Shown: piece after piece, positions 1 through 64,000 of the stretch
Position numbering within the stretch: position 1 is the first letter of the stretch
Layout: every line of letters begins with the position of its first letter
Source of the DNA: Synechococcus sp.
GTDB lineage: Bacteria; Cyanobacteriota; Cyanobacteriia; PCC-6307; Cyanobiaceae
Length of the DNA: 64,000 nucleotides
Direction of reading: 5' to 3'
Assembly (NCBI GenBank): GCA_047285535.1
Contig: JBJBDC010000001.1
Coordinates: 1,184,136-1,248,135 of the forward strand
Program-made: the position numbers and the translations under genes
The notes under the pieces: model-generated
The model's database searches: none
The model's input: only the letters and a program-made list of their open reading frames with translations
Told to the model about the DNA's origin: nothing

Positions 1-1
1 T

Positions 2-487
2 GTCGGAAGTCGATCTCAACCTGTTGTTATCAACGCAACGGCCATTAGGACGCTTGATCTCAAGGTATTGATTCCCTGGATGGGAAGGTCCCTAAAGGAC
101 CTTCTTGGCGATGGTGCAGGGTTAGAGCTCCAATACAACTGGCCGCGAGACACTGATGACCCCAGAGAGCTGAGTGAATGCCCTGAGCCACGCCTCTGGG
201 CCCTAAGAGCAGATGTTGTATATCCATGGCTGCCTTTGGTGCTGGAACGATCTGGAGGCAGCCTGATTCAACACGTGGCGATGCTTGTTCCCCATGACTT
301 CAGCGCAAGCGAAGGCATTCGCTTCGATCCTCAGGCCCTGGAGCTCTGGATCACGCACCGGTTGATGCTCCTCGATCACCTTGGGAAAGACCTTCCTCAG
401 TCTCAGCGTGGAAACCTGCTCCAGATGGCAGCCACGATTGGTTATGAAGTTGATGCAGCGTTTTGGACTCTCCTAGATCAACGCTGA
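2..487 (+). CDS. crr6: CRR6-family NdhI maturation factor (DUF1817), 5' end probably outside window
   Basis: Frame is open from position 2. Motifs DPRELSECPEPRLW, YPWLP, AMLVPH and EGIRFDPQALE match the CRR6 family as recalled. Confidence 0.8.
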   Translation, partial: VGSRSQPVVINATAIRTLDLKVLIPWMGRSLKDLLGDGAGLELQYNWPRDTDDPRELSECPEPRLWALRADVVYPWLPLVLERSGGSLIQHVAMLVPHDFSASEGIRFDPQALELWITHRLMLLDHLGKDLPQSQRGNLLQMAATIGYEVDAAFWTLLDQR

Positions 488-795
488 TGGAGATCAAAGC
501 GTGGATGGTGAGCAGCTTTTTGGTGGCCGCGCCGATTCAGCGCCCGCCAATGATTTGCTGAAAATTTAATAATCTACTTATCATTCAACAAGTGATTCAC
601 ACCAAAGGGGTTCCATAACGAATATCACTTCATGATCAAAGAAATCTTATTGATGGTGGCCTAATTCTTATCAAAGCTGGACGATAGCAGTCGAGAAGTC
701 GACTTATTTGTACCCTAAACCTGTGAGCAGTATTGATACGTCTTAAGGCACCTCAAGCAATTCCACCTCCCTCAACATCCGATGGTCCTCAACAG

Positions 796-1422
796 ATGAC
801 CATTTCGAAAACCATCCAAAACACCGGTACCTTCAGCGGTCTACTTCTGATCTTGTTCCTCCTAGTTCATCTCGGTGGAACGCTTCCCGCACTCTTCGCG
901 ACGGAAACCTTCGAGGCCTACGCCAGCTTTCTGCATCACAGCAGCTGGATTGCCCCTCTTGAGATTGGCCTCTTGATCGTGTGCCTCTCGCATATCAGCT
1001 TCAGCATCAGCAAAACGATCCGCAATCAACAAGCTGGAAACACGGCGGCATTGCAAAGTCGCCGCGAGGATTCATTCGCAGCCCTGGCAAGCAAATCAAA
1101 GGTGATTGCTGGATTCATAACGTTTGGATTTCTCGCACTACATCTCCTACAGCTTCGCTTTCCACGCCCTATGGATGGACATGAACGCGAGGCACTTGTG
1201 AATGCTCTTCAGCACCCAATCACTCTGATTACCTACAGCATTGGGGCCCTCGCCATCGGACTTCATCTGGAGCATGGTTTTGAAGCAGCACATCGGAATC
1301 TCGGCTGGTTAACACCAATCAATCGATCCTTCATCCGTCGGGGTGGGACCGTCCTGGCAGCTACGGTGAGCGGCGGATTCCTTTTGGTGAGTCTTGGCAT
1401 TGCCATCGGAGGTCAACTATGA
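796..1422 (+). CDS. sdhC: Succinate dehydrogenase cytochrome b subunit
   Basis: Multiple hydrophobic helices with heme-ligand His residues (LLVHL, LSHI, ALHL, GLHLEHG). Overlaps sdhA (ATGA). ATG at 796 preferred over TTG at 733. Confidence 0.88.
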
Positions 1423-3335
1423 GTGGCCTACCCGATCCACGGTTGCCCCAAGGGCCCATTGCAGACGCATGGCGGCGCACGCGCGAATCCCTCCCTCTAA
1501 TCAGTCCGCTCCGCAAAGGGCAAATTGACATCCTGGTCGTGGGAACTGGTCTCGCCGGAGCATCTGCCGCCGCAACCCTCGCGCAACAGGGCTACAAAGT
1601 TACGGTCCTGAGCTTTCACGACAGTCCTCGCCGAGCCCACTCGGTCGCAGCTCAAGGCGGAATAAACGCCGCACGCCAGGTTGCTGTTGATGGCGACACA
1701 ATCAGTCGCCTGTTCAGCGACACCCTAAAGGGGGGAGACTTCCGAGCCCGCGAAGCAGGCTGCCAGCGGCTCGCAGAGATCAGTAGCGGCATTATTGATC
1801 AATGCGTCGCTCAAGGGGTTCCCTTTGCACGGGAATACGGAGGCAGCCTCGCCACCCGAAGCTTTGGGGGTGCGCTGGTCAGCCGAACCTTTTACGCCCG
1901 CGGGCAGACTGGGCAACAACTTCTTTACGGCGCATATCAGGCATTGATGCGCCAAGTCGAACTCGGGCGAGTGCGTCTACTCACTCGACGTGATGTGCTG
2001 GAACTGATCACTGTTGATGGGTTCGCCCGGGGAGTCGTCGTCAGGCATCTATTGACCGGTGAACTGGAAGTGCACACCGCCCGCACCGTGCTGCTATGCA
2101 GCGGTGGATACAGCAACGTCTACTTCCTGTCGACGAATGCACTCAAATCCAATGCAAGCGCAATCTGGCGTTCCCATCGCAAAGGGGCCCTTTTCGCCAA
2201 CCCGTGCTTCACCCAAATCCATCCCACCTGCATCCCTAGTGGAGACGCCTTCCAGAGCAAATTGACGCTCATGAGCGAAAGTTTGCGCAATGACGGTCGT
2301 GTTTGGTTACCTAAACGACCTGGAGATCAGCGCCCAGCTAATGATGTACCCGAGGAAGACAGGGACTACTTCCTTGAAAGGATGTATCCCACCTACGGCA
2401 ACATGACCCCTCGTGATGTCGCGTCACGTCGAGCAAGAGAACTGTGCAATGAAGGCCGCGGAGTTGGCCCTGGCAGACGCTCTGTTTATCTCGATCTAGG
2501 CGATGCCATCAAAAAGGAAGGTCGAGACACTATCGCTGCCCGATACGGCAATTTGATGACCATGTACGAGCGGATCAGTGGGGAAGATCCTTACAAAATG
2601 CCGATGCGTATTTACCCGGCCCCGCATTACACGATGGGGGGACTCTGGGTGGATTATCAACTGATGAGTTCTATCCCAGGATTGTTTGTACTCGGCGAAG
2701 CCAACTTCTCGGAGCATGGTGCCAACAGGCTGGGTGCAAGCGCTTTGATGCAGGGATTGGCCGATGGATATTTCATCGCACCATCCACAGTGACTGCTTG
2801 GCTAGCAGGGCATCCTGGTGAATCGATCAAACCCGATCATCCCGCTTGCCTCGAAGCACTAGAAAGCACCCATCGTCGTATCAGGGCACTTGTGTACAGC
2901 AAAGGCGACATCCCAGTGAATAGTTTTCACCGCGAATTGGGGACAGTGATGATTGATCGATGCGGTATCAGCAGAGATGCAGACGGATTGAAAGAAGGTC
3001 TTCAACAGGTGTCCGAAATAGAACATCGCTTCCAACATCAGGTGAGAGTGCCTGGAGAAGCCAATGGGCCCAATGCCGAACTTGAAAAAGCCTTGCGCGT
3101 CAGCGATTTCTTCGGGCTCGCGCAATTGATGTTGCGCGATGCATTGGCACGAGAAGAATCATGCGGAGCCCACTTCCGCAAGGAACATCAAAGTCCTGAA
3201 GGTGAAGCCAAGAGAGATGACATTAACTTCTCCCATATCGCAGCCTGGGAATACAACGGCGATGGAGAACCAATCCGCCACGCTGAACCACTTCATTTCA
3301 GCACCCTCCAACCCAGCACCCGCAGCTACAAATGA
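1419..3335 (+). CDS. sdhA: Succinate dehydrogenase/fumarate reductase flavoprotein subunit
   Basis: GTGLAG FAD motif, [13 protein letters not shown] flavinylation motif, [27 protein letters not shown]. Confidence 0.97.
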
Positions 3336-4060
3336 AACTAAAACTGCGCATCTGGCGACAAAAAGCCCCGGCACAAGCGGGCTTCTACGAGAGCCATGAG
3401 CTCAACAACATCTCCCCGAACCTATCGCTTCTCGAGGCTCTTGATCAACTCAACGAACGGTTAATTAGTGCGGGAGAACGACCGGTTAACTTCGAGCACG
3501 ATTGTCGAGAGGGCATCTGTGGAAGTTGTGGTTTTTTAGTGAATGGCCAGGCCCATGGACCACGAGCCGCCACATCGGTTTGTCAGCTTTATTTGCGTGA
3601 GTTCAAAGATAACTCTGTGCTGACGCTTGAGCCGTGGAGAGCCAATGCATTTCCACTTCTGCAAGACTTGATGGTGGATCGATCTGCCCTGGACCGGTTG
3701 ATTGCAGCTGGGGGATACTGCTCCACCGGTACCGGCCAGGCTCCGGATGGCAACGCCATGCCAGTTGGCCGAGACCAAGCAACAAGCGCCTTCGACACCG
3801 CAACATGCATCGGATGCGGTGCATGCATAGCTAGTTGTCGCAACGCATCTGCGAGCCTTTTTGTAGCAGCAAAACTGGCCCATCTCGCCCAGTTACCCCA
3901 AGGCCAACCAGAACGTGCGAAGCGAGCGGCAGAGATGCAAAAGCGGATGGATCAAGAAGGATTCGGAAGCTGCAGTAGCAATCTGGAATGCGAAGCAGTC
4001 TGTCCTCAGGAAATCTCAGCAGACTGGATCAGCTGGATGCATAGGGAAAAGAGAGCGTAA
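3332..4060 (+). CDS. sdhB: Succinate dehydrogenase iron-sulfur subunit
   Basis: CREGICGSC (2Fe-2S), [11 protein letters not shown] (4Fe-4S), [12 protein letters not shown] (3Fe-4S). Confidence 0.96.
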
Positions 4061-4691
4061 ATCAAAACAAGCACACAATCCAAAACAAGACAGAGAACCA
4101 AAATGGTTCAAAAACTTCCTCACGAATCAATATCAATGACGCGGCTTACCTAAAACCAAACATCGACACGACGAGCCTAGCTCGAGATATCCTCAACAAT
4201 TACAAACCAAAAACCTTCAAGACACTCAAAAGCCCCTCATTCAATCTATAAAAAGAATTGCACTCAAATGGACCAGCATCTACCATCAAGAGAAGAAAGA
4301 GAAATCAATACTTCAAGTCAATTTCATCCAAGTGCGAACCCGGAAAATCATCAATACCTGGCCTCGAACAACCAAAGAATCACGCCCCTCTTCTGACAAG
4401 AAATAGTCCACCACAGGCAAACCCTACCGACTAACTCAAAAACTTTAGACCTAACACTTTCAAGACTTATGCGACTCAAACAAGGGGTTATTGCGCCAGC
4501 AATCCTTACACCTCAAGCGCATAACGGGCCTAAATCACCTTACAAAAGGAAACACAAACTCCATAACAAAGAGTTAATGTTCAACAGATTCAGGCAATCT
4601 GCAGGCCGGAAAAATTCAAAAAAACAACAGTCAATGCATAAATAGATTTCAACAATGACGTAAAACGCACTTATTAGACAGTAGGCATGAA

Positions 4692-5459
4692 TCAAGTCAA
4701 ACTTGCAGATAAAATTGCCCTTCGAGCTGTGTCCAAAGCCAGCAGAATGGCTAACCCGCGCAGCATCCAGGCAAGCCGATCAGTCCTCACCTTGTCCAAA
4801 CGCGATGCGGTCCACTGAGCAGCCACTGCAGCAACTCCACCCAAGATGAAGCCCATGGCGGGTAGCCCCCTGCCTTCATACAGGAATTGAAGTGAAGCAG
4901 CCGAGGCGGAACAAGCCACAGCAACCGTGCTGAATCTGATCGCCAATCGAATCGGGACTGCCAACCCACGGACCATCAGCGGAACCATGACGAGTCCGCC
5001 GCCCAAGCCAAGCATTCCTCCTGCAAATCCTGCCAAACCACCGACGGCGGTAAGACCTGGAACAGAAAACAATTGGTTCTCATCAGAAAGAGAATCATTT
5101 GGATGAGACTGAATCGTGAGGGCCAACAACAGATACAGAGACGATTGAAGGGCTAAAAGGTGCCATCCAGCAGCCAACCGACCTAAGCGACTAAAGATCA
5201 ACGCCGTCGCAAAAGCTGCGATACCAATGGCTAATCCGGCTTTAATAGGCACGGCCCTAGCTCGCAGATGAGTGGCCATGCCGCTGATCGCCGTCGGCAC
5301 AATGGCAAAGGTGCTTGTTGCCAGAGCCTGATGGGGGGTTAATCCCATTAACAGCAACAGAGGAGCGAAAATCAAACCACCTCCTATCCCCAATAGACCT
5401 GCCAAACCGCCTGCAAGGAGGCCAAGGGGAACCACCAGCAGCCAATCAAAAATCTCCAT
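4692..5459 (-). CDS. Sulfite exporter TauE/SafE family membrane protein
   Basis: Duplicated GLLGIGGG / GMLGLGGG motifs followed by P, very hydrophobic. Start at ATG 5459 or 5468. Confidence 0.88.
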   Translation of the reverse strand: MEIFDWLLVVPLGLLAGGLAGLLGIGGGLIFAPLLLLMGLTPHQALATSTFAIVPTAISGMATHLRARAVPIKAGLAIGIAAFATALIFSRLGRLAAGWHLLALQSSLYLLLALTIQSHPNDSLSDENQLFSVPGLTAVGGLAGFAGGMLGLGGGLVMVPLMVRGLAVPIRLAIRFSTVAVACSASAASLQFLYEGRGLPAMGFILGGVAAVAAQWTASRLDKVRTDRLAWMLRGLAILLALDTARRAILSASLT

Positions 5460-5466
5460 TCCGGCC

Positions 5467-6303
5467 ATGTTGATACCTGCATCCTGCCGGCCTGAGTTCG
5501 CAACTCATGGACGGTTGATTCCAACTCTCAAGGGTGAAGGTCCAGAACATATGGCATTTGACTCCCTGTTGTTGGAGCGTTGCCAGAGGGCAGAAAAACC
5601 ATTGCCAGTACTCCGCTTTTACCGCTGGGAAAAGCCCTACTTATCACTTGGACGCCATCAAAGACAACTTTCAGATCACTGGCACGACCTTGTTGAAAGC
5701 GGACGCATGAAGTTGGTCAGACGACCCAGTGGTGGAGGCGCTGTTCTTCATGGAGGAGGCCTGACTTATTCCTTGATCTGGCCTCATCCACCACGGCAAC
5801 GCCGCGAAGCTTATCGACGCGTCAACGCTTGGATCTATTCAAGCTTTAAGCGACTCGGCCTCGATCTACATCCAGGCAATGATCCAGCCCTCGCAGGCTG
5901 CCCAAATTGCTTTTCCAGCGCCACTTCGGCAGATTTAGTGGATTCCTCTGGTCACAAGCGCATCGGCAGTGCCCAGTTCTGGCAAAGGGGAAGTCTCCTG
6001 CAACACGGTGAAATCCCTTTGGTTCCTCCAATCAAACTTTGGGAAGACGTATTTGGATCAACTCCACCTTGCTGGAAACCATTCCCGCCATCAGAGGCAA
6101 GCGTTGAAACGGCTTTAACATCATCCATTGATGAACTTTGGCCTGGAATCCTCTGGAGCGTGCAACCAATTAGCAGAAGTGAACAGCAACTTGTCAAAGA
6201 AAGGGCTGGTAGTTTTCGAGTTCACGATTCAGAGGCCTCATCCAATAATCCAGCTGCACGCATTGACGTGACTGCTTGTAGAAGTGGTAAGCCAAAGGGA
6301 TAA
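5467..6303 (+). CDS. lplA: Lipoate-protein ligase A family protein
   Basis: LRFYRW, SLGRHQ, VRRPSGGGAVLH, KRIGSAQ, LQHGEI motifs. Confidence 0.9.
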   Translation: MLIPASCRPEFATHGRLIPTLKGEGPEHMAFDSLLLERCQRAEKPLPVLRFYRWEKPYLSLGRHQRQLSDHWHDLVESGRMKLVRRPSGGGAVLHGGGLTYSLIWPHPPRQRREAYRRVNAWIYSSFKRLGLDLHPGNDPALAGCPNCFSSATSADLVDSSGHKRIGSAQFWQRGSLLQHGEIPLVPPIKLWEDVFGSTPPCWKPFPPSEASVETALTSSIDELWPGILWSVQPISRSEQQLVKERAGSFRVHDSEASSNNPAARIDVTACRSGKPKG

Positions 6304-7478
6304 TCATTGCGGCGCCTAGAGGCTTCGAGCAATTGTGCCGGCAAAGTTAATGACAGCCCTTTCAATACAGCTTCGCCAACATCACTGCGATCCAATGTTC
6401 CAGACGGAAGACCCGCTGCGCCAGTGACAAGCAGTCGGCCCTGATCACTCTGTTCAAGGGCAAGAACGGCTTTCCAAAGCGGTGCTGAATCTTCAAGAGA
6501 AGGAAGTTCAGCCAGTGGGCGCATATGCTCTCCAACAGTCTGACGATCCCAGTGTTGGACTGATAATTCCTTAAGTGGCTGATCAGTCACATATCCAATC
6601 CAGCGACCTGATCGACAAACAAGCACCCAATCAGGCAGGAGATCATCATCAGACTCGGCACCTCTCAAGCGCAATTGGCTAAGGCGGCGCAAGGACTGAT
6701 CAGCTTCCATCACCCGAAAACGCTTAGATGAACAGGGTCCCACCTGCAAGCTCATCAACAACTGCTGTAAAGCCAAGGTCTGGGACTGAGAGCGCGATGC
6801 TCCCATTCCAAACCAACCCAAAAGCACAAGCCAAAGACCGGTGATTCCTCCTCCACGCAGAAACAACCAGACCCCAAGCATGATCGCGGTCAGTGAAAGA
6901 AAACGCCCTGTGGCCGTTGCAACCTGAGTTCCTCTGCGTTGACTACCCGTGAACTGCCAGACAAGGGATTTAAGGATCAAACCTCCATCCAGAGGCAATC
7001 CTGGTAGAAGGTTGAACACAGCAAGAACTAAATTGAGAATCCCCAGCTGGCCGACAAGATTGCCCAATAAGGGATTGGCATGATCCGCAGCATGCTGACT
7101 TGCCAGAAGCAAACCAGCCAGAGCAAAACTGACAACTGGACCTGCCGCGGCCACCCTGAACGAACCCATCGCAGTGGAACATTCCCGCTCCACACGAGCG
7201 ACACCTCCGAGGAGGAAGAGGGTGATGCTGTTGACTTTGACGCCTTCCCTTAGCGCCACCAGTGAATGGCCCAGTTCATGAAGCAGCACTGAAACAAACA
7301 GCAAGAGAGCTGTGGCCAAACCCAACAGCCAACTCAGGAATGGCGATCCAGATGCATCCGGAAGACGTGCTGCTTGTTGCTGAAACGCAAGTGTAAACAA
7401 CACCAAAATGATGAACCAACTCGGGTGCACCCGAAGCGGAATGCCTCGAATCCTCATCAACTGCCAGCCATCACCCAT
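6222..7478 (-). CDS. Site-2 protease (peptidase M50) with C-terminal CBS-like region
   Basis: HELGH zinc motif, NLLPGLPLDGG motif, AAGP. Confidence 0.93.
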   Translation of the reverse strand: MGDGWQLMRIRGIPLRVHPSWFIILVLFTLAFQQQAARLPDASGSPFLSWLLGLATALLLFVSVLLHELGHSLVALREGVKVNSITLFLLGGVARVERECSTAMGSFRVAAAGPVVSFALAGLLLASQHAADHANPLLGNLVGQLGILNLVLAVFNLLPGLPLDGGLILKSLVWQFTGSQRRGTQVATATGRFLSLTAIMLGVWLFLRGGGITGLWLVLLGWFGMGASRSQSQTLALQQLLMSLQVGPCSSKRFRVMEADQSLRRLSQLRLRGAESDDDLLPDWVLVCRSGRWIGYVTDQPLKELSVQHWDRQTVGEHMRPLAELPSLEDSAPLWKAVLALEQSDQGRLLVTGAAGLPSGTLDRSDVGEAVLKGLSLTLPAQLLEASRRRNDYPFGLPLLQAVTSMRAAGLLDEASES

Positions 7479-7556
7479 GGGCACCTCCGTAGGGCACTGC
7501 CTCGGCCCGATCGTTCAATCCTAGAAAGGAATCACCCCCTCAAGCACCCCGCGCCC

Positions 7557-8240
7557 ATGTCAGACGCTTCCATTGCTCTGAAGATCTGTGGTCTTACTGA
7601 CGTTTCACAAACGTGTTCCATCGCAGAGATGGGAGTGCAGGCAATCGGAGTGATCGGAGTAGAAACAACGCCTCGATACGTAGAGGATCACCTTCGCCGC
7701 AGCATCTTCGCCGCATTGGAAAGGATGCATCCAGAAATCGAGCGCGTCTGGGTCGTCGCGGATCCTTCGGACAGAACACTGCAAAGCGGCCTTGAAGGCA
7801 AAGGAACGCCAACCGTGGTTCAACTCCATGGATCAGAAACGCCAGAGCGCTGCTTTCAATTAAAAGATCAGTATCCAAAGGTGAGCTGGTGGAAAGCCCT
7901 CAGGCTTCGTGATGAGCAGGATCTCAGAGCATTACAACCATTTGAAGCTCAAGTGGATGCCCTACTACTCGATGCCTGGAGCCCCGAACAACTCGGTGGT
8001 ACGGGGCATCGCATTGACCCGCGCTGGTTACTCAAAGTCCAAGATCAACTCGCGCCAAACAGTGCCTGGTGGTTGGCTGGAGGGATCAGCGCCGAATGGG
8101 TTCCTGACCTTCTGAGCCAGATCACGCCATACGGCCTGGATGCATCAAGCCGACTCGAAGTGAAGCCAGGCGTTAAAGATCTCAACCAAGTAAGAGCACT
8201 GGTTCAAGCCGTTCATGACAACCGACCACATCGGCAATAA
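7557..8240 (+). CDS. trpF: Phosphoribosylanthranilate isomerase
   Basis: LKICGLT, VQLHGSE, GGTG, LAGGI, GLDASSRLE...KD. ATG at 7557. Confidence 0.95.
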   Translation: MSDASIALKICGLTDVSQTCSIAEMGVQAIGVIGVETTPRYVEDHLRRSIFAALERMHPEIERVWVVADPSDRTLQSGLEGKGTPTVVQLHGSETPERCFQLKDQYPKVSWWKALRLRDEQDLRALQPFEAQVDALLLDAWSPEQLGGTGHRIDPRWLLKVQDQLAPNSAWWLAGGISAEWVPDLLSQITPYGLDASSRLEVKPGVKDLNQVRALVQAVHDNRPHRQ

Positions 8241-8763
8241 GTTGCCACCATCGAGACCAATTTCCATGTCCTACCAGGCTGCAACCTCTGCACTCTTTTT
8301 TACATGGATCAGTCTTTCGCCGGTATCCATCCACGCGCAAGGGATGCTCCCCGGATGTCGGCTCGAAAACGGAAGCTTGCAGTGCGTGCCTGGCTTAACG
8401 GCAGATCCTGAAACACAAATCAAAGTGCTCGACCAAGAAATCTCGAGCGATGTACAAGCCGAAGGCCACATCCAACAAACAATTCAAGGCCTGAAGAAAT
8501 TTATTCTCGTTGGAGAAGCACGTGAAGGGCGTTTGCTCAAAGCCGAATTTGATCTTCAGGGAACTGACATCAGCACTGTCGACATTCACTGGTACCAACG
8601 CCAGGGCAATGGGCCCTGGAAACTGAGGTCGAGCCCAAGCGAAGAGTCCTACCGCATTAGCGAAATCGATCGCGATGGAAAAATCATGGCCGTGATGGTT
8701 GTGAAAACAAGCGACGGCCAAGTCAACCGCGTCATGAGTAATACTATCGGACCAATTAAATAA
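8215..8763 (+). CDS. Hypothetical exported protein
   Basis: 182-aa ORF with a signal-peptide-like segment ending IHA-Q and a Cys pair (GCRLENGSLQCVPG). Start uncertain. Confidence 0.65.
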   Translation: MTTDHIGNKLPPSRPISMSYQAATSALFFTWISLSPVSIHAQGMLPGCRLENGSLQCVPGLTADPETQIKVLDQEISSDVQAEGHIQQTIQGLKKFILVGEAREGRLLKAEFDLQGTDISTVDIHWYQRQGNGPWKLRSSPSEESYRISEIDRDGKIMAVMVVKTSDGQVNRVMSNTIGPIK

Positions 8764-8792
8764 TTTTCCTCTGATTGGCTTGGCTCAAAAAA

Positions 8793-9536
8793 TCAAGTGC
8801 TAAGCATTGCCTCCTGCTGTCTAACAAGTTCAAAAAATTCCTGCTTCAAGCTTGGATCATGCCGAAAATCGCCGCGGACCACTGAATTAACCATGCTGGT
8901 TTGAGGCTCACGAACGCCTCTCCATTTCATGCAATAATGCTGGGCTTTAATAATAATACCGAGACCATGAGGAGAACATAAACGCTCGATCTCATCAGCC
9001 AAAATCATGACGGCTTCTTCTTGAATATGTGGCCTTGAAAATACCCAGTCAGCTACTCGAGTAAATTTAGAGATTCCTATCACCCTAACACCAGGTTTAA
9101 TGCCAATCCAACAGTTACCCATAATTGGAACTAAGTGATGAGAACATGCAGAACGGACTGTGATTGGACCAACAGTATAAATCTCATCAAGCTGTTTTAC
9201 ATTCGGAAAACTTGCCACCTTTGGCTGTTGATTGTAGCGACCCTTGAAGACTTCACGGAGATACATTCGAGCAACTCGCTCTGCAGTCTCAGTAGTGTTG
9301 TGATCATTTTCGATGTCAATCACCAAGCTACGAAGAAGATCTCTGACACGATCAGCAACCTCCTTCTCTAGTTCATCCAACTCTCCAGTCTGGATAAAAT
9401 CAGCAATATTGTCATTGGCAAGGAATGAGATGTCTTGATCAATAAGACGTTGGCGAATTCTTTGAGAGACAGAATTGACACTGGTATTAATAGGTGTCAA
9501 AGCACCGTTGGAGAGAGTAGGGATAGTAGAAGTCAT
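8793..9536 (-). CDS. folE: GTP cyclohydrolase I
   Basis: TAERVARMY, SACSHHLVP, IGISKF, RPHIQE, HYCMKWRGV. Confidence 0.96.
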   Translation of the reverse strand: MTSTIPTLSNGALTPINTSVNSVSQRIRQRLIDQDISFLANDNIADFIQTGELDELEKEVADRVRDLLRSLVIDIENDHNTTETAERVARMYLREVFKGRYNQQPKVASFPNVKQLDEIYTVGPITVRSACSHHLVPIMGNCWIGIKPGVRVIGISKFTRVADWVFSRPHIQEEAVMILADEIERLCSPHGLGIIIKAQHYCMKWRGVREPQTSMVNSVVRGDFRHDPSLKQEFFELVRQQEAMLST

Positions 9537-9548
9537 GTCAGGGGTGAT

Positions 9549-10256
9549 TTAAAAGGCACCAGTGGCTGGCATCAAAGTGAGATCTTCAACAACTTGTGTT
9601 GCGGGCTGTTCTGCTAGGTGAAGAAGAGTAACAGCAGCTTGGTCAGCGGGAATCATGGCAGCGCGGTCAAAAGAAGATTGGACCGTGGGAGAGTCCCAAA
9701 GTGAGGTATCCACCGCTCCGAGCGTGAGCGTGCAAGCACGAATTCCATTGCATCGCTCCTCCTCAGCGAGGCAGCGCGTAAAACTGGCTAACGCTGCTTT
9801 AACACTGCAGTAAGCACCCCAATTTGGAAAGGCATTACGGGCTGCGTGGCTATTGACATTAATCACGAGCCCACCAGCAGACCTCATTGAAGGAACAACT
9901 GCAGAACACATTTGAAAGACACTGGTTAAGTTGAGCTGCAGCAACCAATCCCAACTCTCCAAGGGCATCTCGAGCAATTTTCCAGTCCAAGCCGCCCCCG
10001 CGTTGTTGATCAAAACAGAAGGAGTTAAACCTTGACCGAGCAATGTAGCCACGCCTTGAGGGATCTCTTCAGGCTTGGAAAGATCAATGGCTTGATAAAC
10101 GATTCGCTGGCCTGAGATAGCCAACGTATCGGTAAGAGTTTGGAGAGATGTTGCATTACGGGACACGAGCAGGAGGTCCCAACCGGATTGAGCAAAAGCG
10201 AGAGCGGCACTGCGGCCAATGCCACGCGTTGCTCCGGTAATGAGTACGGAGGACAA
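9549..10256 (-). CDS. Short-chain dehydrogenase/reductase (SDR)
   Basis: TGATRGIG, NNAG and YCSVK catalytic YxxxK. Usual position in the accA-SDR-folE cluster. Confidence 0.93.
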   Translation of the reverse strand: MSSVLITGATRGIGRSAALAFAQSGWDLLLVSRNATSLQTLTDTLAISGQRIVYQAIDLSKPEEIPQGVATLLGQGLTPSVLINNAGAAWTGKLLEMPLESWDWLLQLNLTSVFQMCSAVVPSMRSAGGLVINVNSHAARNAFPNWGAYCSVKAALASFTRCLAEEERCNGIRACTLTLGAVDTSLWDSPTVQSSFDRAAMIPADQAAVTLLHLAEQPATQVVEDLTLMPATGAF

Positions 10257-10280
10257 TGAACCTCAGCGGTCGAAGCAATC

Positions 10281-11270
10281 CTAAGAACTTGAATCAGCTT
10301 CTGGCGAGCTGGAATCGATAAACCGCCCCATTGCCCGGAACTTCTGGTAACGCTGATCGCGTAGTTCCTGCGGTGAAAGAACGACCAACTCAGCAAGATG
10401 GCGTTCGAGGGCTTCGCGCAAGGTTTCTCCTGCTTCCAAAGGGGCCCAATTATTGCCCCCGGACGGCTCCGGAAGAACCTCATCAACAACACCGAGGCTG
10501 AGCAGATCCTGTCCGGTAATCCGCAATGCCGCAGCCGCTTCAGGAGCCTTGGCCGCATCACGCCAAAGGATCGATGCGCAGGCTTCAGGACTCGCCACCG
10601 TGTAAACGCTGTGCTCAAACATCAGCAACCGGTCGGCCACACCGATACCAAGAGCTCCACCTGAGCCACCTTCACCAATCACCGTGGCAATAATCGGCAC
10701 ACTCAGTCGGAACATCTCCCTCAGATTCACGGCAATCGCCTCACCTTGACCCTGCTCTTCAGCCAACAGTCCTGCATAGGCTCCTGGGGTGTCAATAAAG
10801 GCAAGCACTGGAAGCCCAAAACGATCGGCATGCTCCATGAGTCGAAGTGCTTTGCGATATCCGCCAGGGGTAGCCATCCCAAAGTTGCGAGCCACGTTTT
10901 CCTTTGTGTCGCGCCCTTTTTGGTGACCTAAAAGCAGTACCGAGCAATCTCCTAAGCGACCAATACCCCCTACCAAAGCCTGATCATCGCTACCACGCCG
11001 ATCACCATGGAGCTCAACCCAATCGTCACAAAACATCTGGATGAAATCCAAAGTGCTTGGTCGATGAGGATGACGGGCAACCTGAATTTTTTGCGCCGGA
11101 GTCAGATTCTGAAAAATCTCCTCTCGTCTACGGGCAGCAAGAGTTTCAAGCTGAAGGAGTTGCTGGCTAACGTCGACCTCAGAGTCTCTCGCGAGCTGAC
11201 GAATCTGCTCAATCTGCTGCTCAAGCTCTACCAGAGGCTTTTCAAAATCAAGTAAAGGGCGGCGTGGCAT
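10281..11270 (-). CDS. accA: Acetyl-CoA carboxylase carboxyltransferase alpha subunit
   Basis: [39 protein letters not shown]. Confidence 0.98.
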
Positions 11271-11785
11271 AAATACAGAAAAGAGGCGGGTCGACCGGTA
11301 ACAACTCAGCCTCGCACAAATCGATCAGGATGAGTGAGGACCAAAACCGCCAGGGGGCTTAGTGATAAGTAATTTCTTGGTCCATCAGCACACGGGCGCC
11401 ATGGCGCAAAGATCCGGTCATTTCCACTCTCTCATCATGAGAAAACTGAACGAACACCATCGCTCTCACTCAGACCGATCACGATCATATTATTGAACTC
11501 AACCGACGCAAAGCGCTCACATGAATCAAGGCAGCATCAAAAGAAACTCAGATCCAATTTATCTTTTACAACCCTCAATCTTGACATCGATAATTCCTTG
11601 ATTCCTGAAATTGCTTCTTTCACACAAGCAGGAAGACAAAGGCAAGATCTGTATGGCTTTAACGCTGCGATCGGCAAGAATCTTGGACAAACAAAAGGTT
11701 AGAATCATTGAAAGGAGTTAGATTAAATCAAAAAACCAATCCTGGGATGAAATAGTCCAAGGTGGAGACAAATCCAAATCAGCAA

Positions 11786-12499
11786 ATGACTGAGAACCGG
11801 AATCACTATCTGCGTCCTGTTTGTTGGTGTGGGGGGATTCTCCGACACCACTGGGTGAAGACATGGAGATCAAACCAAAAGAGGACAGAGCCCTTAACCG
11901 TATTAATTGATCATCGAGAAGAGAAATTCAATCCATTATCGATGCACGCCATGGAGACGTTACTCTCAAACAAAGAAATTGAAAGACAGTGCAGATATCG
12001 AAAATCCCGGGACCGCAAGCACTACTTGATCAGAACAGCAATACTAAGAGAGTTACTAGGAATAATTCTTGAAAAGGACGCATCAAGCCTGAGATTTTTC
12101 AAAAATGAGAATGGCAAACCATTTCTTGAAAAACCAACAAAAATTGAATTCAATGTGTCTCACTCCAACGGACTAACGCTGATGGCATTCCATCCAAACT
12201 GTAAGGTCGGCATCGACGTAGAACGAATCAATAAAGAACTAAATTGGAAACCCATTGCAGATCGATGGTTTCCAGCGAAGATCAAGAGAGAACTCCTTTC
12301 AATACCAACAGAGCAACGAAACGAAAAATTCTTTGAATTGTGGTGTCGATTTGAAGCTATTCTCAAATGCAGCGGCCAAGGGATTAAGGGTCTTAACCCC
12401 TCAAATCCTGAACTAGTAGATGCAAAGGAAGCAATCTGGAATCTGGATGTACCTGCAGGCTACAAAGCGATCGTAGCCATGGAGAAGGATCACTGCTAA
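11786..12499 (+). CDS. sfp: Sfp-type 4'-phosphopantetheinyl transferase
   Basis: NGKP, FNVSHS, VGIDVE, FFELWCRFEAILKCSGQG motifs. AT-rich. Start at ATG 11786 or GTG 11762. Confidence 0.92.
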   Translation: MTENRNHYLRPVCWCGGILRHHWVKTWRSNQKRTEPLTVLIDHREEKFNPLSMHAMETLLSNKEIERQCRYRKSRDRKHYLIRTAILRELLGIILEKDASSLRFFKNENGKPFLEKPTKIEFNVSHSNGLTLMAFHPNCKVGIDVERINKELNWKPIADRWFPAKIKRELLSIPTEQRNEKFFELWCRFEAILKCSGQGIKGLNPSNPELVDAKEAIWNLDVPAGYKAIVAMEKDHC

Positions 12500-12582
12500 A
12501 AAGACTCAACATCATGATGGCGTATCAATTCCAAACCCAACATCTAGATCGAAGAGGACATCAGATTAGGGAACGAATCTTG

Positions 12583-13554
12583 CTAAGACTTCCGAAGCGA
12601 TATTCTTAAATCATCTGAGCCTATGGCCGGCAAGTTGAGCAACGTTGGGCGAATCCTAAATAGATAAAAGCCGTCAAACTCGAAACAAACTGAATCCCAA
12701 TTTTCACCCATGATTTCCTGAGATAAAAATGGCATACTAGCCCGATTATAAGCCGTCAAAAACACCCTATAACCCGACAGCAACTCAGGACGCAAGCAAA
12801 CATTGAGATAGTGACGTGCTTTTATAATGCCGAAACGGAAAACAGTATCCGGATCACCCACAGGTAAAAATTCTCTCCGAACGAAAGCCTCAGGCAGCAG
12901 AGATCGGAACCGCAAGAGAGTATAGACATAATAGTGGAGACAGAAATAATAAAAACTACTGCGATCTATTAGATTTTCATACACCTCGTTAGCATTAATT
13001 GGTGTCTCAATACCGTTAATAGTGATGGAATCATCAACACAGACTGCTGGCATCCGAGGTTGCGATGAGAGGCCGTAGTAGCGAATCCCCAGAATGTAGC
13101 GACCTGGCGAAAGAGAAATTGAAGACCAGTCATTACCCGCATGCTCATTAAGCGAGCTAAATTGCGAAACAGTCGCAAATTCAGGAAATCTATAAACAAC
13201 ACCCGTCCACGAGTCTGCGCTTTGCATACAAACCGAAGTACGAATAGCAACACTCTTGGACACATTCAAAGGACCAATAGTTCCAATCAATGCATGAGTA
13301 TTCCAGCGTGGACCTGTTGTCATCAAGACAGGAAGACTGATTGGCATCTCCATTGTTGAGCGATCAAGCAGGCGCCAGGTTGTTGAGCGAGTTGATGACC
13401 GAGCCAGGAAACGACGATAAAGCCTGCTAATAAAATAACGATTAATTTTATAAAAGAAGAAGGATAAAATCGACAGAGGAATTTCCAAAGCCAAATAAGC
13501 CGAGGCGCAAATACCCTTGAATGAAAAAGACTTATAAGATTTGAATTGATTCAT
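12583..13554 (-). CDS. DUF6208-like protein, Ols-associated, function unknown
   Basis: EIPLSILSFFFYK, LPVLMTTGPRWNTHALIGTIGP and EFLPVGDPDT resemble, from recall, the protein encoded downstream of cyanobacterial ols genes. Its ATG overlaps the PKS stop (TAATG at 13552-13556). Confidence 0.72.
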   Translation of the reverse strand: MNQFKSYKSFSFKGICASAYLALEIPLSILSFFFYKINRYFISRLYRRFLARSSTRSTTWRLLDRSTMEMPISLPVLMTTGPRWNTHALIGTIGPLNVSKSVAIRTSVCMQSADSWTGVVYRFPEFATVSQFSSLNEHAGNDWSSISLSPGRYILGIRYYGLSSQPRMPAVCVDDSITINGIETPINANEVYENLIDRSSFYYFCLHYYVYTLLRFRSLLPEAFVRREFLPVGDPDTVFRFGIIKARHYLNVCLRPELLSGYRVFLTAYNRASMPFLSQEIMGENWDSVCFEFDGFYLFRIRPTLLNLPAIGSDDLRISLRKS

Positions 13555-16500
13555 TAATGTTGTCGCTGTTGACTGCCCACGAGGTTACGGTCGGATCGGA
13601 TTGAGTCTCCAAGGCCAGTTGCTTCAAGCACCTCGGCAACAATTGAGGCTGGAGAGTCAATGGTCAAATGATGACCTCCATCCACATCGAACCTGCGCGA
13701 ATATTTAAGCGCTTGTCTCAGATCATCAAGATCTTCTGGTCGGTTAAAACGACTTTCAACTCCGTAAAGTGACGTGACGGGACAACCAATATCAGCGAGA
13801 AGCTTGATGTAGGAAGAACGAGTAACAGGACCAGCCTGCAGGTTTAAACATGTACGGGACTGGAGAACAGGATCCCATCGCCATATCAATCCATCATGTG
13901 TTGAGCGAGTACCACGCTTGGCCAGGAGATGGGCAAATTCGTTTGACAAGCGCGGCATAACTTTCTGAAGTTTACTGACAGCGTCATTCAGTGACGACAT
14001 CGCTGGATGTTGTGGAGTGGATTTTCGATAATCCAACAAGGTCTGAATAGCTGAAACCGAATCATTTTCATTAGCAGGACTAGGGAGAACAGGTTCTACA
14101 AGTAAAAGATGACGTGTCTTTTGAGGCCTTAAATTAGCAATGATTGCAGCCAAAATAGAACCAAACGAATGCCCAATAAGTACCGCTGATTGATTAATTC
14201 GATCATCTAAAAGGCAGGCGATATCAGAAATAAAATCAATCAGCTGGTACGAACCGGGCGCATGCATCGATTGGGAAAGGCCATGCCCACGCAGATCTGG
14301 AGCAATCACTCGCAGACCGGCTGCAGCTAAAGGTTGAGCCACCAAATCCCATATAAGACTTTGATCGAGGATTCCATGCAAACAAACCACAGGAATTCCA
14401 TCCATTGGGCCCCACTCACATCCGCGGAGCTGAACGCCACCAATCCCCTGATAAGAAAATTCAGTGCGAGGTGTAGATGCTTGATACTGAAGAGAGATGG
14501 AGCGGAGATCTGGCTGGGAAGGTAGGCCAGAAACCTGGTAACCAAACTGCTCAGCGAGTTCGGCCGACTTCCGAGTCAGCTGATGATTGAGTTGAAGATT
14601 TTGCCAGTTAGTCGCGAGGGAAGAATCAATGGCTTGATGTTGTAGAAAGTTTGGATCACCAACTCCCATCGACTGCTGATGCAAACCGTCTGTGAGTCGT
14701 TCCCCCTTGTAAGGATTTAATAGTGCTGAATCGAAAGGAATTTCAAGAAAATCACAGAGCGGGATCAAAGAAGACTCTGGAGAGGCAACTAAATCCTCAT
14801 AGCGTAAGCTTATGAATTGGCGACTACCAAGTTTTTGACCTAAGGATTGAATGTTTGAATTCGAGTGTCTCCAAATTTCCTCAGCCAAAACATACGGATC
14901 TTCCTTTTCAAAGCCAAGCAGCTTATCCATTCTCATTTTCACAAAAGACTGAATAACGGGGAGAGGGTGTCGGATCAGATGAATAATTCTAAGATCTTCA
15001 AACATGCCTTCCAACTGATCAAGAACAGACATATTCATTGCATAACTTGGAGATTTATCAACTAAAAGCCTGCCATCTGATCTCGATTGGATGTAGCCAT
15101 AAACATCTGAGACAGGTAAAGAATCGTGCTCCCACTGTTCAACAAGACGAATACTATCTGGAGCAGAAAGAGAATCAATATCCATCAATAACCGTTGCAA
15201 TCCTTCTCCAAGATGTGAAAGTTGAAGATCCTCTTTTCGATCTTTCATTGTTGAGAAAGGAAGCAGATGAAGTTCAGGTGGAGAAAGAAGCTTAGGATGA
15301 CCAGCCAACATCACTCTAAGGAGAGTTGATCCAGATCTAGGACTAGAAAGAATGAAGCAAGCTTTGGGTAGTTTATTAACAAGAACAGTGGGTTTTTTCA
15401 CCTCAGACCACCAGCGATTCGCTGAATACAAGCTAGTTTGCTTAAGAGATTTCTCAACTAAGCTTTCTTGAGACTCAACGCAATGATTACGCTGAAACTC
15501 ATTAGCAAGATACCTAGACAGATCAAGGATTCTTGGATGTTGGTAGACTTCCCTTGGATAAACCATCAGATCAAAGTCTTGCTGAATACGGCTGATCGCA
15601 TCCATTACCATCAATGAATCAACTCCAGACTCCAAAAGATGAGTATCAGAAGTAATCGAATCATCAGAATCACCGATGAGTTCATTCAAAGTTGAAATTA
15701 GATAGTTAGAGAAGAAAGCAACTCGCTGATCCTTAGGCAGCTTGAGAAGCTTGTCTTTACCAGCCTCTTGACGACTTTTTGTACTTTCAAGAGTTGTGGT
15801 CAAGGCGCCAGAATCCGTAATAGATAGATTCTCTACAGAGTTGAAGAGCTTGAGAAAAGAAGCTTGTGGTCGACCTTGCAGAGTGTTGCAAAGCTGTTCC
15901 CAATCAGCATCAATGGCAATAACCACAGGTGGTATGCAGTTGGCATCAACAGAACTCAGCTGCAGCATCCGTGACAATAAATCGAGCGCCTGAGAAGACC
16001 TAATGGTCTTCAATCCTGCCGCCTGAAGGGTATCTTTCGAAGCAGGATGGGATGCCATGCCTTTTGCAGCCCAAGGCCCCCAATTGATACTTAAGGCAGG
16101 AAGACCAAGTTCTTTGCGTTGAATCGCAAAGGCATCCAAAGCTGCATTTGCTGCTGCATAGTGACTTTGCCCAGGAGAGCCGAAAACAGCTGCAGCGGAA
16201 GAAAACAGAATAAAGAATTGAACGGGTTTTTCAAGACTGAGTTGATGAAGATTCCAGGCTCCGAGCAACTTGGGTCTGATGACGGAATCCCAACGATCAA
16301 AACCAATGGAATGAACCGCACCATCATGCAGAACTCCAGCCGCGTGAAAAATTCCAAGAAGAGATTGTGCGGATTTGTCTAAAACTTCAATGACACGATC
16401 AATCGTCTCAGGATTAGCAACATCACCATTAATCAAGTCAATGGTGATGCCTTCAAAGCGCCATTGCTCAATACGCTGTTGAACCTCTGAATCAGCTTTA

Positions 16501-19500
16501 CTTCGACTAACAAGGATCAGTGACCGAGCACCTCGGTGAATCAGGTCTTGAGCCAACTCTTGACCAATGGCCCCAAGACCACCCGTAATCAACACGGCAC
16601 CATCTTGCGCAAATAAAGACTCGCGCAGGGGTAGCTCTAGGTCGCGACTCTCCAAAGATGAAGTCAACTTCTGGGCAGGAACAAGACGAGCTACCGAACG
16701 CATTCCCTTACAGAGGGAAATCTGAAGCTCTTTTTCGTGCCCCGCTCTGCTCTGCTGAAGTTCAGACTGAAGTTCAGACTGAAGTTGACTTTGTGCTGCT
16801 GGACTCAGTGAGTCATGCAGGTCAATGATTCCACCCACCAGATCAGGATGCTCAAGAGTCAAACTGCGAGCAAAGCCCTGTTGCAAGGCCTGACCTACAC
16901 TGCCATCAGTGGGTGATGCCGCAATCATCCAAAGACGCGGCGCTACCAATGATGATCGAAAGGACAGCAGTGCTTTCGCGAGAGCTAAATGGCGACGAGA
17001 AGATCCGGCAATAACAGGGATATCTTCGGAAGCAAAAACAGGTTCACTAATATCAAGAACACCAAGAATTTGAGCCTCAGATGCCGATGACAAGGATGAG
17101 AACAACAGATCCCAATGTTGTTGATCAGTAGCATCAAGCTCCCAATGATCATCGGAAATCTGTTGAACAAAACGGGCTTGCGTAATCCGACAACACGACT
17201 GGCCGACAGGTAGATGCTCTGCAAAAGCGGCAGCCCAAGAATCAGAAGAAAGGACAATCCACTGACCTTGTGGGCACTGATGAATATCCTGAATCGCTTG
17301 AGACGACTCTTGATGCCACTCAATCAGTTGCAACTCGGGTGAAAAAGACTCAAAGGCCGTTGAACCTCTCCTGAGGTTGGGGATGGATTGAAGCCCTTTC
17401 AGCCAATGTCTTCGATGTTGCCAAGGATAGGTAGGAAGCGGAATTCGATTTCGATGGAACGACTGATCAAAAACAGACCAATCAATGACGTAACCACCAC
17501 AGTGAAGCTGAGCAAGACTCTGAAGAATTTGAAGACTGTCAGAATGACGGGGGTGAAGGCTTGGAAGCCATAACAAGTTGCGTCCGGAAGGCTTATCAAT
17601 ATTTTTCTCGTAGGGAAAGCATGACTGCGCCATCTTTAACAATGTTGGACTGGGTCCAACCTCAACAAATGTTTTAACTCCCTTCTCAATGAGCCCGTGA
17701 ACACTTTGATAAAAATGAACGGGTTCTAAAACATGTCTACACCAATAGTCAGCTGTAGCAATCTCGTCGTCAATTTGCTCATGCGTAACATTAGAGATAA
17801 TCGGGATAGAAGGCTTAGAATAGTTAATTGTCCGCGTAACTAATGCAAATTCTTCAACCATCTCCTCCATCAGTGGAGAGTGAAATGCATGAGAGACATG
17901 AAGCCTCCGACTGACAATCCCTTCTTGGTCAAGAAGATCAACAAGTTTGTCAATCGAAAAGAGATCACCAGACAGAACACAATGGGTCGGGCCATTAAAT
18001 GCAGCCACAACCAATGCCAAAGAGTGCTTATGAACAATTGGTAATACGTGATCTGTTTCAGCAAAAACAGAAAGCATTCCACCTGGAGTTTTGACACCAC
18101 CCATCAGGGCGGCTCTGGCAGTGACAAGTCTCAGGCCATCCTCAAAATTGAAAACGCCTGCAACACATGCCGCCGAGAGTTCACCAACGCTGTGGCCCAT
18201 TAGCCAATCAGGATGAACACCCCAGCTTTGCCAGAGACGACAAAGCCCCACTTCCAAGACGAACAAAGCAACCTGAGAAAAACGCGTTTGATGCAGAGGG
18301 GCGCTGGTTTCGTCTAAAAGATGATTCGATGCATCACCAAAGATCAGTTCAGGAAGAGAGATCCCAAGCCCATCACCATGATTCTCTTGATTTAACAACG
18401 AATCCGCAGAATCAATGAATTGTTTGAAAAGAGGTTGGGTTTTATAAAGCTCACGCCCCATTCCTAAATACTGAGCACCCTGACCTGTAAAAAGAAAAGC
18501 GATTGGGGGCAAAACTACGGGTGCTTCACCTTCAAAGGATTGATGCTTTGCGTTGGTAGAAGCGATTTGCCCCTCTTGGGTGGACCTGAGAGATTGCTCC
18601 AACTCTGAGATCGATGAACCCACCCACGCGAATCGATTTGGCAGCAAAGAACGACCTGTATTGGCCGAAAAGCAAAGGTCTGAAAGTCGAAGGTCTGCAG
18701 ATGCTTGCTGAGAAGTATCCAGTAAATCTGCATAGCGCAAACGAAGCTGATCAAGCGCTTCCCCACTACGCGCAGTGAGTGTCAAAACATGGAATGGTCG
18801 CTCGATCAACCCATCTATCTGCTCAGAAGATGGAAATGCTGGTGGAGAGGAAAGAATTAAATGAGCATTTGTGCCACCGAAGCCGAAAGAACTCACACCA
18901 GCATGCTTAGTCTCATCAGACCAAGGCACACTCTCTGTGGGTATTTTGATTCGAGTTCCATCAATCTTGATCAACGGATTGAGAGATTTAAAATTTAGAT
19001 TTGGAGGGATGGAGTGATGTTGAATTGCCAGCAGAGTCTTAATGACTCCTGCAATGCCTGCTGCAGCCTCTAAATGACCAATATTCGTTTTAACTGATCC
19101 AACCCAGCAAGGAGTTTGAGTTTGTTCACCATGACTAAAAATTTGACGCAATGCGTTAATTTCAATCGGATCTCCAAGAGAGGTGCCAGTTCCATGGGCT
19201 TCGACGTAACTGATCTCTGAGGCTTTAAGACGAGCCTGATGTAACGCATCTCTAACGACACGTTTCTGAGCATCGCCAGAAGGAGCCGTTAACCCATTAC
19301 TACGTCCATCCTGAGTGATTGCAGATCCGGACACAACACCAACAATATTATCTGAATCTTTGACAGCTTCACTGAGTCTTTTCAGCAAAATAACTCCACA
19401 ACCTTCTCCCCGTACATACCCATCGGCGGCTTCATCAAATGCTTTGCAAAGGCCGTCCGGAGACAGCATGCCAGCCTGTTGAAAAGTATTGGTCAGCTCA

Positions 19501-22217
19501 GGAGACAAAAGAATATTGACACCCGCGGCGATGGCCTGATCACATTCACCACTAGCAATGCTTCGACACGCCAAATGAATGGCTACCAATGAGGATGAGC
19601 AAGCCGTATCAACGGCGATGGATGGACCTCTCAGGTCATAAATATAAGAAAGTCGATTGGCAGCAACGCTATGGGCATTACCAGTTCCGGTGTAAACGGT
19701 ACTTGAATTCTGTCCATTCAGTTGAGAGTAATCACTGCTGCTGATTCCCACAAACACACCACTGCGTGTACCAGACCATGACTCGGGCAATATCGACGCA
19801 TTTTCAAAAGCCTCCCAGGATGTCTCAAGCAGCATCCGCTGCTGCGGATCCATTTGATCTGCTTCGTTAGCAGCAATCCTGAAAAATCCTGAATCGAAAC
19901 GATCGACACTATCGAGATAACCACCAACTTGACTGGCAGCTTGAACTCGGAAGCGCCCTGATGAATTCAGATCAGAAGTTTCAGCGTAGTTAACAACTCC
20001 AGTGGCTCCATTGTTCAGAAGCTTCCAAAAAGATGCAGGAGACGAAGCACCAGGAAAACGACAACCAATACCCACAACTGCAATGGGTTCATCATGGCTT
20101 TTCGTGGATGTTATTGGCTGTTCAGGATCTTCGGCAAGTGCATCATGGACTAAGTATTTAACTATTTTTGAGATTGTTGGATAATCATAAGCAAGAGTAG
20201 GACTAATATTAGGAAGCGATTCTACGGAGAATGCCTCTGTCATCCAATCCTGGAGGTCAGCTGTAAGTCGAACTGCCGCAAGCGAGTCAAGCCCAAAAGA
20301 AGCGAGTGGCTGATGAATATCGATCTGATCAGCTGCAATTCCAAGATTCTCAGCAAGGTAATTAATAAACCAATCATGAAGACGACGTTCTTCTGCTGAA
20401 AATGCGAGACTGCCAGGAACTACACGTACTTCATCAAGTTGAAGCGAAGATTTATTGGCTGAAGATGGAGCTGCAGAATTTTGAGATTCAAGGGCTTTAT
20501 TTCCCCAAGCTCCAACAACATTTAATGCATTTTCAAGGTATTTCTGACGGCAGGCATAACGCTGTATCTTTCCACTTGATGTCTTAGGAATACTTCCAGT
20601 CTTGAGCAAAACAATGGCAGAGGGAAGTAGGTTATGTGTAGACACCACAGCCTCTCGAATGGCCGAAATTAGGGATGAAGAGTCAAGGCAACGCAAGGCT
20701 GATCTTTCAACTTCCTGAACGATGACGAGCTGTTCTCCAAGAGCAGAGTCTTCGACGGAAAATGCTGCGCCACAGCCAATTCTCAAACTAGGATGAGAGG
20801 CTTGAGCTGTTGCTTCAAGATCCTGTGGATAGTGGTTTTGTCCTCGAACGATAATGAGGTCTTTACGACGACCTGTGATAAATAATTCCCCTTGATAGAA
20901 AAAGCCTAGGTCACCAGTACGAAGATAGGAATCTTGGCTACCCTCAAGATTGCCCTTGAAAGTTGAAAGACTAAGTTCATCTTTTTTCCAATAACCTTGG
21001 GCAACACTGTTACCACTAACCCAAACTTCACCGATTCTGCCATCTTCCAGAAGCGTACAACTCTCTGGATCAGCAACAACAACCACCTGATCTGAGACCG
21101 GAACACCGCTACCTACCAGCGAAGACATTGAGGCATCAGAAGTTTGAGGAACCTCTAAAGCAATATTTTTTGACAATAAATCACTATCGAAATGTCGAAC
21201 AACTGGAAGGCCTGAACGGCTTCCTCCAGTGACAATTAACGTATTTTCGGCCAACCCATAACAAGGCAGAAATGCTTGTTTTTGAAAGCCACATTGCGAA
21301 AACGTTTTGCAGAATTTTTCAATCGTCTGAGAACGAACGGGCTCTGCACCGCTGAAAGCAAGAGACCAATTCTCAAGATTAAGCGCCTCAATCTGTTCGG
21401 GCTTGATTTGCTTCGAGCAAAGGTCATAGGCGAAATTAGGACCTCCACTGGCTACGGCCTTGAAACGAGAAATTGCGGATAACCAGCGAAAAGGGCGTTG
21501 CAAAAAGGCAACGGGAGGCATCAAAATCATCGAGGCCCCAATAAACAGAGGCTGAAGGATCCCTCCGACGAGCCCCATGTCGTGATAAGGCGGAAGCCAA
21601 GACACGGCAGTGGCACCTGCCTCAACACCAAAACATTGATTAATGAACTGCGTGTTTGAGATAAGATTTCCGTGTCCAACCATCACACCTTTGGGCGAAC
21701 CTGTAGACCCAGAGGTGTACTGAAGAAAAGCAAGATCTTCGGGATTTATATTTTTATATGTCCATTGACTTGCACTTTCAAGATCAACACTATCCGTGGC
21801 AATACAATCTATCTGAGGACAATCATCATTGGATATATGCTTTCCAATAGAGTCTTTCAGAGATGATGTCGTCAGAGCGATTGAAGCCTGAGCATCCCGA
21901 ATAATCAGATTCAGGCGCGTGACAAGTTGAGAAGAGCGTGGCGGATAAGCAGGAACTGCTACAACGTTTGCGTAAAGACAACCAAAAAAGCTCGACACAA
22001 ATTCGAGGCTTGGATTATATAAAAGAAGTGCTCTCTTTTTACTGAGTCCTCGTGCTAAAAGACTGGCGGCAATTGCACGGGCCCTTTGATCTAGTTCTGC
22101 AAAAGACCACCGATCAGTTTCTGTTTCCCCGTCCTGCAAGAAGGAGAATGCAAGTCGATCGGGGTGAGCAGCAGCCCTCTCCCGCAGCAAATCGACGAAT
22201 GAGGAGAAGACATGCAT
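13554..22217 (-). CDS. ols: Olefin synthase-type type I PKS: FAAL-ACP-KS-AT-KR-ACP-sulfotransferase-thioesterase
   Basis: FAAL: LQYTSGSTGSPKGV, WLPPYHDMGL, CYGLAE, LRTGDLGF, IPKTSSGKIQR. ACP1: FGLDSL. KS: DPQQR, DTACSSSL, EAHGTGT, NIGHLE. AT: GQGAQ, GHSVGE, HAFHS. KR: GGLGAIG, HAAGVLHD, YAAANA. ACP2: SGVDSL. ST: SSPRSGSTLLRVMLAGHP, VDKSPSY, LRYEDLV. TE: HGILDQ, GHSFG, VEP, GGHHL. Confidence 0.95.
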   Translation of the reverse strand: MHVFSSFVDLLRERAAAHPDRLAFSFLQDGETETDRWSFAELDQRARAIAASLLARGLSKKRALLLYNPSLEFVSSFFGCLYANVVAVPAYPPRSSQLVTRLNLIIRDAQASIALTTSSLKDSIGKHISNDDCPQIDCIATDSVDLESASQWTYKNINPEDLAFLQYTSGSTGSPKGVMVGHGNLISNTQFINQCFGVEAGATAVSWLPPYHDMGLVGGILQPLFIGASMILMPPVAFLQRPFRWLSAISRFKAVASGGPNFAYDLCSKQIKPEQIEALNLENWSLAFSGAEPVRSQTIEKFCKTFSQCGFQKQAFLPCYGLAENTLIVTGGSRSGLPVVRHFDSDLLSKNIALEVPQTSDASMSSLVGSGVPVSDQVVVVADPESCTLLEDGRIGEVWVSGNSVAQGYWKKDELSLSTFKGNLEGSQDSYLRTGDLGFFYQGELFITGRRKDLIIVRGQNHYPQDLEATAQASHPSLRIGCGAAFSVEDSALGEQLVIVQEVERSALRCLDSSSLISAIREAVVSTHNLLPSAIVLLKTGSIPKTSSGKIQRYACRQKYLENALNVVGAWGNKALESQNSAAPSSANKSSLQLDEVRVVPGSLAFSAEERRLHDWFINYLAENLGIAADQIDIHQPLASFGLDSLAAVRLTADLQDWMTEAFSVESLPNISPTLAYDYPTISKIVKYLVHDALAEDPEQPITSTKSHDEPIAVVGIGCRFPGASSPASFWKLLNNGATGVVNYAETSDLNSSGRFRVQAASQVGGYLDSVDRFDSGFFRIAANEADQMDPQQRMLLETSWEAFENASILPESWSGTRSGVFVGISSSDYSQLNGQNSSTVYTGTGNAHSVAANRLSYIYDLRGPSIAVDTACSSSLVAIHLACRSIASGECDQAIAAGVNILLSPELTNTFQQAGMLSPDGLCKAFDEAADGYVRGEGCGVILLKRLSEAVKDSDNIVGVVSGSAITQDGRSNGLTAPSGDAQKRVVRDALHQARLKASEISYVEAHGTGTSLGDPIEINALRQIFSHGEQTQTPCWVGSVKTNIGHLEAAAGIAGVIKTLLAIQHHSIPPNLNFKSLNPLIKIDGTRIKIPTESVPWSDETKHAGVSSFGFGGTNAHLILSSPPAFPSSEQIDGLIERPFHVLTLTARSGEALDQLRLRYADLLDTSQQASADLRLSDLCFSANTGRSLLPNRFAWVGSSISELEQSLRSTQEGQIASTNAKHQSFEGEAPVVLPPIAFLFTGQGAQYLGMGRELYKTQPLFKQFIDSADSLLNQENHGDGLGISLPELIFGDASNHLLDETSAPLHQTRFSQVALFVLEVGLCRLWQSWGVHPDWLMGHSVGELSAACVAGVFNFEDGLRLVTARAALMGGVKTPGGMLSVFAETDHVLPIVHKHSLALVVAAFNGPTHCVLSGDLFSIDKLVDLLDQEGIVSRRLHVSHAFHSPLMEEMVEEFALVTRTINYSKPSIPIISNVTHEQIDDEIATADYWCRHVLEPVHFYQSVHGLIEKGVKTFVEVGPSPTLLKMAQSCFPYEKNIDKPSGRNLLWLPSLHPRHSDSLQILQSLAQLHCGGYVIDWSVFDQSFHRNRIPLPTYPWQHRRHWLKGLQSIPNLRRGSTAFESFSPELQLIEWHQESSQAIQDIHQCPQGQWIVLSSDSWAAAFAEHLPVGQSCCRITQARFVQQISDDHWELDATDQQHWDLLFSSLSSASEAQILGVLDISEPVFASEDIPVIAGSSRRHLALAKALLSFRSSLVAPRLWMIAASPTDGSVGQALQQGFARSLTLEHPDLVGGIIDLHDSLSPAAQSQLQSELQSELQQSRAGHEKELQISLCKGMRSVARLVPAQKLTSSLESRDLELPLRESLFAQDGAVLITGGLGAIGQELAQDLIHRGARSLILVSRSKADSEVQQRIEQWRFEGITIDLINGDVANPETIDRVIEVLDKSAQSLLGIFHAAGVLHDGAVHSIGFDRWDSVIRPKLLGAWNLHQLSLEKPVQFFILFSSAAAVFGSPGQSHYAAANAALDAFAIQRKELGLPALSINWGPWAAKGMASHPASKDTLQAAGLKTIRSSQALDLLSRMLQLSSVDANCIPPVVIAIDADWEQLCNTLQGRPQASFLKLFNSVENLSITDSGALTTTLESTKSRQEAGKDKLLKLPKDQRVAFFSNYLISTLNELIGDSDDSITSDTHLLESGVDSLMVMDAISRIQQDFDLMVYPREVYQHPRILDLSRYLANEFQRNHCVESQESLVEKSLKQTSLYSANRWWSEVKKPTVLVNKLPKACFILSSPRSGSTLLRVMLAGHPKLLSPPELHLLPFSTMKDRKEDLQLSHLGEGLQRLLMDIDSLSAPDSIRLVEQWEHDSLPVSDVYGYIQSRSDGRLLVDKSPSYAMNMSVLDQLEGMFEDLRIIHLIRHPLPVIQSFVKMRMDKLLGFEKEDPYVLAEEIWRHSNSNIQSLGQKLGSRQFISLRYEDLVASPESSLIPLCDFLEIPFDSALLNPYKGERLTDGLHQQSMGVGDPNFLQHQAIDSSLATNWQNLQLNHQLTRKSAELAEQFGYQVSGLPSQPDLRSISLQYQASTPRTEFSYQGIGGVQLRGCEWGPMDGIPVVCLHGILDQSLIWDLVAQPLAAAGLRVIAPDLRGHGLSQSMHAPGSYQLIDFISDIACLLDDRINQSAVLIGHSFGSILAAIIANLRPQKTRHLLLVEPVLPSPANENDSVSAIQTLLDYRKSTPQHPAMSSLNDAVSKLQKVMPRLSNEFAHLLAKRGTRSTHDGLIWRWDPVLQSRTCLNLQAGPVTRSSYIKLLADIGCPVTSLYGVESRFNRPEDLDDLRQALKYSRRFDVDGGHHLTIDSPASIVAEVLEATGLGDSIRSDRNLVGSQQRQH
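16755..16786. repeat. 12-bp in-frame tandem repeat (CTGAAGTTCAGA x~2.7) inside ols
   Basis: Read directly. Encodes QLQSELQSELQ upstream of the catalytic KR core. Confidence 0.8.
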
Positions 22218-22382
22218 CAAGTGGACTTTAAGACGTCGTTGGAGAGGCGAAATGCCCTTCCCAATTAGCTGGACATTGCACCCTGAACCCTAGTGATGAG
22301 CAGGCCATGAAGCTCTGGGCAACGATCAGCGGCATGGATTGTAAGCATTGCTACTGATAGTTGGATGATCGATTGACAATCT

Positions 22383-23195
22383 TCAGACTCTCCGTTCGTC
22401 TCCAGGAGGTGGCCAACTTGACGCCAACAGGCTTGTAAACAAACGAATCCAGTGCTCGACGAGTGCTGTTTCCAGCTGACGTCCAATGCTGGCATCTGCA
22501 CCACGACTGTCCCCCACAACCCCGGAGACGCTTAAGTCTGCCGTGAACCAAGCGAGAGGTGCAGGCCCTTCAAGACTCCAGCCTTCAGGAGGAGTGGCTG
22601 CTGCTGCCCTCGTGACATGATCACCGTCAACGGGCCGCTGAGTACCGACCAGAGAGGGTTCGAGAGCAAGCATCAGACTGGTTTCAGCCAGCCCCGCATG
22701 CAGACCATGCGCCATCTCGCTCGACGGGATAAGAGACCGGAGTTCTGCGACACCGCTCCATAGAAAACAGGGCAGAACAGCCATGGATGGCGTTTCAACC
22801 GCCAATTCTCGTGCAGCGGCTTGCATTAACCCAATCTGCCCACCATGGGCATTGAACAGCACCAAGCGATTGAGTCCCTGGGAGCACAACTGAGTCCCCA
22901 CCTCGATGATCAACTGGGTCATTAATCCAGAGGACAAACTCAAAGTTCCAGGAAAACCTGCATGTTCCGGAGAGAAACCAATGGATTGAGTGGGAAGACT
23001 CCAAATCGGTAGATGCTGCGGAAGCTTTGACATCACAGAGGACAGAATCCGCTCTGAGAACAAAGCATCTGTCGCCAAAGGCAGATGAGGGCCATGCTGC
23101 TCAAAAGCTCCCATTGGCCAAACCATGGTGGAGCCCGATCGCTGCAATTCAGCCCCGGCCTTAGGCCAGCTCAACCTGTCCAAGCGCCGCGTCAT
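22383..23195 (-). CDS. Creatininase family protein
   Basis: GAFEQHGPHLPLATD, GFSPEH..FPGT, NAHGG, HAGLAETS, SGVVGD. Confidence 0.93.
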   Translation of the reverse strand: MTRRLDRLSWPKAGAELQRSGSTMVWPMGAFEQHGPHLPLATDALFSERILSSVMSKLPQHLPIWSLPTQSIGFSPEHAGFPGTLSLSSGLMTQLIIEVGTQLCSQGLNRLVLFNAHGGQIGLMQAAARELAVETPSMAVLPCFLWSGVAELRSLIPSSEMAHGLHAGLAETSLMLALEPSLVGTQRPVDGDHVTRAAAATPPEGWSLEGPAPLAWFTADLSVSGVVGDSRGADASIGRQLETALVEHWIRLFTSLLASSWPPPGDERRV

Positions 23196-23281
23196 CGAAA
23201 CACCTAAGTGAGCTTGTGCAGTCATGGACCGTCAAGCCTCCCATTTCCTGCCAGACTGTCCTATCGAGGATATTTGAACCC

Positions 23282-24571
23282 ATGGCGGGATCAGGAAGCC
23301 AACAATCCATAAATAACAAGGGGCAAAGCCCGGCAGCTCAGCCGCCGCGCAAGCCATTGCAAGTCATGCATATCAGTCGCAAAGACGAACAGGAACGCCT
23401 TAGCCGTGAAGCAGAAGAAGCAAGGGCAGCCGCTGATGCGGCAACGGCTCGTGCTGTTGAACTAGAACAAGCTGCGCTAAGAGCACAAAGCTCACTAGCC
23501 AATCCTCCACTAGCTGCAACTGCGTTAAGGAAGCCCCCCGCCCTTAACGATGACGCTCAAAGATTTGATACCGATGAGCTCAGTGGAATAAGCATGGCAG
23601 ACCTGCTTGGGCCTGCTGACTCGAACTCAAAAGCCCAGCGGTCCAGCCCTCCTTCGACGAAACCCTCGAACCGCAGCGTTGACGACTTCGACTTTGACGA
23701 AGGGGCTTTTTTAGCCGCACTCGATGCCAATGAACCTGTTGGCACCACAGGAGAAGTCGTCACCGGAACCGTGATCGGAATCGAAAGTGATGGTGTTTAT
23801 GTCGACATTGGTGGCAAAGCCCCTGGCTTTATGCCCAAAAACGAATGTGGTCTCGGAGTGATCACCAGCTTGAAGGAGCGGTTTCCTAAGGGGTTAGAAG
23901 TCGAAGTGTTGGTGACTCGCGAACAAAATGCCGATGGAATGGTCACCATCAGCTGTCGAGCTCTAGCGCTGCGTCAAAGCTGGGAAAAAGTTAAACAGCT
24001 TGAGAAGGAGGGTAGGGTCGCGCAGGTCAAAATCACTGGATTCAACCGTGGTGGAGTGACCTGTGATTTGGAAGGCCTGAGAGGTTTCATCCCTCGATCG
24101 CAATTGCAGGATGGGGAAAACCATGAATCTTTGGTTGGCAAAACCATGGGGGTGGCATTCCTCGAAGTCAATCCTGAAGCTCGAAAATTGGTCCTTTCTG
24201 AAAAACGAGCAGCCACTGCGGCCCGCTTCTCAGAATTGGAGGTTGGTCAACTGGTTGAAGGGCACGTAGCAGCGATTAAACCTTATGGACTATTCATCGA
24301 TCTCGGAGGAATTAGCGGACTCTTACATCAGTCAGTCATTACAGGAGGCAGCATGCGATCCATGCGCGAAATCTTTGATCAAGGAGATGCTGTCAAAGCT
24401 TTGATTACAGAATTGGATCCTGGGAGAGGACGCATCGCTCTAAACACCGCAATCTTGGAAGGCCAACCGGGTGAATTACTTGTTGACAAAGAAAAAGTGA
24501 TGGAGGAAGCGACCGATCGAGCCAACAGAGCTCGTAGCGTCCTAAAACAACAGGAACAATCAGCTGGATGA
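23282..24571 (+). CDS. rps1b: S1 RNA-binding domain protein (ribosomal protein S1 homolog B)
   Basis: Three S1 repeats (GVYVDIGGK, GLRGFIPRS, YGLFIDLGGISGLLH) after a low-complexity N-terminus. Confidence 0.9.
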   Translation: MAGSGSQQSINNKGQSPAAQPPRKPLQVMHISRKDEQERLSREAEEARAAADAATARAVELEQAALRAQSSLANPPLAATALRKPPALNDDAQRFDTDELSGISMADLLGPADSNSKAQRSSPPSTKPSNRSVDDFDFDEGAFLAALDANEPVGTTGEVVTGTVIGIESDGVYVDIGGKAPGFMPKNECGLGVITSLKERFPKGLEVEVLVTREQNADGMVTISCRALALRQSWEKVKQLEKEGRVAQVKITGFNRGGVTCDLEGLRGFIPRSQLQDGENHESLVGKTMGVAFLEVNPEARKLVLSEKRAATAARFSELEVGQLVEGHVAAIKPYGLFIDLGGISGLLHQSVITGGSMRSMREIFDQGDAVKALITELDPGRGRIALNTAILEGQPGELLVDKEKVMEEATDRANRARSVLKQQEQSAG

Positions 24572-25482
24572 TTTCCGCCGAACAGATCCAGAACGATGGC
24601 AGCAAACCGTCCAACGCAATCCTCATAGGCGATTGGGAACTCGATTTCTATTCCAGGCCAATCCTGGAGGCAGATGGCAAAAAACGTTGGGAACTTCTGA
24701 TCGTCAGCTCACCGATTGAAGAATCAAACATCACCTTTTGCTTTGAAAAACGCTGTCCAGCCGGAAGCGTCAATTCAACCTGGTTAACAAGCGCCCTGAA
24801 AGAAGCCATTGCTGCTGCTCAAGACCAGGGATTTGCCGCTCCACGCAAGGTTCGTTCCTGGAGAAGCTCCATGCGAACAATGGTGCAGAGGGCTTCTTCT
24901 GAACTAGGACTCGAGATGGTCCCAAGCCGTCGAACCTATGCCTTGTTCGATTGGCTTGCTGAGCGTGAACAGAACGTTTACCCCAACGAACAGGGCTACA
25001 TGGCAGGGCCCCTTGCGCCACCGCCATCAGCCGTTCGAACCCCGCCTCGCCCTCTACCGGAGTCTGTTCGCGGTGATGCTTGGAATTTGGCCGAACTTGC
25101 AGCATCAAACTTACGAGAAGCAACAGCGTGGCCCATCGGTTTCCGAGGTCTGCTTCCAGTGCCTGAGACGATTAGCGACGATCAAGTCATCCCTGGGCTG
25201 CGCCTGTTCAGCCAAACCAGAGCATTAGCCTTAGCAGGTCTCCTTGGTGGTCTTGAGCCTGTACGCCTCAGGATCAGCAGCACCCAACTCCTATTGGACG
25301 CGGGTCAGGATGACTGTTGGCTGGTCAGCGATCTCAGCGCAGAAGAAGCAAAGGCGGTTTCCTCTCTGATGAAACACTCTGCAGATCATGCTGATGGCTT
25401 GCAATTCCTGGCTGTTCAAACCTCACCTGAAGCTAAGCGTTTTGAAGGGTTTTGGATGCTGCGTGATCAAGCTGAACCATGA
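24568..25482 (+). CDS. Tab2/Atab2 family RNA-binding protein
   Basis: WELDFYSRPILE.DGKKRWELLI, VPSRRTY, GFWML. Confidence 0.92.
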   Translation: MISAEQIQNDGSKPSNAILIGDWELDFYSRPILEADGKKRWELLIVSSPIEESNITFCFEKRCPAGSVNSTWLTSALKEAIAAAQDQGFAAPRKVRSWRSSMRTMVQRASSELGLEMVPSRRTYALFDWLAEREQNVYPNEQGYMAGPLAPPPSAVRTPPRPLPESVRGDAWNLAELAASNLREATAWPIGFRGLLPVPETISDDQVIPGLRLFSQTRALALAGLLGGLEPVRLRISSTQLLLDAGQDDCWLVSDLSAEEAKAVSSLMKHSADHADGLQFLAVQTSPEAKRFEGFWMLRDQAEP

Positions 25483-26297
25483 CCTCGGGGGCTAATCCTT
25501 TCAGCCAACCCGACACCCTGTTCAACATCCTTGATGGATGGACATGGGTGGGATGTTATGGAGGTTATTACCTCACATCGGACCCTTTACATGCTGCCGG
25601 GTTCGAGCATGGATTCTTCACCCGCCTCTGGAACAATCGAGGGCCTGATGTCTTGGCAGGATATCTCTCAGCTGGAGTGAGTATCCATCGCCCCCAACAA
25701 GTGCATAGCAACCGAGTTTTGAATGCTTCAGAAGCCTTCTGTTCACCATGGCCTGAGGCCGATGGTCTTGTGAGCGACCGCGGTGGACAAAGTCTTTGGG
25801 TTTGTGGTGCCGATTGCACCCCCGTCCTTCTTGCTGACCCTGCTAGCGGCCACGTCGCTGCCTGCCATGCAGGCTGGCGAGGTGTTGCCAGTGGAATCCT
25901 TCCTAATGCAATACAGCGTCTATCCACGAGGGGCGCTAAACCAGAACAACTGCTTATTGCCTTAGGTCCAGCGGTCAGTGGTTCTTGCTACCAGGTGGAG
26001 ACCGAGGTTGCTCAACAGGTAGGGAAAGCACTTCATTTTAATCGGGGTCTTGACCTCTGTGAAATGGAAGCTCTCAGCATTCTGCAGCCGGATCCCGATC
26101 CCCATAAGCAGCGTCTTGATATTCGTCTTGCCGCCCGAGAGCAACTCATACACTTCGGTGTCCTGGCTGAACACATCAGCATCTGTCCACTCTGCACCGT
26201 TTCAGAGCCGAGCCTTTTTCACTCCTGGCGTCGTGATCAGGTGAAAGCCGTGCATTGGAGCGGAATCGTTGGACAAGCCGCCACAGCCTCAGAGTGA
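25479..26297 (+). CDS. pgeF: PgeF/YfiH family (laccase-domain) protein
   Basis: QVHS, ADGL, ADCTPVLL, HAGWRG, GPAVS, CT...FHSWRR. Confidence 0.92.
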   Translation: MTSGANPFSQPDTLFNILDGWTWVGCYGGYYLTSDPLHAAGFEHGFFTRLWNNRGPDVLAGYLSAGVSIHRPQQVHSNRVLNASEAFCSPWPEADGLVSDRGGQSLWVCGADCTPVLLADPASGHVAACHAGWRGVASGILPNAIQRLSTRGAKPEQLLIALGPAVSGSCYQVETEVAQQVGKALHFNRGLDLCEMEALSILQPDPDPHKQRLDIRLAAREQLIHFGVLAEHISICPLCTVSEPSLFHSWRRDQVKAVHWSGIVGQAATASE

Positions 26298-27956
26298 AAC
26301 ACTCATACGCAAGCCAACAGCCTCAGCGGCTCGAATTCCATCAATCGCAGCAGAAAGAATTCCTCCTGCATATCCAGCTCCCTCGCCTGCAGGAATGAGT
26401 CCAACTGTGTTGAGTGACTCCATCTGTTCATCCCGAGGAATCCGCACTGGAGACGATGTACGAGTTTCTACGGCTGTCAACACAGCGTCTGGATGGTCAT
26501 ACCCCTTGATACGACGAGCAAACACAGGCAAAGCCTCCTGTAAAGCCTCCACCATCGGTCTTGGTAGAAGGCTGCGTAAATCAGCAACGGAGACACCAGG
26601 CTGATACGAAGGACAAATCTCACCCAGTTCTTTTGTTGGCCGTCCTTCCAAGAAATCCTGGAGCCGCTGCACTGGAGCGCTGTAATCAGCCCCACCAAGA
26701 TGAAAGGCTTTCTGTTCCAAAGCTCGCTGAAAAGACAGCCCTGCCAATGGATCTCCAGGCCAGGCAGCATAGTCTTCCAAATCTTCTCTTGATACAGGAA
26801 CAACCAATGCGCTATTGGCATTTCGCTCATTGCGTGAATGCTGGCTCATGCCATTGGTCACCACCCGACCCACCTCAGATGTAGCTCCTACCACCAATCC
26901 GCCAGGACACATACAAAAGCTGTAAACACACCGACCATTGCCAGCATGGTGAACGAGCTTGTACTCCGCTGCTCCAAGAAGGGGATGACCTGCATTTCCT
27001 CCCCAGCGAGCTGCATCGACCAAAGCCTGAGGATGCTCGATGCGAAAACCGACAGCAAAAGGCTTGGATTCAAGGGCAACCCCAGCCTGCTGAAGCATCT
27101 GAAAACTATCTCGTGCCGAATGCCCAGGAGCCAAGACCACCTGGCGACAGGCAAAAGAGGTTCCATCAGACAACGAGAGACCAACCAATTGATATGACTT
27201 ACCAGAGGCATCAGAGTGCCCGCGGGGTTCCAGCAAAACCTGATCAACTCGACTCCCAAAACGAACTTCTCCACCTAGTTCCTCAATTTTTGCCCGCAGC
27301 CCCCTCACCACCGTCGCCAGCTTGAATGTGCCGATGTGGGGTCGATGCTGAGTGAGAATCTCGGGATTAGCTCCACAAGCCACCAGTTCTTCGAGGACTT
27401 TGCAGCCGTAATGATTCGGGTCACTGACCTGGCTGTAAAGCTTGCCGTCCGAAAAGGTTCCCGCACCGCCCTCGCCAAACTGAACATTCGATTCAGGATT
27501 GAACTTCGCCGTTCCGCGCCAGAACCCGAATGTATCTGCAGACCGAGTTTTAACAGGCTGCCCCCGTTCCAGCAGCAACGGGCGAAATCCCATCTGAGCC
27601 AGTAGGAGTGCGGCAAAATAACCACAAGGACCAGCTCCGATCACCACAGGCCGTTGTTCGGAGCCCATCCCTATCGATTTTGGAGCCTGAGCCACGAAAC
27701 GATAGTGAGTGTCTGGAGTCACCCGAATTCTTCGATCTCCGTGAATTCGTCGCAACAACGACGCTTCACCATCCACCTGGACATCAACTGAATAAATCAG
27801 CTGTATTCGATCACGACGCCTGGCATCAATGCTGCGCTTCACCAGCTGATGATGAAGCAGCCGGGATCGTGGAATCTTTAAGCAACGTAGAACCTCTTGC
27901 TCCAGAGCATCGCGGCCGTGATCCAAGGGAAGACGCAGCTCACTAAGACGCAACAC
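26289..27956 (-). CDS. NAD(P)/FAD-dependent oxidoreductase
   Basis: VIGAGPCG, FGEGGAGTFSDGKL, SFCMCPGG, ETRTSSPVRI, GEGAGYAGGI. Confidence 0.9.
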   Translation of the reverse strand: MLRLSELRLPLDHGRDALEQEVLRCLKIPRSRLLHHQLVKRSIDARRRDRIQLIYSVDVQVDGEASLLRRIHGDRRIRVTPDTHYRFVAQAPKSIGMGSEQRPVVIGAGPCGYFAALLLAQMGFRPLLLERGQPVKTRSADTFGFWRGTAKFNPESNVQFGEGGAGTFSDGKLYSQVSDPNHYGCKVLEELVACGANPEILTQHRPHIGTFKLATVVRGLRAKIEELGGEVRFGSRVDQVLLEPRGHSDASGKSYQLVGLSLSDGTSFACRQVVLAPGHSARDSFQMLQQAGVALESKPFAVGFRIEHPQALVDAARWGGNAGHPLLGAAEYKLVHHAGNGRCVYSFCMCPGGLVVGATSEVGRVVTNGMSQHSRNERNANSALVVPVSREDLEDYAAWPGDPLAGLSFQRALEQKAFHLGGADYSAPVQRLQDFLEGRPTKELGEICPSYQPGVSVADLRSLLPRPMVEALQEALPVFARRIKGYDHPDAVLTAVETRTSSPVRIPRDEQMESLNTVGLIPAGEGAGYAGGILSAAIDGIRAAEAVGLRMSVSL

Positions 27957-27961
27957 GCGCT

Positions 27962-29236
27962 TTAACGACTCCCACCATGGTTAGACCTCAAAGAGTCATC
28001 TAAGACGCGGGTTGTCGCTTGACCAGACGGTGCCTGTCCTCGTCTCAGCACTAGGTCACTCGCCACACCCGCTAAGCGAACAGGCTGTCCCCGTTGGCGC
28101 ATCGCAATCGCTTCACACAAAGGCTTCACATCAGCATCGGGGGCAAGCCAAGCGATGGGGGCAGGAAGTCCTTTCGATGAAAGGGGCGGCGGAGCAAGCG
28201 AGGATAAAGCTAGAAGTCGGGCCACATCAAAACCAGATGCCGCCAACAAGTCAGGAGCCTCGGCCCATCGCTGCTGATAAGACTCTGCAAAAGAAGACCA
28301 CCCTGGACCATGCGCTGGCTGATCAAGAATTAATTGTGCCCAAGGCTGCTTCTGAATAGGATCCAAGCGGGCCACAGGCAGTAGCCAAACTCTTGCTGGG
28401 GTCTTAACAGAGACTCCTCCAAGCCGACCATTCTCCTGAGCCTGATCTATTTGCATCGCCAAGCGACCTGATGGATCAGCAACAAGAGCAATAGCATCAG
28501 GACGCTTCCAACCCACATCTTGAATGAATTGGCTCACCTCAGAAGCATCGTCTGGATTCACGTGGTGAACCAAGGTGTTTTCATAAGAGTCGACTGTCCC
28601 TCCCAGTGACTCAAAGGCTTCGGCATAAGCCCTAGCCATTCCTGCAGCGCGATCTGCGGGATTGGCAATCACCATGATTCTCCGCCAGCCCTGACCCAAT
28701 GTGTCTCTCGCGAGTTGGTCGATTTCGGTCTGTTGGGAAGGAATCAAAGGATGAAGCAATCCCTGAGAATCCAGCTGCACCAATTGACTCAAAGAGGCAC
28801 TCCTTTGATAAGGAAGAAGCACATTGATGTTGTGATCGTTAGCGAGCCGAGAAAAACGGGATAGATCACTAGCAAAAGGCGCGATCATTAGAGATCGCTT
28901 TGAACCCACTAGCCGAGCAGGGTCTGCGTCGCGACCGATCGTGCGCCACTCCACGATCGCGGGAAAACTCCCACACTTTCGAACCTCCTCCTCACCAAGT
29001 ACAAAACCCTGTCGAAACACAGCATGGGCAGGCAGCAAACCTTCGGTCAAAAGCGCGAGCACAGGAGCTCTAGCCTGAGTGCTCGCCGCCAAGGCTTGGC
29101 AACCCAGCAAGCTGGCAGCCACGATCAAAACCTTGCCAAAAGGAAATCGCCTGAAAAGTCGTCCCAATCTGGATCGCCTGTTGGAACCATCACCAACACT
29201 GGAATCAGCAGTGACGTCGACAACACGATCAATCAT
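27962..29236 (-). CDS. Membrane-anchored periplasmic-binding-protein-like (LivJ/LppC-type fold) protein
   Basis: N-terminal hydrophobic segment, AEAFESLGG and PDLLAASGFDVARLL resemble type-1 substrate-binding proteins. Confidence 0.55.
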   Translation of the reverse strand: MIDRVVDVTADSSVGDGSNRRSRLGRLFRRFPFGKVLIVAASLLGCQALAASTQARAPVLALLTEGLLPAHAVFRQGFVLGEEEVRKCGSFPAIVEWRTIGRDADPARLVGSKRSLMIAPFASDLSRFSRLANDHNINVLLPYQRSASLSQLVQLDSQGLLHPLIPSQQTEIDQLARDTLGQGWRRIMVIANPADRAAGMARAYAEAFESLGGTVDSYENTLVHHVNPDDASEVSQFIQDVGWKRPDAIALVADPSGRLAMQIDQAQENGRLGGVSVKTPARVWLLPVARLDPIQKQPWAQLILDQPAHGPGWSSFAESYQQRWAEAPDLLAASGFDVARLLALSSLAPPPLSSKGLPAPIAWLAPDADVKPLCEAIAMRQRGQPVRLAGVASDLVLRRGQAPSGQATTRVLDDSLRSNHGGSR

Positions 29237-29283
29237 GGGAGCCTCGGACAGAGAGGATGAGAGATCGAGTGCATTCCTACAAC

Positions 29284-29502
29284 CTAGGAAAGCTGATCCG
29301 TTTCGTCCTGACTTATCTCAGGATCTGTCGAAGGAATCAACAGGGCTAGCAAACCTGCAGCTAAGAGCATGCCCCCCAGCCCTAGAGCGAGAACCCGATT
29401 ATCACCTGCCACATCACCCCAAACGGCCGAACTAAAAAAGGCTGCTGATAAAAGCAAAGAGGGAACCATGACCACACCAGCTGCGAGGCGATTCTTTCCC
29501 AT
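29284..29502 (-). CDS. Small membrane protein (GIVxVP family)
   Basis: NRLAAGVVMVP motif and two hydrophobic helices. Confidence 0.75.
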   Translation of the reverse strand: MGKNRLAAGVVMVPSLLLSAAFFSSAVWGDVAGDNRVLALGLGGMLLAAGLLALLIPSTDPEISQDETDQLS

Positions 29503-29503
29503 C

Positions 29504-29857
29504 TCAGCCCTCGCTGCAACTGGACACCGCCAGCCCATTGCTCACCAATGAATCACCAAGATCTTGATCGGTACCGAGAGGAGTAACGCGTGCAATCAGG
29601 ACTCCATCTTGATTGCCTTCAGGACGAAGATTCACCCGTTTTCGACGAGGCACCACCTTTTTCAACAGATCAACCGCAGCAGCTTCATCCTCTGGATTCA
29701 CTTTGATGCAGGCCAAACGAATGCTGTAGTTGCGGTTTCGATCACCCACTTGAAGAAGAGTGGAAGAACGGACTTGCAGCACTTCTGCTGCTGTGGATTG
29801 CAAAGGATACGCAACCATTGCCAACCACAGAATCACAAGGCTGAAAAAGAAACGCAT
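29504..29857 (-). CDS. SNase/thermonuclease-like exported protein
   Basis: Signal peptide then AAEVLQVRSSTLLQVGDRNRNYSIRLACI, and LVSNGLA typical of the SNase OB fold. Confidence 0.7.
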   Translation of the reverse strand: MRFFFSLVILWLAMVAYPLQSTAAEVLQVRSSTLLQVGDRNRNYSIRLACIKVNPEDEAAAVDLLKKVVPRRKRVNLRPEGNQDGVLIARVTPLGTDQDLGDSLVSNGLAVSSCSEG

Positions 29858-29913
29858 CAAAATAGTGTCTCCTCAATCTGGCCAGAACAGTGGATTACGC
29901 TGCGCAAATTGGA

Positions 29914-31710
29914 TTATGCCGTACAAGTTCGTTTGATGTCATTAGCCAACTCAGGATGCGCGGGGAGACCGACCATCTGAGCATTACTTGCCCCTGGCGG
30001 GACCATTGGATAGCAGTTTTCCCCTCGTCTGACATGCACATCGATCAGAGTCGGACGGGGTGAATCGAGTGCATCACTCAGCTTGGAGTGAAGATCATCC
30101 CTTTCCGTAATCTTCACTCCATCAACACCGAATGCCTCAGCCAATGCACTGAAGTCAGGCATGCCATGCATCATGTTGGATGCTGAATAACGCTCGTCAT
30201 AAAAACTTTCCTGCCACTGCCGAACCATTCCTTGCCATTGGTTATTCACAATCACAACTTTGACAGGGAGTGAATACTGGGCGAGTGTTCCTAGTTCTTG
30301 AATATTCATCAGGATGCTGGCATCCCCAGCGATACAAACCACTTTCTGGCCAGGGAAAGCCACTTGCGCCCCGAGAGCAGCAGGCATACCGAAGCCCATG
30401 GTTCCGAGTCCAGCACTGCTAATCCAACAACGGGGCCCATTACGCAAATACTGCGCAGCCCACATCTGATGCTGCCCAACATCTGTGGTGATGATGGCGT
30501 CCCTAGCCAAATCACGGACAGCAAGCAGAACTTCTTGCGGATAAATGTCCCCTTCCTTGGGAGGAATAGTGAGGGGGTAACGCTCTTTCCAACAGCCAAT
30601 CTGCTCCAACCATGACGATGTCATGGACTCGCCGGAATTTTGAAGACTCTGATCAACAAGCTCGGCGAGACCCAATCCCACATCACCAAGTACGACAACT
30701 TCAGGTCTTCGATTCTTCCCAACCTCTGCGGGGTCAATCTCGAAATGAATCACCTTGGCTCTGGGGGCAAACGTGTCGAGCTTGCCTGTCACTCGATCAT
30801 CGAAGCGGGCACCAACTGCAATCAGAAGGTCGCAATCTGTGACGGCAAAGTTGGCGTATGCCGTTCCATGCATACCCAGCATGCCTAGGGCAAGAGGATG
30901 GTTCTCATCAAAAGCTCCCTTCCCCATCAAGGTGGTGGTAACAGGGATTTGGAATCGCTCCGCTAGGACCTGGAGGCTGTCGTGAGCCCCGGCACTCACA
31001 GCACCACCCCCGACGTAAAAGAGGGGTCGACTAGCAGCGCGAATCAACTCAAGAGCCTGAGAAACCGCCTTAGATTGAGGCCTTGCTGGTTGCCTGAATC
31101 CAGGCGGTTGAATCGAGCCTGGTTCAACAGGAATGTAATCGAACTCTTCTTGCCCTACGTCCTTAGGAATATCTATCAGGACGGGGCCTGGACGACCTGA
31201 AGAGGCGATAAGAAAAGCTTGAGCCACCACGGATGCAATATCAGCTGGATTACGAACAACCCAGGAGTGCTTAACGATTGGCAAGGTGATGCCGAAAATG
31301 TCTGTCTCCTGAAAAGCGTCAGTACCGATTGCGGTTCTAGGAACCTGACCTGTGATCACCACCATCGGCACAGAATCCATCTGAGCTGTAGCGATACCTG
31401 TCACCAAGTTTGTGGCTCCAGGTCCAGAGGTTCCAAAACAAACGCCAACTCGACCCGTTGCTCGAGCAAAAGCATCAGCTGCATGGGTACCACCTTGCTC
31501 ATGGCGAACAAGAATGTGCCTTAACCACCCTTCGCTCTCCGCAATATGGAGTGCGTCGTAAATGGGCAGAATCGCGCCACCCGGATAACCAAAAATGGTG
31601 TCTACCCCATGACGCCTGAGTGCATCCATGAGGGCGTGAGCGCCAGTAAGACGGCGTTGCTCCCTCGAATCCGACGATTCTGCGACCGTGGGAACGGATG
31701 TCATCGTCAC
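29914..31710 (-). CDS. ilvB: Acetolactate synthase large subunit
   Basis: FGYPGGAILP, RHEQG, TSGPGATN, DVGQHQMW, GLGTMGFG, GDAS...NN TPP motif. Start at GTG 31710 or ATG 31704. Confidence 0.97.
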   Translation of the reverse strand: MTMTSVPTVAESSDSREQRRLTGAHALMDALRRHGVDTIFGYPGGAILPIYDALHIAESEGWLRHILVRHEQGGTHAADAFARATGRVGVCFGTSGPGATNLVTGIATAQMDSVPMVVITGQVPRTAIGTDAFQETDIFGITLPIVKHSWVVRNPADIASVVAQAFLIASSGRPGPVLIDIPKDVGQEEFDYIPVEPGSIQPPGFRQPARPQSKAVSQALELIRAASRPLFYVGGGAVSAGAHDSLQVLAERFQIPVTTTLMGKGAFDENHPLALGMLGMHGTAYANFAVTDCDLLIAVGARFDDRVTGKLDTFAPRAKVIHFEIDPAEVGKNRRPEVVVLGDVGLGLAELVDQSLQNSGESMTSSWLEQIGCWKERYPLTIPPKEGDIYPQEVLLAVRDLARDAIITTDVGQHQMWAAQYLRNGPRCWISSAGLGTMGFGMPAALGAQVAFPGQKVVCIAGDASILMNIQELGTLAQYSLPVKVVIVNNQWQGMVRQWQESFYDERYSASNMMHGMPDFSALAEAFGVDGVKITERDDLHSKLSDALDSPRPTLIDVHVRRGENCYPMVPPGASNAQMVGLPAHPELANDIKRTCTA

Positions 31711-31769
31711 GGCATCCTCATAGAGAACTGACACTTAAGATTAAGTGTCCATCTATCCATTGGCAGAAT

Positions 31770-32945
31770 TCAGAGCAGGCCAAGAGCGTGGAGAGGACCA
31801 TGGCCGCTCAAGAGCTCGAGTAGAAAGGCGGAAAAACCAATCATTGCCAAGCGCCCATTCCAAACTTCAGAACTGTTGTTCCAGCCCCACTCCCACTTCT
31901 CCTGGGGGTAAAGCTTGACTGTGGTAGGGAGTGCAGCCGCTTGATCAAGATTCACTTCAGGACCTTCAAGGCTGGCGACGACCAAATCAGCCAATCCAGC
32001 AATAAAGGGTGGATAGGTGTCCAGGGCCCTAACCCTTCGAAAATTCACGACTCCAGATTCAGTGGCAAGTTCCCGATATTCAATGTCAATTTCCTCCAGC
32101 GTTTCAATGTGCTCACTAACGAAACTAATAGGGACAACAACAAGATCTTGAGTTCCGGCCTGACCTAGCTCTTCCAGGGCTTCCTCGGTGTAGGGCTTCA
32201 GCCATTCCACAGGCCCCACTCGACTCTGATAGGCAAGGGTATGCGGATTGGGATGTCCCATAATATTTTCCAATTCGGCCATGATCAGTGCCGTGCAAGC
32301 CTCAATTTCCTGCTGATAAGGATCACCTGCCTCTTCGACATAACTTTTTGGTACCCCGTGGGCACTAAAAAAGATGTGTGCATGCTCAACGTCATCACTA
32401 TCACGCACCTGCTCAGCAATTAATTCAGCCATTGACCGCACATAGCCTGGGTGGTCATACCAGCTACGAATACAGCGCAAAGGGAGAGCCTCGAAGCGCT
32501 CATCCATTTGCCGAAGCCGCTGAAGTTCACGGAAACTCGAACCGCTCGTGCTAATTGAAAAATGGGGATATAGAGGAAGCACAACAACCTCTTCGATGCC
32601 ATCCGCCTTGATATCTGACACAGCCGATTCGGTAAACGGATGCCAGTAACGCATGGCCACATAACTTGTGGCGTCAACACCACGCTGGCGCAGAAGGCTC
32701 TGAAGGTCTCGAGCCTGTTGTTCCGTGATACGCCGCAAGGGAGAACCGCCCCCGATTGAACGGTAAGCCTCCTGAGACTTCCTGCTGCGCAACGTGCTGA
32801 TCAACCAAGCAAGAGGTTTCTGGAATACCGGATTCGGCAGCCGAATGATCTCTGGGTCCGCAAACAGGTTGTATAGAAATGGGCCAACATCCTGGATACG
32901 TTCTGGACCACCCAGATTGAGCAGGAGAATGCCAACCCGAGCCAT
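31770..32945 (-). CDS. hemH: Ferrochelatase with C-terminal CAB domain
   Basis: [41 protein letters not shown]-terminal [12 protein letters not shown]. Confidence 0.98.
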
Positions 32946-33017
32946 GAAAGTTTCTGTGATTTAAGGGGTTGAGCGTAACTCCCATCAACGTCATGGTGAC
33001 GGTGTCTTTACAGGGTC

Positions 33018-34199
33018 ATGAACTTCGACACCGCGCTATCAGCCACAAACGCGGCATTGGCTCAGGAAGGAATCAGACTACGAGTGGAGCGACGAGGGCA
33101 AAAATTAAATCTGCGAGGAAGGCTGCCCTGCCGTCAGCAACCCAACAAATGGAAGACCCAACGCCTGAGTCTTGGTCTCTTGGCCGACACGAATGGCTTG
33201 AAAGAAGCTGAGCGCATTGTGCAACTTGTTGCGCTGCAGCTACACAGAAAGCACTTTGAATGGGATCAATGGTTACCGAAGCAGAAGGTTGGACAACACC
33301 AACAAGAACAGGGCTCAACCACAACGTCTGGACATTCCCTAGATCACAATCTGACAGCGTTTCAAACTGCATTTTTTGAAGACCCACGTCGTCGTCGATC
33401 ACCTGCTGGCAGTCGCAGCACCTGGAGTGGGGCTTATCAGCCTTACCTGAGACGTCTCAAGACATTGGCACAGGAAAACAACTCTCCTTTAAGTCCTGCA
33501 TTGCTACTCCTGACTTTGAACAGCTATCCAGATGGAAGCAGGAGCCGTCAACAATGCTCGACAGCATTAGGAGCTCTGGCACGCCATCAAAATCTGCAAC
33601 TTCCAGATGAGTGGCGTGCGGAAGCTAGTGGGTATGGACTCCATCGAGCTCGTTTTCGACAATTACCAAGCGACTCACTAATCCTGGAGAGCATACTTCG
33701 TATTCCAAATCCCAGCTGGCAACTTGTTTATGGGCTGATGGCCACCTACGGACTGCGCAACCATGAAGTGTTTTTTACGGATGTTTCAGCTCTGGCATCC
33801 AATGGAGACAGAGTCATCCGCGTGCTGCCCACAACAAAAACCGGTGAGCATCAAGTTTGGCCCTTCCATCCGGAATGGGTGGATCATTTCAACTTGACAC
33901 GTCTCGGAGCTAGCGACTCCGTGCTTCCTCCGGTTTGCACCGATCTCCGCCGCACAACACTCCAGCAAGTCGGTAGGCGTGTAGCTGAGCAATTCAGACG
34001 TTATGAATTGCCTCTCACGCCCTATGACCTTCGCCATGCCTGGGCTGTGCGCACCATCCACATAGGACTTCCCGATACCGTAGCCGCCAGGATGATGGGG
34101 CATTCCGTAGCGATTCACACTCGCACCTATCACCACTGGATCACCAGACGAGATCAGCAACAGGCCGTCGATGCGGCACTGGCAAGAGGTAAATCCTGA
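33018..34199 (+). CDS. Tyrosine recombinase / site-specific integrase family protein
   Basis: YGLRNHE (catalytic Arg), TKTG (Lys), YDLRHAWAVR (HxxR box), MGHS...HTRTY (His, Tyr). Confidence 0.9.
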   Translation: MNFDTALSATNAALAQEGIRLRVERRGQKLNLRGRLPCRQQPNKWKTQRLSLGLLADTNGLKEAERIVQLVALQLHRKHFEWDQWLPKQKVGQHQQEQGSTTTSGHSLDHNLTAFQTAFFEDPRRRRSPAGSRSTWSGAYQPYLRRLKTLAQENNSPLSPALLLLTLNSYPDGSRSRQQCSTALGALARHQNLQLPDEWRAEASGYGLHRARFRQLPSDSLILESILRIPNPSWQLVYGLMATYGLRNHEVFFTDVSALASNGDRVIRVLPTTKTGEHQVWPFHPEWVDHFNLTRLGASDSVLPPVCTDLRRTTLQQVGRRVAEQFRRYELPLTPYDLRHAWAVRTIHIGLPDTVAARMMGHSVAIHTRTYHHWITRRDQQQAVDAALARGKS

Positions 34200-34864
34200 T
34201 GTCTTCTCCGCTTCGCCAACTGGCCTATCGCCATCGCTGGATTTACGACATCGTTACGGGGATCTCTGCTCTGAGTGTGGGGGGGGTCGATCGCCTGCGC
34301 GGGCTCGGTCTTTCTGCACTCGATCCCTTGCTCCCAAGGGGCGGCAACGTTCTCGACTTATGCTGCGGCTCAGGAGAAGCCGCAGAGGCTTGGATCAGGG
34401 CAGGATTTCATGTCACTGGCCTCGATGTATCACCCAAGGTGCTGGAACTAGCCAAGGCGCGTCATCCTTTGATGACCTGCATTGAGGGACTCGCAGAAGC
34501 TCCGCCATGCCCGCCGTCCAGCTTTGATGCCATTCAAATCAGCCTTGCGCTTCATGAATTTCCTCGCACCGAACGGCAGCAGGTCTTGACTGCTTGCTTG
34601 GAATTACTCAGACCCGGCGGCTGGATTGTTGTGGTGGATCTCCACCCTGCAGGACCTCTCTTAAGCCTTCCACAAAAAGTCTTCTGCGCTTTGTTTGAAA
34701 CAGAAACTGCGCTGGCTTTGCTTGAGGACGACTTACCGAAGCAGTTTCATGACATCGGCTTCACAACCATTAAGCAGTCTGTGATGGCAGGAGAAGCTCT
34801 CCAACGAATCACAGCACGCTGCCCCTCAAAAGGCATGCTGGAGCCAACTGTGGAGACGTCATGA
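34199..34864 (+). CDS. Class I SAM-dependent methyltransferase
   Basis: VLDLCCGSG, GLDVS, FD...LALHE, LRPGG. Confidence 0.9.
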   Translation: MSSPLRQLAYRHRWIYDIVTGISALSVGGVDRLRGLGLSALDPLLPRGGNVLDLCCGSGEAAEAWIRAGFHVTGLDVSPKVLELAKARHPLMTCIEGLAEAPPCPPSSFDAIQISLALHEFPRTERQQVLTACLELLRPGGWIVVVDLHPAGPLLSLPQKVFCALFETETALALLEDDLPKQFHDIGFTTIKQSVMAGEALQRITARCPSKGMLEPTVETS

Positions 34865-35565
34865 GCTCGGATCAAACTCCGGGGTCCACCTCATCACCGT
34901 TGGACCAATCAGCGTTGGACCAATCAGCCGAATCACTAGGCATGGGAGGGCATTTGGCCCCAGAAAAAGATGCAGATGCCTACCGCAAACGCATGGCACG
35001 ACGTCAAGCGGTGCAACGGAAGAGAGTCTCAGAGAGAAATGCTGAGAAGGGATTGGTCTTGGTGTTCACAGGTCACGGCAAAGGGAAAACAACCGCATCT
35101 CTTGGCTTGGCGTTAAGGACGCTGGGACACGGACACAATGTTGCCATTGTTCAATTCATCAAAGGAGGCTGGGAGCCTGGTGAAGCCAAAGCTCTCAAGA
35201 GCTTTGGGGAAGCACTGAGCTGGCATGCACTCGGAGAAGGTTTTACCTGGGAAACCCAAGACCGTGAAAGAGATCGACAGCTCGTGCAAGCAGCCTGGGA
35301 AACGTCACTCACCTATCTACGCGACGCCAAACAAAAGCTTGTGGTGCTGGATGAAGTCAATGTGGCTTTGAAGCTTGGCTACCTCGACCTTCATCAAGTC
35401 CTTCAAGGTCTCGAGGAGCGGCCCGGGCTTACTCACGTCGCACTAACCGGGAGAGGGGCTCCGGAAGAGCTGATCCAACACGCTGATCTGGTCACAGAGA
35501 TGTCGCTCATCAAGCACCCGTTCCGAGAACAGGGCATCAAGGCCCAGCAGGGGATCGAGTTCTGA
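34861..35565 (+). CDS. cobO: Cob(I)yrinic acid a,c-diamide adenosyltransferase
   Basis: TGHGKGKTTA, VQFIKG, LDEVN, LTGRGAP, ADLVTEM...KHPF..G.KAQ.GIEF. Confidence 0.96.
   Translation: MSSDQTPGSTSSPLDQSALDQSAESLGMGGHLAPEKDADAYRKRMARRQAVQRKRVSERNAEKGLVLVFTGHGKGKTTASLGLALRTLGHGHNVAIVQFIKGGWEPGEAKALKSFGEALSWHALGEGFTWETQDRERDRQLVQAAWETSLTYLRDAKQKLVVLDEVNVALKLGYLDLHQVLQGLEERPGLTHVALTGRGAPEELIQHADLVTEMSLIKHPFREQGIKAQQGIEF
34898..34927. repeat. 15-bp perfect tandem duplication (CGTTGGACCAATCAG x2) in the cobO 5' region
   Basis: Read directly. Gives LDQSA-LDQSA. Confidence 0.85.
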
Positions 35566-35682
35566 TCAATGACCAAGGAGAATGGAATGAATCCTCGCTA
35601 GAAGGCGAAGAGTCAAACTCGCTTCAGAATTCGTCAACTGATTCATTCAGCCTTGCTACTGTCATTCAGATAAGGATGTTGA

Positions 35683-36390
<708 letters not shown>

Positions 36391-36398
36391 TCATCGTC

Positions 36399-36947
36399 AT
36401 GTCTAACTCCGATCTCGAATCCAACATGCGCAAGTCGGTGGAAGCCACCCAGCGCAACTTCAACACAATCCGTACCGGCCGAGCCAATCCCTCCTTATTG
36501 GATCGAGTCAACGTCGAGTACTACGGAGCAGACACCCCGCTGAAGTCCCTCGCCAGCCTTTCCACTCCAGATTCGCAAACCATTGCCGTTCAACCTTTCG
36601 ACATTGGGTCCTTGGCCCTCATCGAGAAAGCAATCGCCACAAGTGACCTGGGCTTCACACCCAACAATGACGGAAAGGTCATTCGCATCAACGTCCCACC
36701 TCTCACCGAAGAACGCCGCAAGGAATTCTGCAAACTCGCCTCAAAGTATTCAGAAGAAGGGAAGGTGGCGTTGCGCAGCGTGCGTCGTGATGCCATCGAC
36801 AAAATCAAAAAACAAGAGAAAGAGGGTGAACTTTCAGAAGATCAAAGCCGAGATGAGCAAAATAAGGTTCAGAAAACAACGGATCGTTTCATCGCAGAAC
36901 TAGATAAACATCTCGCTGACAAAGAAATTGAAATTCTTAAGGTTTGA
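36399..36947 (+). CDS. frr: Ribosome recycling factor
   Basis: [22 protein letters not shown], directly after pyrH. Confidence 0.98.
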
Positions 36948-38074
36948 GCTCAACTGACGTTGCGGTTATTGGAGCCGGTGCAGCTGGCTCCAGCACAGCA
37001 TTCCATTTAGCCCGCTTAGGACATCGCGTCACCGTCCTTGAGCGCGATTTATGTACAAGAGTTAAACCCTGCGGTGGTGGCATGGCAGCCTCCGTTCAGC
37101 AGTGGTTCCCGTTTGATCTACAACCTGCTGTTGATGACGTCATCAACCAGGTTGATTTCAGCTGGTGCCTCACGGACCCAGTGGTGGCCCAGCTGCCAGG
37201 CTCTGCACCCTTCTGGATCGTCAAGCGAGAACGGCTTGATGCTCTCTTGCTTGAGCAAGCCATCGCATCAGGGGCAGAACTGCGTCGCCCCTTTGAGGTC
37301 GATGGTCTTCAAATGGATGGACAGCATTGGCTCCTACACAGCAAGGATGGTGAGGTCATCCAAGCCAAGGCCGTAGTTCTGGCTGACGGCTCAAATTCTC
37401 CTTGGCCCAGCCGCTTGGGGATCGGCCCCCGAAATCTCCATATGGCTACGACTCTTTCGGTTCGTCTCGAGGGTATGGGAACACTGAAACCCGGCACAGC
37501 CCGATTTGAATTTGGGCTCGTCCACCATGGTTTCGCCTGGGCGTTCCCACTTGCGAGTGGCATCAATGTGGGAGTGGGTACCTTTATTGGCCGTAGTGCC
37601 AGTGATGCGGAAGCCGTTCTCGAAGAACTTTTACCAGATCTTGGATTTTCCGCCAATGACGGACTTCGACAGAACGCGGAATTAAGAGTTTGGAACGGTC
37701 ATACACCCCTTCATGGGAAGGGAATCGTGGCGGTAGGAGATGCCGCATCATTATGCGACCCCTTTCTCGCCGAAGGCCTTAGACCTGCCCTGATGAGCGG
37801 CTGCGAAGCCGCAGCCAGTCTCGATTTATGGCTGCAAGGCAACCAGCCTGACCTCTCTGGTTACTCAAGCCGCATGCGTGAACGCTGGGGGGATTCCATG
37901 GCATGGGGGCGTCGGATTGCCCAAGTGTTTTATCGCTTCCCGAAAGTGGGCTATCAACTCGGAATCAAGCGCCCAACTGCACCCAAACGCATTGCCCAGA
38001 TCCTCTCAGGCGAGATGGGATACGGCGACATCGCTCAAAGGGTCATCCGCCGCTTAATGCTGCAAAGAAGTTAG
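36944..38074 (+). CDS. Geranylgeranyl reductase family FAD-dependent oxidoreductase
   Basis: [34 protein letters not shown]. Confidence 0.88.
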
Positions 38075-39585
38075 AGATCAAGCATCAGCTGTTCAGCATC
38101 CCTAACTGCATAATCTCTTCGTCGCCGACTGCGACGCGGGCCGGTAGGAAACAATCCTGAACGTTTTGAACCATGACGCATCTGGATGCCATCGGCAATC
38201 TCTGAAAACTCAGCTCGTTTTCTGATCGCCCAAATCCTCTGTTTTGCCTGCCGAGCAGCAACTGCAGGTTCGACAATCGGCATGGGATAGTCAACTCCCA
38301 GCCTGAGGCCTACCTTTCGTTGGGCAGCCATCGATAGCTTCCATGGCTCATGCACATAAACATCCGGTACCCAATGGAGTTCTGGTAGCCATTTACGAAT
38401 GAACTCACCCTTTAGATCATGATCTTGACCTTGCTTAATCGGGTTGTAGATCCGCACGGTATTAATGGCTGTGCTGCCTGATTGCATCTGACACTGACTC
38501 CAGTGGATCCCTGGCTCGTAGTCGACGAACTGTCGAGCCAGATGGAGGCCGCTCTCTCTCCATGGCAACCAGAGGTGATAACTAGCGAAAGACATAAGCA
38601 TGGCTCGCATCCTGAAGTTGATCCAGCCATGAGACTGAAGTGCCCGCATACAGGCATCCACAAAAGGGACTCCAGTACGACCCTCCGCCCATGCTGCGAG
38701 CCGATCATCATCAGAACTCCGCAGCTCACGCATCAATGGATGAAAGTCATCGAATTCAATCGATGGCTGAGTTTCCAACTTTTGAATGAAATGGCAATGC
38801 CAATGCAGACGATTCTCAAAGGCACGGATGCCTCGTCCATGCTCTTGACGACTGCTCTGAATCACTTCACGCAGAGAAAGGCATCCCCAGCTGAGATAAG
38901 CAGAAAGACGAGAACACCCCTCAAAGGCAGTGAGTGGACTGGAAAGACTCCCTACGTAACCCTGCGCCCTTTCAATCAGAAACGACTCCAGTTGCTGCAA
39001 TCCTTCCCTGCGACCGCCAAATTGACGGTTGGGACAACAGTCACTCACTAGATCCTCTGCGGGCTTATCAGGTAAAGGACCAGGGGCCAGTCCTGCAATC
39101 GCTGGCAATCCATCAGGGACTGACGTCAAAGGCTCCGCCATCCGTGCCTCCCATCGTTGAGCCCAGCCTTGTCGCTGTCGAAGACCGCGGATGACCCCGA
39201 ACTGGGGAATTTGCGTCCAAGGAATTCCCTGAGTCTTGGCCCAGCTCGCTACGCGTCGATCGCGGGAAAACGTCCAATTATTTCCAGTCTCTTGATGGCT
39301 CCACAACCCTTCAATTTTGAATCTTCGATGGGCTTGCTCAAGCAAAGCAACAGCATCACCACTGCGCACTACTAAAGGTTGGCCTAATTCTGCAAGCTGT
39401 TCACGAAGCTCCTCAAGACTCTCCCGGCAGAAGGCCCACTGGCGTAACGAAAAATCCGGCTGCCGCCACAATTCAGGCTCCACGATATAAAGAGGAAGCA
39501 CAGGACCTCTCAGCAATGCCTGCCGAAGTGGCTGATGGTCCTGGATCCGAAGGTCTCGCTTGAACCAGACAAGCTGGAGAGCCAT
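38071..39585 (-). CDS. DNA photolyase/cryptochrome family protein
   Basis: WFKRDLRIQDH, SRLSAYL, GRTGVPFVDACMR, GWINFRMRAM, DYEPGIHW, RIYNP. Confidence 0.93.
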   Translation of the reverse strand: MALQLVWFKRDLRIQDHQPLRQALLRGPVLPLYIVEPELWRQPDFSLRQWAFCRESLEELREQLAELGQPLVVRSGDAVALLEQAHRRFKIEGLWSHQETGNNWTFSRDRRVASWAKTQGIPWTQIPQFGVIRGLRQRQGWAQRWEARMAEPLTSVPDGLPAIAGLAPGPLPDKPAEDLVSDCCPNRQFGGRREGLQQLESFLIERAQGYVGSLSSPLTAFEGCSRLSAYLSWGCLSLREVIQSSRQEHGRGIRAFENRLHWHCHFIQKLETQPSIEFDDFHPLMRELRSSDDDRLAAWAEGRTGVPFVDACMRALQSHGWINFRMRAMLMSFASYHLWLPWRESGLHLARQFVDYEPGIHWSQCQMQSGSTAINTVRIYNPIKQGQDHDLKGEFIRKWLPELHWVPDVYVHEPWKLSMAAQRKVGLRLGVDYPMPIVEPAVAARQAKQRIWAIRKRAEFSEIADGIQMRHGSKRSGLFPTGPRRSRRRRDYAVRDAEQLMLDL

Positions 39586-39858
39586 CGAAGACAATCCTTA
39601 CGAAATGCGCAAGATCACCTTAACGATTGATCACTGATATCGAAGCAGCAGATAATAATGAAAAGAGACCTACTCTCAAACCACTTTTGAATTACATGTA
39701 GACCTCCAAAAACCATCAAGAACAGACAAAAATAAATAAGGAAAAGAAGACCTTTACCCAACACTCGCCAAGCATGTATGCAAACTAAAAGACATTATTG
39801 AACAGGCTCAATACAATCGAGGAACGGACCATGCCTCGGCCAATTAAGCGCTTAAGAA

Positions 39859-41031
39859 TTAGACAGAGGTCAGAGCCAGAGCACCGCCGAAACCAGAACG
39901 CACATCATCTGGAGTCAATCGACCATCATGATCTTTATCAAGGGCATCAAATACCGCATCGCTCCCCAGCCATTCATCGCGAGTAATACAGCCATCACCG
40001 TTGAAATCATTCAATAAGAAAATCTCCTGAACAGCGTGACTGAAGGCAGAACCACCCTCAATCACCGCAAGACGATGGGCGAGCTGCTGTTCAAGGGTTT
40101 CGATAGCTTTACTGAAGCCCTTGATGCCTTCACTGAGTTTATCAGTAGCCATACGATCATTACTCATCATTGAATCGAAAAGCTCTTGATCGACATGAAT
40201 TTGCTCTGAAACTGCAGATGGATTTGCAGAATCTAGCTTGCGAATCAACTGTTCATTGCTGTTGCGCAATTGGTCAAGCAACTTCGGGGAAATGGTAAGA
40301 AGATCACAACCAGCCAGCTCGGTAATTTCATCGATATTACGGAAACTAGCTCCCATAATTTCAGTTTTGTAGCCATATGTTTTGAAATAATTGAAGATAC
40401 TTGTCACTGAAATAACACCCGGATCCTCTGGTCCAGGATAGGAGTCACGACCTGTATCAGCCTTGTACCAATCAAGGATGCGGCCGACGAATGGTGAGAT
40501 CAACGTAACATTCGCCTCGGCGCAGGCTACGGCCTGTGAGAAGCCAAACAAAAGGGTGAGATTGCAATGAATTCCTTCTTTCTCAAGAATTTCAGCTGCT
40601 TTAATTCCTTGCCATGTCGATGCAATTTTGATCAAAACCCGATCATTACTAATTCCGGAGTCGTTATAAAGGCGAATAAGCTTGCGACCTTTTGCAATCG
40701 TCGCTTCAGTGTCATAACTCAGTCGTGCATCAACCTCAGTTGAAACGCGACCAGGAACAATCTTGAGAATTTCCTTGCCGAAGATGACGCTGATCTCATC
40801 CAGCGCTTCATGCACGACTTGCTCGACAGGAGCGCTCTCCCCTAAAAGCTTACGAGAGGAGCGTAAGGCTTGATCGATGAGATTTTCATAGGCAGGAATC
40901 TGAGCTGCAGCAAGGATCAAAGATGGGTTGGTTGTCGCATCGCGAGGCGTAAAACGCCTAATTGCCTCGAGATCACCCGTGTCTGCCACCACGACTGTCA
41001 TGGCGGCAAGCTGCTCAAGGAGGGTGGCCAT
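39859..41031 (-). CDS. tal: Transaldolase with C-terminal EF-hand pair
   Basis: [47 protein letters not shown]-hand loops [12 protein letters not shown] and [12 protein letters not shown]. Confidence 0.97.
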
Positions 41032-41085
41032 ATCGCAATTAAAAATCTATCAATTCAACCTAGCGACGTTTGGCAGTCTGACAGC

Positions 41086-42897
41086 TCAAGGAGAGGATTT
41101 ATCTGCTTGTACAGATGCAACTTGGCCACTAGGAGGGATTTTCTCAATCACGAGGAGACCATCAATAATGGATTTAGCCACAGGCAATGCCACCGTTGAG
41201 CCATAGGCATGAGCACCTTGTGGTTCATCCACAACAACCAGCACGACATAGCGTGGATTCTCAATCGGAAGCGTTGCGACAAAACTGCAAATCAAGGCCC
41301 CGGGGACATAAATACCATTCACTGCCTTTTGGGCTGTTCCTGTTTTACCCCCAATGCGATATCCAGGGGTACGAACCCCTTTACCACTTCCTTTTTCTAC
41401 AACAGATTCCATCCAGCTCAGCACGATGCGAGTCACCTCGGGGCGAAGCAATGGCTGCCCAGTGCGTTCGACTCTGGAAGCCAACCCATGACCAGCTCGC
41501 AAACCACGGGTGATATGAGGACTGACCAGCTTCCCACCATTGGCGATCATGGCATGAAGCTGGAGAAGCTTTAGAGGCGTCAACGAGAAGCCTTGACCAA
41601 ACGATGCGGTAGCTGGCTCAATCGGCTGAGACGTGAATTGTTCCTTGGTCTTCAACTGTCCCGCTACAGCACCGGGGAGATCGGTATCAGGCTTGGCATC
41701 AAGGCCAAGTCGGCTCAACCAGTCCCAATAATTGGAAGGACGCATTCGGCGCATTGCCTGAACCATGCCGACATTGCTCGAGACTTGGAGCACGGTTGCG
41801 AAATCAACCACTCCATTCCCTTTACGGTCATGGTTCCTAATCGGCCAACCACCAATCGTGAGAGCCCCGCTGTCGTAAACCGTATCTTGGGCATTAATGG
41901 CTCCTTCCTGAAGCGCTAATGCCAGGTTGATCGGCTTGAAGGTCGATCCAGGTTCATATAGGTCTTGAACAGACCATTCCCGAAAACGGTCTGGCTTGAA
42001 TTCCCAATAGCGATTGGCGTCATAGGTCGGAGTTGAAGCCAGCGCCATCAATTCGCCATTGGTGACATCCATAACAATGGCCACACCTTTTTTCGCTTTC
42101 CACTTCTTGACCTGTGCTGTTAACGCCTTGGCAGCCAGCTCCTGCAAGCGGGCATCCAGAGTGAGCTGCAATCTGAGATCATCTCCAAAAAAAACACCTG
42201 GAGCCAGATTGTCCGGCAGCGGCGTTCCATCCGCTCCGCGACGAAGGCTGCGAGCCTGTTCATGACGCTGAAGGTCAACATCACGACTCTGCTCGAGCCC
42301 GGCCTGTGGCTCTCTCTCTTGATTGAGGAAACCCACAACATTCGCAAACAGAGAGCCTTGCGGATATACCCGATAGGAGTAGGGCTCAAGGTCGATGCCA
42401 CTGATCCCTAAGGAACGGACGCTCGTGGCAGTTTCGGGGTCAATCCCCTCAGCCAACTTGATACCAGACGAGCTATCTCCCATCAGTTTGATGAGTTCTC
42501 CAGGCGAAAAGGACAACACCTGAGATAGACGCTCAGCGACCTCGGTGCTGTCACGAATCCGAGTCGGATCGTCTCCAGGAAAGTTGAAATAGCGGGGATG
42601 AGCCCAGAGTCGATATCGCTCTTCATCTAAAGCAACAAGCCTGCCGTTGCGATCAACAATCGGACGTCGACTACCGAGAGGCTTCGTGCGCTGAGTTTGG
42701 ACAACGCGCGCCCGCGCTTCCAATGTGGAAGCTTCGAATATCTGAAGCCAGGCCATACGCCCGATCAATCCGATCAATCCTGCACAAAGCAGGACAAACA
42801 CCCCTCGCATGCGACCGGCAGGCACAGTTTCAAGTCGAATGACCCTTCTTCGTTCACGACGAGCCGTGGAAGAAGTGCCTTGCCGGGTGGCTGGCAT
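41086..42897 (-). CDS. ftsI: Class B penicillin-binding protein (FtsI/PBP3)
   Basis: EPGSTFK (SxxK), SSNVG (SxN), GKTGTAQK (KTG), N-terminal TM helix. Confidence 0.93.
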   Translation of the reverse strand: MPATRQGTSSTARRERRRVIRLETVPAGRMRGVFVLLCAGLIGLIGRMAWLQIFEASTLEARARVVQTQRTKPLGSRRPIVDRNGRLVALDEERYRLWAHPRYFNFPGDDPTRIRDSTEVAERLSQVLSFSPGELIKLMGDSSSGIKLAEGIDPETATSVRSLGISGIDLEPYSYRVYPQGSLFANVVGFLNQEREPQAGLEQSRDVDLQRHEQARSLRRGADGTPLPDNLAPGVFFGDDLRLQLTLDARLQELAAKALTAQVKKWKAKKGVAIVMDVTNGELMALASTPTYDANRYWEFKPDRFREWSVQDLYEPGSTFKPINLALALQEGAINAQDTVYDSGALTIGGWPIRNHDRKGNGVVDFATVLQVSSNVGMVQAMRRMRPSNYWDWLSRLGLDAKPDTDLPGAVAGQLKTKEQFTSQPIEPATASFGQGFSLTPLKLLQLHAMIANGGKLVSPHITRGLRAGHGLASRVERTGQPLLRPEVTRIVLSWMESVVEKGSGKGVRTPGYRIGGKTGTAQKAVNGIYVPGALICSFVATLPIENPRYVVLVVVDEPQGAHAYGSTVALPVAKSIIDGLLVIEKIPPSGQVASVQADKSSP

Positions 42898-42901
42898 CGC
42901 T

Positions 42902-43357
42902 TTAATACCCTTGTCGGATCGAACGATCCAACAAAGAGCCTATGAAAGCGAGATGATCGGGAGATCCTTCAATTTTTTCGACGCCGGGGCGATCCATATA
43001 CAACAGTTTTGAAGCAGTCGTAGGAACCATGGATTTAGGAGTATGCGTTCGATCGAGGAGATAGCGTTCCAGCATGGCTGTGGACTCAGTGAGGCGGTGG
43101 CCGATAGCACGAGTATCCTCCAATCGCTGAAAGGCGACAGTCCAGCGGTATTGCCAGTGCAGGGTTAAGCCACTGAGGGCTAAAACAGCTGTAAAAACAC
43201 CAATTAAACTTCCATCCGCCACTCGATGTAGGCCAGCCAAAAGAGGAGACCGGCGTGCAACACGCTTCGCTGAAAGGGAGCCCTGAATGAGCTCCAGGGC
43301 ACCAGTGGCTGATGCGTGTTCCTGAAGTGCTGGTTGAGACTGGGGAACCGCGACCAC
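42902..43357 (-). CDS. Hypothetical single-pass membrane protein upstream of ftsI (possibly FtsL-like)
   Basis: One TM helix followed by a short coiled-coil-like segment, immediately 5' of ftsI. The FtsL call is inference. Confidence 0.6.
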   Translation of the reverse strand: MVAVPQSQPALQEHASATGALELIQGSLSAKRVARRSPLLAGLHRVADGSLIGVFTAVLALSGLTLHWQYRWTVAFQRLEDTRAIGHRLTESTAMLERYLLDRTHTPKSMVPTTASKLLYMDRPGVEKIEGSPDHLAFIGSLLDRSIRQGY

Positions 43358-43444
43358 GTCTAACGAATAAGGCAATGCGCCAGTGAACCATCCGCATGGT
43401 CAGCCCGCAAGGCCAACATCTCTGACGCCATCTGGAAAATCAAC

Positions 43445-44824
43445 TCAGCTTCCCAGCAAGACAAGATTCAAAAAGGTGACACCATTCCAAAGAGCGTGCA
43501 TCACCACGCAAGGCAGCAGACGACCACTACTCAAACGCAGTTGAGCCAAACCCAAACCAAGAACCAACAAGGGGAGCAATTCACCAATGCTGAGGTGAGC
43601 AACGGCAAACACAAGCGCACTGCCAAACACACTCCAGCCCCGTCCGAAAGAACGCCCCAACACGGGTAACAACACGCCACGGAAAATTGTTTCTTCAAAC
43701 AGAGGCGCCAACACCACTGCAGTAAGGGCCAGTAGAAGCAAAGCCAAAGGATCTCTGCCATCCAGAACCATTTGCAGCAGTGGATTGCTGCCTCCCTGGT
43801 CACCGATGAATCGACTCATCAGCCAACCGGTTAACACCACAGGTGGCATCACCATCAACCAGGCGCGACCACCCTGGAGAAAGGCTGTCCACAAGGGATT
43901 CAGCCGCCACTGCAGCCATCCACCCGCAGGCATGAGACGGGGATCTAGGCCTCGGAGCTGGCTTTTAAGGATGAGCAAGGGTGGTGTAGCCAAGGCGGCA
44001 TAGCCCACGATCACAGCCACCGCCTGATTGAGAGGCGCCGCGATACTCCGAGCCACTAATGCCGAAAAAGGCGTCACAAGCAGTGGCACCAACACCTCGC
44101 CCAGCACAACAAAACCGCCAGCGATCAGCAACACCATGTCAACCAAGCCAAGAAGAGGAGCTTGGAGTTCAGGCCAGGCTGACTGCCTTCGACGCAGGAC
44201 TAACCAAAGATGACGCAGCAGCAAAAGTGAACCCAACAACAACGCAGCGATTGGCAGCAGTTCGGTTAGGACAAGGCGTCGAGCTGCAGTCCTGGCGGCG
44301 GAGCGATCGACACACTTGGCCTGAGCTCCTCCCAGGGCCTGACAAACCAAACGGCGAGTTAGCGGATCAGGACTGTTTTCAGTCAAAAGGTCTTGGTCCT
44401 GAGAGGAGAGGTCGCGAGGGATCGGTTCACCTGCCAAGGCTTGCTGAAGCGCCTGAAGTTTTGGCGTCTGAAACGAAATCTCCAGCAAGGTGTTGCGACG
44501 AACTGGATCGTTTTCTAGCGATGCAAAGAGAAGTGCCTGGCGATCGCTGAGGCTATCGAGTGGCGTCTCTCTGAGAGTTTCCAGCAAACTCTTTGCTGGA
44601 TCCTTACCAACCAGCAAAGGTCTGAGCGATGGCGCCAAAGCCGGATCAGCCAGCAGGGCAAGCTCTTGCTGTTCCAAGGACAAAGCAGGTGCCACCGATG
44701 GGCGACCAAGGCTGTCCATCAGGCCAAGAAACCAAACACTGCAAGCCAGCACCATCGAGAGGACAGCCAAAAGGACCTTCCACTGAGGTGGTGAATTCGT
44801 CCGTTCGTTCAGCGGGCTGGTCAA
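43445..44824 (-). CDS. CPBP (CAAX/Abi) intramembrane metalloprotease
   Basis: APLFEETIFRG, FAVAH, MHALWN. Confidence 0.92.
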   Translation of the reverse strand: MTSPLNERTNSPPQWKVLLAVLSMVLACSVWFLGLMDSLGRPSVAPALSLEQQELALLADPALAPSLRPLLVGKDPAKSLLETLRETPLDSLSDRQALLFASLENDPVRRNTLLEISFQTPKLQALQQALAGEPIPRDLSSQDQDLLTENSPDPLTRRLVCQALGGAQAKCVDRSAARTAARRLVLTELLPIAALLLGSLLLLRHLWLVLRRRQSAWPELQAPLLGLVDMVLLIAGGFVVLGEVLVPLLVTPFSALVARSIAAPLNQAVAVIVGYAALATPPLLILKSQLRGLDPRLMPAGGWLQWRLNPLWTAFLQGGRAWLMVMPPVVLTGWLMSRFIGDQGGSNPLLQMVLDGRDPLALLLLALTAVVLAPLFEETIFRGVLLPVLGRSFGRGWSVFGSALVFAVAHLSIGELLPLLVLGLGLAQLRLSSGRLLPCVVMHALWNGVTFLNLVLLGS

Positions 44825-44947
44825 CAGACGATTGGCAACTGCAAATGATTCTCTCCGTCCAAGCGCTGAGATCTATTGATTTAAGCCATTTCTCCGTGCC
44901 ATTGGACGGTGCACCCATACGATGACCGCGCCTTTCCTCTTGTTTCG

Positions 44948-46276
44948 GTGTCCCTGCGTCTCCTCCTGGTCCGCCATGGCCTGAGCAGCTTCAACGTTGA
45001 GCGCCGTATCCAGGGGCGTAATGACTTATCAACGCTCACGACAACCGGCGAAGACCAAGCTCGCCGCGTCGGGCTCGCTTTGGCAGACGTTCCGATTGAT
45101 GCGGCCTATAGCTCACCTCTGCAACGTGCTGCGGCTACCACTGCTGGGGTTCTAAGTGTGCGTCAAGACGGACTGACTGCTTCTTTGGATAACGGACTAC
45201 TTGAGGTGGATCTAGAGCCTTGGAGCGGACTCACAGCCGAGGAACGGGCGGTCAAGGATCCCGAGGGCTATGCCACTTGGCGCCAACAACCGGAGGAGCT
45301 GGAGCTCAAGCGCGCCGACGGTACGCACTACAAACCGATCGCAGATTTAATGAATCAGGCGCGTCAGTTTTTAAAGAACCTGATGGGGCGTCACCCCGTA
45401 TCTGGCAATGCAACGGTGCTGGTGGTTGGTCACAACGCCATTCTCCGATGTTTGATTCTCGTGTTGCTAGGCGAACCCCAAGGTGGCTTTAGGCGACTGC
45501 ACCTTGACAACGCGTCTCTATCAGTGTTGAACCTCTCTTGCAAGCCTGACGGTTACAACGTTCAGATTGAATGCCTCAACAACATTGCCCACCTCAATCC
45601 CTCGCTACCCAAAAAAGGGCCAAACGCACGTCTTGTCCTTGTACGCCACGGAGAAACAGATTGGAACCGCCAGGGGCGCTTCCAGGGACAGATTGACATC
45701 CCACTGAACAGCAACGGTCATGCCCAAGCAGAGGCCGCTCGCGGATTCCTTGAAGATGTTGTTCTTGATCGGGCTTACAGCAGCTCAATGTCTCGTCCCA
45801 GAGAGACCGCTGAAGGGATTTTGAAATCACACCCTGGCGTCCCACTCACCGTGACCGATGGCCTGATGGAAATCGGTCACGGTCTTTGGGAAGGAAAACT
45901 GGAATCAGAAATCCGTGACAGTTGGGAGGAGTTGCTACAGGCCTGGAAAGACACCCCCGAAACGGTGCAAATGCCCGAAGGCGAAACCATTCAGGAGGTG
46001 TGGGAACGCTCCGTGAACTGTTGGAACACCATCGCCGCTGGGCTCGATCCAGCAGAAACCGCCTTAGTCGTTGCGCATGACGCAGTAAATAAAACAATCC
46101 TTTGCCATCTCTTAGGACTTGCTCCCAAAGACATTTGGGCAGTCAAACAAGGTAATGGAGGAGTCACAGTGATCGACATGCCTGAAGATCCCAGCCAACC
46201 TGCTGTAGTGAGCTGTCTGAATCTGACGTCCCACCTCGGTGGCGTGCTGGATCGAACCGCAACGGGAGCGCTCTGA
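44948..46276 (+). CDS. Two-domain histidine phosphatase (phosphoglycerate mutase family)
   Basis: Two RHG motifs (LVRHGLS, LVRHGET), SSPLQRA / SSSMSRP, VGHNA / VAHDA. Confidence 0.92.
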   Translation: MSLRLLLVRHGLSSFNVERRIQGRNDLSTLTTTGEDQARRVGLALADVPIDAAYSSPLQRAAATTAGVLSVRQDGLTASLDNGLLEVDLEPWSGLTAEERAVKDPEGYATWRQQPEELELKRADGTHYKPIADLMNQARQFLKNLMGRHPVSGNATVLVVGHNAILRCLILVLLGEPQGGFRRLHLDNASLSVLNLSCKPDGYNVQIECLNNIAHLNPSLPKKGPNARLVLVRHGETDWNRQGRFQGQIDIPLNSNGHAQAEAARGFLEDVVLDRAYSSSMSRPRETAEGILKSHPGVPLTVTDGLMEIGHGLWEGKLESEIRDSWEELLQAWKDTPETVQMPEGETIQEVWERSVNCWNTIAAGLDPAETALVVAHDAVNKTILCHLLGLAPKDIWAVKQGNGGVTVIDMPEDPSQPAVVSCLNLTSHLGGVLDRTATGAL

Positions 46277-46280
46277 ACCG

Positions 46281-47558
46281 ATGACTGAGACGATGCTGCT
46301 TGACCCGGTACGGGTTCTAGTCGCTAGCGATCATTCGCTCCAAGAAGGCAGTGCTGCGCTCTTTGAAAATGATCGTCTCATGGCACTTGGAGACGAGGCA
46401 CGAGACCTAGCCGCAAAACAAGGCATTCCAGGCCTCGACAGGTCCAACCAGGTCCTCGCCCCATGCCTCGTCGATCCTCATTCAAGCCTTTTCTCTCCAT
46501 TCACAGGGAATGGTGAAACCCTGGTCAGTCTTCTCCGCTCCGCAGGCCAAGCAGGCTATGGACAACTGGCACTGCTTCCCAATGGTTCTTCAGCACGAGA
46601 CAGTCCTGAACAACTGAAGGGATTCCAATTACGGCACTGCGATCTCCGGGTCCATTTGTGGGGAAGCTTCAGTCAAGGGGGAGCAGGCGAGCACCTCAGC
46701 AGCCACGCAGACCTCCTGGAGGCTGGCGCCATTGGCCTTTGCGCTGGGGAGCAAATGCCTTCTCCCAACCTTCTAGATCGTGCTCTCCTACTCGGAGAGA
46801 TGGCTGGAGCTCCTGTTCTTGTAGCACCTCATGACTCCAGCCTGCGGGGGCACGGCATGTTGCGTGAAGGCGTGGAAACGCTGCGCGCCGGATGGCCAAC
46901 AGACCCAATCACCAGTGAAACCCTGCCAATGGGTCAGCTGCTTGAACTCCAACGTCGCCATCAGAATCGCAACCTCGTACTGATGAATCTCTCGACAGCT
47001 GATGGCGTTGAGATGCTGGGCCAAACAACATCACCACCACTTGCCACTGTGAGCTGGTGGCATTTGGTTCAAGACCTGTCGAGCCAAAGAGTTGAATCCA
47101 ACAGCTGGTTTGTCACCCCCTCCATCGGCGGAACAGCTGATCGAAACGCTTTAATTGGAGCTCTAAAACAAGGGCAAATCGCCGCCGTTGCTGTTCATGC
47201 CATTCCCCTTGATGATGAGGAGTGTCTTTTGCCACCAGATCAACGCCCCAAAGGCCTCTCTGGTCATCACCTTGTACTTCCAACGCTTTGGCAGCATCTC
47301 GTCGTCGATTTGGGATGGAGCGTGAATCAACTTTGGCAAGCGATCAGTTTTGGCCCGGCACGACTCTTGGGACAAAAGGAAGAGCGACTCACAATCGGCA
47401 GCAACCGTTGGTTGCTGTTTGATCCTGATATGACTTGGCTTCAGAGCCGTGATGCACCCCAAGCCCCCAGAGCTGCTAACCAGCCCTGGCTTGGACTTTC
47501 TATAAGAGGTCAGGTGGTGAGCTGTGGACTCAAGACCCCAATGCACCGAGGCGATTAA
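46281..47558 (+). CDS. Dihydroorotase-like protein (probably non-catalytic)
   Basis: Amidohydrolase-type layout (LAPCLVDPH, GETL.SL, PARLLG, PWLG...GQV). The metal-binding HxH is reduced to PHS. Confidence 0.8.
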   Translation: MTETMLLDPVRVLVASDHSLQEGSAALFENDRLMALGDEARDLAAKQGIPGLDRSNQVLAPCLVDPHSSLFSPFTGNGETLVSLLRSAGQAGYGQLALLPNGSSARDSPEQLKGFQLRHCDLRVHLWGSFSQGGAGEHLSSHADLLEAGAIGLCAGEQMPSPNLLDRALLLGEMAGAPVLVAPHDSSLRGHGMLREGVETLRAGWPTDPITSETLPMGQLLELQRRHQNRNLVLMNLSTADGVEMLGQTTSPPLATVSWWHLVQDLSSQRVESNSWFVTPSIGGTADRNALIGALKQGQIAAVAVHAIPLDDEECLLPPDQRPKGLSGHHLVLPTLWQHLVVDLGWSVNQLWQAISFGPARLLGQKEERLTIGSNRWLLFDPDMTWLQSRDAPQAPRAANQPWLGLSIRGQVVSCGLKTPMHRGD

Positions 47559-48273
47559 ATGGCCAGAAGCGCCACACGGCCCGACCAATAATCTGATCTT
47601 CAGGGAGGAAGGGACCTCCGGGCCAGTAACGCCCATCCCAGCTGTTGCTCCGATTATCACCAAGTACCAAGACCCGTCCCTCAGGGACTGTGACGTTCAG
47701 CGTTCGACAGAGGCTCATCCCCCGCTTATCCAGGCTGCAGTAGTTCGTCACATATGGTTCATCGAGAGCAGCACCGTTCACAGTGACCTCTCCTCGAGGA
47801 TTCACCACCACTTGATCCCCTGCAACAGCCACAACCCTTTTGATGTAGGCATCACAAGCAGGATTTCCTACCCCTGGAATCAAACCAATCAAGGGCAGAT
47901 TTGCAAGAGCACATTGAAACGGTGAAGGAGACGTTGTGGAGCGCAGCGCAGGATCAAAGGCGTATGGGGAGTTGAAAACAACGATTTCTCCGCGACGAGG
48001 CTTGCGTTGGCGGTAGGTGAGTTTCTCAACAAGCAGACGGTCTTGAATCTGTAATCCCGGGAGCATCGATCCAGAAGGAATAAATCGTGCTTCTGCCAAA
48101 TAGTGGCGAATGCCTAGATAAAGAGCCACGGTAAATAGCACCGGAGCCCAAAAATCCCAGAGTGGATGACCAGGACCACGCTGCTTTTTTAGATCCTTGT
48201 TGCGACCCTGGACTGGCTCGCTACCAATTGGCCGGTTGTCGTCAGAACGACTGTTTTGCTGCGTGTCTGCCAA
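47530..48273 (-). CDS. lepB: Signal peptidase I
   Basis: IPSGSMLPGL, YIKRVVA, GDNRSNSWDGRYW, IIGRA. Confidence 0.96.
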   Translation of the reverse strand: MADTQQNSRSDDNRPIGSEPVQGRNKDLKKQRGPGHPLWDFWAPVLFTVALYLGIRHYLAEARFIPSGSMLPGLQIQDRLLVEKLTYRQRKPRRGEIVVFNSPYAFDPALRSTTSPSPFQCALANLPLIGLIPGVGNPACDAYIKRVVAVAGDQVVVNPRGEVTVNGAALDEPYVTNYCSLDKRGMSLCRTLNVTVPEGRVLVLGDNRSNSWDGRYWPGGPFLPEDQIIGRAVWRFWPFNRLGALGS

Positions 48274-48354
48274 CAGGCCCCTTACTTCAATCCTGATAAT
48301 CACGATAGGCGCGATCAGCCTGCGCTTCTAGCCTGAATACAGGCTCATTCATCC

Positions 48355-49860
48355 ATGGTCCAACCCCGCTGGCAGGGCGTGAAACCCCGCACCATCCAAT
48401 TGTTCTGGAATCGTTGGGATCAGGTCTTAGCCCTGATTGCAGCGATCAATCTGATCTGGGTGATTTTTGATGTCACCTACATTCCCCTCCGCAATTTCTG
48501 GCTCCAAAGAACGCTTTATCCGCTTCCCTCCATCAACTTGGCCTTGCCTTTGCCTGGGCTGCCTGACATCACACCCCTTTATGACCCATTGAAGGGCATT
48601 GAAGCGCACCGGGATACAACGTCATACATCGAGCACTTCCGCAGACTCGAGACGACAGCATCAAAGCTAGGCATCAACAGTGAAGAAGCAAGACAATTGC
48701 GACTGGAGATGATCGTAAAAAATAGCCAATTAGTGGATGAGAATCCATTCACAAGCTCTGGAAATGTAGGTGCATTCGAAAAGCTAAAGAATCGTCTAAG
48801 GGCTAGAGCTGATATGGATTCAACCAAACAAGCGGCGGCTTATTTACTCAGCGACCGCTATTTGAAAAACCATGACTGGGATCAAGAACGAGAATTCTGG
48901 AACACAAAGATTCTTCCCCTAGCAGAAACCAACTACTGGCGCGGGATCGATGAAAACGGCATGCCAATCAATCTTTCCTGGAAGATCGATATCCCCTTCC
49001 AAATTGTTTTCCTTCTAGACATCCTGATTCGTGCGATTCGACTGAAACGCCGATTTCCCGCGATTGCCTGGAGCGATGCATTACTCAGACGCTGGATTGA
49101 CTTACCCCTCCTCATTCCATTTTGGCGACTTCTGCGAGTTGTTCCAGTGACAGAGCGTCTATCCCACGCCCAACTGCTGAACCTTGAACCCCTTAGAGCA
49201 GCCGTCAGTCGTGGTGTTGTAGCGGTGCTAGCGCTTGAATTATTTGAAGTCATCACCCTGCGTGTTCTGGATGCAATGCAAGGCGTGGTGTTATCTCCAA
49301 ATCTGCCGGAGAGGATCCTCCGGCTTTGCAGTCACCAATCAGTTGAAATCAACGAAGAGCGAGAACTTGCTGAGCTTGTGCGCTTATGGGTTCCTCTCAT
49401 CCTGACGCAAGTGGGCCCAGGCATGCGCCCACAATTGGTGGCGTTATTTAGCCACGCTCTGCAGAGAAATCTGGATGTGCTGATGTTGCCAGCTCAATTA
49501 CGAGAGCTACCTGGAATACAAAAAGCGGAATCTGAACTGAGTCGCCAGTTAGCCAAAGGGATGGTGGATTCGTTGTTGGGCCTCTCCAAAAGTGCTGGCG
49601 ATCAGATTGGCCTGAAAGATCCTTTACTCGAAGATCTGGGGATTCAAACCCTCGATCGATTCTGGGAAGAACTAGCTCGCACCCTGGAGCAAGGAATTGT
49701 TCTGGAACGCAGCCAAGAACTTTTGGTTGCTTTTCTCGAAGAATTTAAACGCACAAGTCTGCTTAAGCTTCACACCCAAGGAGGAGTGGAAGATCTCATC
49801 ACAGAGCTGGATGGACTGAATTTCAGTCCACAAGGAGAAAACTCCAGTCCTCAGACTTGA
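48355..49860 (+). CDS. Conserved hypothetical membrane protein
   Basis: 501-aa ORF with TM segments resembling an ion-channel S1-S4 region (IVFLLDILIR, FWRLLRVVPV). Confidence 0.7.
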   Translation: MVQPRWQGVKPRTIQLFWNRWDQVLALIAAINLIWVIFDVTYIPLRNFWLQRTLYPLPSINLALPLPGLPDITPLYDPLKGIEAHRDTTSYIEHFRRLETTASKLGINSEEARQLRLEMIVKNSQLVDENPFTSSGNVGAFEKLKNRLRARADMDSTKQAAAYLLSDRYLKNHDWDQEREFWNTKILPLAETNYWRGIDENGMPINLSWKIDIPFQIVFLLDILIRAIRLKRRFPAIAWSDALLRRWIDLPLLIPFWRLLRVVPVTERLSHAQLLNLEPLRAAVSRGVVAVLALELFEVITLRVLDAMQGVVLSPNLPERILRLCSHQSVEINEERELAELVRLWVPLILTQVGPGMRPQLVALFSHALQRNLDVLMLPAQLRELPGIQKAESELSRQLAKGMVDSLLGLSKSAGDQIGLKDPLLEDLGIQTLDRFWEELARTLEQGIVLERSQELLVAFLEEFKRTSLLKLHTQGGVEDLITELDGLNFSPQGENSSPQT

Positions 49861-50191
49861 ATCCAACCAAAAATTTGCCATTTTGTAATTCAACAAATGG
49901 GCGTTTTATTAAACGCCCATCAGAAGCCAAAGCATCTAGTGCCTCCTCATCACTCATCGACTTCACGAGCTGAGCACCAAGAGCGCGGTAGCTCTTACCA
50001 CTCGTATTGAAGAGAAGCTGTCGACGGGGCAACTGAGCCAAGGCACGTTTGAGAACATCAAGTGCTGGAGGGTTAACAGTGATGTCAACCAGCTCATACG
50101 TCAGATTATTGGCCTCCAACCATGCCAATGCCTGGCGACATGTAGAACAGCGGGAGTAGCTGTATACCTTGATGGTTGGAGCCAAATTCAA
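49823..50191 (-). CDS. ArsC/Spx/MgsR family protein
   Basis: CSTCRQA, FNTSGKSYR, LIKRPF. Confidence 0.9.
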   Translation of the reverse strand: MNLAPTIKVYSYSRCSTCRQALAWLEANNLTYELVDITVNPPALDVLKRALAQLPRRQLLFNTSGKSYRALGAQLVKSMSDEEALDALASDGRLIKRPFVELQNGKFLVGFKSEDWSFLLVD

Positions 50192-50547
50192 CGTCCAAAC
50201 AAGTTCTTAACAGCACCAAGCAGGCTGTTTGAGCCTTTCCCGACGCCGTCCTCAGGGCGAGTGCGAACAGTCACGTCTCCATTCACGCTGGTCCTGCAGC
50301 TCAGGCGATAGTTGGCTGGACGATCAGAAAGATAAACCTCTTCCACATCACTACGAGGGGAGAGATTCTGGGCACCTTCGAGGACCTCCATGACGCAGGT
50401 GCCGCACTGACCAACTCCCCCACAGTTGTTGAGATTGTTCAGGCCTTTATAGGGATTGATCCCAGAAGCCACGGCAGCTTTGCGTAAATTCGCTCCTTCG
50501 ATGCAACCGACCTTTTGGCCTTCCTGATCAAAACGGATGGTGGGCAC
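50188..50547 (-). CDS. 2Fe-2S ferredoxin-like protein
   Basis: NCGGVGQCGTC ... RLSC. Confidence 0.93.
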   Translation of the reverse strand: MPTIRFDQEGQKVGCIEGANLRKAAVASGINPYKGLNNLNNCGGVGQCGTCVMEVLEGAQNLSPRSDVEEVYLSDRPANYRLSCRTSVNGDVTVRTRPEDGVGKGSNSLLGAVKNLFGR

Positions 50548-50660
50548 GGGTCGTTCACAATCTTGGCGCGAACCAACTTACAAGAAGTATGGGCTTAGTC
50601 GCGTCTCTGTAGCAGATCTTGCCGAGAAAAGCTGAGGCGAAGGCCTAGGGATAGGGATCT

Positions 50661-51173
50661 TCAGCCACATGCAGCCCTAATGCATGCCTCCAATAGGGGA
50701 GGGACTGCATCAGCATCACGCCAACCGCCGATCGAGATGACTCGACCATCCATGCTTTTGTAGGTACGAAAAAATTCAGACACATCCTCCAGCTGATTTG
50801 GAGCTATTTGTTGGATGCTTTGAATTGCCGCTTGCCGTGGGTCGGCCACTGGGACACAAAGAACCTTGCCGTCGTAATGACCGGTGTCATCCATGTCAAG
50901 AACTCCTATCGGCCTGGCTTTGATCAAACAGCCTGCAAAAGTGGGCTCAGCCATGATCACCATGGCATCAAGCGGAGACCCATCCTCGGCGAGAGTATTG
51001 GGGACGAATCCGTAGTCAAAGGGATAGCGAATCGAGGGATGCAGCACACGATCAAGTGCCATGACTCCAACGTCTTCAGCAAACTCGTACTTGTTACAAC
51101 TTCCTGCTGGAATCTCAACGATCAGGTTGATTAGCCCTGGAGAGGGCGAGGGAGGCAGGGACCTCAGATCCAT
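50661..51173 (-). CDS. ppa: Inorganic pyrophosphatase
   Basis: EIPAGS.NKYE, LDRVL, YPFDYGFVPNTL.EDGSPLD, FFRTYK. Confidence 0.96.
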   Translation of the reverse strand: MDLRSLPPSPSPGLINLIVEIPAGSCNKYEFAEDVGVMALDRVLHPSIRYPFDYGFVPNTLAEDGSPLDAMVIMAEPTFAGCLIKARPIGVLDMDDTGHYDGKVLCVPVADPRQAAIQSIQQIAPNQLEDVSEFFRTYKSMDGRVISIGGWRDADAVPPLLEACIRAACG

Positions 51174-51351
51174 GGTGATCTTGGGCAGTAAGTGGTGTCA
51201 ATGAGCCGAGCATGGGGCGATCAGTCAACACAGCAATCAAGGGGACTCCCAGACTCGTGAAGGCAAGGATGAATCCCAAGACGGCAAGAGTCGGTGCAGC
51301 AACTGAAGAAGACGGTTGCGGTGAAAGTTCGCGGGCAGGCTCGGGGTCCAT
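51115..51351 (-). CDS. Small hypothetical membrane protein
   Basis: Single hydrophobic helix ending VPLIAVLTDRP. Overlaps the ppa start. Confidence 0.55.
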   Translation of the reverse strand: MDPEPARELSPQPSSSVAAPTLAVLGFILAFTSLGVPLIAVLTDRPMLGSLTPLTAQDHHGSEVPASLALSRANQPDR

Positions 51352-51473
51352 TCAGGCAGGAAATAGGGCATCCGGTTGGGTATGAAACCCGTGCTCTTTA
51401 TGCCGCATGACATGACAGCTCCGGATAAGGCTATTCAAGAAATTTAGAAGATAAATTCAAGACTATGAGAATT

Positions 51474-51938
51474 TTAGGCAGCTGGACGCTCATGTCTATC
51501 GCGACGTGCCGAAAGATCTGAAGGTGCTGAGGGCAGATCAGCAAGATGAATCCTGATCTGCCTCAACTCCTCGAGAATGGAGCTTAAAACTTGCTGAGTT
51601 GCTGTTGAAGGAGAATTAAGGACTTCAACTGTGACCTCTTTAATCCGAAGGACATCCTTTGCGAATCGGGCCACCTCGTTGGGATGAAAAAGGAGGGGAT
51701 CTTTTTGATCGCTACGATATTCAGGATTTAACTTTCTTGGGTTAAAGGGAGGATTGAGGTTTCTGGGGTCAGTATTGGTATATCGATAGACAGATGCTCT
51801 CGATCGATTCAAGGACTTTTGAACGTCATCAATCACAACCAAGGCGTCTGATTGAGACATCACCACGTCAACTTCTGTCCTAGGCGCTGAAGAATCTTCG
51901 GAAGAAGAATCGGGAACATTGATCGGCCGAGGAAACAT
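51474..51938 (-). CDS. Conserved cyanobacterial protein with excisionase/AlpA-like helix-turn-helix
   Basis: IDDVQKSLNRSRASVYRY HTH-like motif and a C-terminal coiled coil. Confidence 0.7.
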   Translation of the reverse strand: MFPRPINVPDSSSEDSSAPRTEVDVVMSQSDALVVIDDVQKSLNRSRASVYRYTNTDPRNLNPPFNPRKLNPEYRSDQKDPLLFHPNEVARFAKDVLRIKEVTVEVLNSPSTATQQVLSSILEELRQIRIHLADLPSAPSDLSARRDRHERPAA

Positions 51939-52084
51939 GAGACAGATTTAGGACTCGCTGGAATTGGCTGACAGTAGCAGCCAAAACTCAGGACGCCAGC
52001 TTCATTCCAGGCCTGCGGGACAGTTCATGAAGCGACTTTTTTTCTAGCGGTGGTAGCTTCCAGCTTCCTTCAACAATTACCGCC

Positions 52085-53881
52085 ATGCGCGTCTCCCGCC
52101 TCATGCTGGTGACGCTGCGGGATGTTCCCGCTGACGCCGAAATCGCATCGCAACAATTGCTGATTCGTGGCGGATATATCCGACGCGTTGGATCAGGAAT
52201 CTATGCCTATCTGCCACTGATGTGGAGAGTCCTTCAACGAGTGATGGGCATTGTCAGGGAAGAGATGAATCAACTGGGGGCTCTTGAAACGCTCTTACCA
52301 CAACTTCAACCTGCCGAATTGTGGGAAAAAAGTGGTCGTTGGCAGGGCTACACCGCAGGGGAGGGAATCATGTTTCATCTTGAGGATCGCCAAGAGAGAT
52401 CCCTTGGTCTTGGCCCCACTCATGAAGAGGTGATTACTGACTTGGCTGCTGATCTCCTGAAATCGTATCGACAGCTACCCATCACCCTCTATCAAATCCA
52501 AAGCAAATTTAGAGACGAAATTCGTCCTCGATTTGGGTTGATGCGTGGGCGTGAGTTCATCATGAAAGATGCCTATTCCTTTCACGAAGATGAAGAAGGT
52601 CTGAACTGCATGTATCGCGAAATGGATAAGGCTTACAGCCGTGTATTCCAACGTTGCGGACTTCAGGCAGTTGCAGTTGATGCCGATAGTGGCGCCATAG
52701 GCGGCGCTGCATCTCAGGAGTTCATGGTCACCGCAGATGCAGGGGAAGATCTGATTCTCATCAGCTCTGACGGGAGTTACTCAGCGAATCAAGAAAAAGC
52801 TATTTCAATCCCACCACCGGCTCTTCCTTTACCCATCGGGGAACCGAAGATCATTTCCACTCCCGGGCAAATCACCATCGATGAGCTCTGCTCTGCTCAG
52901 TCACTACATCCCACACAAGTTGTGAAGGTGTTACTTCTGCTTGCAAAGCTTGAGTCTGGCGAGGAGCAACCCGTACTGGCCTGCCTACGGGGAGATCAAG
53001 AACTCAACGAAGTGAAACTGATCAACGCCCTGACTGAACAACTGGAAAGCCCAGTTCTAGTCCTGAGCCCGATCACGGCCGATCAACTCAAGACTCAAGG
53101 ACTGCAACCATTGCCTTTTGGCTCGATCGGGCCTGACCTTTCAAATCTCCATCTCGATGGAGCACGCACGTGGCGGAACAAGTTCCACAAACTGGCTGAC
53201 ACGACAGCTGTGGCTCTGGAACGCTTTGTCTGCGGAGCAAACACAGACAACGAACACCGTTGGGGTTGCACCTGGTCCGTAGTCGGATCCATTCCAGGAC
53301 TAGATCTGCGCAAGGCCAAAGCTGGCGATCAATGTGTGCACAATCCAGAGCAGACCCTTCAAGAAAGACGCGGCATTGAAGTCGGACACATCTTTCAACT
53401 GGGCCGGAAGTACTCCCGATCCATGGGCGCTCACATCACCACGAAAGCAGGCGCCCAGGAACCACTCTGGATGGGTTGTTACGGCATCGGCATTTCTCGA
53501 CTCGCGCAAGCCGCTGTCGAGCAACATCACGATGAAGCGGGTATCAGTTGGCCGCTGAGTATTGCTCCATTTCAGGCGATCGTGGTTGTAGCCAACGTGA
53601 AAGACGAGATTCAGATGGCTCTCGGAGAAGAGCTTTACTCCGACCTTCGATCGGCAGGGATTGACGCCTTGATTGACGATCGCAAGGAGCGGGCTGGCGT
53701 GAAATTCAAAGATGCAGACCTGATTGGCATTCCCTGGAGAGTTGTGGTGGGTCGCGGTGCCGTTGAAGGCAAAGTTGAACTCGTTCAACGAACTGAACCC
53801 AACGCCAAGGTTTTAAGGAAAGAGGAAGCTCTCTCCTCTCTTCTCGAAGCGATTCCTGCGAAGCTTCGAGTCCAGCTCTGA
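52085..53881 (+). CDS. proS: Proline--tRNA ligase
   Basis: LGPTHEEVIT, KFRDEIRPRFGLMRGREFIMKDAYSF, GIEVGHIFQLG, MGCYGIG. Confidence 0.98.
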   Translation: MRVSRLMLVTLRDVPADAEIASQQLLIRGGYIRRVGSGIYAYLPLMWRVLQRVMGIVREEMNQLGALETLLPQLQPAELWEKSGRWQGYTAGEGIMFHLEDRQERSLGLGPTHEEVITDLAADLLKSYRQLPITLYQIQSKFRDEIRPRFGLMRGREFIMKDAYSFHEDEEGLNCMYREMDKAYSRVFQRCGLQAVAVDADSGAIGGAASQEFMVTADAGEDLILISSDGSYSANQEKAISIPPPALPLPIGEPKIISTPGQITIDELCSAQSLHPTQVVKVLLLLAKLESGEEQPVLACLRGDQELNEVKLINALTEQLESPVLVLSPITADQLKTQGLQPLPFGSIGPDLSNLHLDGARTWRNKFHKLADTTAVALERFVCGANTDNEHRWGCTWSVVGSIPGLDLRKAKAGDQCVHNPEQTLQERRGIEVGHIFQLGRKYSRSMGAHITTKAGAQEPLWMGCYGIGISRLAQAAVEQHHDEAGISWPLSIAPFQAIVVVANVKDEIQMALGEELYSDLRSAGIDALIDDRKERAGVKFKDADLIGIPWRVVVGRGAVEGKVELVQRTEPNAKVLRKEEALSSLLEAIPAKLRVQL

Positions 53882-53912
53882 CACGCCTAGAGTCCTAGAA
53901 ATTTGCGTCGTC

Positions 53913-54335
53913 ATGATCGCCCTACTGAAACGCCTGACCAGCCGTCTGATGAATGTAAGCCTGGCCCTCTGTCTTGGGCTTTCATTGCTCATCACGGCAT
54001 GCGGGAACGGATCTTCCTCACTCTCTGGGGACTACGTTCAAGACACAGTGGCTGTAGCCCACACCATCCACGACACACTTGCGCTTCCCCAGGATGCAAG
54101 CAATCGCCAAGAGGCCGAAGGAGAAGCTCGCTCTTTGATTACTGACTACGTCTCTCGCTACAGATCTCGTTCAAAGGTGAATGGACTGAGTTCGTTCACA
54201 ACCATGCAGACCGTACTCAACTCCTTAGCTGGTCACTACAACAACTACACAAACCGTCCCGTTCCAGACGCTCTTCGCGAACGAATCGATAAGGAATTAA
54301 GCAAGGCTGAGAAAGCAGCTGTGCGCGGTACTTAA
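53913..54335 (+). CDS. psb27: Photosystem II assembly lipoprotein Psb27
   Basis: Lipobox LITAC, LSGDYVQDT, SFTTMQTVLNSLAGHYNNY.NRP. Confidence 0.95.
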   Translation: MIALLKRLTSRLMNVSLALCLGLSLLITACGNGSSSLSGDYVQDTVAVAHTIHDTLALPQDASNRQEAEGEARSLITDYVSRYRSRSKVNGLSSFTTMQTVLNSLAGHYNNYTNRPVPDALRERIDKELSKAEKAAVRGT

Positions 54336-54425
54336 TCACAAAGTTGAACAGCACTTTGACCGCAGGCAGGTATGTCTGCGAAACTGCTGAATTGTGCAGA
54401 AATGCGGCTTCGGGCCGCCGATTCT

Positions 54426-55739
54426 TTGGCCAACGTTGTCGTCATCGGTGCTCAATGGGGTGACGAGGGGAAAGGAAAGATCACCGATCTCCTAAGTCGC
54501 TCCGCTGATGTCGTGGTGCGTTATCAAGGAGGTGTAAACGCCGGCCATACCATTGTTGTGGATGGGCGAGTGCTCAAACTTCACTTAATCCCTTCAGGAA
54601 TTCTTTACCCAGACACCATTTGCCTGATCGGCTCTGGGACCGTGGTTGATCCCAAAGTGATGCTGAAAGAGCTGGACATGCTGATCTCCAACGGGATCGA
54701 CATTTCAGGACTACAGCTCGCATCCACGGCACATGTGACGATGCCTTATCACCGCCTCTTAGATCAGGCGATGGAAAAACAACGCGGTAAACGCAGAATC
54801 GGCACCACAGGCCGAGGTATTGGCCCCACCTATGCCGATAAGTCTCAGAGGAGTGGAATCCGTGTTCTTGACCTCCTTGACGAGCATCGGCTGCGAGATC
54901 GACTTGAAGGCCCTCTGAAAGAGAAGAATCAACTTCTCGAGGTCATCTATGGCGAAAGGCCTCTCAATGCAGAAGAGATCATCAGTGAGTACCTGTCTTA
55001 CGGTCAGCGCCTTGCCCCTCATGTCGTGGATTGCACGCGCGCTATCCACGAAGCAGCGAGCGATCGCAAAAACATTTTATTTGAAGGAGCTCAAGGGACC
55101 CTTCTAGACCTTGATCACGGTACTTACCCCTATGTGACCTCCTCCAACCCTGTTTCAGGAGGTGCCTGCATCGGCGCGGGTGTGGGACCAACACTGATCG
55201 ACCGAGTGATTGGAGTCGCCAAGGCCTACACCACTCGCGTTGGTGAAGGCCCCTTCCCAACAGAGTTATCTGGCAGCTTGAACGACCAGCTCTGTGATCG
55301 AGGAGGAGAATTTGGAACAACCACTGGCCGTCGTCGTCGCTGTGGCTGGTTCGATGGCGTAATTGGGCGCTATGCCGTTCAAGTCAACGGACTTGATTGT
55401 CTTGCGATCACCAAACTTGATGTCCTTGACGAACTTGATGAAATTCAAGTTTCGGTCGCGTACGAACTCAATGGCGAACGCATCGACTATTTCCCAAGCA
55501 GCTCGGAAGACTTCGCACGATGCAAACCAATCTTCGAAACACTTCCAGGCTGGCAATGCTCCACAGCTGAGTGCCGTCGACTTGAGGACCTACCTGCTCC
55601 TGCAATGGACTACCTGCGTTTTCTCGCCGATCTAATGGATGTGCCGATTGCCATTGTTTCCCTTGGTGCCAGCCGCGATCAAACGATTGTTGTTGAAGAT
55701 CCGATCCATGGCCCAAAGAGAGCGCTGCTCAGTGCCTAA
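54426..55739 (+). CDS. purA: Adenylosuccinate synthetase
   Basis: [48 protein letters not shown] start at 54426. Confidence 0.98.
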
Positions 55740-55758
55740 GCAACGCTCTCTTTGGGCC
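55710..55758 (+). repeat. Inverted repeat / strong hairpin enclosing the purA stop codon
   Basis: GGCCCAAAGAGAGCG (55710-55724) is the exact reverse complement of CGCTCTCTTTGGGCC (55744-55758). The stem extends by TGCT/AGCA after one mismatch. Confidence 0.85.
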
Positions 55759-55855
55759 GCTTGAGCCGGTTGGAATCAGCAGCCGTTGATTCAACAACCC
55801 ACCGAGCAGCGCACCAGCCAACAGCCATACTTTCGCTGTACTCACAACAGCAGAG

Positions 55856-56869
55856 ATGACCTCCACGCCCCGATTCAGCAACGACAGCTCTCTTGACGTC
55901 GTGGGCATCGGAAACGCCATCGTCGATGTGTTGGTTCAAACAGAAGACAAGTTCCTGATCGATCACAACCTCAGCAAGGGCAGCATGGCCCTCGTTGATG
56001 AAGACCAGGCCGATATCCTTTACAAAGCCAGCGGACCTGGACTTGAAACCTCTGGGGGTTCCGCAGCCAACACTCTGGCCGGGCTGGCGCAACTCGGTAG
56101 TAAGGCCGGTTTTATTGGTCGAGTACGTGATGACCAACTCGGCACAATCTTCAGCCACGACATTCGATCTGTCGGAACCCGTTTCGAGACGCCAGCCGCG
56201 ATCAGTGGCCCCAGCACCGCCCGTTGCCTGATTCTCGTCACATCGGATGCCGAACGCACCATGTGCACCTACCTCGGTGCCTCAACCCAACTGGATCCAA
56301 ATGATCTCGACCTCTCAATGGTTCGCGACACCAAGATTCTCTATCTCGAGGGTTACCTCTGGGATAGTCCTGCGGCAAAACGTGCCTTCATCACAGCCGC
56401 CGAGGCATGCCGCGAAAGCGGTGGGCAAGTCGCCCTCTCTCTCTCCGATGGCTTCTGCGTGGACCGTCACCGTGAAAGCTTTCTAGAACTTGTCGATGGG
56501 CATGTAGACGTGCTCTTCGCCAATGAAGATGAAATCAAATCGTTATATGGAGCAGCAAATTTCGACAGCGCCCTCGATCAAGTGAAAGGTCGCTGCAACG
56601 TAGCCGTCCTCACCCGTAGCGAACGTGGCTCTGTCGTGCTCTGCGGTGATCAGCGATGGGAGATCCCCTCTTACAAGCTTGGAGATCTAGTTGACACCAC
56701 TGGAGCAGGCGATCTCTACGCAGGTGGCTTTCTACATGGCTACACCCAAGACCTGCCCTTGGAGATCTGCGGAAGAATTGGTTCAATCTGTGCCGGACAA
56801 GTTGTGACGCAATTGGGGCCTCGTTCACAGGTCTCTTTACCTGATCTAATTGCCAAGCATCTTGATTGA
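55856..56869 (+). CDS. PfkB family carbohydrate/adenosine kinase
   Basis: GIGNAIVD, GGSAANT, LFANEDE, VDTTGAGDLYAGGFL. Confidence 0.94.
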   Translation: MTSTPRFSNDSSLDVVGIGNAIVDVLVQTEDKFLIDHNLSKGSMALVDEDQADILYKASGPGLETSGGSAANTLAGLAQLGSKAGFIGRVRDDQLGTIFSHDIRSVGTRFETPAAISGPSTARCLILVTSDAERTMCTYLGASTQLDPNDLDLSMVRDTKILYLEGYLWDSPAAKRAFITAAEACRESGGQVALSLSDGFCVDRHRESFLELVDGHVDVLFANEDEIKSLYGAANFDSALDQVKGRCNVAVLTRSERGSVVLCGDQRWEIPSYKLGDLVDTTGAGDLYAGGFLHGYTQDLPLEICGRIGSICAGQVVTQLGPRSQVSLPDLIAKHLD

Positions 56870-56879
56870 CCGAAGGATT

Positions 56880-57170
56880 GGCCTAAATCCATGAGTCGCA
56901 AACACGATTCAGGCCAGCCCAAAAAGGAGGTTGGAATCGTCCTGGAGACAGGGAACCTCCATGGCCCCGAGCCCTGCTGTCAATCCAGAACGCATCACCT
57001 TAATGAGCAGTCGCATGAACCACATTGAATTGTTCAAGGATGTCCTTCCTCATAGAAAACGATGTTTTCATTTCCTACTGTCTAACGACTTCCGTCTGTT
57101 TCGGATTGGTCGGCTGCCTAGCAAGCCAATGAACTCTGTTAATCCGCTTCATTGGGCAGAACCAATCCAA
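56880..57170 (-). pseudogene. cutA: Decayed cutA (divalent-cation tolerance protein) remnant
   Basis: Minus strand reads LVLPNEAD*QSS (57165-57130) and, after frameshifts, LLIK (57010-56999). These resemble recalled CutA motifs VLTTEAD and EVQLLIKT. The ~300 bp gap lies directly downstream of cobK. Confidence 0.6.
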
Positions 57171-57175
57171 AAGTA

Positions 57176-57970
57176 TCAGGGGGCTGTGCCATTCAGATGC
57201 GTTAAAAGCTGATTCACGGTATGGACCTCAGGGACATGCGCAAGGACTGCCGGTCGACGCAACAGCCAAAGCCCAAGATCCAATTCCTTAGCGAGGCTCG
57301 CCCATAGGGTCTCGGTGGGACCTCCTGACTGGCGACAGACCACATCAGTGATATGCCAACGCCTGCAAACAGCAGCTTCAATGGAACCTGGAGGGTGGCC
57401 CTGGAGTGGTCGAAGCACAGCCACATGATCAGGTTGAACGCCGGCTGCACTGGCCTGAATCAGAGACATCGGCGAGGGAAGGACTCTTGCAAATACTGAA
57501 GCCCCCGTGGCACGTACGGTTCGAGCCACCTCCACTAACTGGCGGGCGCCGAGGGCGAGAAGAAGTCGTCGTCCAGAGAGAGGCTGCTCAATCAGTTCAT
57601 GAATCGAGGAGAGCACAACAGCCTTGCCCAAGTCCTCCATGCGCCGTTCAAAACGCACCAATCGCTGCCCTAAAGCCTGGCAAGCCTGGTTCAGCTGATC
57701 ACTAATTCTCACGGCAAATGGATGGGTCGCATCCACAACCCAGTCCACAGGTCTGCTCTGCAGCCATTGCACGATGCCTGGTGCACCAGCCAGAGCACCC
57801 ACATGGATTTGGACCAAATGCATCCTCCGATACGGCTGCGCAGCAGCATCAGATACAACGCTGACATGTACGTGCCATCCCTCTTCAATGAGAACGGCAG
57901 CCAATTGCGGGCCCTCACCCGTCCCTGCCAGCAACCAAACAGTCCGCTGGCGATTCTCCTGTCGGTGCAT
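57176..57970 (-). CDS. cobK: Precorrin-6A/cobalt-precorrin-6A reductase
   Basis: LLAGTGEG, VVDATHPFA..IS, RFER, ARVLP, RQSGG. Confidence 0.93.
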   Translation of the reverse strand: MHRQENRQRTVWLLAGTGEGPQLAAVLIEEGWHVHVSVVSDAAAQPYRRMHLVQIHVGALAGAPGIVQWLQSRPVDWVVDATHPFAVRISDQLNQACQALGQRLVRFERRMEDLGKAVVLSSIHELIEQPLSGRRLLLALGARQLVEVARTVRATGASVFARVLPSPMSLIQASAAGVQPDHVAVLRPLQGHPPGSIEAAVCRRWHITDVVCRQSGGPTETLWASLAKELDLGLWLLRRPAVLAHVPEVHTVNQLLTHLNGTAP

Positions 57971-57999
57971 CAGGATGGCGCTCTCTATCACAGCTGAGA

Positions 58000-58467
58000 A
58001 TGAACCACTGCGTGCTCGAGGTAGATGTCCTTCAAGCTCCCACCCTGCGTTACACCCAAGACAATCAAACTCCCATTGCGGAGATGGACGTCTCCTTCGA
58101 TGCCCTCCGACCCGATGACCCCAAAGGAGTGTTGAAGGTGGTGGGATGGGGCAACCTCGCGCAAGACCTCCAAAATCGGGTCCAAGTTGGCCAACGTCTT
58201 CTGATTGAAGGGCGCCTCCGGATGAACACGGTGCCTCGCCAAGACGGAACCAAGGAGAAAAGAGCTGAGTTCACCCTCTCCCGTCTTCATCCAGTTGGCC
58301 CTGAAGTATCAGGCCAAGGGCAGCCCTCTGCAGCTCCGAGCAGGGCAGCAGCTAGATCTGCCCAGTCCCCTGCTGGAGAAACCAAAACCACTGCAGGGGA
58401 AAAGAATTCCGCTGCACAATGGAACACGTCTCCACTCGTGCCAGAAACCGACGACATCCCTTTTTAG
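58000..58467 (+). CDS. ssb: Single-stranded DNA-binding protein family
   Basis: PTLRYTQD, VVGWGNLA, IEGRLRM, acidic tail DDIPF. Confidence 0.9.
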   Translation: MNHCVLEVDVLQAPTLRYTQDNQTPIAEMDVSFDALRPDDPKGVLKVVGWGNLAQDLQNRVQVGQRLLIEGRLRMNTVPRQDGTKEKRAEFTLSRLHPVGPEVSGQGQPSAAPSRAAARSAQSPAGETKTTAGEKNSAAQWNTSPLVPETDDIPF

Positions 58468-58489
58468 ATTGCGCCTCAAGCCAAACAAT

Positions 58490-58696
58490 TTAGTGACGCT
58501 TATCAGGAATGCTTTCTGAAGCACGTAACAGCAACTGTCCAAGCTCTCGTTCCAAGGCCGCCAAGTCAAGTCTTAAATCGGACCAGCGGCCTCGATCAAT
58601 TTGTTCGAGCAACCAAGCGCGATCCTTCTCCAGCTGAGCAATCAGCTCCCGAGCGCCTATGGACTGCTCGACTGACTGCTTGTTCGAGGTTTTCAT
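58490..58696 (-). CDS. Small conserved hypothetical protein
   Basis: 68-aa helical ORF (WLLEQIDRGRWSDLRLDLAALERELGQLL) that fills the gap. Confidence 0.7.
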   Translation of the reverse strand: MKTSNKQSVEQSIGARELIAQLEKDRAWLLEQIDRGRWSDLRLDLAALERELGQLLLRASESIPDKRH

Positions 58697-58763
58697 GATT
58701 CTTGGGCTCCTTCACCCATCCTGCAGCTCTTTTGGTCACAATGTCGTTAATGCACGGGCACAA

Positions 58764-59324
58764 ATGAACGAGCTCATTTCGCCCGGAAGTCTGATAACAA
58801 TCGCAGGCGGTGTTCTTACCGTGGTTGGATCTTTGGCCTATGGCGCTGGGAATGCAAATCTCAGCCTTCCAACAATTTTTTATGGCATTCCCATTCTGCT
58901 AGGAGGGCTTGCTCTCAAATCATCGGAACTTCCGCCAGCTCGCCGAGTCACACCCAAGAAACAATTACGAGCGGAGCGTGAAGCGGCACCTCCTGAACTT
59001 GTCAAATTGCTCAACGACGTAACGAGATGGCGTTACGGGCAGAAAGCCCACTTGGAGTCTTCTCTCGAGGCCCTCAAGTTATGGGACGAGGACAAGCCTT
59101 CTCAACTGATGGAAATCGAAGAGATCAAGAGCAAAACAGGCTATGGGCTCAGATTACGATTTGCTTGCGAGGCTGTAGGGCTCGAACGTTGGCAAGAGCG
59201 CCGCGAGAGATTGGGGCGTTTTTTTGCAACTGGCCTAGAGGCTGAAATCACGCCGCTCGCAAACGATCAACTCGATTTGACGTTGCTTCCTAAGGGTGAC
59301 TCCACGAAAGGAGAGCATGGTTAA
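58764..59324 (+). CDS. DUF2854 family membrane protein
   Basis: [37 protein letters not shown]. Confidence 0.85.
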
Positions 59325-59341
59325 TCCTGAGCACATGCCCC

Positions 59342-60199
59342 ATGGATGATTCCCTACGGGTCTCAGTCCTGAGCGAGGCCCTTCCCTACATCCAGCGCTT
59401 CGCCGGACGGCGCATTGTGGTCAAGTACGGCGGAGCCGCAATGGTCCACGCTGAATTACGCGATGCCGTGTTCCGCGACATCGCGTTATTAGCCAGTGTC
59501 GGGGTTCAGCCAGTCGTGGTTCATGGCGGAGGCCCGGAGATCAACACCTGGCTGACACGACTTGAAATTCCTTCTGAATTTCGTGATGGCTTGCGCATCA
59601 CCGATGCCGAAACGATGGATGTCGTTGAGATGGTTCTCGTAGGCCGCGTGAACAAGCAGATCGTCAACGGTCTGAACCGGCTGGGCGCACGAGCCGTAGG
59701 CCTAAGCGGTAGTGACGGACTGTTGGTTGAGGCTCGTCCATGGGGCGATGGAAGTCACGGTTTGGTTGGCGATGTGGCTCGGGTGAATCCAGATGTCCTG
59801 GAGCCGCTCCTGGCAAGGGGATATGTTCCGGTCATTTCAAGCGTGGCTGCCAACCCGGAGGGAGAATCTCACAACATCAATGCGGACACTGTTGCCGGTG
59901 AGCTCGCAGCAGCACTTGAAGCTGAAAAATTGATTTTGCTGACAGATACCAAGGGAATTCTTCGTGATCAGGAGAATCCCGATTCCCTGATCCGACAACT
60001 CAGGCTTTCGGATGCAAGGCAATTGATCCACGAAGGAGTTGTTGCAGGTGGGATGACACCTAAAACAGAATGTTGCATTCGTGCCTTGGCTCAGGGTGTA
60101 GCTGCCGCTCACATCGTTGATGGTCGCGTCCCCCATGCGCTTCTCCTTGAAGTCTTCACCGATGCAGGAATCGGGACGATGGTTCTCGGCCGCGGATAA
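59342..60199 (+). CDS. argB: Acetylglutamate kinase
   Basis: [40 protein letters not shown]. Confidence 0.98.
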
Positions 60200-60202
60200 T
60201 CC

Positions 60203-61297
60203 ATGACCGAAGCTCTGGCAGCCGCAGAAGCCGCTCTAGAGCGGGGAGATTACGGCCAGTGCATCGCATTGCTTGAGCCGATAGCAGAAGCCAATCCGAT
60301 CATGGAAAGCAAAGGAGCGGCGATCCGCATGCTGCTTGTCACGGCTTGGATGGGGAAAGGAGATGAGGACAAAGCGCTTAGGACCTGCCGAAAACTCACT
60401 CATTGCAAGGATCCCGAACTACGTACCAGAGCCCGTCAGTTGCTCGATGTACTCGAGGCACCAAGCCTGGCAAGACCTGCAAGCTGGTCGATGCAATTGC
60501 CAACCTTGGAGATGGATGCGCGTATCGGCCCACGTCCCAAGAGCTTGAATCGCCGCAAATTACCGCCGCCACCGCCATCCCCCCCGACTGGACCAACCCG
60601 TGCCCCCGCTGCTGGCTTTGCCATTCTTGTGATCATCGTGCTGGGGGGACTAACACTTTTATTAAGCGGTTGCGTACAAATCACCGCAGACCTCACCATC
60701 CCAGGTCCTAACAGAGTGAACATGGATTGGGAAATCAATAGCCGTAGTGGCCTCAGACTTCCCTGGCAGGAAGCATTCAGTCGGGAGCTCAGAGACACGA
60801 ACCTGCCCTGGCATATTCACAACTCAGAGAATGGCCGTCTTGAGGTAGAGGCGCCAACCATGAACAGTGAGGACGCGGCTGCGCTCCTAAGCCAAACGGT
60901 TGCAGCTGCTGGACACAGCGCAGGCTTGTCACTGCCAGCTCCAACACTCAGGCTTCAAGAGCGCAACTGGCTGGTAGGTCTCCACCAAGACCTCCTCCTT
61001 GAGCTCGATCTCAGCCCTCTTCAACAACTGAACGAACTAGAGATTGCGATAAGTCTTGGAGACCAATCGAGACGACTCCGTTTGCAGAGCAGTCCTGCCC
61101 TTGCAGTTCCAAACGAGCAGGGAATCATGATCTGGCCCCTCACCGTCGGCGTCAAGAATCGATTGCGATTGAGCCAATGGCGCTGGAGCCGGCTCGGTCT
61201 TGGAGGTCTCGCGATTTTGATACTTCTCGTGTTCAGTACCAGCCTGCAAATCCTTCGTCTGCAAATGGGTTTCGGCTATCCAGAATTACCGTCCTGA
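60203..61297 (+). CDS. DUF3153-like membrane protein
   Basis: TPR-like N-terminus, Pro-rich linker, LLLSGCV segment, C-terminal TM helix. Confidence 0.7.
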   Translation: MTEALAAAEAALERGDYGQCIALLEPIAEANPIMESKGAAIRMLLVTAWMGKGDEDKALRTCRKLTHCKDPELRTRARQLLDVLEAPSLARPASWSMQLPTLEMDARIGPRPKSLNRRKLPPPPPSPPTGPTRAPAAGFAILVIIVLGGLTLLLSGCVQITADLTIPGPNRVNMDWEINSRSGLRLPWQEAFSRELRDTNLPWHIHNSENGRLEVEAPTMNSEDAAALLSQTVAAAGHSAGLSLPAPTLRLQERNWLVGLHQDLLLELDLSPLQQLNELEIAISLGDQSRRLRLQSSPALAVPNEQGIMIWPLTVGVKNRLRLSQWRWSRLGLGGLAILILLVFSTSLQILRLQMGFGYPELPS

Positions 61298-61299
61298 TT

Positions 61300-63573
61300 T
61301 CACAGTTGAAGTGGATCTGGATCGACGGCGAGAGCCACGCCTCTTGGGAGTCCCTCCCATAGGGAGCTACCAGACGGCAGAGGCAATGCAGCAGCCTGTG
61401 GTCCATGCAACAACAACTGCCAGCGACTGCGACCAGCAACCCTTGCCACTGGAGCTGGAGCTGGACCGATGAGCTGCCAACCAGCGGTCGCGCAACTGGG
61501 ACGCAGTTGTTCAGCCAGCACGGCGGCGGCTGTTGCAGTTGAGGAAGCCGAAGTCCCGGACAATCGAAGTAGGCAAGCCCTGGCATAGGGCACCAATCCG
61601 GCGTCTCTTCGTTCCCGAGCTTCCTCCTCCAGAAAACGCTCATAACGACCATTAACCAGATGCAAAATCACTGGATGATCAGGGCTGTAGGTCTGCACTA
61701 AAACCTGCCCAGGACGCTTTCCGCGCCCGGCCCGGCCGGCAAGTTGCAACAGCAACTGAAGGGCTTGCTCCCCAGCACGGAGATCGGGACGATGCAAAAG
61801 GCCATCAGCCGCAAGTACCGCGGCAAGAGTGACGCGAGGGAGGTCCATACCTTTCGCAAGCATTTGGGTCCCAACCAGCACATCAGCTTCTCCAGCCGCA
61901 AACTGATCCAACAGACGACGATGTCCATCGCGACCACCAGTCGTATCTCGATCAAAGCGCAACAGACGCAAGCCTTCCAACTCAGTCTCGAGCTTTTCCA
62001 ATACCTTCTGGGTGCCAGCCCCAAAGGGCTTAAACGCCGAAGAACCACAGTGGCCACAGTTGGAGGTGACCGGGGCTCGATAGTCACACCAATGGCAGCG
62101 AAGCCACTGATGCCCAGTACTTTTCCCATGAACGGTTAGCGCCACATCACAGTGCGGACACTGCACCACCTCACCACAGCTGCGACAACTCAAAAACGTG
62201 CTGTATCCACGACGGGGCACGAGCACCACAGCCTGTTCTCCTCGTTCAGGAAGTTTCGCCAATCGATCCATGAGCGCCCTGCTGATTAACCGCCGATGGC
62301 CATCAGCGAGCTCATGACGCATATCGACGATTTGCACAGGCGGCAAAGGCTGGTCAGAGATGCGCTGCTGAAGACGAGCCAAAGCCAATGGCCCATCGGG
62401 TGCCAACTGAATCCATGTGTCAAGCGAAGGCGTTGCACTTCCGAGCAAGACGCGACCTCCCTCTCTTTGAACCCTTGCCATCGCCAGGTCACGAGCGTGA
62501 TAGCAGGGCATCGGAGACTCCTGCTTATAGGAACTGTCATGCTCCTCGTCCAACACAATCAACCCCAGAGGGCAAAGCGGAAGAAAAATGGCAGAACGCG
62601 TTCCAACAACCACGAGAGGGCCGTCGGCCTCCAAGCTGTTACGCCAGGTTCGAACCCGTTCTCCCACAGCACAACCGCTGTGATATTCGAGCACCCGAGA
62701 GCCAAATCGACGGCGACAGCGATCAACCAGCTGAGGGATCAGACCAATTTCAGGAGTCAGCACCAAGACATGCCGACCAGCCGCCAACTCTTCCGCCGCC
62801 AGCTGGAGGTAAACCTCGGTTTTTCCCGACCCAGTAATCCCCCAAAGCAGTACTCCCCCACCCTCCGGCTGATCGTGGAACGTATCAATCGCTACACGCT
62901 GCTCCTCGGTGAGATGTCTGGGGACCTCAAGTGGCTGAAGCAATCCCGCTGCATTTGACGTGTGAACAGCCTCAGGGGCTGGACGCAACTCTCGAACCAG
63001 CCGATCTCGACGAATAAGAGCCTGCACGATGGCTGACTGGAAACCAGCCGCTCCTAGATCTCGCTGCCAAGCTCCACCACCTAACTCCTGCAAGGTGGCC
63101 ACTAAGGCCGCCTGTCTTGGAGGTAAATTCTCATCCAAACTGGCATCGTTATTGTTTAAAGCGACCCACCAAAGCCTGCGTTCCTTGATGGTTTGCATAA
63201 CGCGCTGACCAAGCCAGCCAGGAGGGAGAGCTGCTTTCAGCATTCGGAAAGGACTGGTGTGACAGTGCTGTGCCATCTCTTCCAGCCACAGTCTCCACGC
63301 TGGTCCCACCGCAGCCTGTTGAAGTAATGCTTCAACAGGCTGGAGCGCACAATCCTCAAGTTGAGTTCGACAAGCTGTGACCAAACCATGAAGGCGACGC
63401 CCCCGAAGAGACACCTGAACAAGGTCACCTAAGTGGACATCAAGCTTTTTGCGATCGCAGTAACTGAACGTGCGACCATCCCGACCAGCCTCTAGCCAAA
63501 CATCAACCACCACTAGACCTGGCGGCGGTCGTCCTGAATTTTTTGAAAGGTCGGTTGCTGGGGTTGCGTTCAT
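61300..63573 (-). CDS. priA: Primosomal protein N' (helicase)
   Basis: GITGSGKTEVY, PEIGL, DEEHD, SATPS, four CxxC motifs, GTQMLAKGMD, Q.AGRAGR. Confidence 0.98.
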   Translation of the reverse strand: MNATPATDLSKNSGRPPPGLVVVDVWLEAGRDGRTFSYCDRKKLDVHLGDLVQVSLRGRRLHGLVTACRTQLEDCALQPVEALLQQAAVGPAWRLWLEEMAQHCHTSPFRMLKAALPPGWLGQRVMQTIKERRLWWVALNNNDASLDENLPPRQAALVATLQELGGGAWQRDLGAAGFQSAIVQALIRRDRLVRELRPAPEAVHTSNAAGLLQPLEVPRHLTEEQRVAIDTFHDQPEGGGVLLWGITGSGKTEVYLQLAAEELAAGRHVLVLTPEIGLIPQLVDRCRRRFGSRVLEYHSGCAVGERVRTWRNSLEADGPLVVVGTRSAIFLPLCPLGLIVLDEEHDSSYKQESPMPCYHARDLAMARVQREGGRVLLGSATPSLDTWIQLAPDGPLALARLQQRISDQPLPPVQIVDMRHELADGHRRLISRALMDRLAKLPERGEQAVVLVPRRGYSTFLSCRSCGEVVQCPHCDVALTVHGKSTGHQWLRCHWCDYRAPVTSNCGHCGSSAFKPFGAGTQKVLEKLETELEGLRLLRFDRDTTGGRDGHRRLLDQFAAGEADVLVGTQMLAKGMDLPRVTLAAVLAADGLLHRPDLRAGEQALQLLLQLAGRAGRGKRPGQVLVQTYSPDHPVILHLVNGRYERFLEEEARERRDAGLVPYARACLLRLSGTSASSTATAAAVLAEQLRPSCATAGWQLIGPAPAPVARVAGRSRWQLLLHGPQAAALPLPSGSSLWEGLPRGVALAVDPDPLQL

Positions 63574-63894
63574 GACACGTTTTTTTTAAGATAAGAGAGT
63601 TGGACAGCTCATAAGCTGTAGTTGGAACAAGCAGAGTTCCTTCCAAAGGGAAGATCCGCAGCTCGTGCCATGGGATTCCATGATGCCGACCGGTCTGAGA
63701 ATGCCCTTGACAGTTCTGCATCGGACCAAACCAGCCCTTTTAATTTTGCCTAACGCTCCGCGTTTTTCTTTGCTCCCCTTTTTCCTTTTGAAAAGGTGAT
63801 GCCGTTACGGCATGCGCCCATCATTTGGGTTTATTGCTTTGACTGTTGATGACATTCGCTTCTTGCCCCGATCGCTCCTTCGCTACTGACCGCC

Positions 63895-64000
63895 ATGAGT
63901 CCCGCTGCGACCAAATTGGCTCAGGCCACATCCAAACCAAGCCCTTCAATCATCATGCTGGCCGATGAGAAAGGTCAGCCCAAAGCGGTAAAAGCCAAAA
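63895..64000 (+). CDS. rpoD: Probable N-terminus of principal sigma factor RpoD/SigA (truncated by window)
   Basis: MSPAATK...IIMLAD.KGQ.K.VKAK resembles the picocyanobacterial SigA N-terminus, divergent from priA. Only 35 codons are visible. Confidence 0.65.
   Translation, partial: MSPAATKLAQATSKPSPSIIMLADEKGQPKAVKAK

Follow-up and report, generated by a model that had tools for sequence, protein, structure and literature searches.

An olefin synthase cassette in the aar/ado slot of a marine Synechococcus, probably acquired by homologous recombination with another marine Synechococcus lineage

To our knowledge, there is no cyanobacterium with both Ado/Aar and the olefin synthase (Ols), a rule that has long been noted. 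The Ols of Synechococcus/Picosynechococcus sp. PCC 7002 was reportedly described by Mendez-Perez in 2011. The locus analysed here contains an Ols with the domain order of the PCC 7002-type enzyme (FAAL-ACP-KS-AT-KR-ACP-ST-TE) and an ST domain similar to 4GOX, the structure of the PCC 7002 Ols ST; a further likeness (Coates 2014, PMC3903477) is that Ols occurs solely where ado and aar are absent. Unlike the PCC 7002-type enzyme, it belongs to a separate clade found only in picocyanobacteria, it occupies the ado/aar slot, its product is a predicted one, and a PPTase gene of its own accompanies the Ols of the marine clade. The ST-TE pair is homologous to that of the terminal module of curacin A synthase, CurM (4GBM, 3QIT), which is of the decarboxylative off-loading type; however, CurM ends a long assembly line and lacks a FAAL, whereas the Ols described here would be a stand-alone single module acting on fatty acids. 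In cyanobacteria, the genes for the other pathway form a cluster, ado-aar-accA-SDR-folE (Klahn 2014, PMC4094844). With this cluster, the present locus shares the address, the neighbours and a presumed membrane-hydrocarbon role starting from fatty-acyl precursors, whereas the enzymes and the chemistry differ: alkanes with one carbon less than the acyl chain in the one case, and 1-alkenes, predicted to have one carbon more, in the other.

The window is the whole stretch of 64,000 nt that was analysed, and all coordinates are positions in it. The genome that holds it (G000) was assembled as one closed contig of 3,025,339 bp and is 99.99% complete. The gene order and strands that an earlier note had read from the sequence were matched by the list of open reading frames and by Pfam (Table 1), and the block 11271-22382, which it had described as AT-rich, has a GC content of 0.453, compared with 0.529 in the remaining window. 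On the native side, the folE protein is 89-91% identical in amino acid sequence to those of relatives in subclade A. There was no Rfam family match in 8000-26000, and a scan for promoters and terminators gave fewer sites than shuffled sequence (11 compared with 15.1; 8 compared with 13.2). A lone promoter-like site that precedes the PPTase gene (11565-11594, +) carries no weight as evidence.

Table 1. Features of the locus, in window positions
Feature	Position	Strand	Basis and remarks
folE (GTP cyclohydrolase I)	8793-9536	-	Pfam PF01227, E 1.8e-42; native flank; the conserved hydrocarbon cluster ends with it
SDR family oxidoreductase	9549-10256	-	Pfam adh_short, E 3e-43; NCBIfam NF005672, 363 bits, above cut-off; native flank
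accA (acetyl-CoA carboxylase carboxyltransferase alpha)	10281-11270	-	Pfam ACCA, E 1.8e-136; native left flank
Left junction	11271-11761		Divergent 491-bp spacer between accA and PPTase; alignment of relatives stops at 11276-11319
Sfp/HetI-type 4'-phosphopantetheinyl transferase (PPTase)	11762-12499	+	Pfam AASDHPPT_N and ACPS; HetI match weak, below cut-off
DUF6208 protein	12583-13554	-	Pfam PF19713, E 3e-95
Olefin synthase (Ols), 2887 aa	13554-22217	-	Pfam domains in the order FAAL-ACP-KS-AT-KR-ACP-ST-TE
Ols/creatininase spacer	22218-22382		Apparently imported along with the cassette; aligns with G032, not with ado/aar-bearing relatives
Creatininase-family gene, mosaic	22383-23225	-	Pfam PF02633; 3' part (~22383-22800) apparently imported, 5' part native
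Putative imported tract, ~11.5 kb	11271-22800		PPTase, DUF6208, Ols, spacer, 3' part of creatininase

Profile searches of the whole genome for Ado (PF11266) and Aar (TIGR04058) gave zero matches, and a search for relics, in which the Aar and Ado of the relative G016 were compared by tblastn with the whole window, gave chance-level similarity only (best E 0.23). Within the family, Ado occurs in 372 of 401 genomes (268 of the 273 of good quality) and in none of the four that have Ols. Aar is likewise absent from all four (G000, G032, G392 and G126); thus, Ols and the loss of ado/aar go together exactly, in 4 of 4 genomes. The flanks of G016 align with 6000-11276 and 22543-29997, and the 2.2 kb that lie between them in G016 contain aar and ado. 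All seven members of the sister clade of G000 have ado in this same slot. A full Ols is found in 4 of the 401 family genomes, which belong to three genera, and all four share the order creat-Ols-DUF6208-(PPT)-accA-SDR-folE. Among loci of the picocyanobacterial type, accA comes next in 12 of the 12 that extend beyond DUF6208/PPT, creatininase comes next in 9 of the 9 that extend beyond the start of Ols, and several metagenome contigs also carry the arrangement, always in the same slot. The swap is therefore rare but recurrent in the family. The absence of intact ado and aar, which the earlier note had seen in its stretch, thus extends to the entire closed genome; the creatininase-accA slot to which it had drawn attention is constant, with aar and ado in the closest relatives; and its central claim, that a non-homologous, horizontally acquired pathway sits at the ado/aar address, is upheld.

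The host was placed by a tree of seven flanking proteins (2277 columns, 28 rows), in which G000 is sister to seven species of subclade A with a support of 100; all seven carry ado. In the same tree G032 is nested among six ado-bearing species, and a clade of G000 with G032 was rejected (AU p 4.6e-5). In a remote 20-kb region, G000 is 78-80% identical to G061, G016, G034, G029, G030, G009, G001 and G018, compared with only 67-74%, in fragmentary alignment, for G032. This placement covers seven genes within ~6 kb of the locus and the one remote 20-kb identity comparison.

The creatininase gene is where the two histories appear to meet. A sliding comparison of 150-nt segments puts G000 closer to clade B (68-80% identity) than to subclade A (45-67%) where the segments start at 22386-22686; where they start at 22806-23346 the relationship is reversed, and subclade A (75-87%) is closer than clade B (45-67%). 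The right crossover is, on this comparison, at ~22750-22900, inside creatininase (~22.8 kb). The gene was then divided into halves, chosen after the sliding-window table had shown the breakpoint. In DNA trees, the 5' half joins G000 to subclade A (100/100), and the 3' half makes it sister to seven rows of clade B (96/93), the grouping of G000 with A being rejected (AU p 0.00098). Since the 3' half groups with the other Synechococcus clade and the 5' half with the host clade, a single crossover within creatininase would explain the pattern. The whole-gene protein tree places G000 with clade B (96/97), and there the grouping with subclade A was not rejected (AU p 0.067). Against clade B genomes, the imported part reaches only 68-80% identity. 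On the other side of the block, the nucleotide identity of accA is higher to subclade A until ~11120, and the last 150 nt do not discriminate; the left crossover apparently lies near the 5' end of accA (at it or slightly upstream), and accA is too conserved for a finer position.

The spacer between Ols and creatininase aligns continuously between G000 and G032 (76% over 22150-22598). The GC/GC3 values of Ols are 0.46/0.36 in G000 and 0.46/0.37 in G032, and the flanks in G032 have 0.56-0.65/0.63-0.69. In the creatininase gene of G000, the GC content is 0.58 in the imported 3' part and 0.53 in the native 5' part. The block bears no hallmarks of site-specific or transpositional insertion: there are no tRNA genes in the window; the repeats flanking the block are chance-size matches of 14-24 nt, with no longer direct repeats; and there is no integrase or transposase among the open reading frames of 80 aa or longer within the block, where those with Pfam domains are the three cassette genes only.

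In the tree of Ols proteins, the G000 sequence falls within a clade specific to picocyanobacteria, apart from the classical Ols lineages. This clade is monophyletic, its division into marine and Cyanobium-like branches parallels that of the hosts, and it is 44-49% identical to characterised Ols; the ST-TE region of the G000 protein is ~45% identical to that of the Picosynechococcus Ols P0026. The earlier note had listed PCC 7002, Moorea, Cyanothece and pleurocapsaleans as Ols lineages; a source among these is contradicted by the position of the gene in the picocyanobacterial clade. The recombination crossover inside creatininase instead indicates another marine Synechococcus lineage as the immediate donor. 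The closest Ols, P0002 (78-79% aa identity), is from a metagenome contig; a metagenome scan with the DUF6208 alignment returned short marine fragments only, of 58-67% identity, and the donor is unsampled. The Ols proteins of G000 and G032 are 72% identical and the flanking host proteins of the two genomes 54-90%; as 28% of the Ols amino acids differ, the imports would not be recent. The persistently low GC content could reflect a constraint on the Ols gene rather than a recent arrival.

Taken together, it is quite probable that a cassette of ~11.5 kb with the genes for PPTase, DUF6208 and Ols replaced aar and ado through homologous recombination with another marine Synechococcus lineage, and that the cell would make 1-alkenes. 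The donor would already have had the cassette in the same accA/creatininase slot, and the crossovers would have taken place inside creatininase, at ~22.8 kb, and at the 5' end of accA or immediately upstream of it. Since the two pathways share a single locus between conserved genes, acquisition of either would delete the other.

The composition jumps at both borders, as would happen if a foreign PKS contig had been joined into a Synechococcus chromosome during assembly or binning. However, G000 is a single closed contig; a contig of 132,628 nt from one run, which is probably the source itself, covers 8500-25500 with zero differences; a metagenome contig of 880 nt from another study bridges the accA-PPTase junction (11153-12032); and the identical layout is found in G032, G392, G126 and the contigs L033, L034, L135 and L138. 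A chimera, which the earlier note had considered for the junctions, is thus exceedingly improbable: the layout is real, the left junction is bridged by an independent contig and three other genomes have the same arrangement. In X7 (20/30 bins) and X10 (23/30 bins) the stretch is in part without contig cover, and these gaps were not interpreted. It is also unlikely that Ols is ancestral in the genus or family and was simply kept by G000, the relatives with ado/aar having replaced it later. Vertical inheritance of this kind would agree with the monophyly of picocyanobacterial Ols, with its host-like marine/Cyanobium-like split and with an Ols divergence close to that of the flanking proteins (72% compared with 54-90% between G000 and G032), but it would require dozens of independent re-acquisitions of ado/aar, given Ado in 372 of 401 family genomes and ado in the same slot in 7 of 7 members of the sister clade. 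Nor does it fit the creatininase mosaic, in which the cassette-side half is that of another clade, or the GC3 of the cassette in G032 (0.37), which is far from that of its host (0.63-0.69). Illegitimate insertion at this site of Ols DNA taken directly from a distant cyanobacterium (PCC 7002-like, Cyanothece, Pleurocapsales or Moorea type) is very improbable. It would account for the AT-rich block, and these are the sole Ols lineages listed in the part of Coates 2014 (PMC3903477) that is accessible, yet their Ols lie in the other half of the tree (~45% ST-TE identity), the nearest relatives of the present Ols are picocyanobacterial and share its slot without exception, G000 and G032 have homologous Ols-creatininase spacers, and the crossover is within a homologous gene. 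This candidate was set aside as already refuted by the Ols trees and the trees of the creatininase halves.

In the Ols protein, Pfam recognised AMP-binding (aa 12-411), ACP (609-688), KS (711-1077), AT (1242-1576), KR (1874-2051), PP-binding (2173-2238), Sulfotransfer_3 (2289-2497) and Abhydrolase (2610-2855). NCBIfam gave generic PKS and FAAL models only, all under cut-off, and no Ols-specific model. By phmmer, the ST domain matches 4GOX (E 8.9e-106) and 4GBM (E 3.7e-93) over nearly its full length. The TE matches 3QIT (E 1.4e-67), with the Ser of GHSxG, the Glu of LVE, the His of GGH and the Arg all aligned; we take the Ser/Glu/His to be catalytic and the Arg to bind sulfate, as in the literature on the CurM TE. 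A pattern scan found DTACSS (870), HGTGT (1008), KTNIGH (1043), GHSVG (1341) and HAFH (1443) in the KS and AT, FGLDSL (641) in the ACP, GLGAIGQELA (1880) in the KR and TSGSTGSPK (168) in the FAAL, patterns that presumably stand for the KS Cys-His-His, a malonyl-type AT, the ACP serine, the NADPH site of the KR and FAAL adenylation. The serine of ACP2 was missed by the scan, yet the domain was recognised by Pfam. The enzyme looks functional. There are two PPTase copies in each of G000 and G032 and one in the ado/aar-bearing G016, and the cassette-borne copy likely converts the two ACP domains of Ols to the holo form; an APS kinase, for the supply of PAPS, is encoded in the G000 genome. From the intact motifs, the extra PPTase and the APS kinase we infer alkene production. 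The FAAL domain would load a fatty acid onto ACP1, KS and AT would add two carbons from malonyl-CoA, KR would make the 3-hydroxyacyl intermediate, ST would sulfate it with PAPS as donor, and hydrolysis and decarboxylation by the TE would yield a terminal alkene with one carbon more than the fatty acid that was loaded. The products should be 1-alkenes (probably C15-C19, depending on the acyl pool), not pentadecane or heptadecane. That the cell is instead free of hydrocarbons, Ols being silent or inactive or making something else (e.g., a sulfated or hydroxy fatty acid), is rather improbable. The low identity of the clade to characterised Ols (just 44-49%), the prediction of activity from sequence and the lack of an assigned role for DUF6208 leave some room for it; against it are the full-length frame kept in at least 10 marine and 11 Cyanobium-like sequences, the integrity of every catalytic motif checked, the exact match between Ols and missing ado/aar in 4 of 4 genomes and, according to PMC8661006 and PMC6361979, the conservation of hydrocarbons in cyanobacteria, where either pathway can substitute for the other.

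The trees show a distinct Ols clade inside the picocyanobacteria, with marine and Cyanobium-like lineages. In the literature searched, Ols is described neither from marine Synechococcus, Prochlorococcus or Cyanobium nor at the ado/aar address (Fig. S4 of Coates 2014 and Table S4 of Klahn 2014 were outside the search). In the supplementary table of Coates 2014 (PMC3903477), OLS is given as NA in ~20 rows of marine Synechococcus and Cyanobium, among the rows listed, and the preprint 10.1101/2025.10.24.684404 has no OLS annotation in its picocyanobacterial genomes. PMC10176705, considered as a possible Ols report, concerns oleC, not Ols; according to it, estimates of the oceanic hydrocarbon cycle take marine Synechococcus and Prochlorococcus to be, uniformly, alkane producers of the Ado/Aar type. 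The arrangement, which the earlier note had allowed might be common and already described in the clade, was found in 4 of 401 genomes and in none of the literature searched. Given this distinct clade, some picocyanobacteria should release 1-alkenes, which would have other degraders and biomarker signatures than alkanes.

The O-antigen and capsule loci are sites at which non-homologous cassettes are replaced by recombination in conserved flanks. The present locus resembles them in that two unrelated gene sets alternate, with a crossover in a flank gene and a deviant composition of the cassette; it differs in having just two states and in concerning a core lipid pathway, not a surface antigen. 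The likeness is one of mechanism. We propose tentatively, as something short of probable, that ado/aar and ols-DUF6208 are two alternative 'alleles' of one accA-side locus, swapped between cyanobacterial lineages by recombination in the flanks, with a low-GC cassette circulating among marine Synechococcus clades. That the principle may extend beyond picocyanobacteria is suggested by the Prochloraceae, where Ols-DUF6208 adjoins accA too, the Ols being of a different Ols clade. Exclusivity would then be largely mechanical, mainly a by-product of allelic replacement and not only of selection against co-occurrence. The fixed address and the crossover inside a flank gene offer a concrete mechanism, open to test, by which the so far unexplained exclusivity of the two pathways could arise, and natural close pairs, such as G000 and its ado/aar sister clade, would allow the roles of alkanes and alkenes in thylakoid membranes to be compared.

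The start of the DUF6208 gene overlaps the stop of Ols, i.e., the two are translationally coupled. A literature search for 'DUF6208' found no paper containing the name, and the ESM Atlas features gave nothing informative (recognition 1888). In the AlphaFold2 model (pLDDT 88.2), two beta-sandwich domains come after a hydrophobic helix at the N terminus; the best matches to the model in the fold search (Foldseek, VIA-align) were the uncharacterised structural-genomics proteins 6ANS and 2P3Y (Z ~10), together with generic beta-sandwich domains. The gene lies directly 3' of Ols at 27 of 80 loci.

Between accA and the creatininase-family gene of this Synechococcus genome lies a cassette of three genes: a PPTase gene, a DUF6208 gene and a gene for an olefin synthase (Ols). 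The earlier note's gene order, strands and AT-rich block were borne out in every particular by the ORF list, Pfam and GC content, which is 0.453 in the block 11271-22382 versus 0.529 in the remaining window. The Ols gene starts with ATG, one codon inside a TTG-started ORF, and its product has 2887 amino acids. The Pfam domains, i.e., AMP-binding (FAAL type), ACP, KS, AT, KR, ACP, sulfotransferase and alpha/beta hydrolase, stand in the order of an olefin synthase.

Features of the hydrocarbon locus (window positions)
Feature	Position or length	Strand	Basis
folE	8793-9536	-	ORF list and Pfam
SDR	9549-10256	-	ORF list and Pfam
accA	10281-11270	-	ORF list and Pfam
Spacer accA/PPTase	491 bp
Sfp/HetI-type phosphopantetheinyl transferase (PPTase)	11762-12499	+	ORF list and Pfam
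DUF6208 gene	12583-13554	-	ORF list and Pfam
Ols gene (very large)	13554-22217	-	ORF list and Pfam
Spacer Ols/creatininase	165 bp
Creatininase-family gene	22383-23225	-	ORF list and Pfam

In the related genome G016, the flanks align to 6000-11276 and 22543-29997 of the window with about 76.5% identity, and the alkane pathway genes aar and ado lie inside the 2.2 kb between them; creatininase and accA surround ado in each of the 25 fetched ado-bearing loci of the genus, so the two pathways share one slot. According to Klahn et al. (2014, PMC4094844), conservation of the ado-aar-accA-SDR-folE cluster is widespread among cyanobacteria. The window's own genome (one contig, 3,025,339 bp, 99.99% complete) has no match to the Ado family (PF11266) or the Aar family (TIGR04058), both of which match in a Synechococcus elongatus control, and tblastn of a relative's Aar and Ado against the window gave a best E of 0.23 and no relic, junctions included; the claim that intact ado and aar are absent thus holds. 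Across the family, Ado is present in 372 of 401 genomes (268 of the 273 of good quality). The four Ols bearers (the window's genome, G032, G392 and G126) have neither an Ado nor an Aar match; one additional good-quality genome is without ado. Two Ado matches occur in many Cyanobium-like genomes, and G025 has a second, more divergent one (G025:C1:1332704-1333348, E 1.2e-62) far from its main locus. G056, from another family (L010, L031), has DUF6208 (E 1e-94) together with an Ado-family match that scores below usual (E 9.2e-92), and no Ols inside the 20 kb fetched.

The assembly is supported by contigs of runs from more than one study. Three runs, probably the source of the assembly, hold every sampled word of the cassette, and a 132,628-nt contig in one of them covers 8500-25500 with zero differences. 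In another study's run, labelled freshwater metagenome, near-identical pieces were found in 30 of 30 bins; here an 880-nt contig spans the junction between accA and the PPTase gene, and one of 587 nt extends from the start of Ols into the spacer. Two marine metagenome runs covered 20 and 23 of the 30 bins. In addition to marine metagenomes, runs X4-X6, which belong to a single study and are labelled freshwater metagenome, contain cassette DNA that is nearly identical (54-72% of sampled words).

The best named relatives of a flank protein are marine Synechococcus (86% identity to Synechococcus sp. UW179B, 75% to MIT S9504). In a remote part of the window 20 kb long, the genome is 78-80% identical to G061, G016, G034, G029, G030, G009, G001, G018 and three incomplete genomes, and 66-76%, in fragments, to the remaining genus, including G032. 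For phylogenetic placement, seven flank proteins, creatininase excluded, were combined in one tree (2277 columns, 28 rows): the window's genome is sister, with support of 100, to seven of these species, all of them ado-bearing (subclade A). The other Ols bearer of the genus, G032, is nested within clade B (six species that carry ado), and a clade of the two bearers was rejected (AU p 4.6e-5); thus, they are not sisters.

Matches to the ST-TE region of Ols fall in a frame of roughly 2900 amino acids in only the four bearers, which belong to three genera; the family's seven other matches are stand-alone sulfotransferases. The latter, in G016 (G016:C1:2187375-2188196) and six other family genomes (L021-L027), have frames of 432-928 amino acids and share 33-41% identity with the ST domain of Ols, in genomes with ado/aar and without Ols. 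DUF6208 is found in two of the 46 species genomes of the genus, i.e., the window's own and G032. The order creatininase-Ols-DUF6208-accA-SDR-folE-PRAI-M50 is common to all four bearers, of which only the two marine ones have the opposed PPTase. Scanning a DUF6208 alignment against public genome and metagenome contigs added further cases (L033, L034, L036, L037, L052, L135, L138, L139, L141); L032 and L038 were omitted from counts as possible duplicates of G032 and G392. Among picocyanobacterial-type loci, accA comes next in all 12 that extend past DUF6208/PPT, and creatininase in all nine that extend past the Ols start. The swap is rare yet recurrent, always in this slot. L033 and L034, contigs of 12-13 kb filed under a Phycisphaerae and a Crocinitomicaceae MAG, carry creatininase-Ols-DUF6208-PPTase (L033 also the start of accA); they are probably misbinned Synechococcus contigs, because their flank genes resemble the window's (creatininase 74-75%, accA 93%). 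A weak DUF6208-like fragment with four stops (L011, G014:C1:532808-532954; E 2.3e-4, below the cut-off), distant from the hydrocarbon locus of an ado-bearing genus member, may be chance or a relic.

Among 80 DUF6208 loci on genome contigs, Ols is directly upstream in 27 and accA downstream in 14: six picocyanobacterial and eight of Prochloron, Prochloraceae or Paraprochloron type (L046, L047, L048, L054, L062, L070, L073, L080), most with SDR, folE and PRAI beyond accA. Either Ols entered the slot by accA on two or more occasions, or this slot is where the cassette originally sat. Adjacency to accA is not a universal rule, as no accA lies within 10 kb in L035, L039, L040, L043, L079, L083, L092 and others, from other lineages. 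Many Pleurocapsales-type loci have no Ols within 10 kb of DUF6208.

The nearest homologues of the ST-TE region are unnamed metagenome proteins (P0002-P0007, 65-76% identity), followed by Synechococcaceae and Cyanobacteriota MAG proteins (47-52%) and classical Ols at about 45% (Picosynechococcus, Gloeothece PCC 7424, Pleurocapsales). Full-length Ols trees, unrooted and without a non-Ols outgroup, were built with FastTree (39 rows) and IQ-TREE quick (37 rows, without the long-branched L073 and without P0067, identical to L043). Both have one picocyanobacterial clade of 21 rows with support of 100, within which 10 rows form a marine clade and 11 a Cyanobium-like one; classical Ols, including that of Prochloraceae, fall in the other half. 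Thus, none of the classical lineages (PCC 7002-like, Cyanothece, Moorea, pleurocapsalean), which the earlier note lists as known for Ols, was the source of the cassette; the note's horizontally acquired replacement at the ado/aar address stands.

The Ols gene has GC/GC3 of 0.46/0.36 in the window's genome (flank genes except folE 0.52-0.56/0.47-0.53) and 0.46/0.37 in G032 (flank genes 0.56-0.65/0.63-0.69); in Cyanobium-like loci it has 0.66/0.77-0.78, in or near the range of its own flanks. Metagenome fragments of the marine clade span GC values of 0.42 to 0.64. The branch of the two marine cassettes is persistently AT-rich across hosts of differing GC, which fits lateral movement; as 28% of amino acids differ between the two Ols, the low GC could also be a constraint on the gene. 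Dips in GC also occur outside the cassette: in folE (0.43, GC3 0.37), although it is phylogenetically native, and in the 1-kb bins 4001-5000 and 40001-41000 (0.46).

The borders of the cassette point to its acquisition by allelic-type replacement via homologous recombination. Flank proteins of the window (M50, folE, S1, Tab2, CuOx4, FAD protein) are 77-91% identical to subclade A versus 62-81% to six clade B genomes, creatininase being exceptional (74-75% and 74-76%, respectively). This is accounted for by a switch of partner within the gene: 150-nt windows starting at 22386-22686, in the 3' part on the cassette side, match clade B at 68-80% identity and subclade A at 45-67%, and those starting at 22806-23346 show the reverse (75-87% to subclade A, 45-67% to clade B). 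In DNA trees of the creatininase halves, which were picked after the sliding-window result was known, the 5' half falls inside subclade A's group (100/100) and the 3' half is sister to seven clade B rows (96/93), with grouping with subclade A rejected (AU p 0.00098); the same grouping for the whole-gene protein gave p 0.067, suggestive only. The Ols-creatininase spacer aligns with that of G032, not with ado/aar relatives. As accA is subclade-A-like until discrimination fades in its last 150 nt, the left crossover lies at or just beyond the accA start. No tRNA gene was found in the window, and no flanking repeat above chance size or mobile-element gene at the block. Most simply, one event of homologous recombination would have brought in about 11.5 kb (window positions of about 11.3 to 22.8 kb) from an unsampled relative of clade B, a Synechococcus lineage in which the cassette already occupied this slot. 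The GC of creatininase, 0.58 in the imported part versus 0.53 in the native part, is as expected for a donor whose core genome was GC-richer than the window's genome.

The Ols ST domain matches the solved ST domains of PCC 7002 Ols (4GOX, E 9e-106) and CurM (4GBM), and the TE matches the CurM TE (3QIT, E 1.4e-67) with the positions of the nucleophile Ser, the Glu, the His and the Arg that binds sulfate aligned. The KS Cys-His-His, malonyl-type AT, ACP1 serine, KR nucleotide site and FAAL adenylation motif were found by motif patterns. There are two PPTases each in the window's genome and G032, one of them cassette-borne, and one each in G016, G392 and G126, the latter two having cassettes without PPTase. 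PAPS supply needs APS kinase, which all five genomes encode. Ols loads an acid, extends it by two carbons, reduces, sulfates and decarboxylates, giving a terminal alkene with one more carbon than the acid had (PMC10114076); activity and product in this Synechococcus are predicted to be of this type. Knoot and Pakrasi (2019, PMC6361979) showed that PCC 7002 Ols can be replaced by Ado/Aar, which makes a natural swap physiologically plausible.

Coates et al. (2014, PMC3903477) state that Ols and FAAR/ADO never occur together and suspect horizontal transfer, and OLS is given as NA in each marine Synechococcus and Cyanobium row viewed of their table; in a 2025 preprint (10.1101/2025.10.24.684404), the picocyanobacterial genomes of ProPortal and OceanDNA carry no OLS annotation. 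A search of the open-access literature, figure supplements excepted, returned no report of Ols in marine picocyanobacteria, of Ols at the ado/aar address, or of DUF6208. The cassette is a real, well-supported feature: an Ols family member new to a lineage thought to be uniformly Ado/Aar. That one locus holds one of two cassettes is consistent with, and does not prove, this arrangement being the reason for the mutual exclusion of the pathways.

The structure predicted for the DUF6208 protein (pLDDT 88) has a hydrophobic helix at the N-terminus and, after it, two beta-sandwich domains, a fold resembling only two structures, both uncharacterised (6ANS, 2P3Y). Across 46 cyanobacterial sequences (loci L032-L111), 35 positions are invariant, including a GPRWNTH motif.
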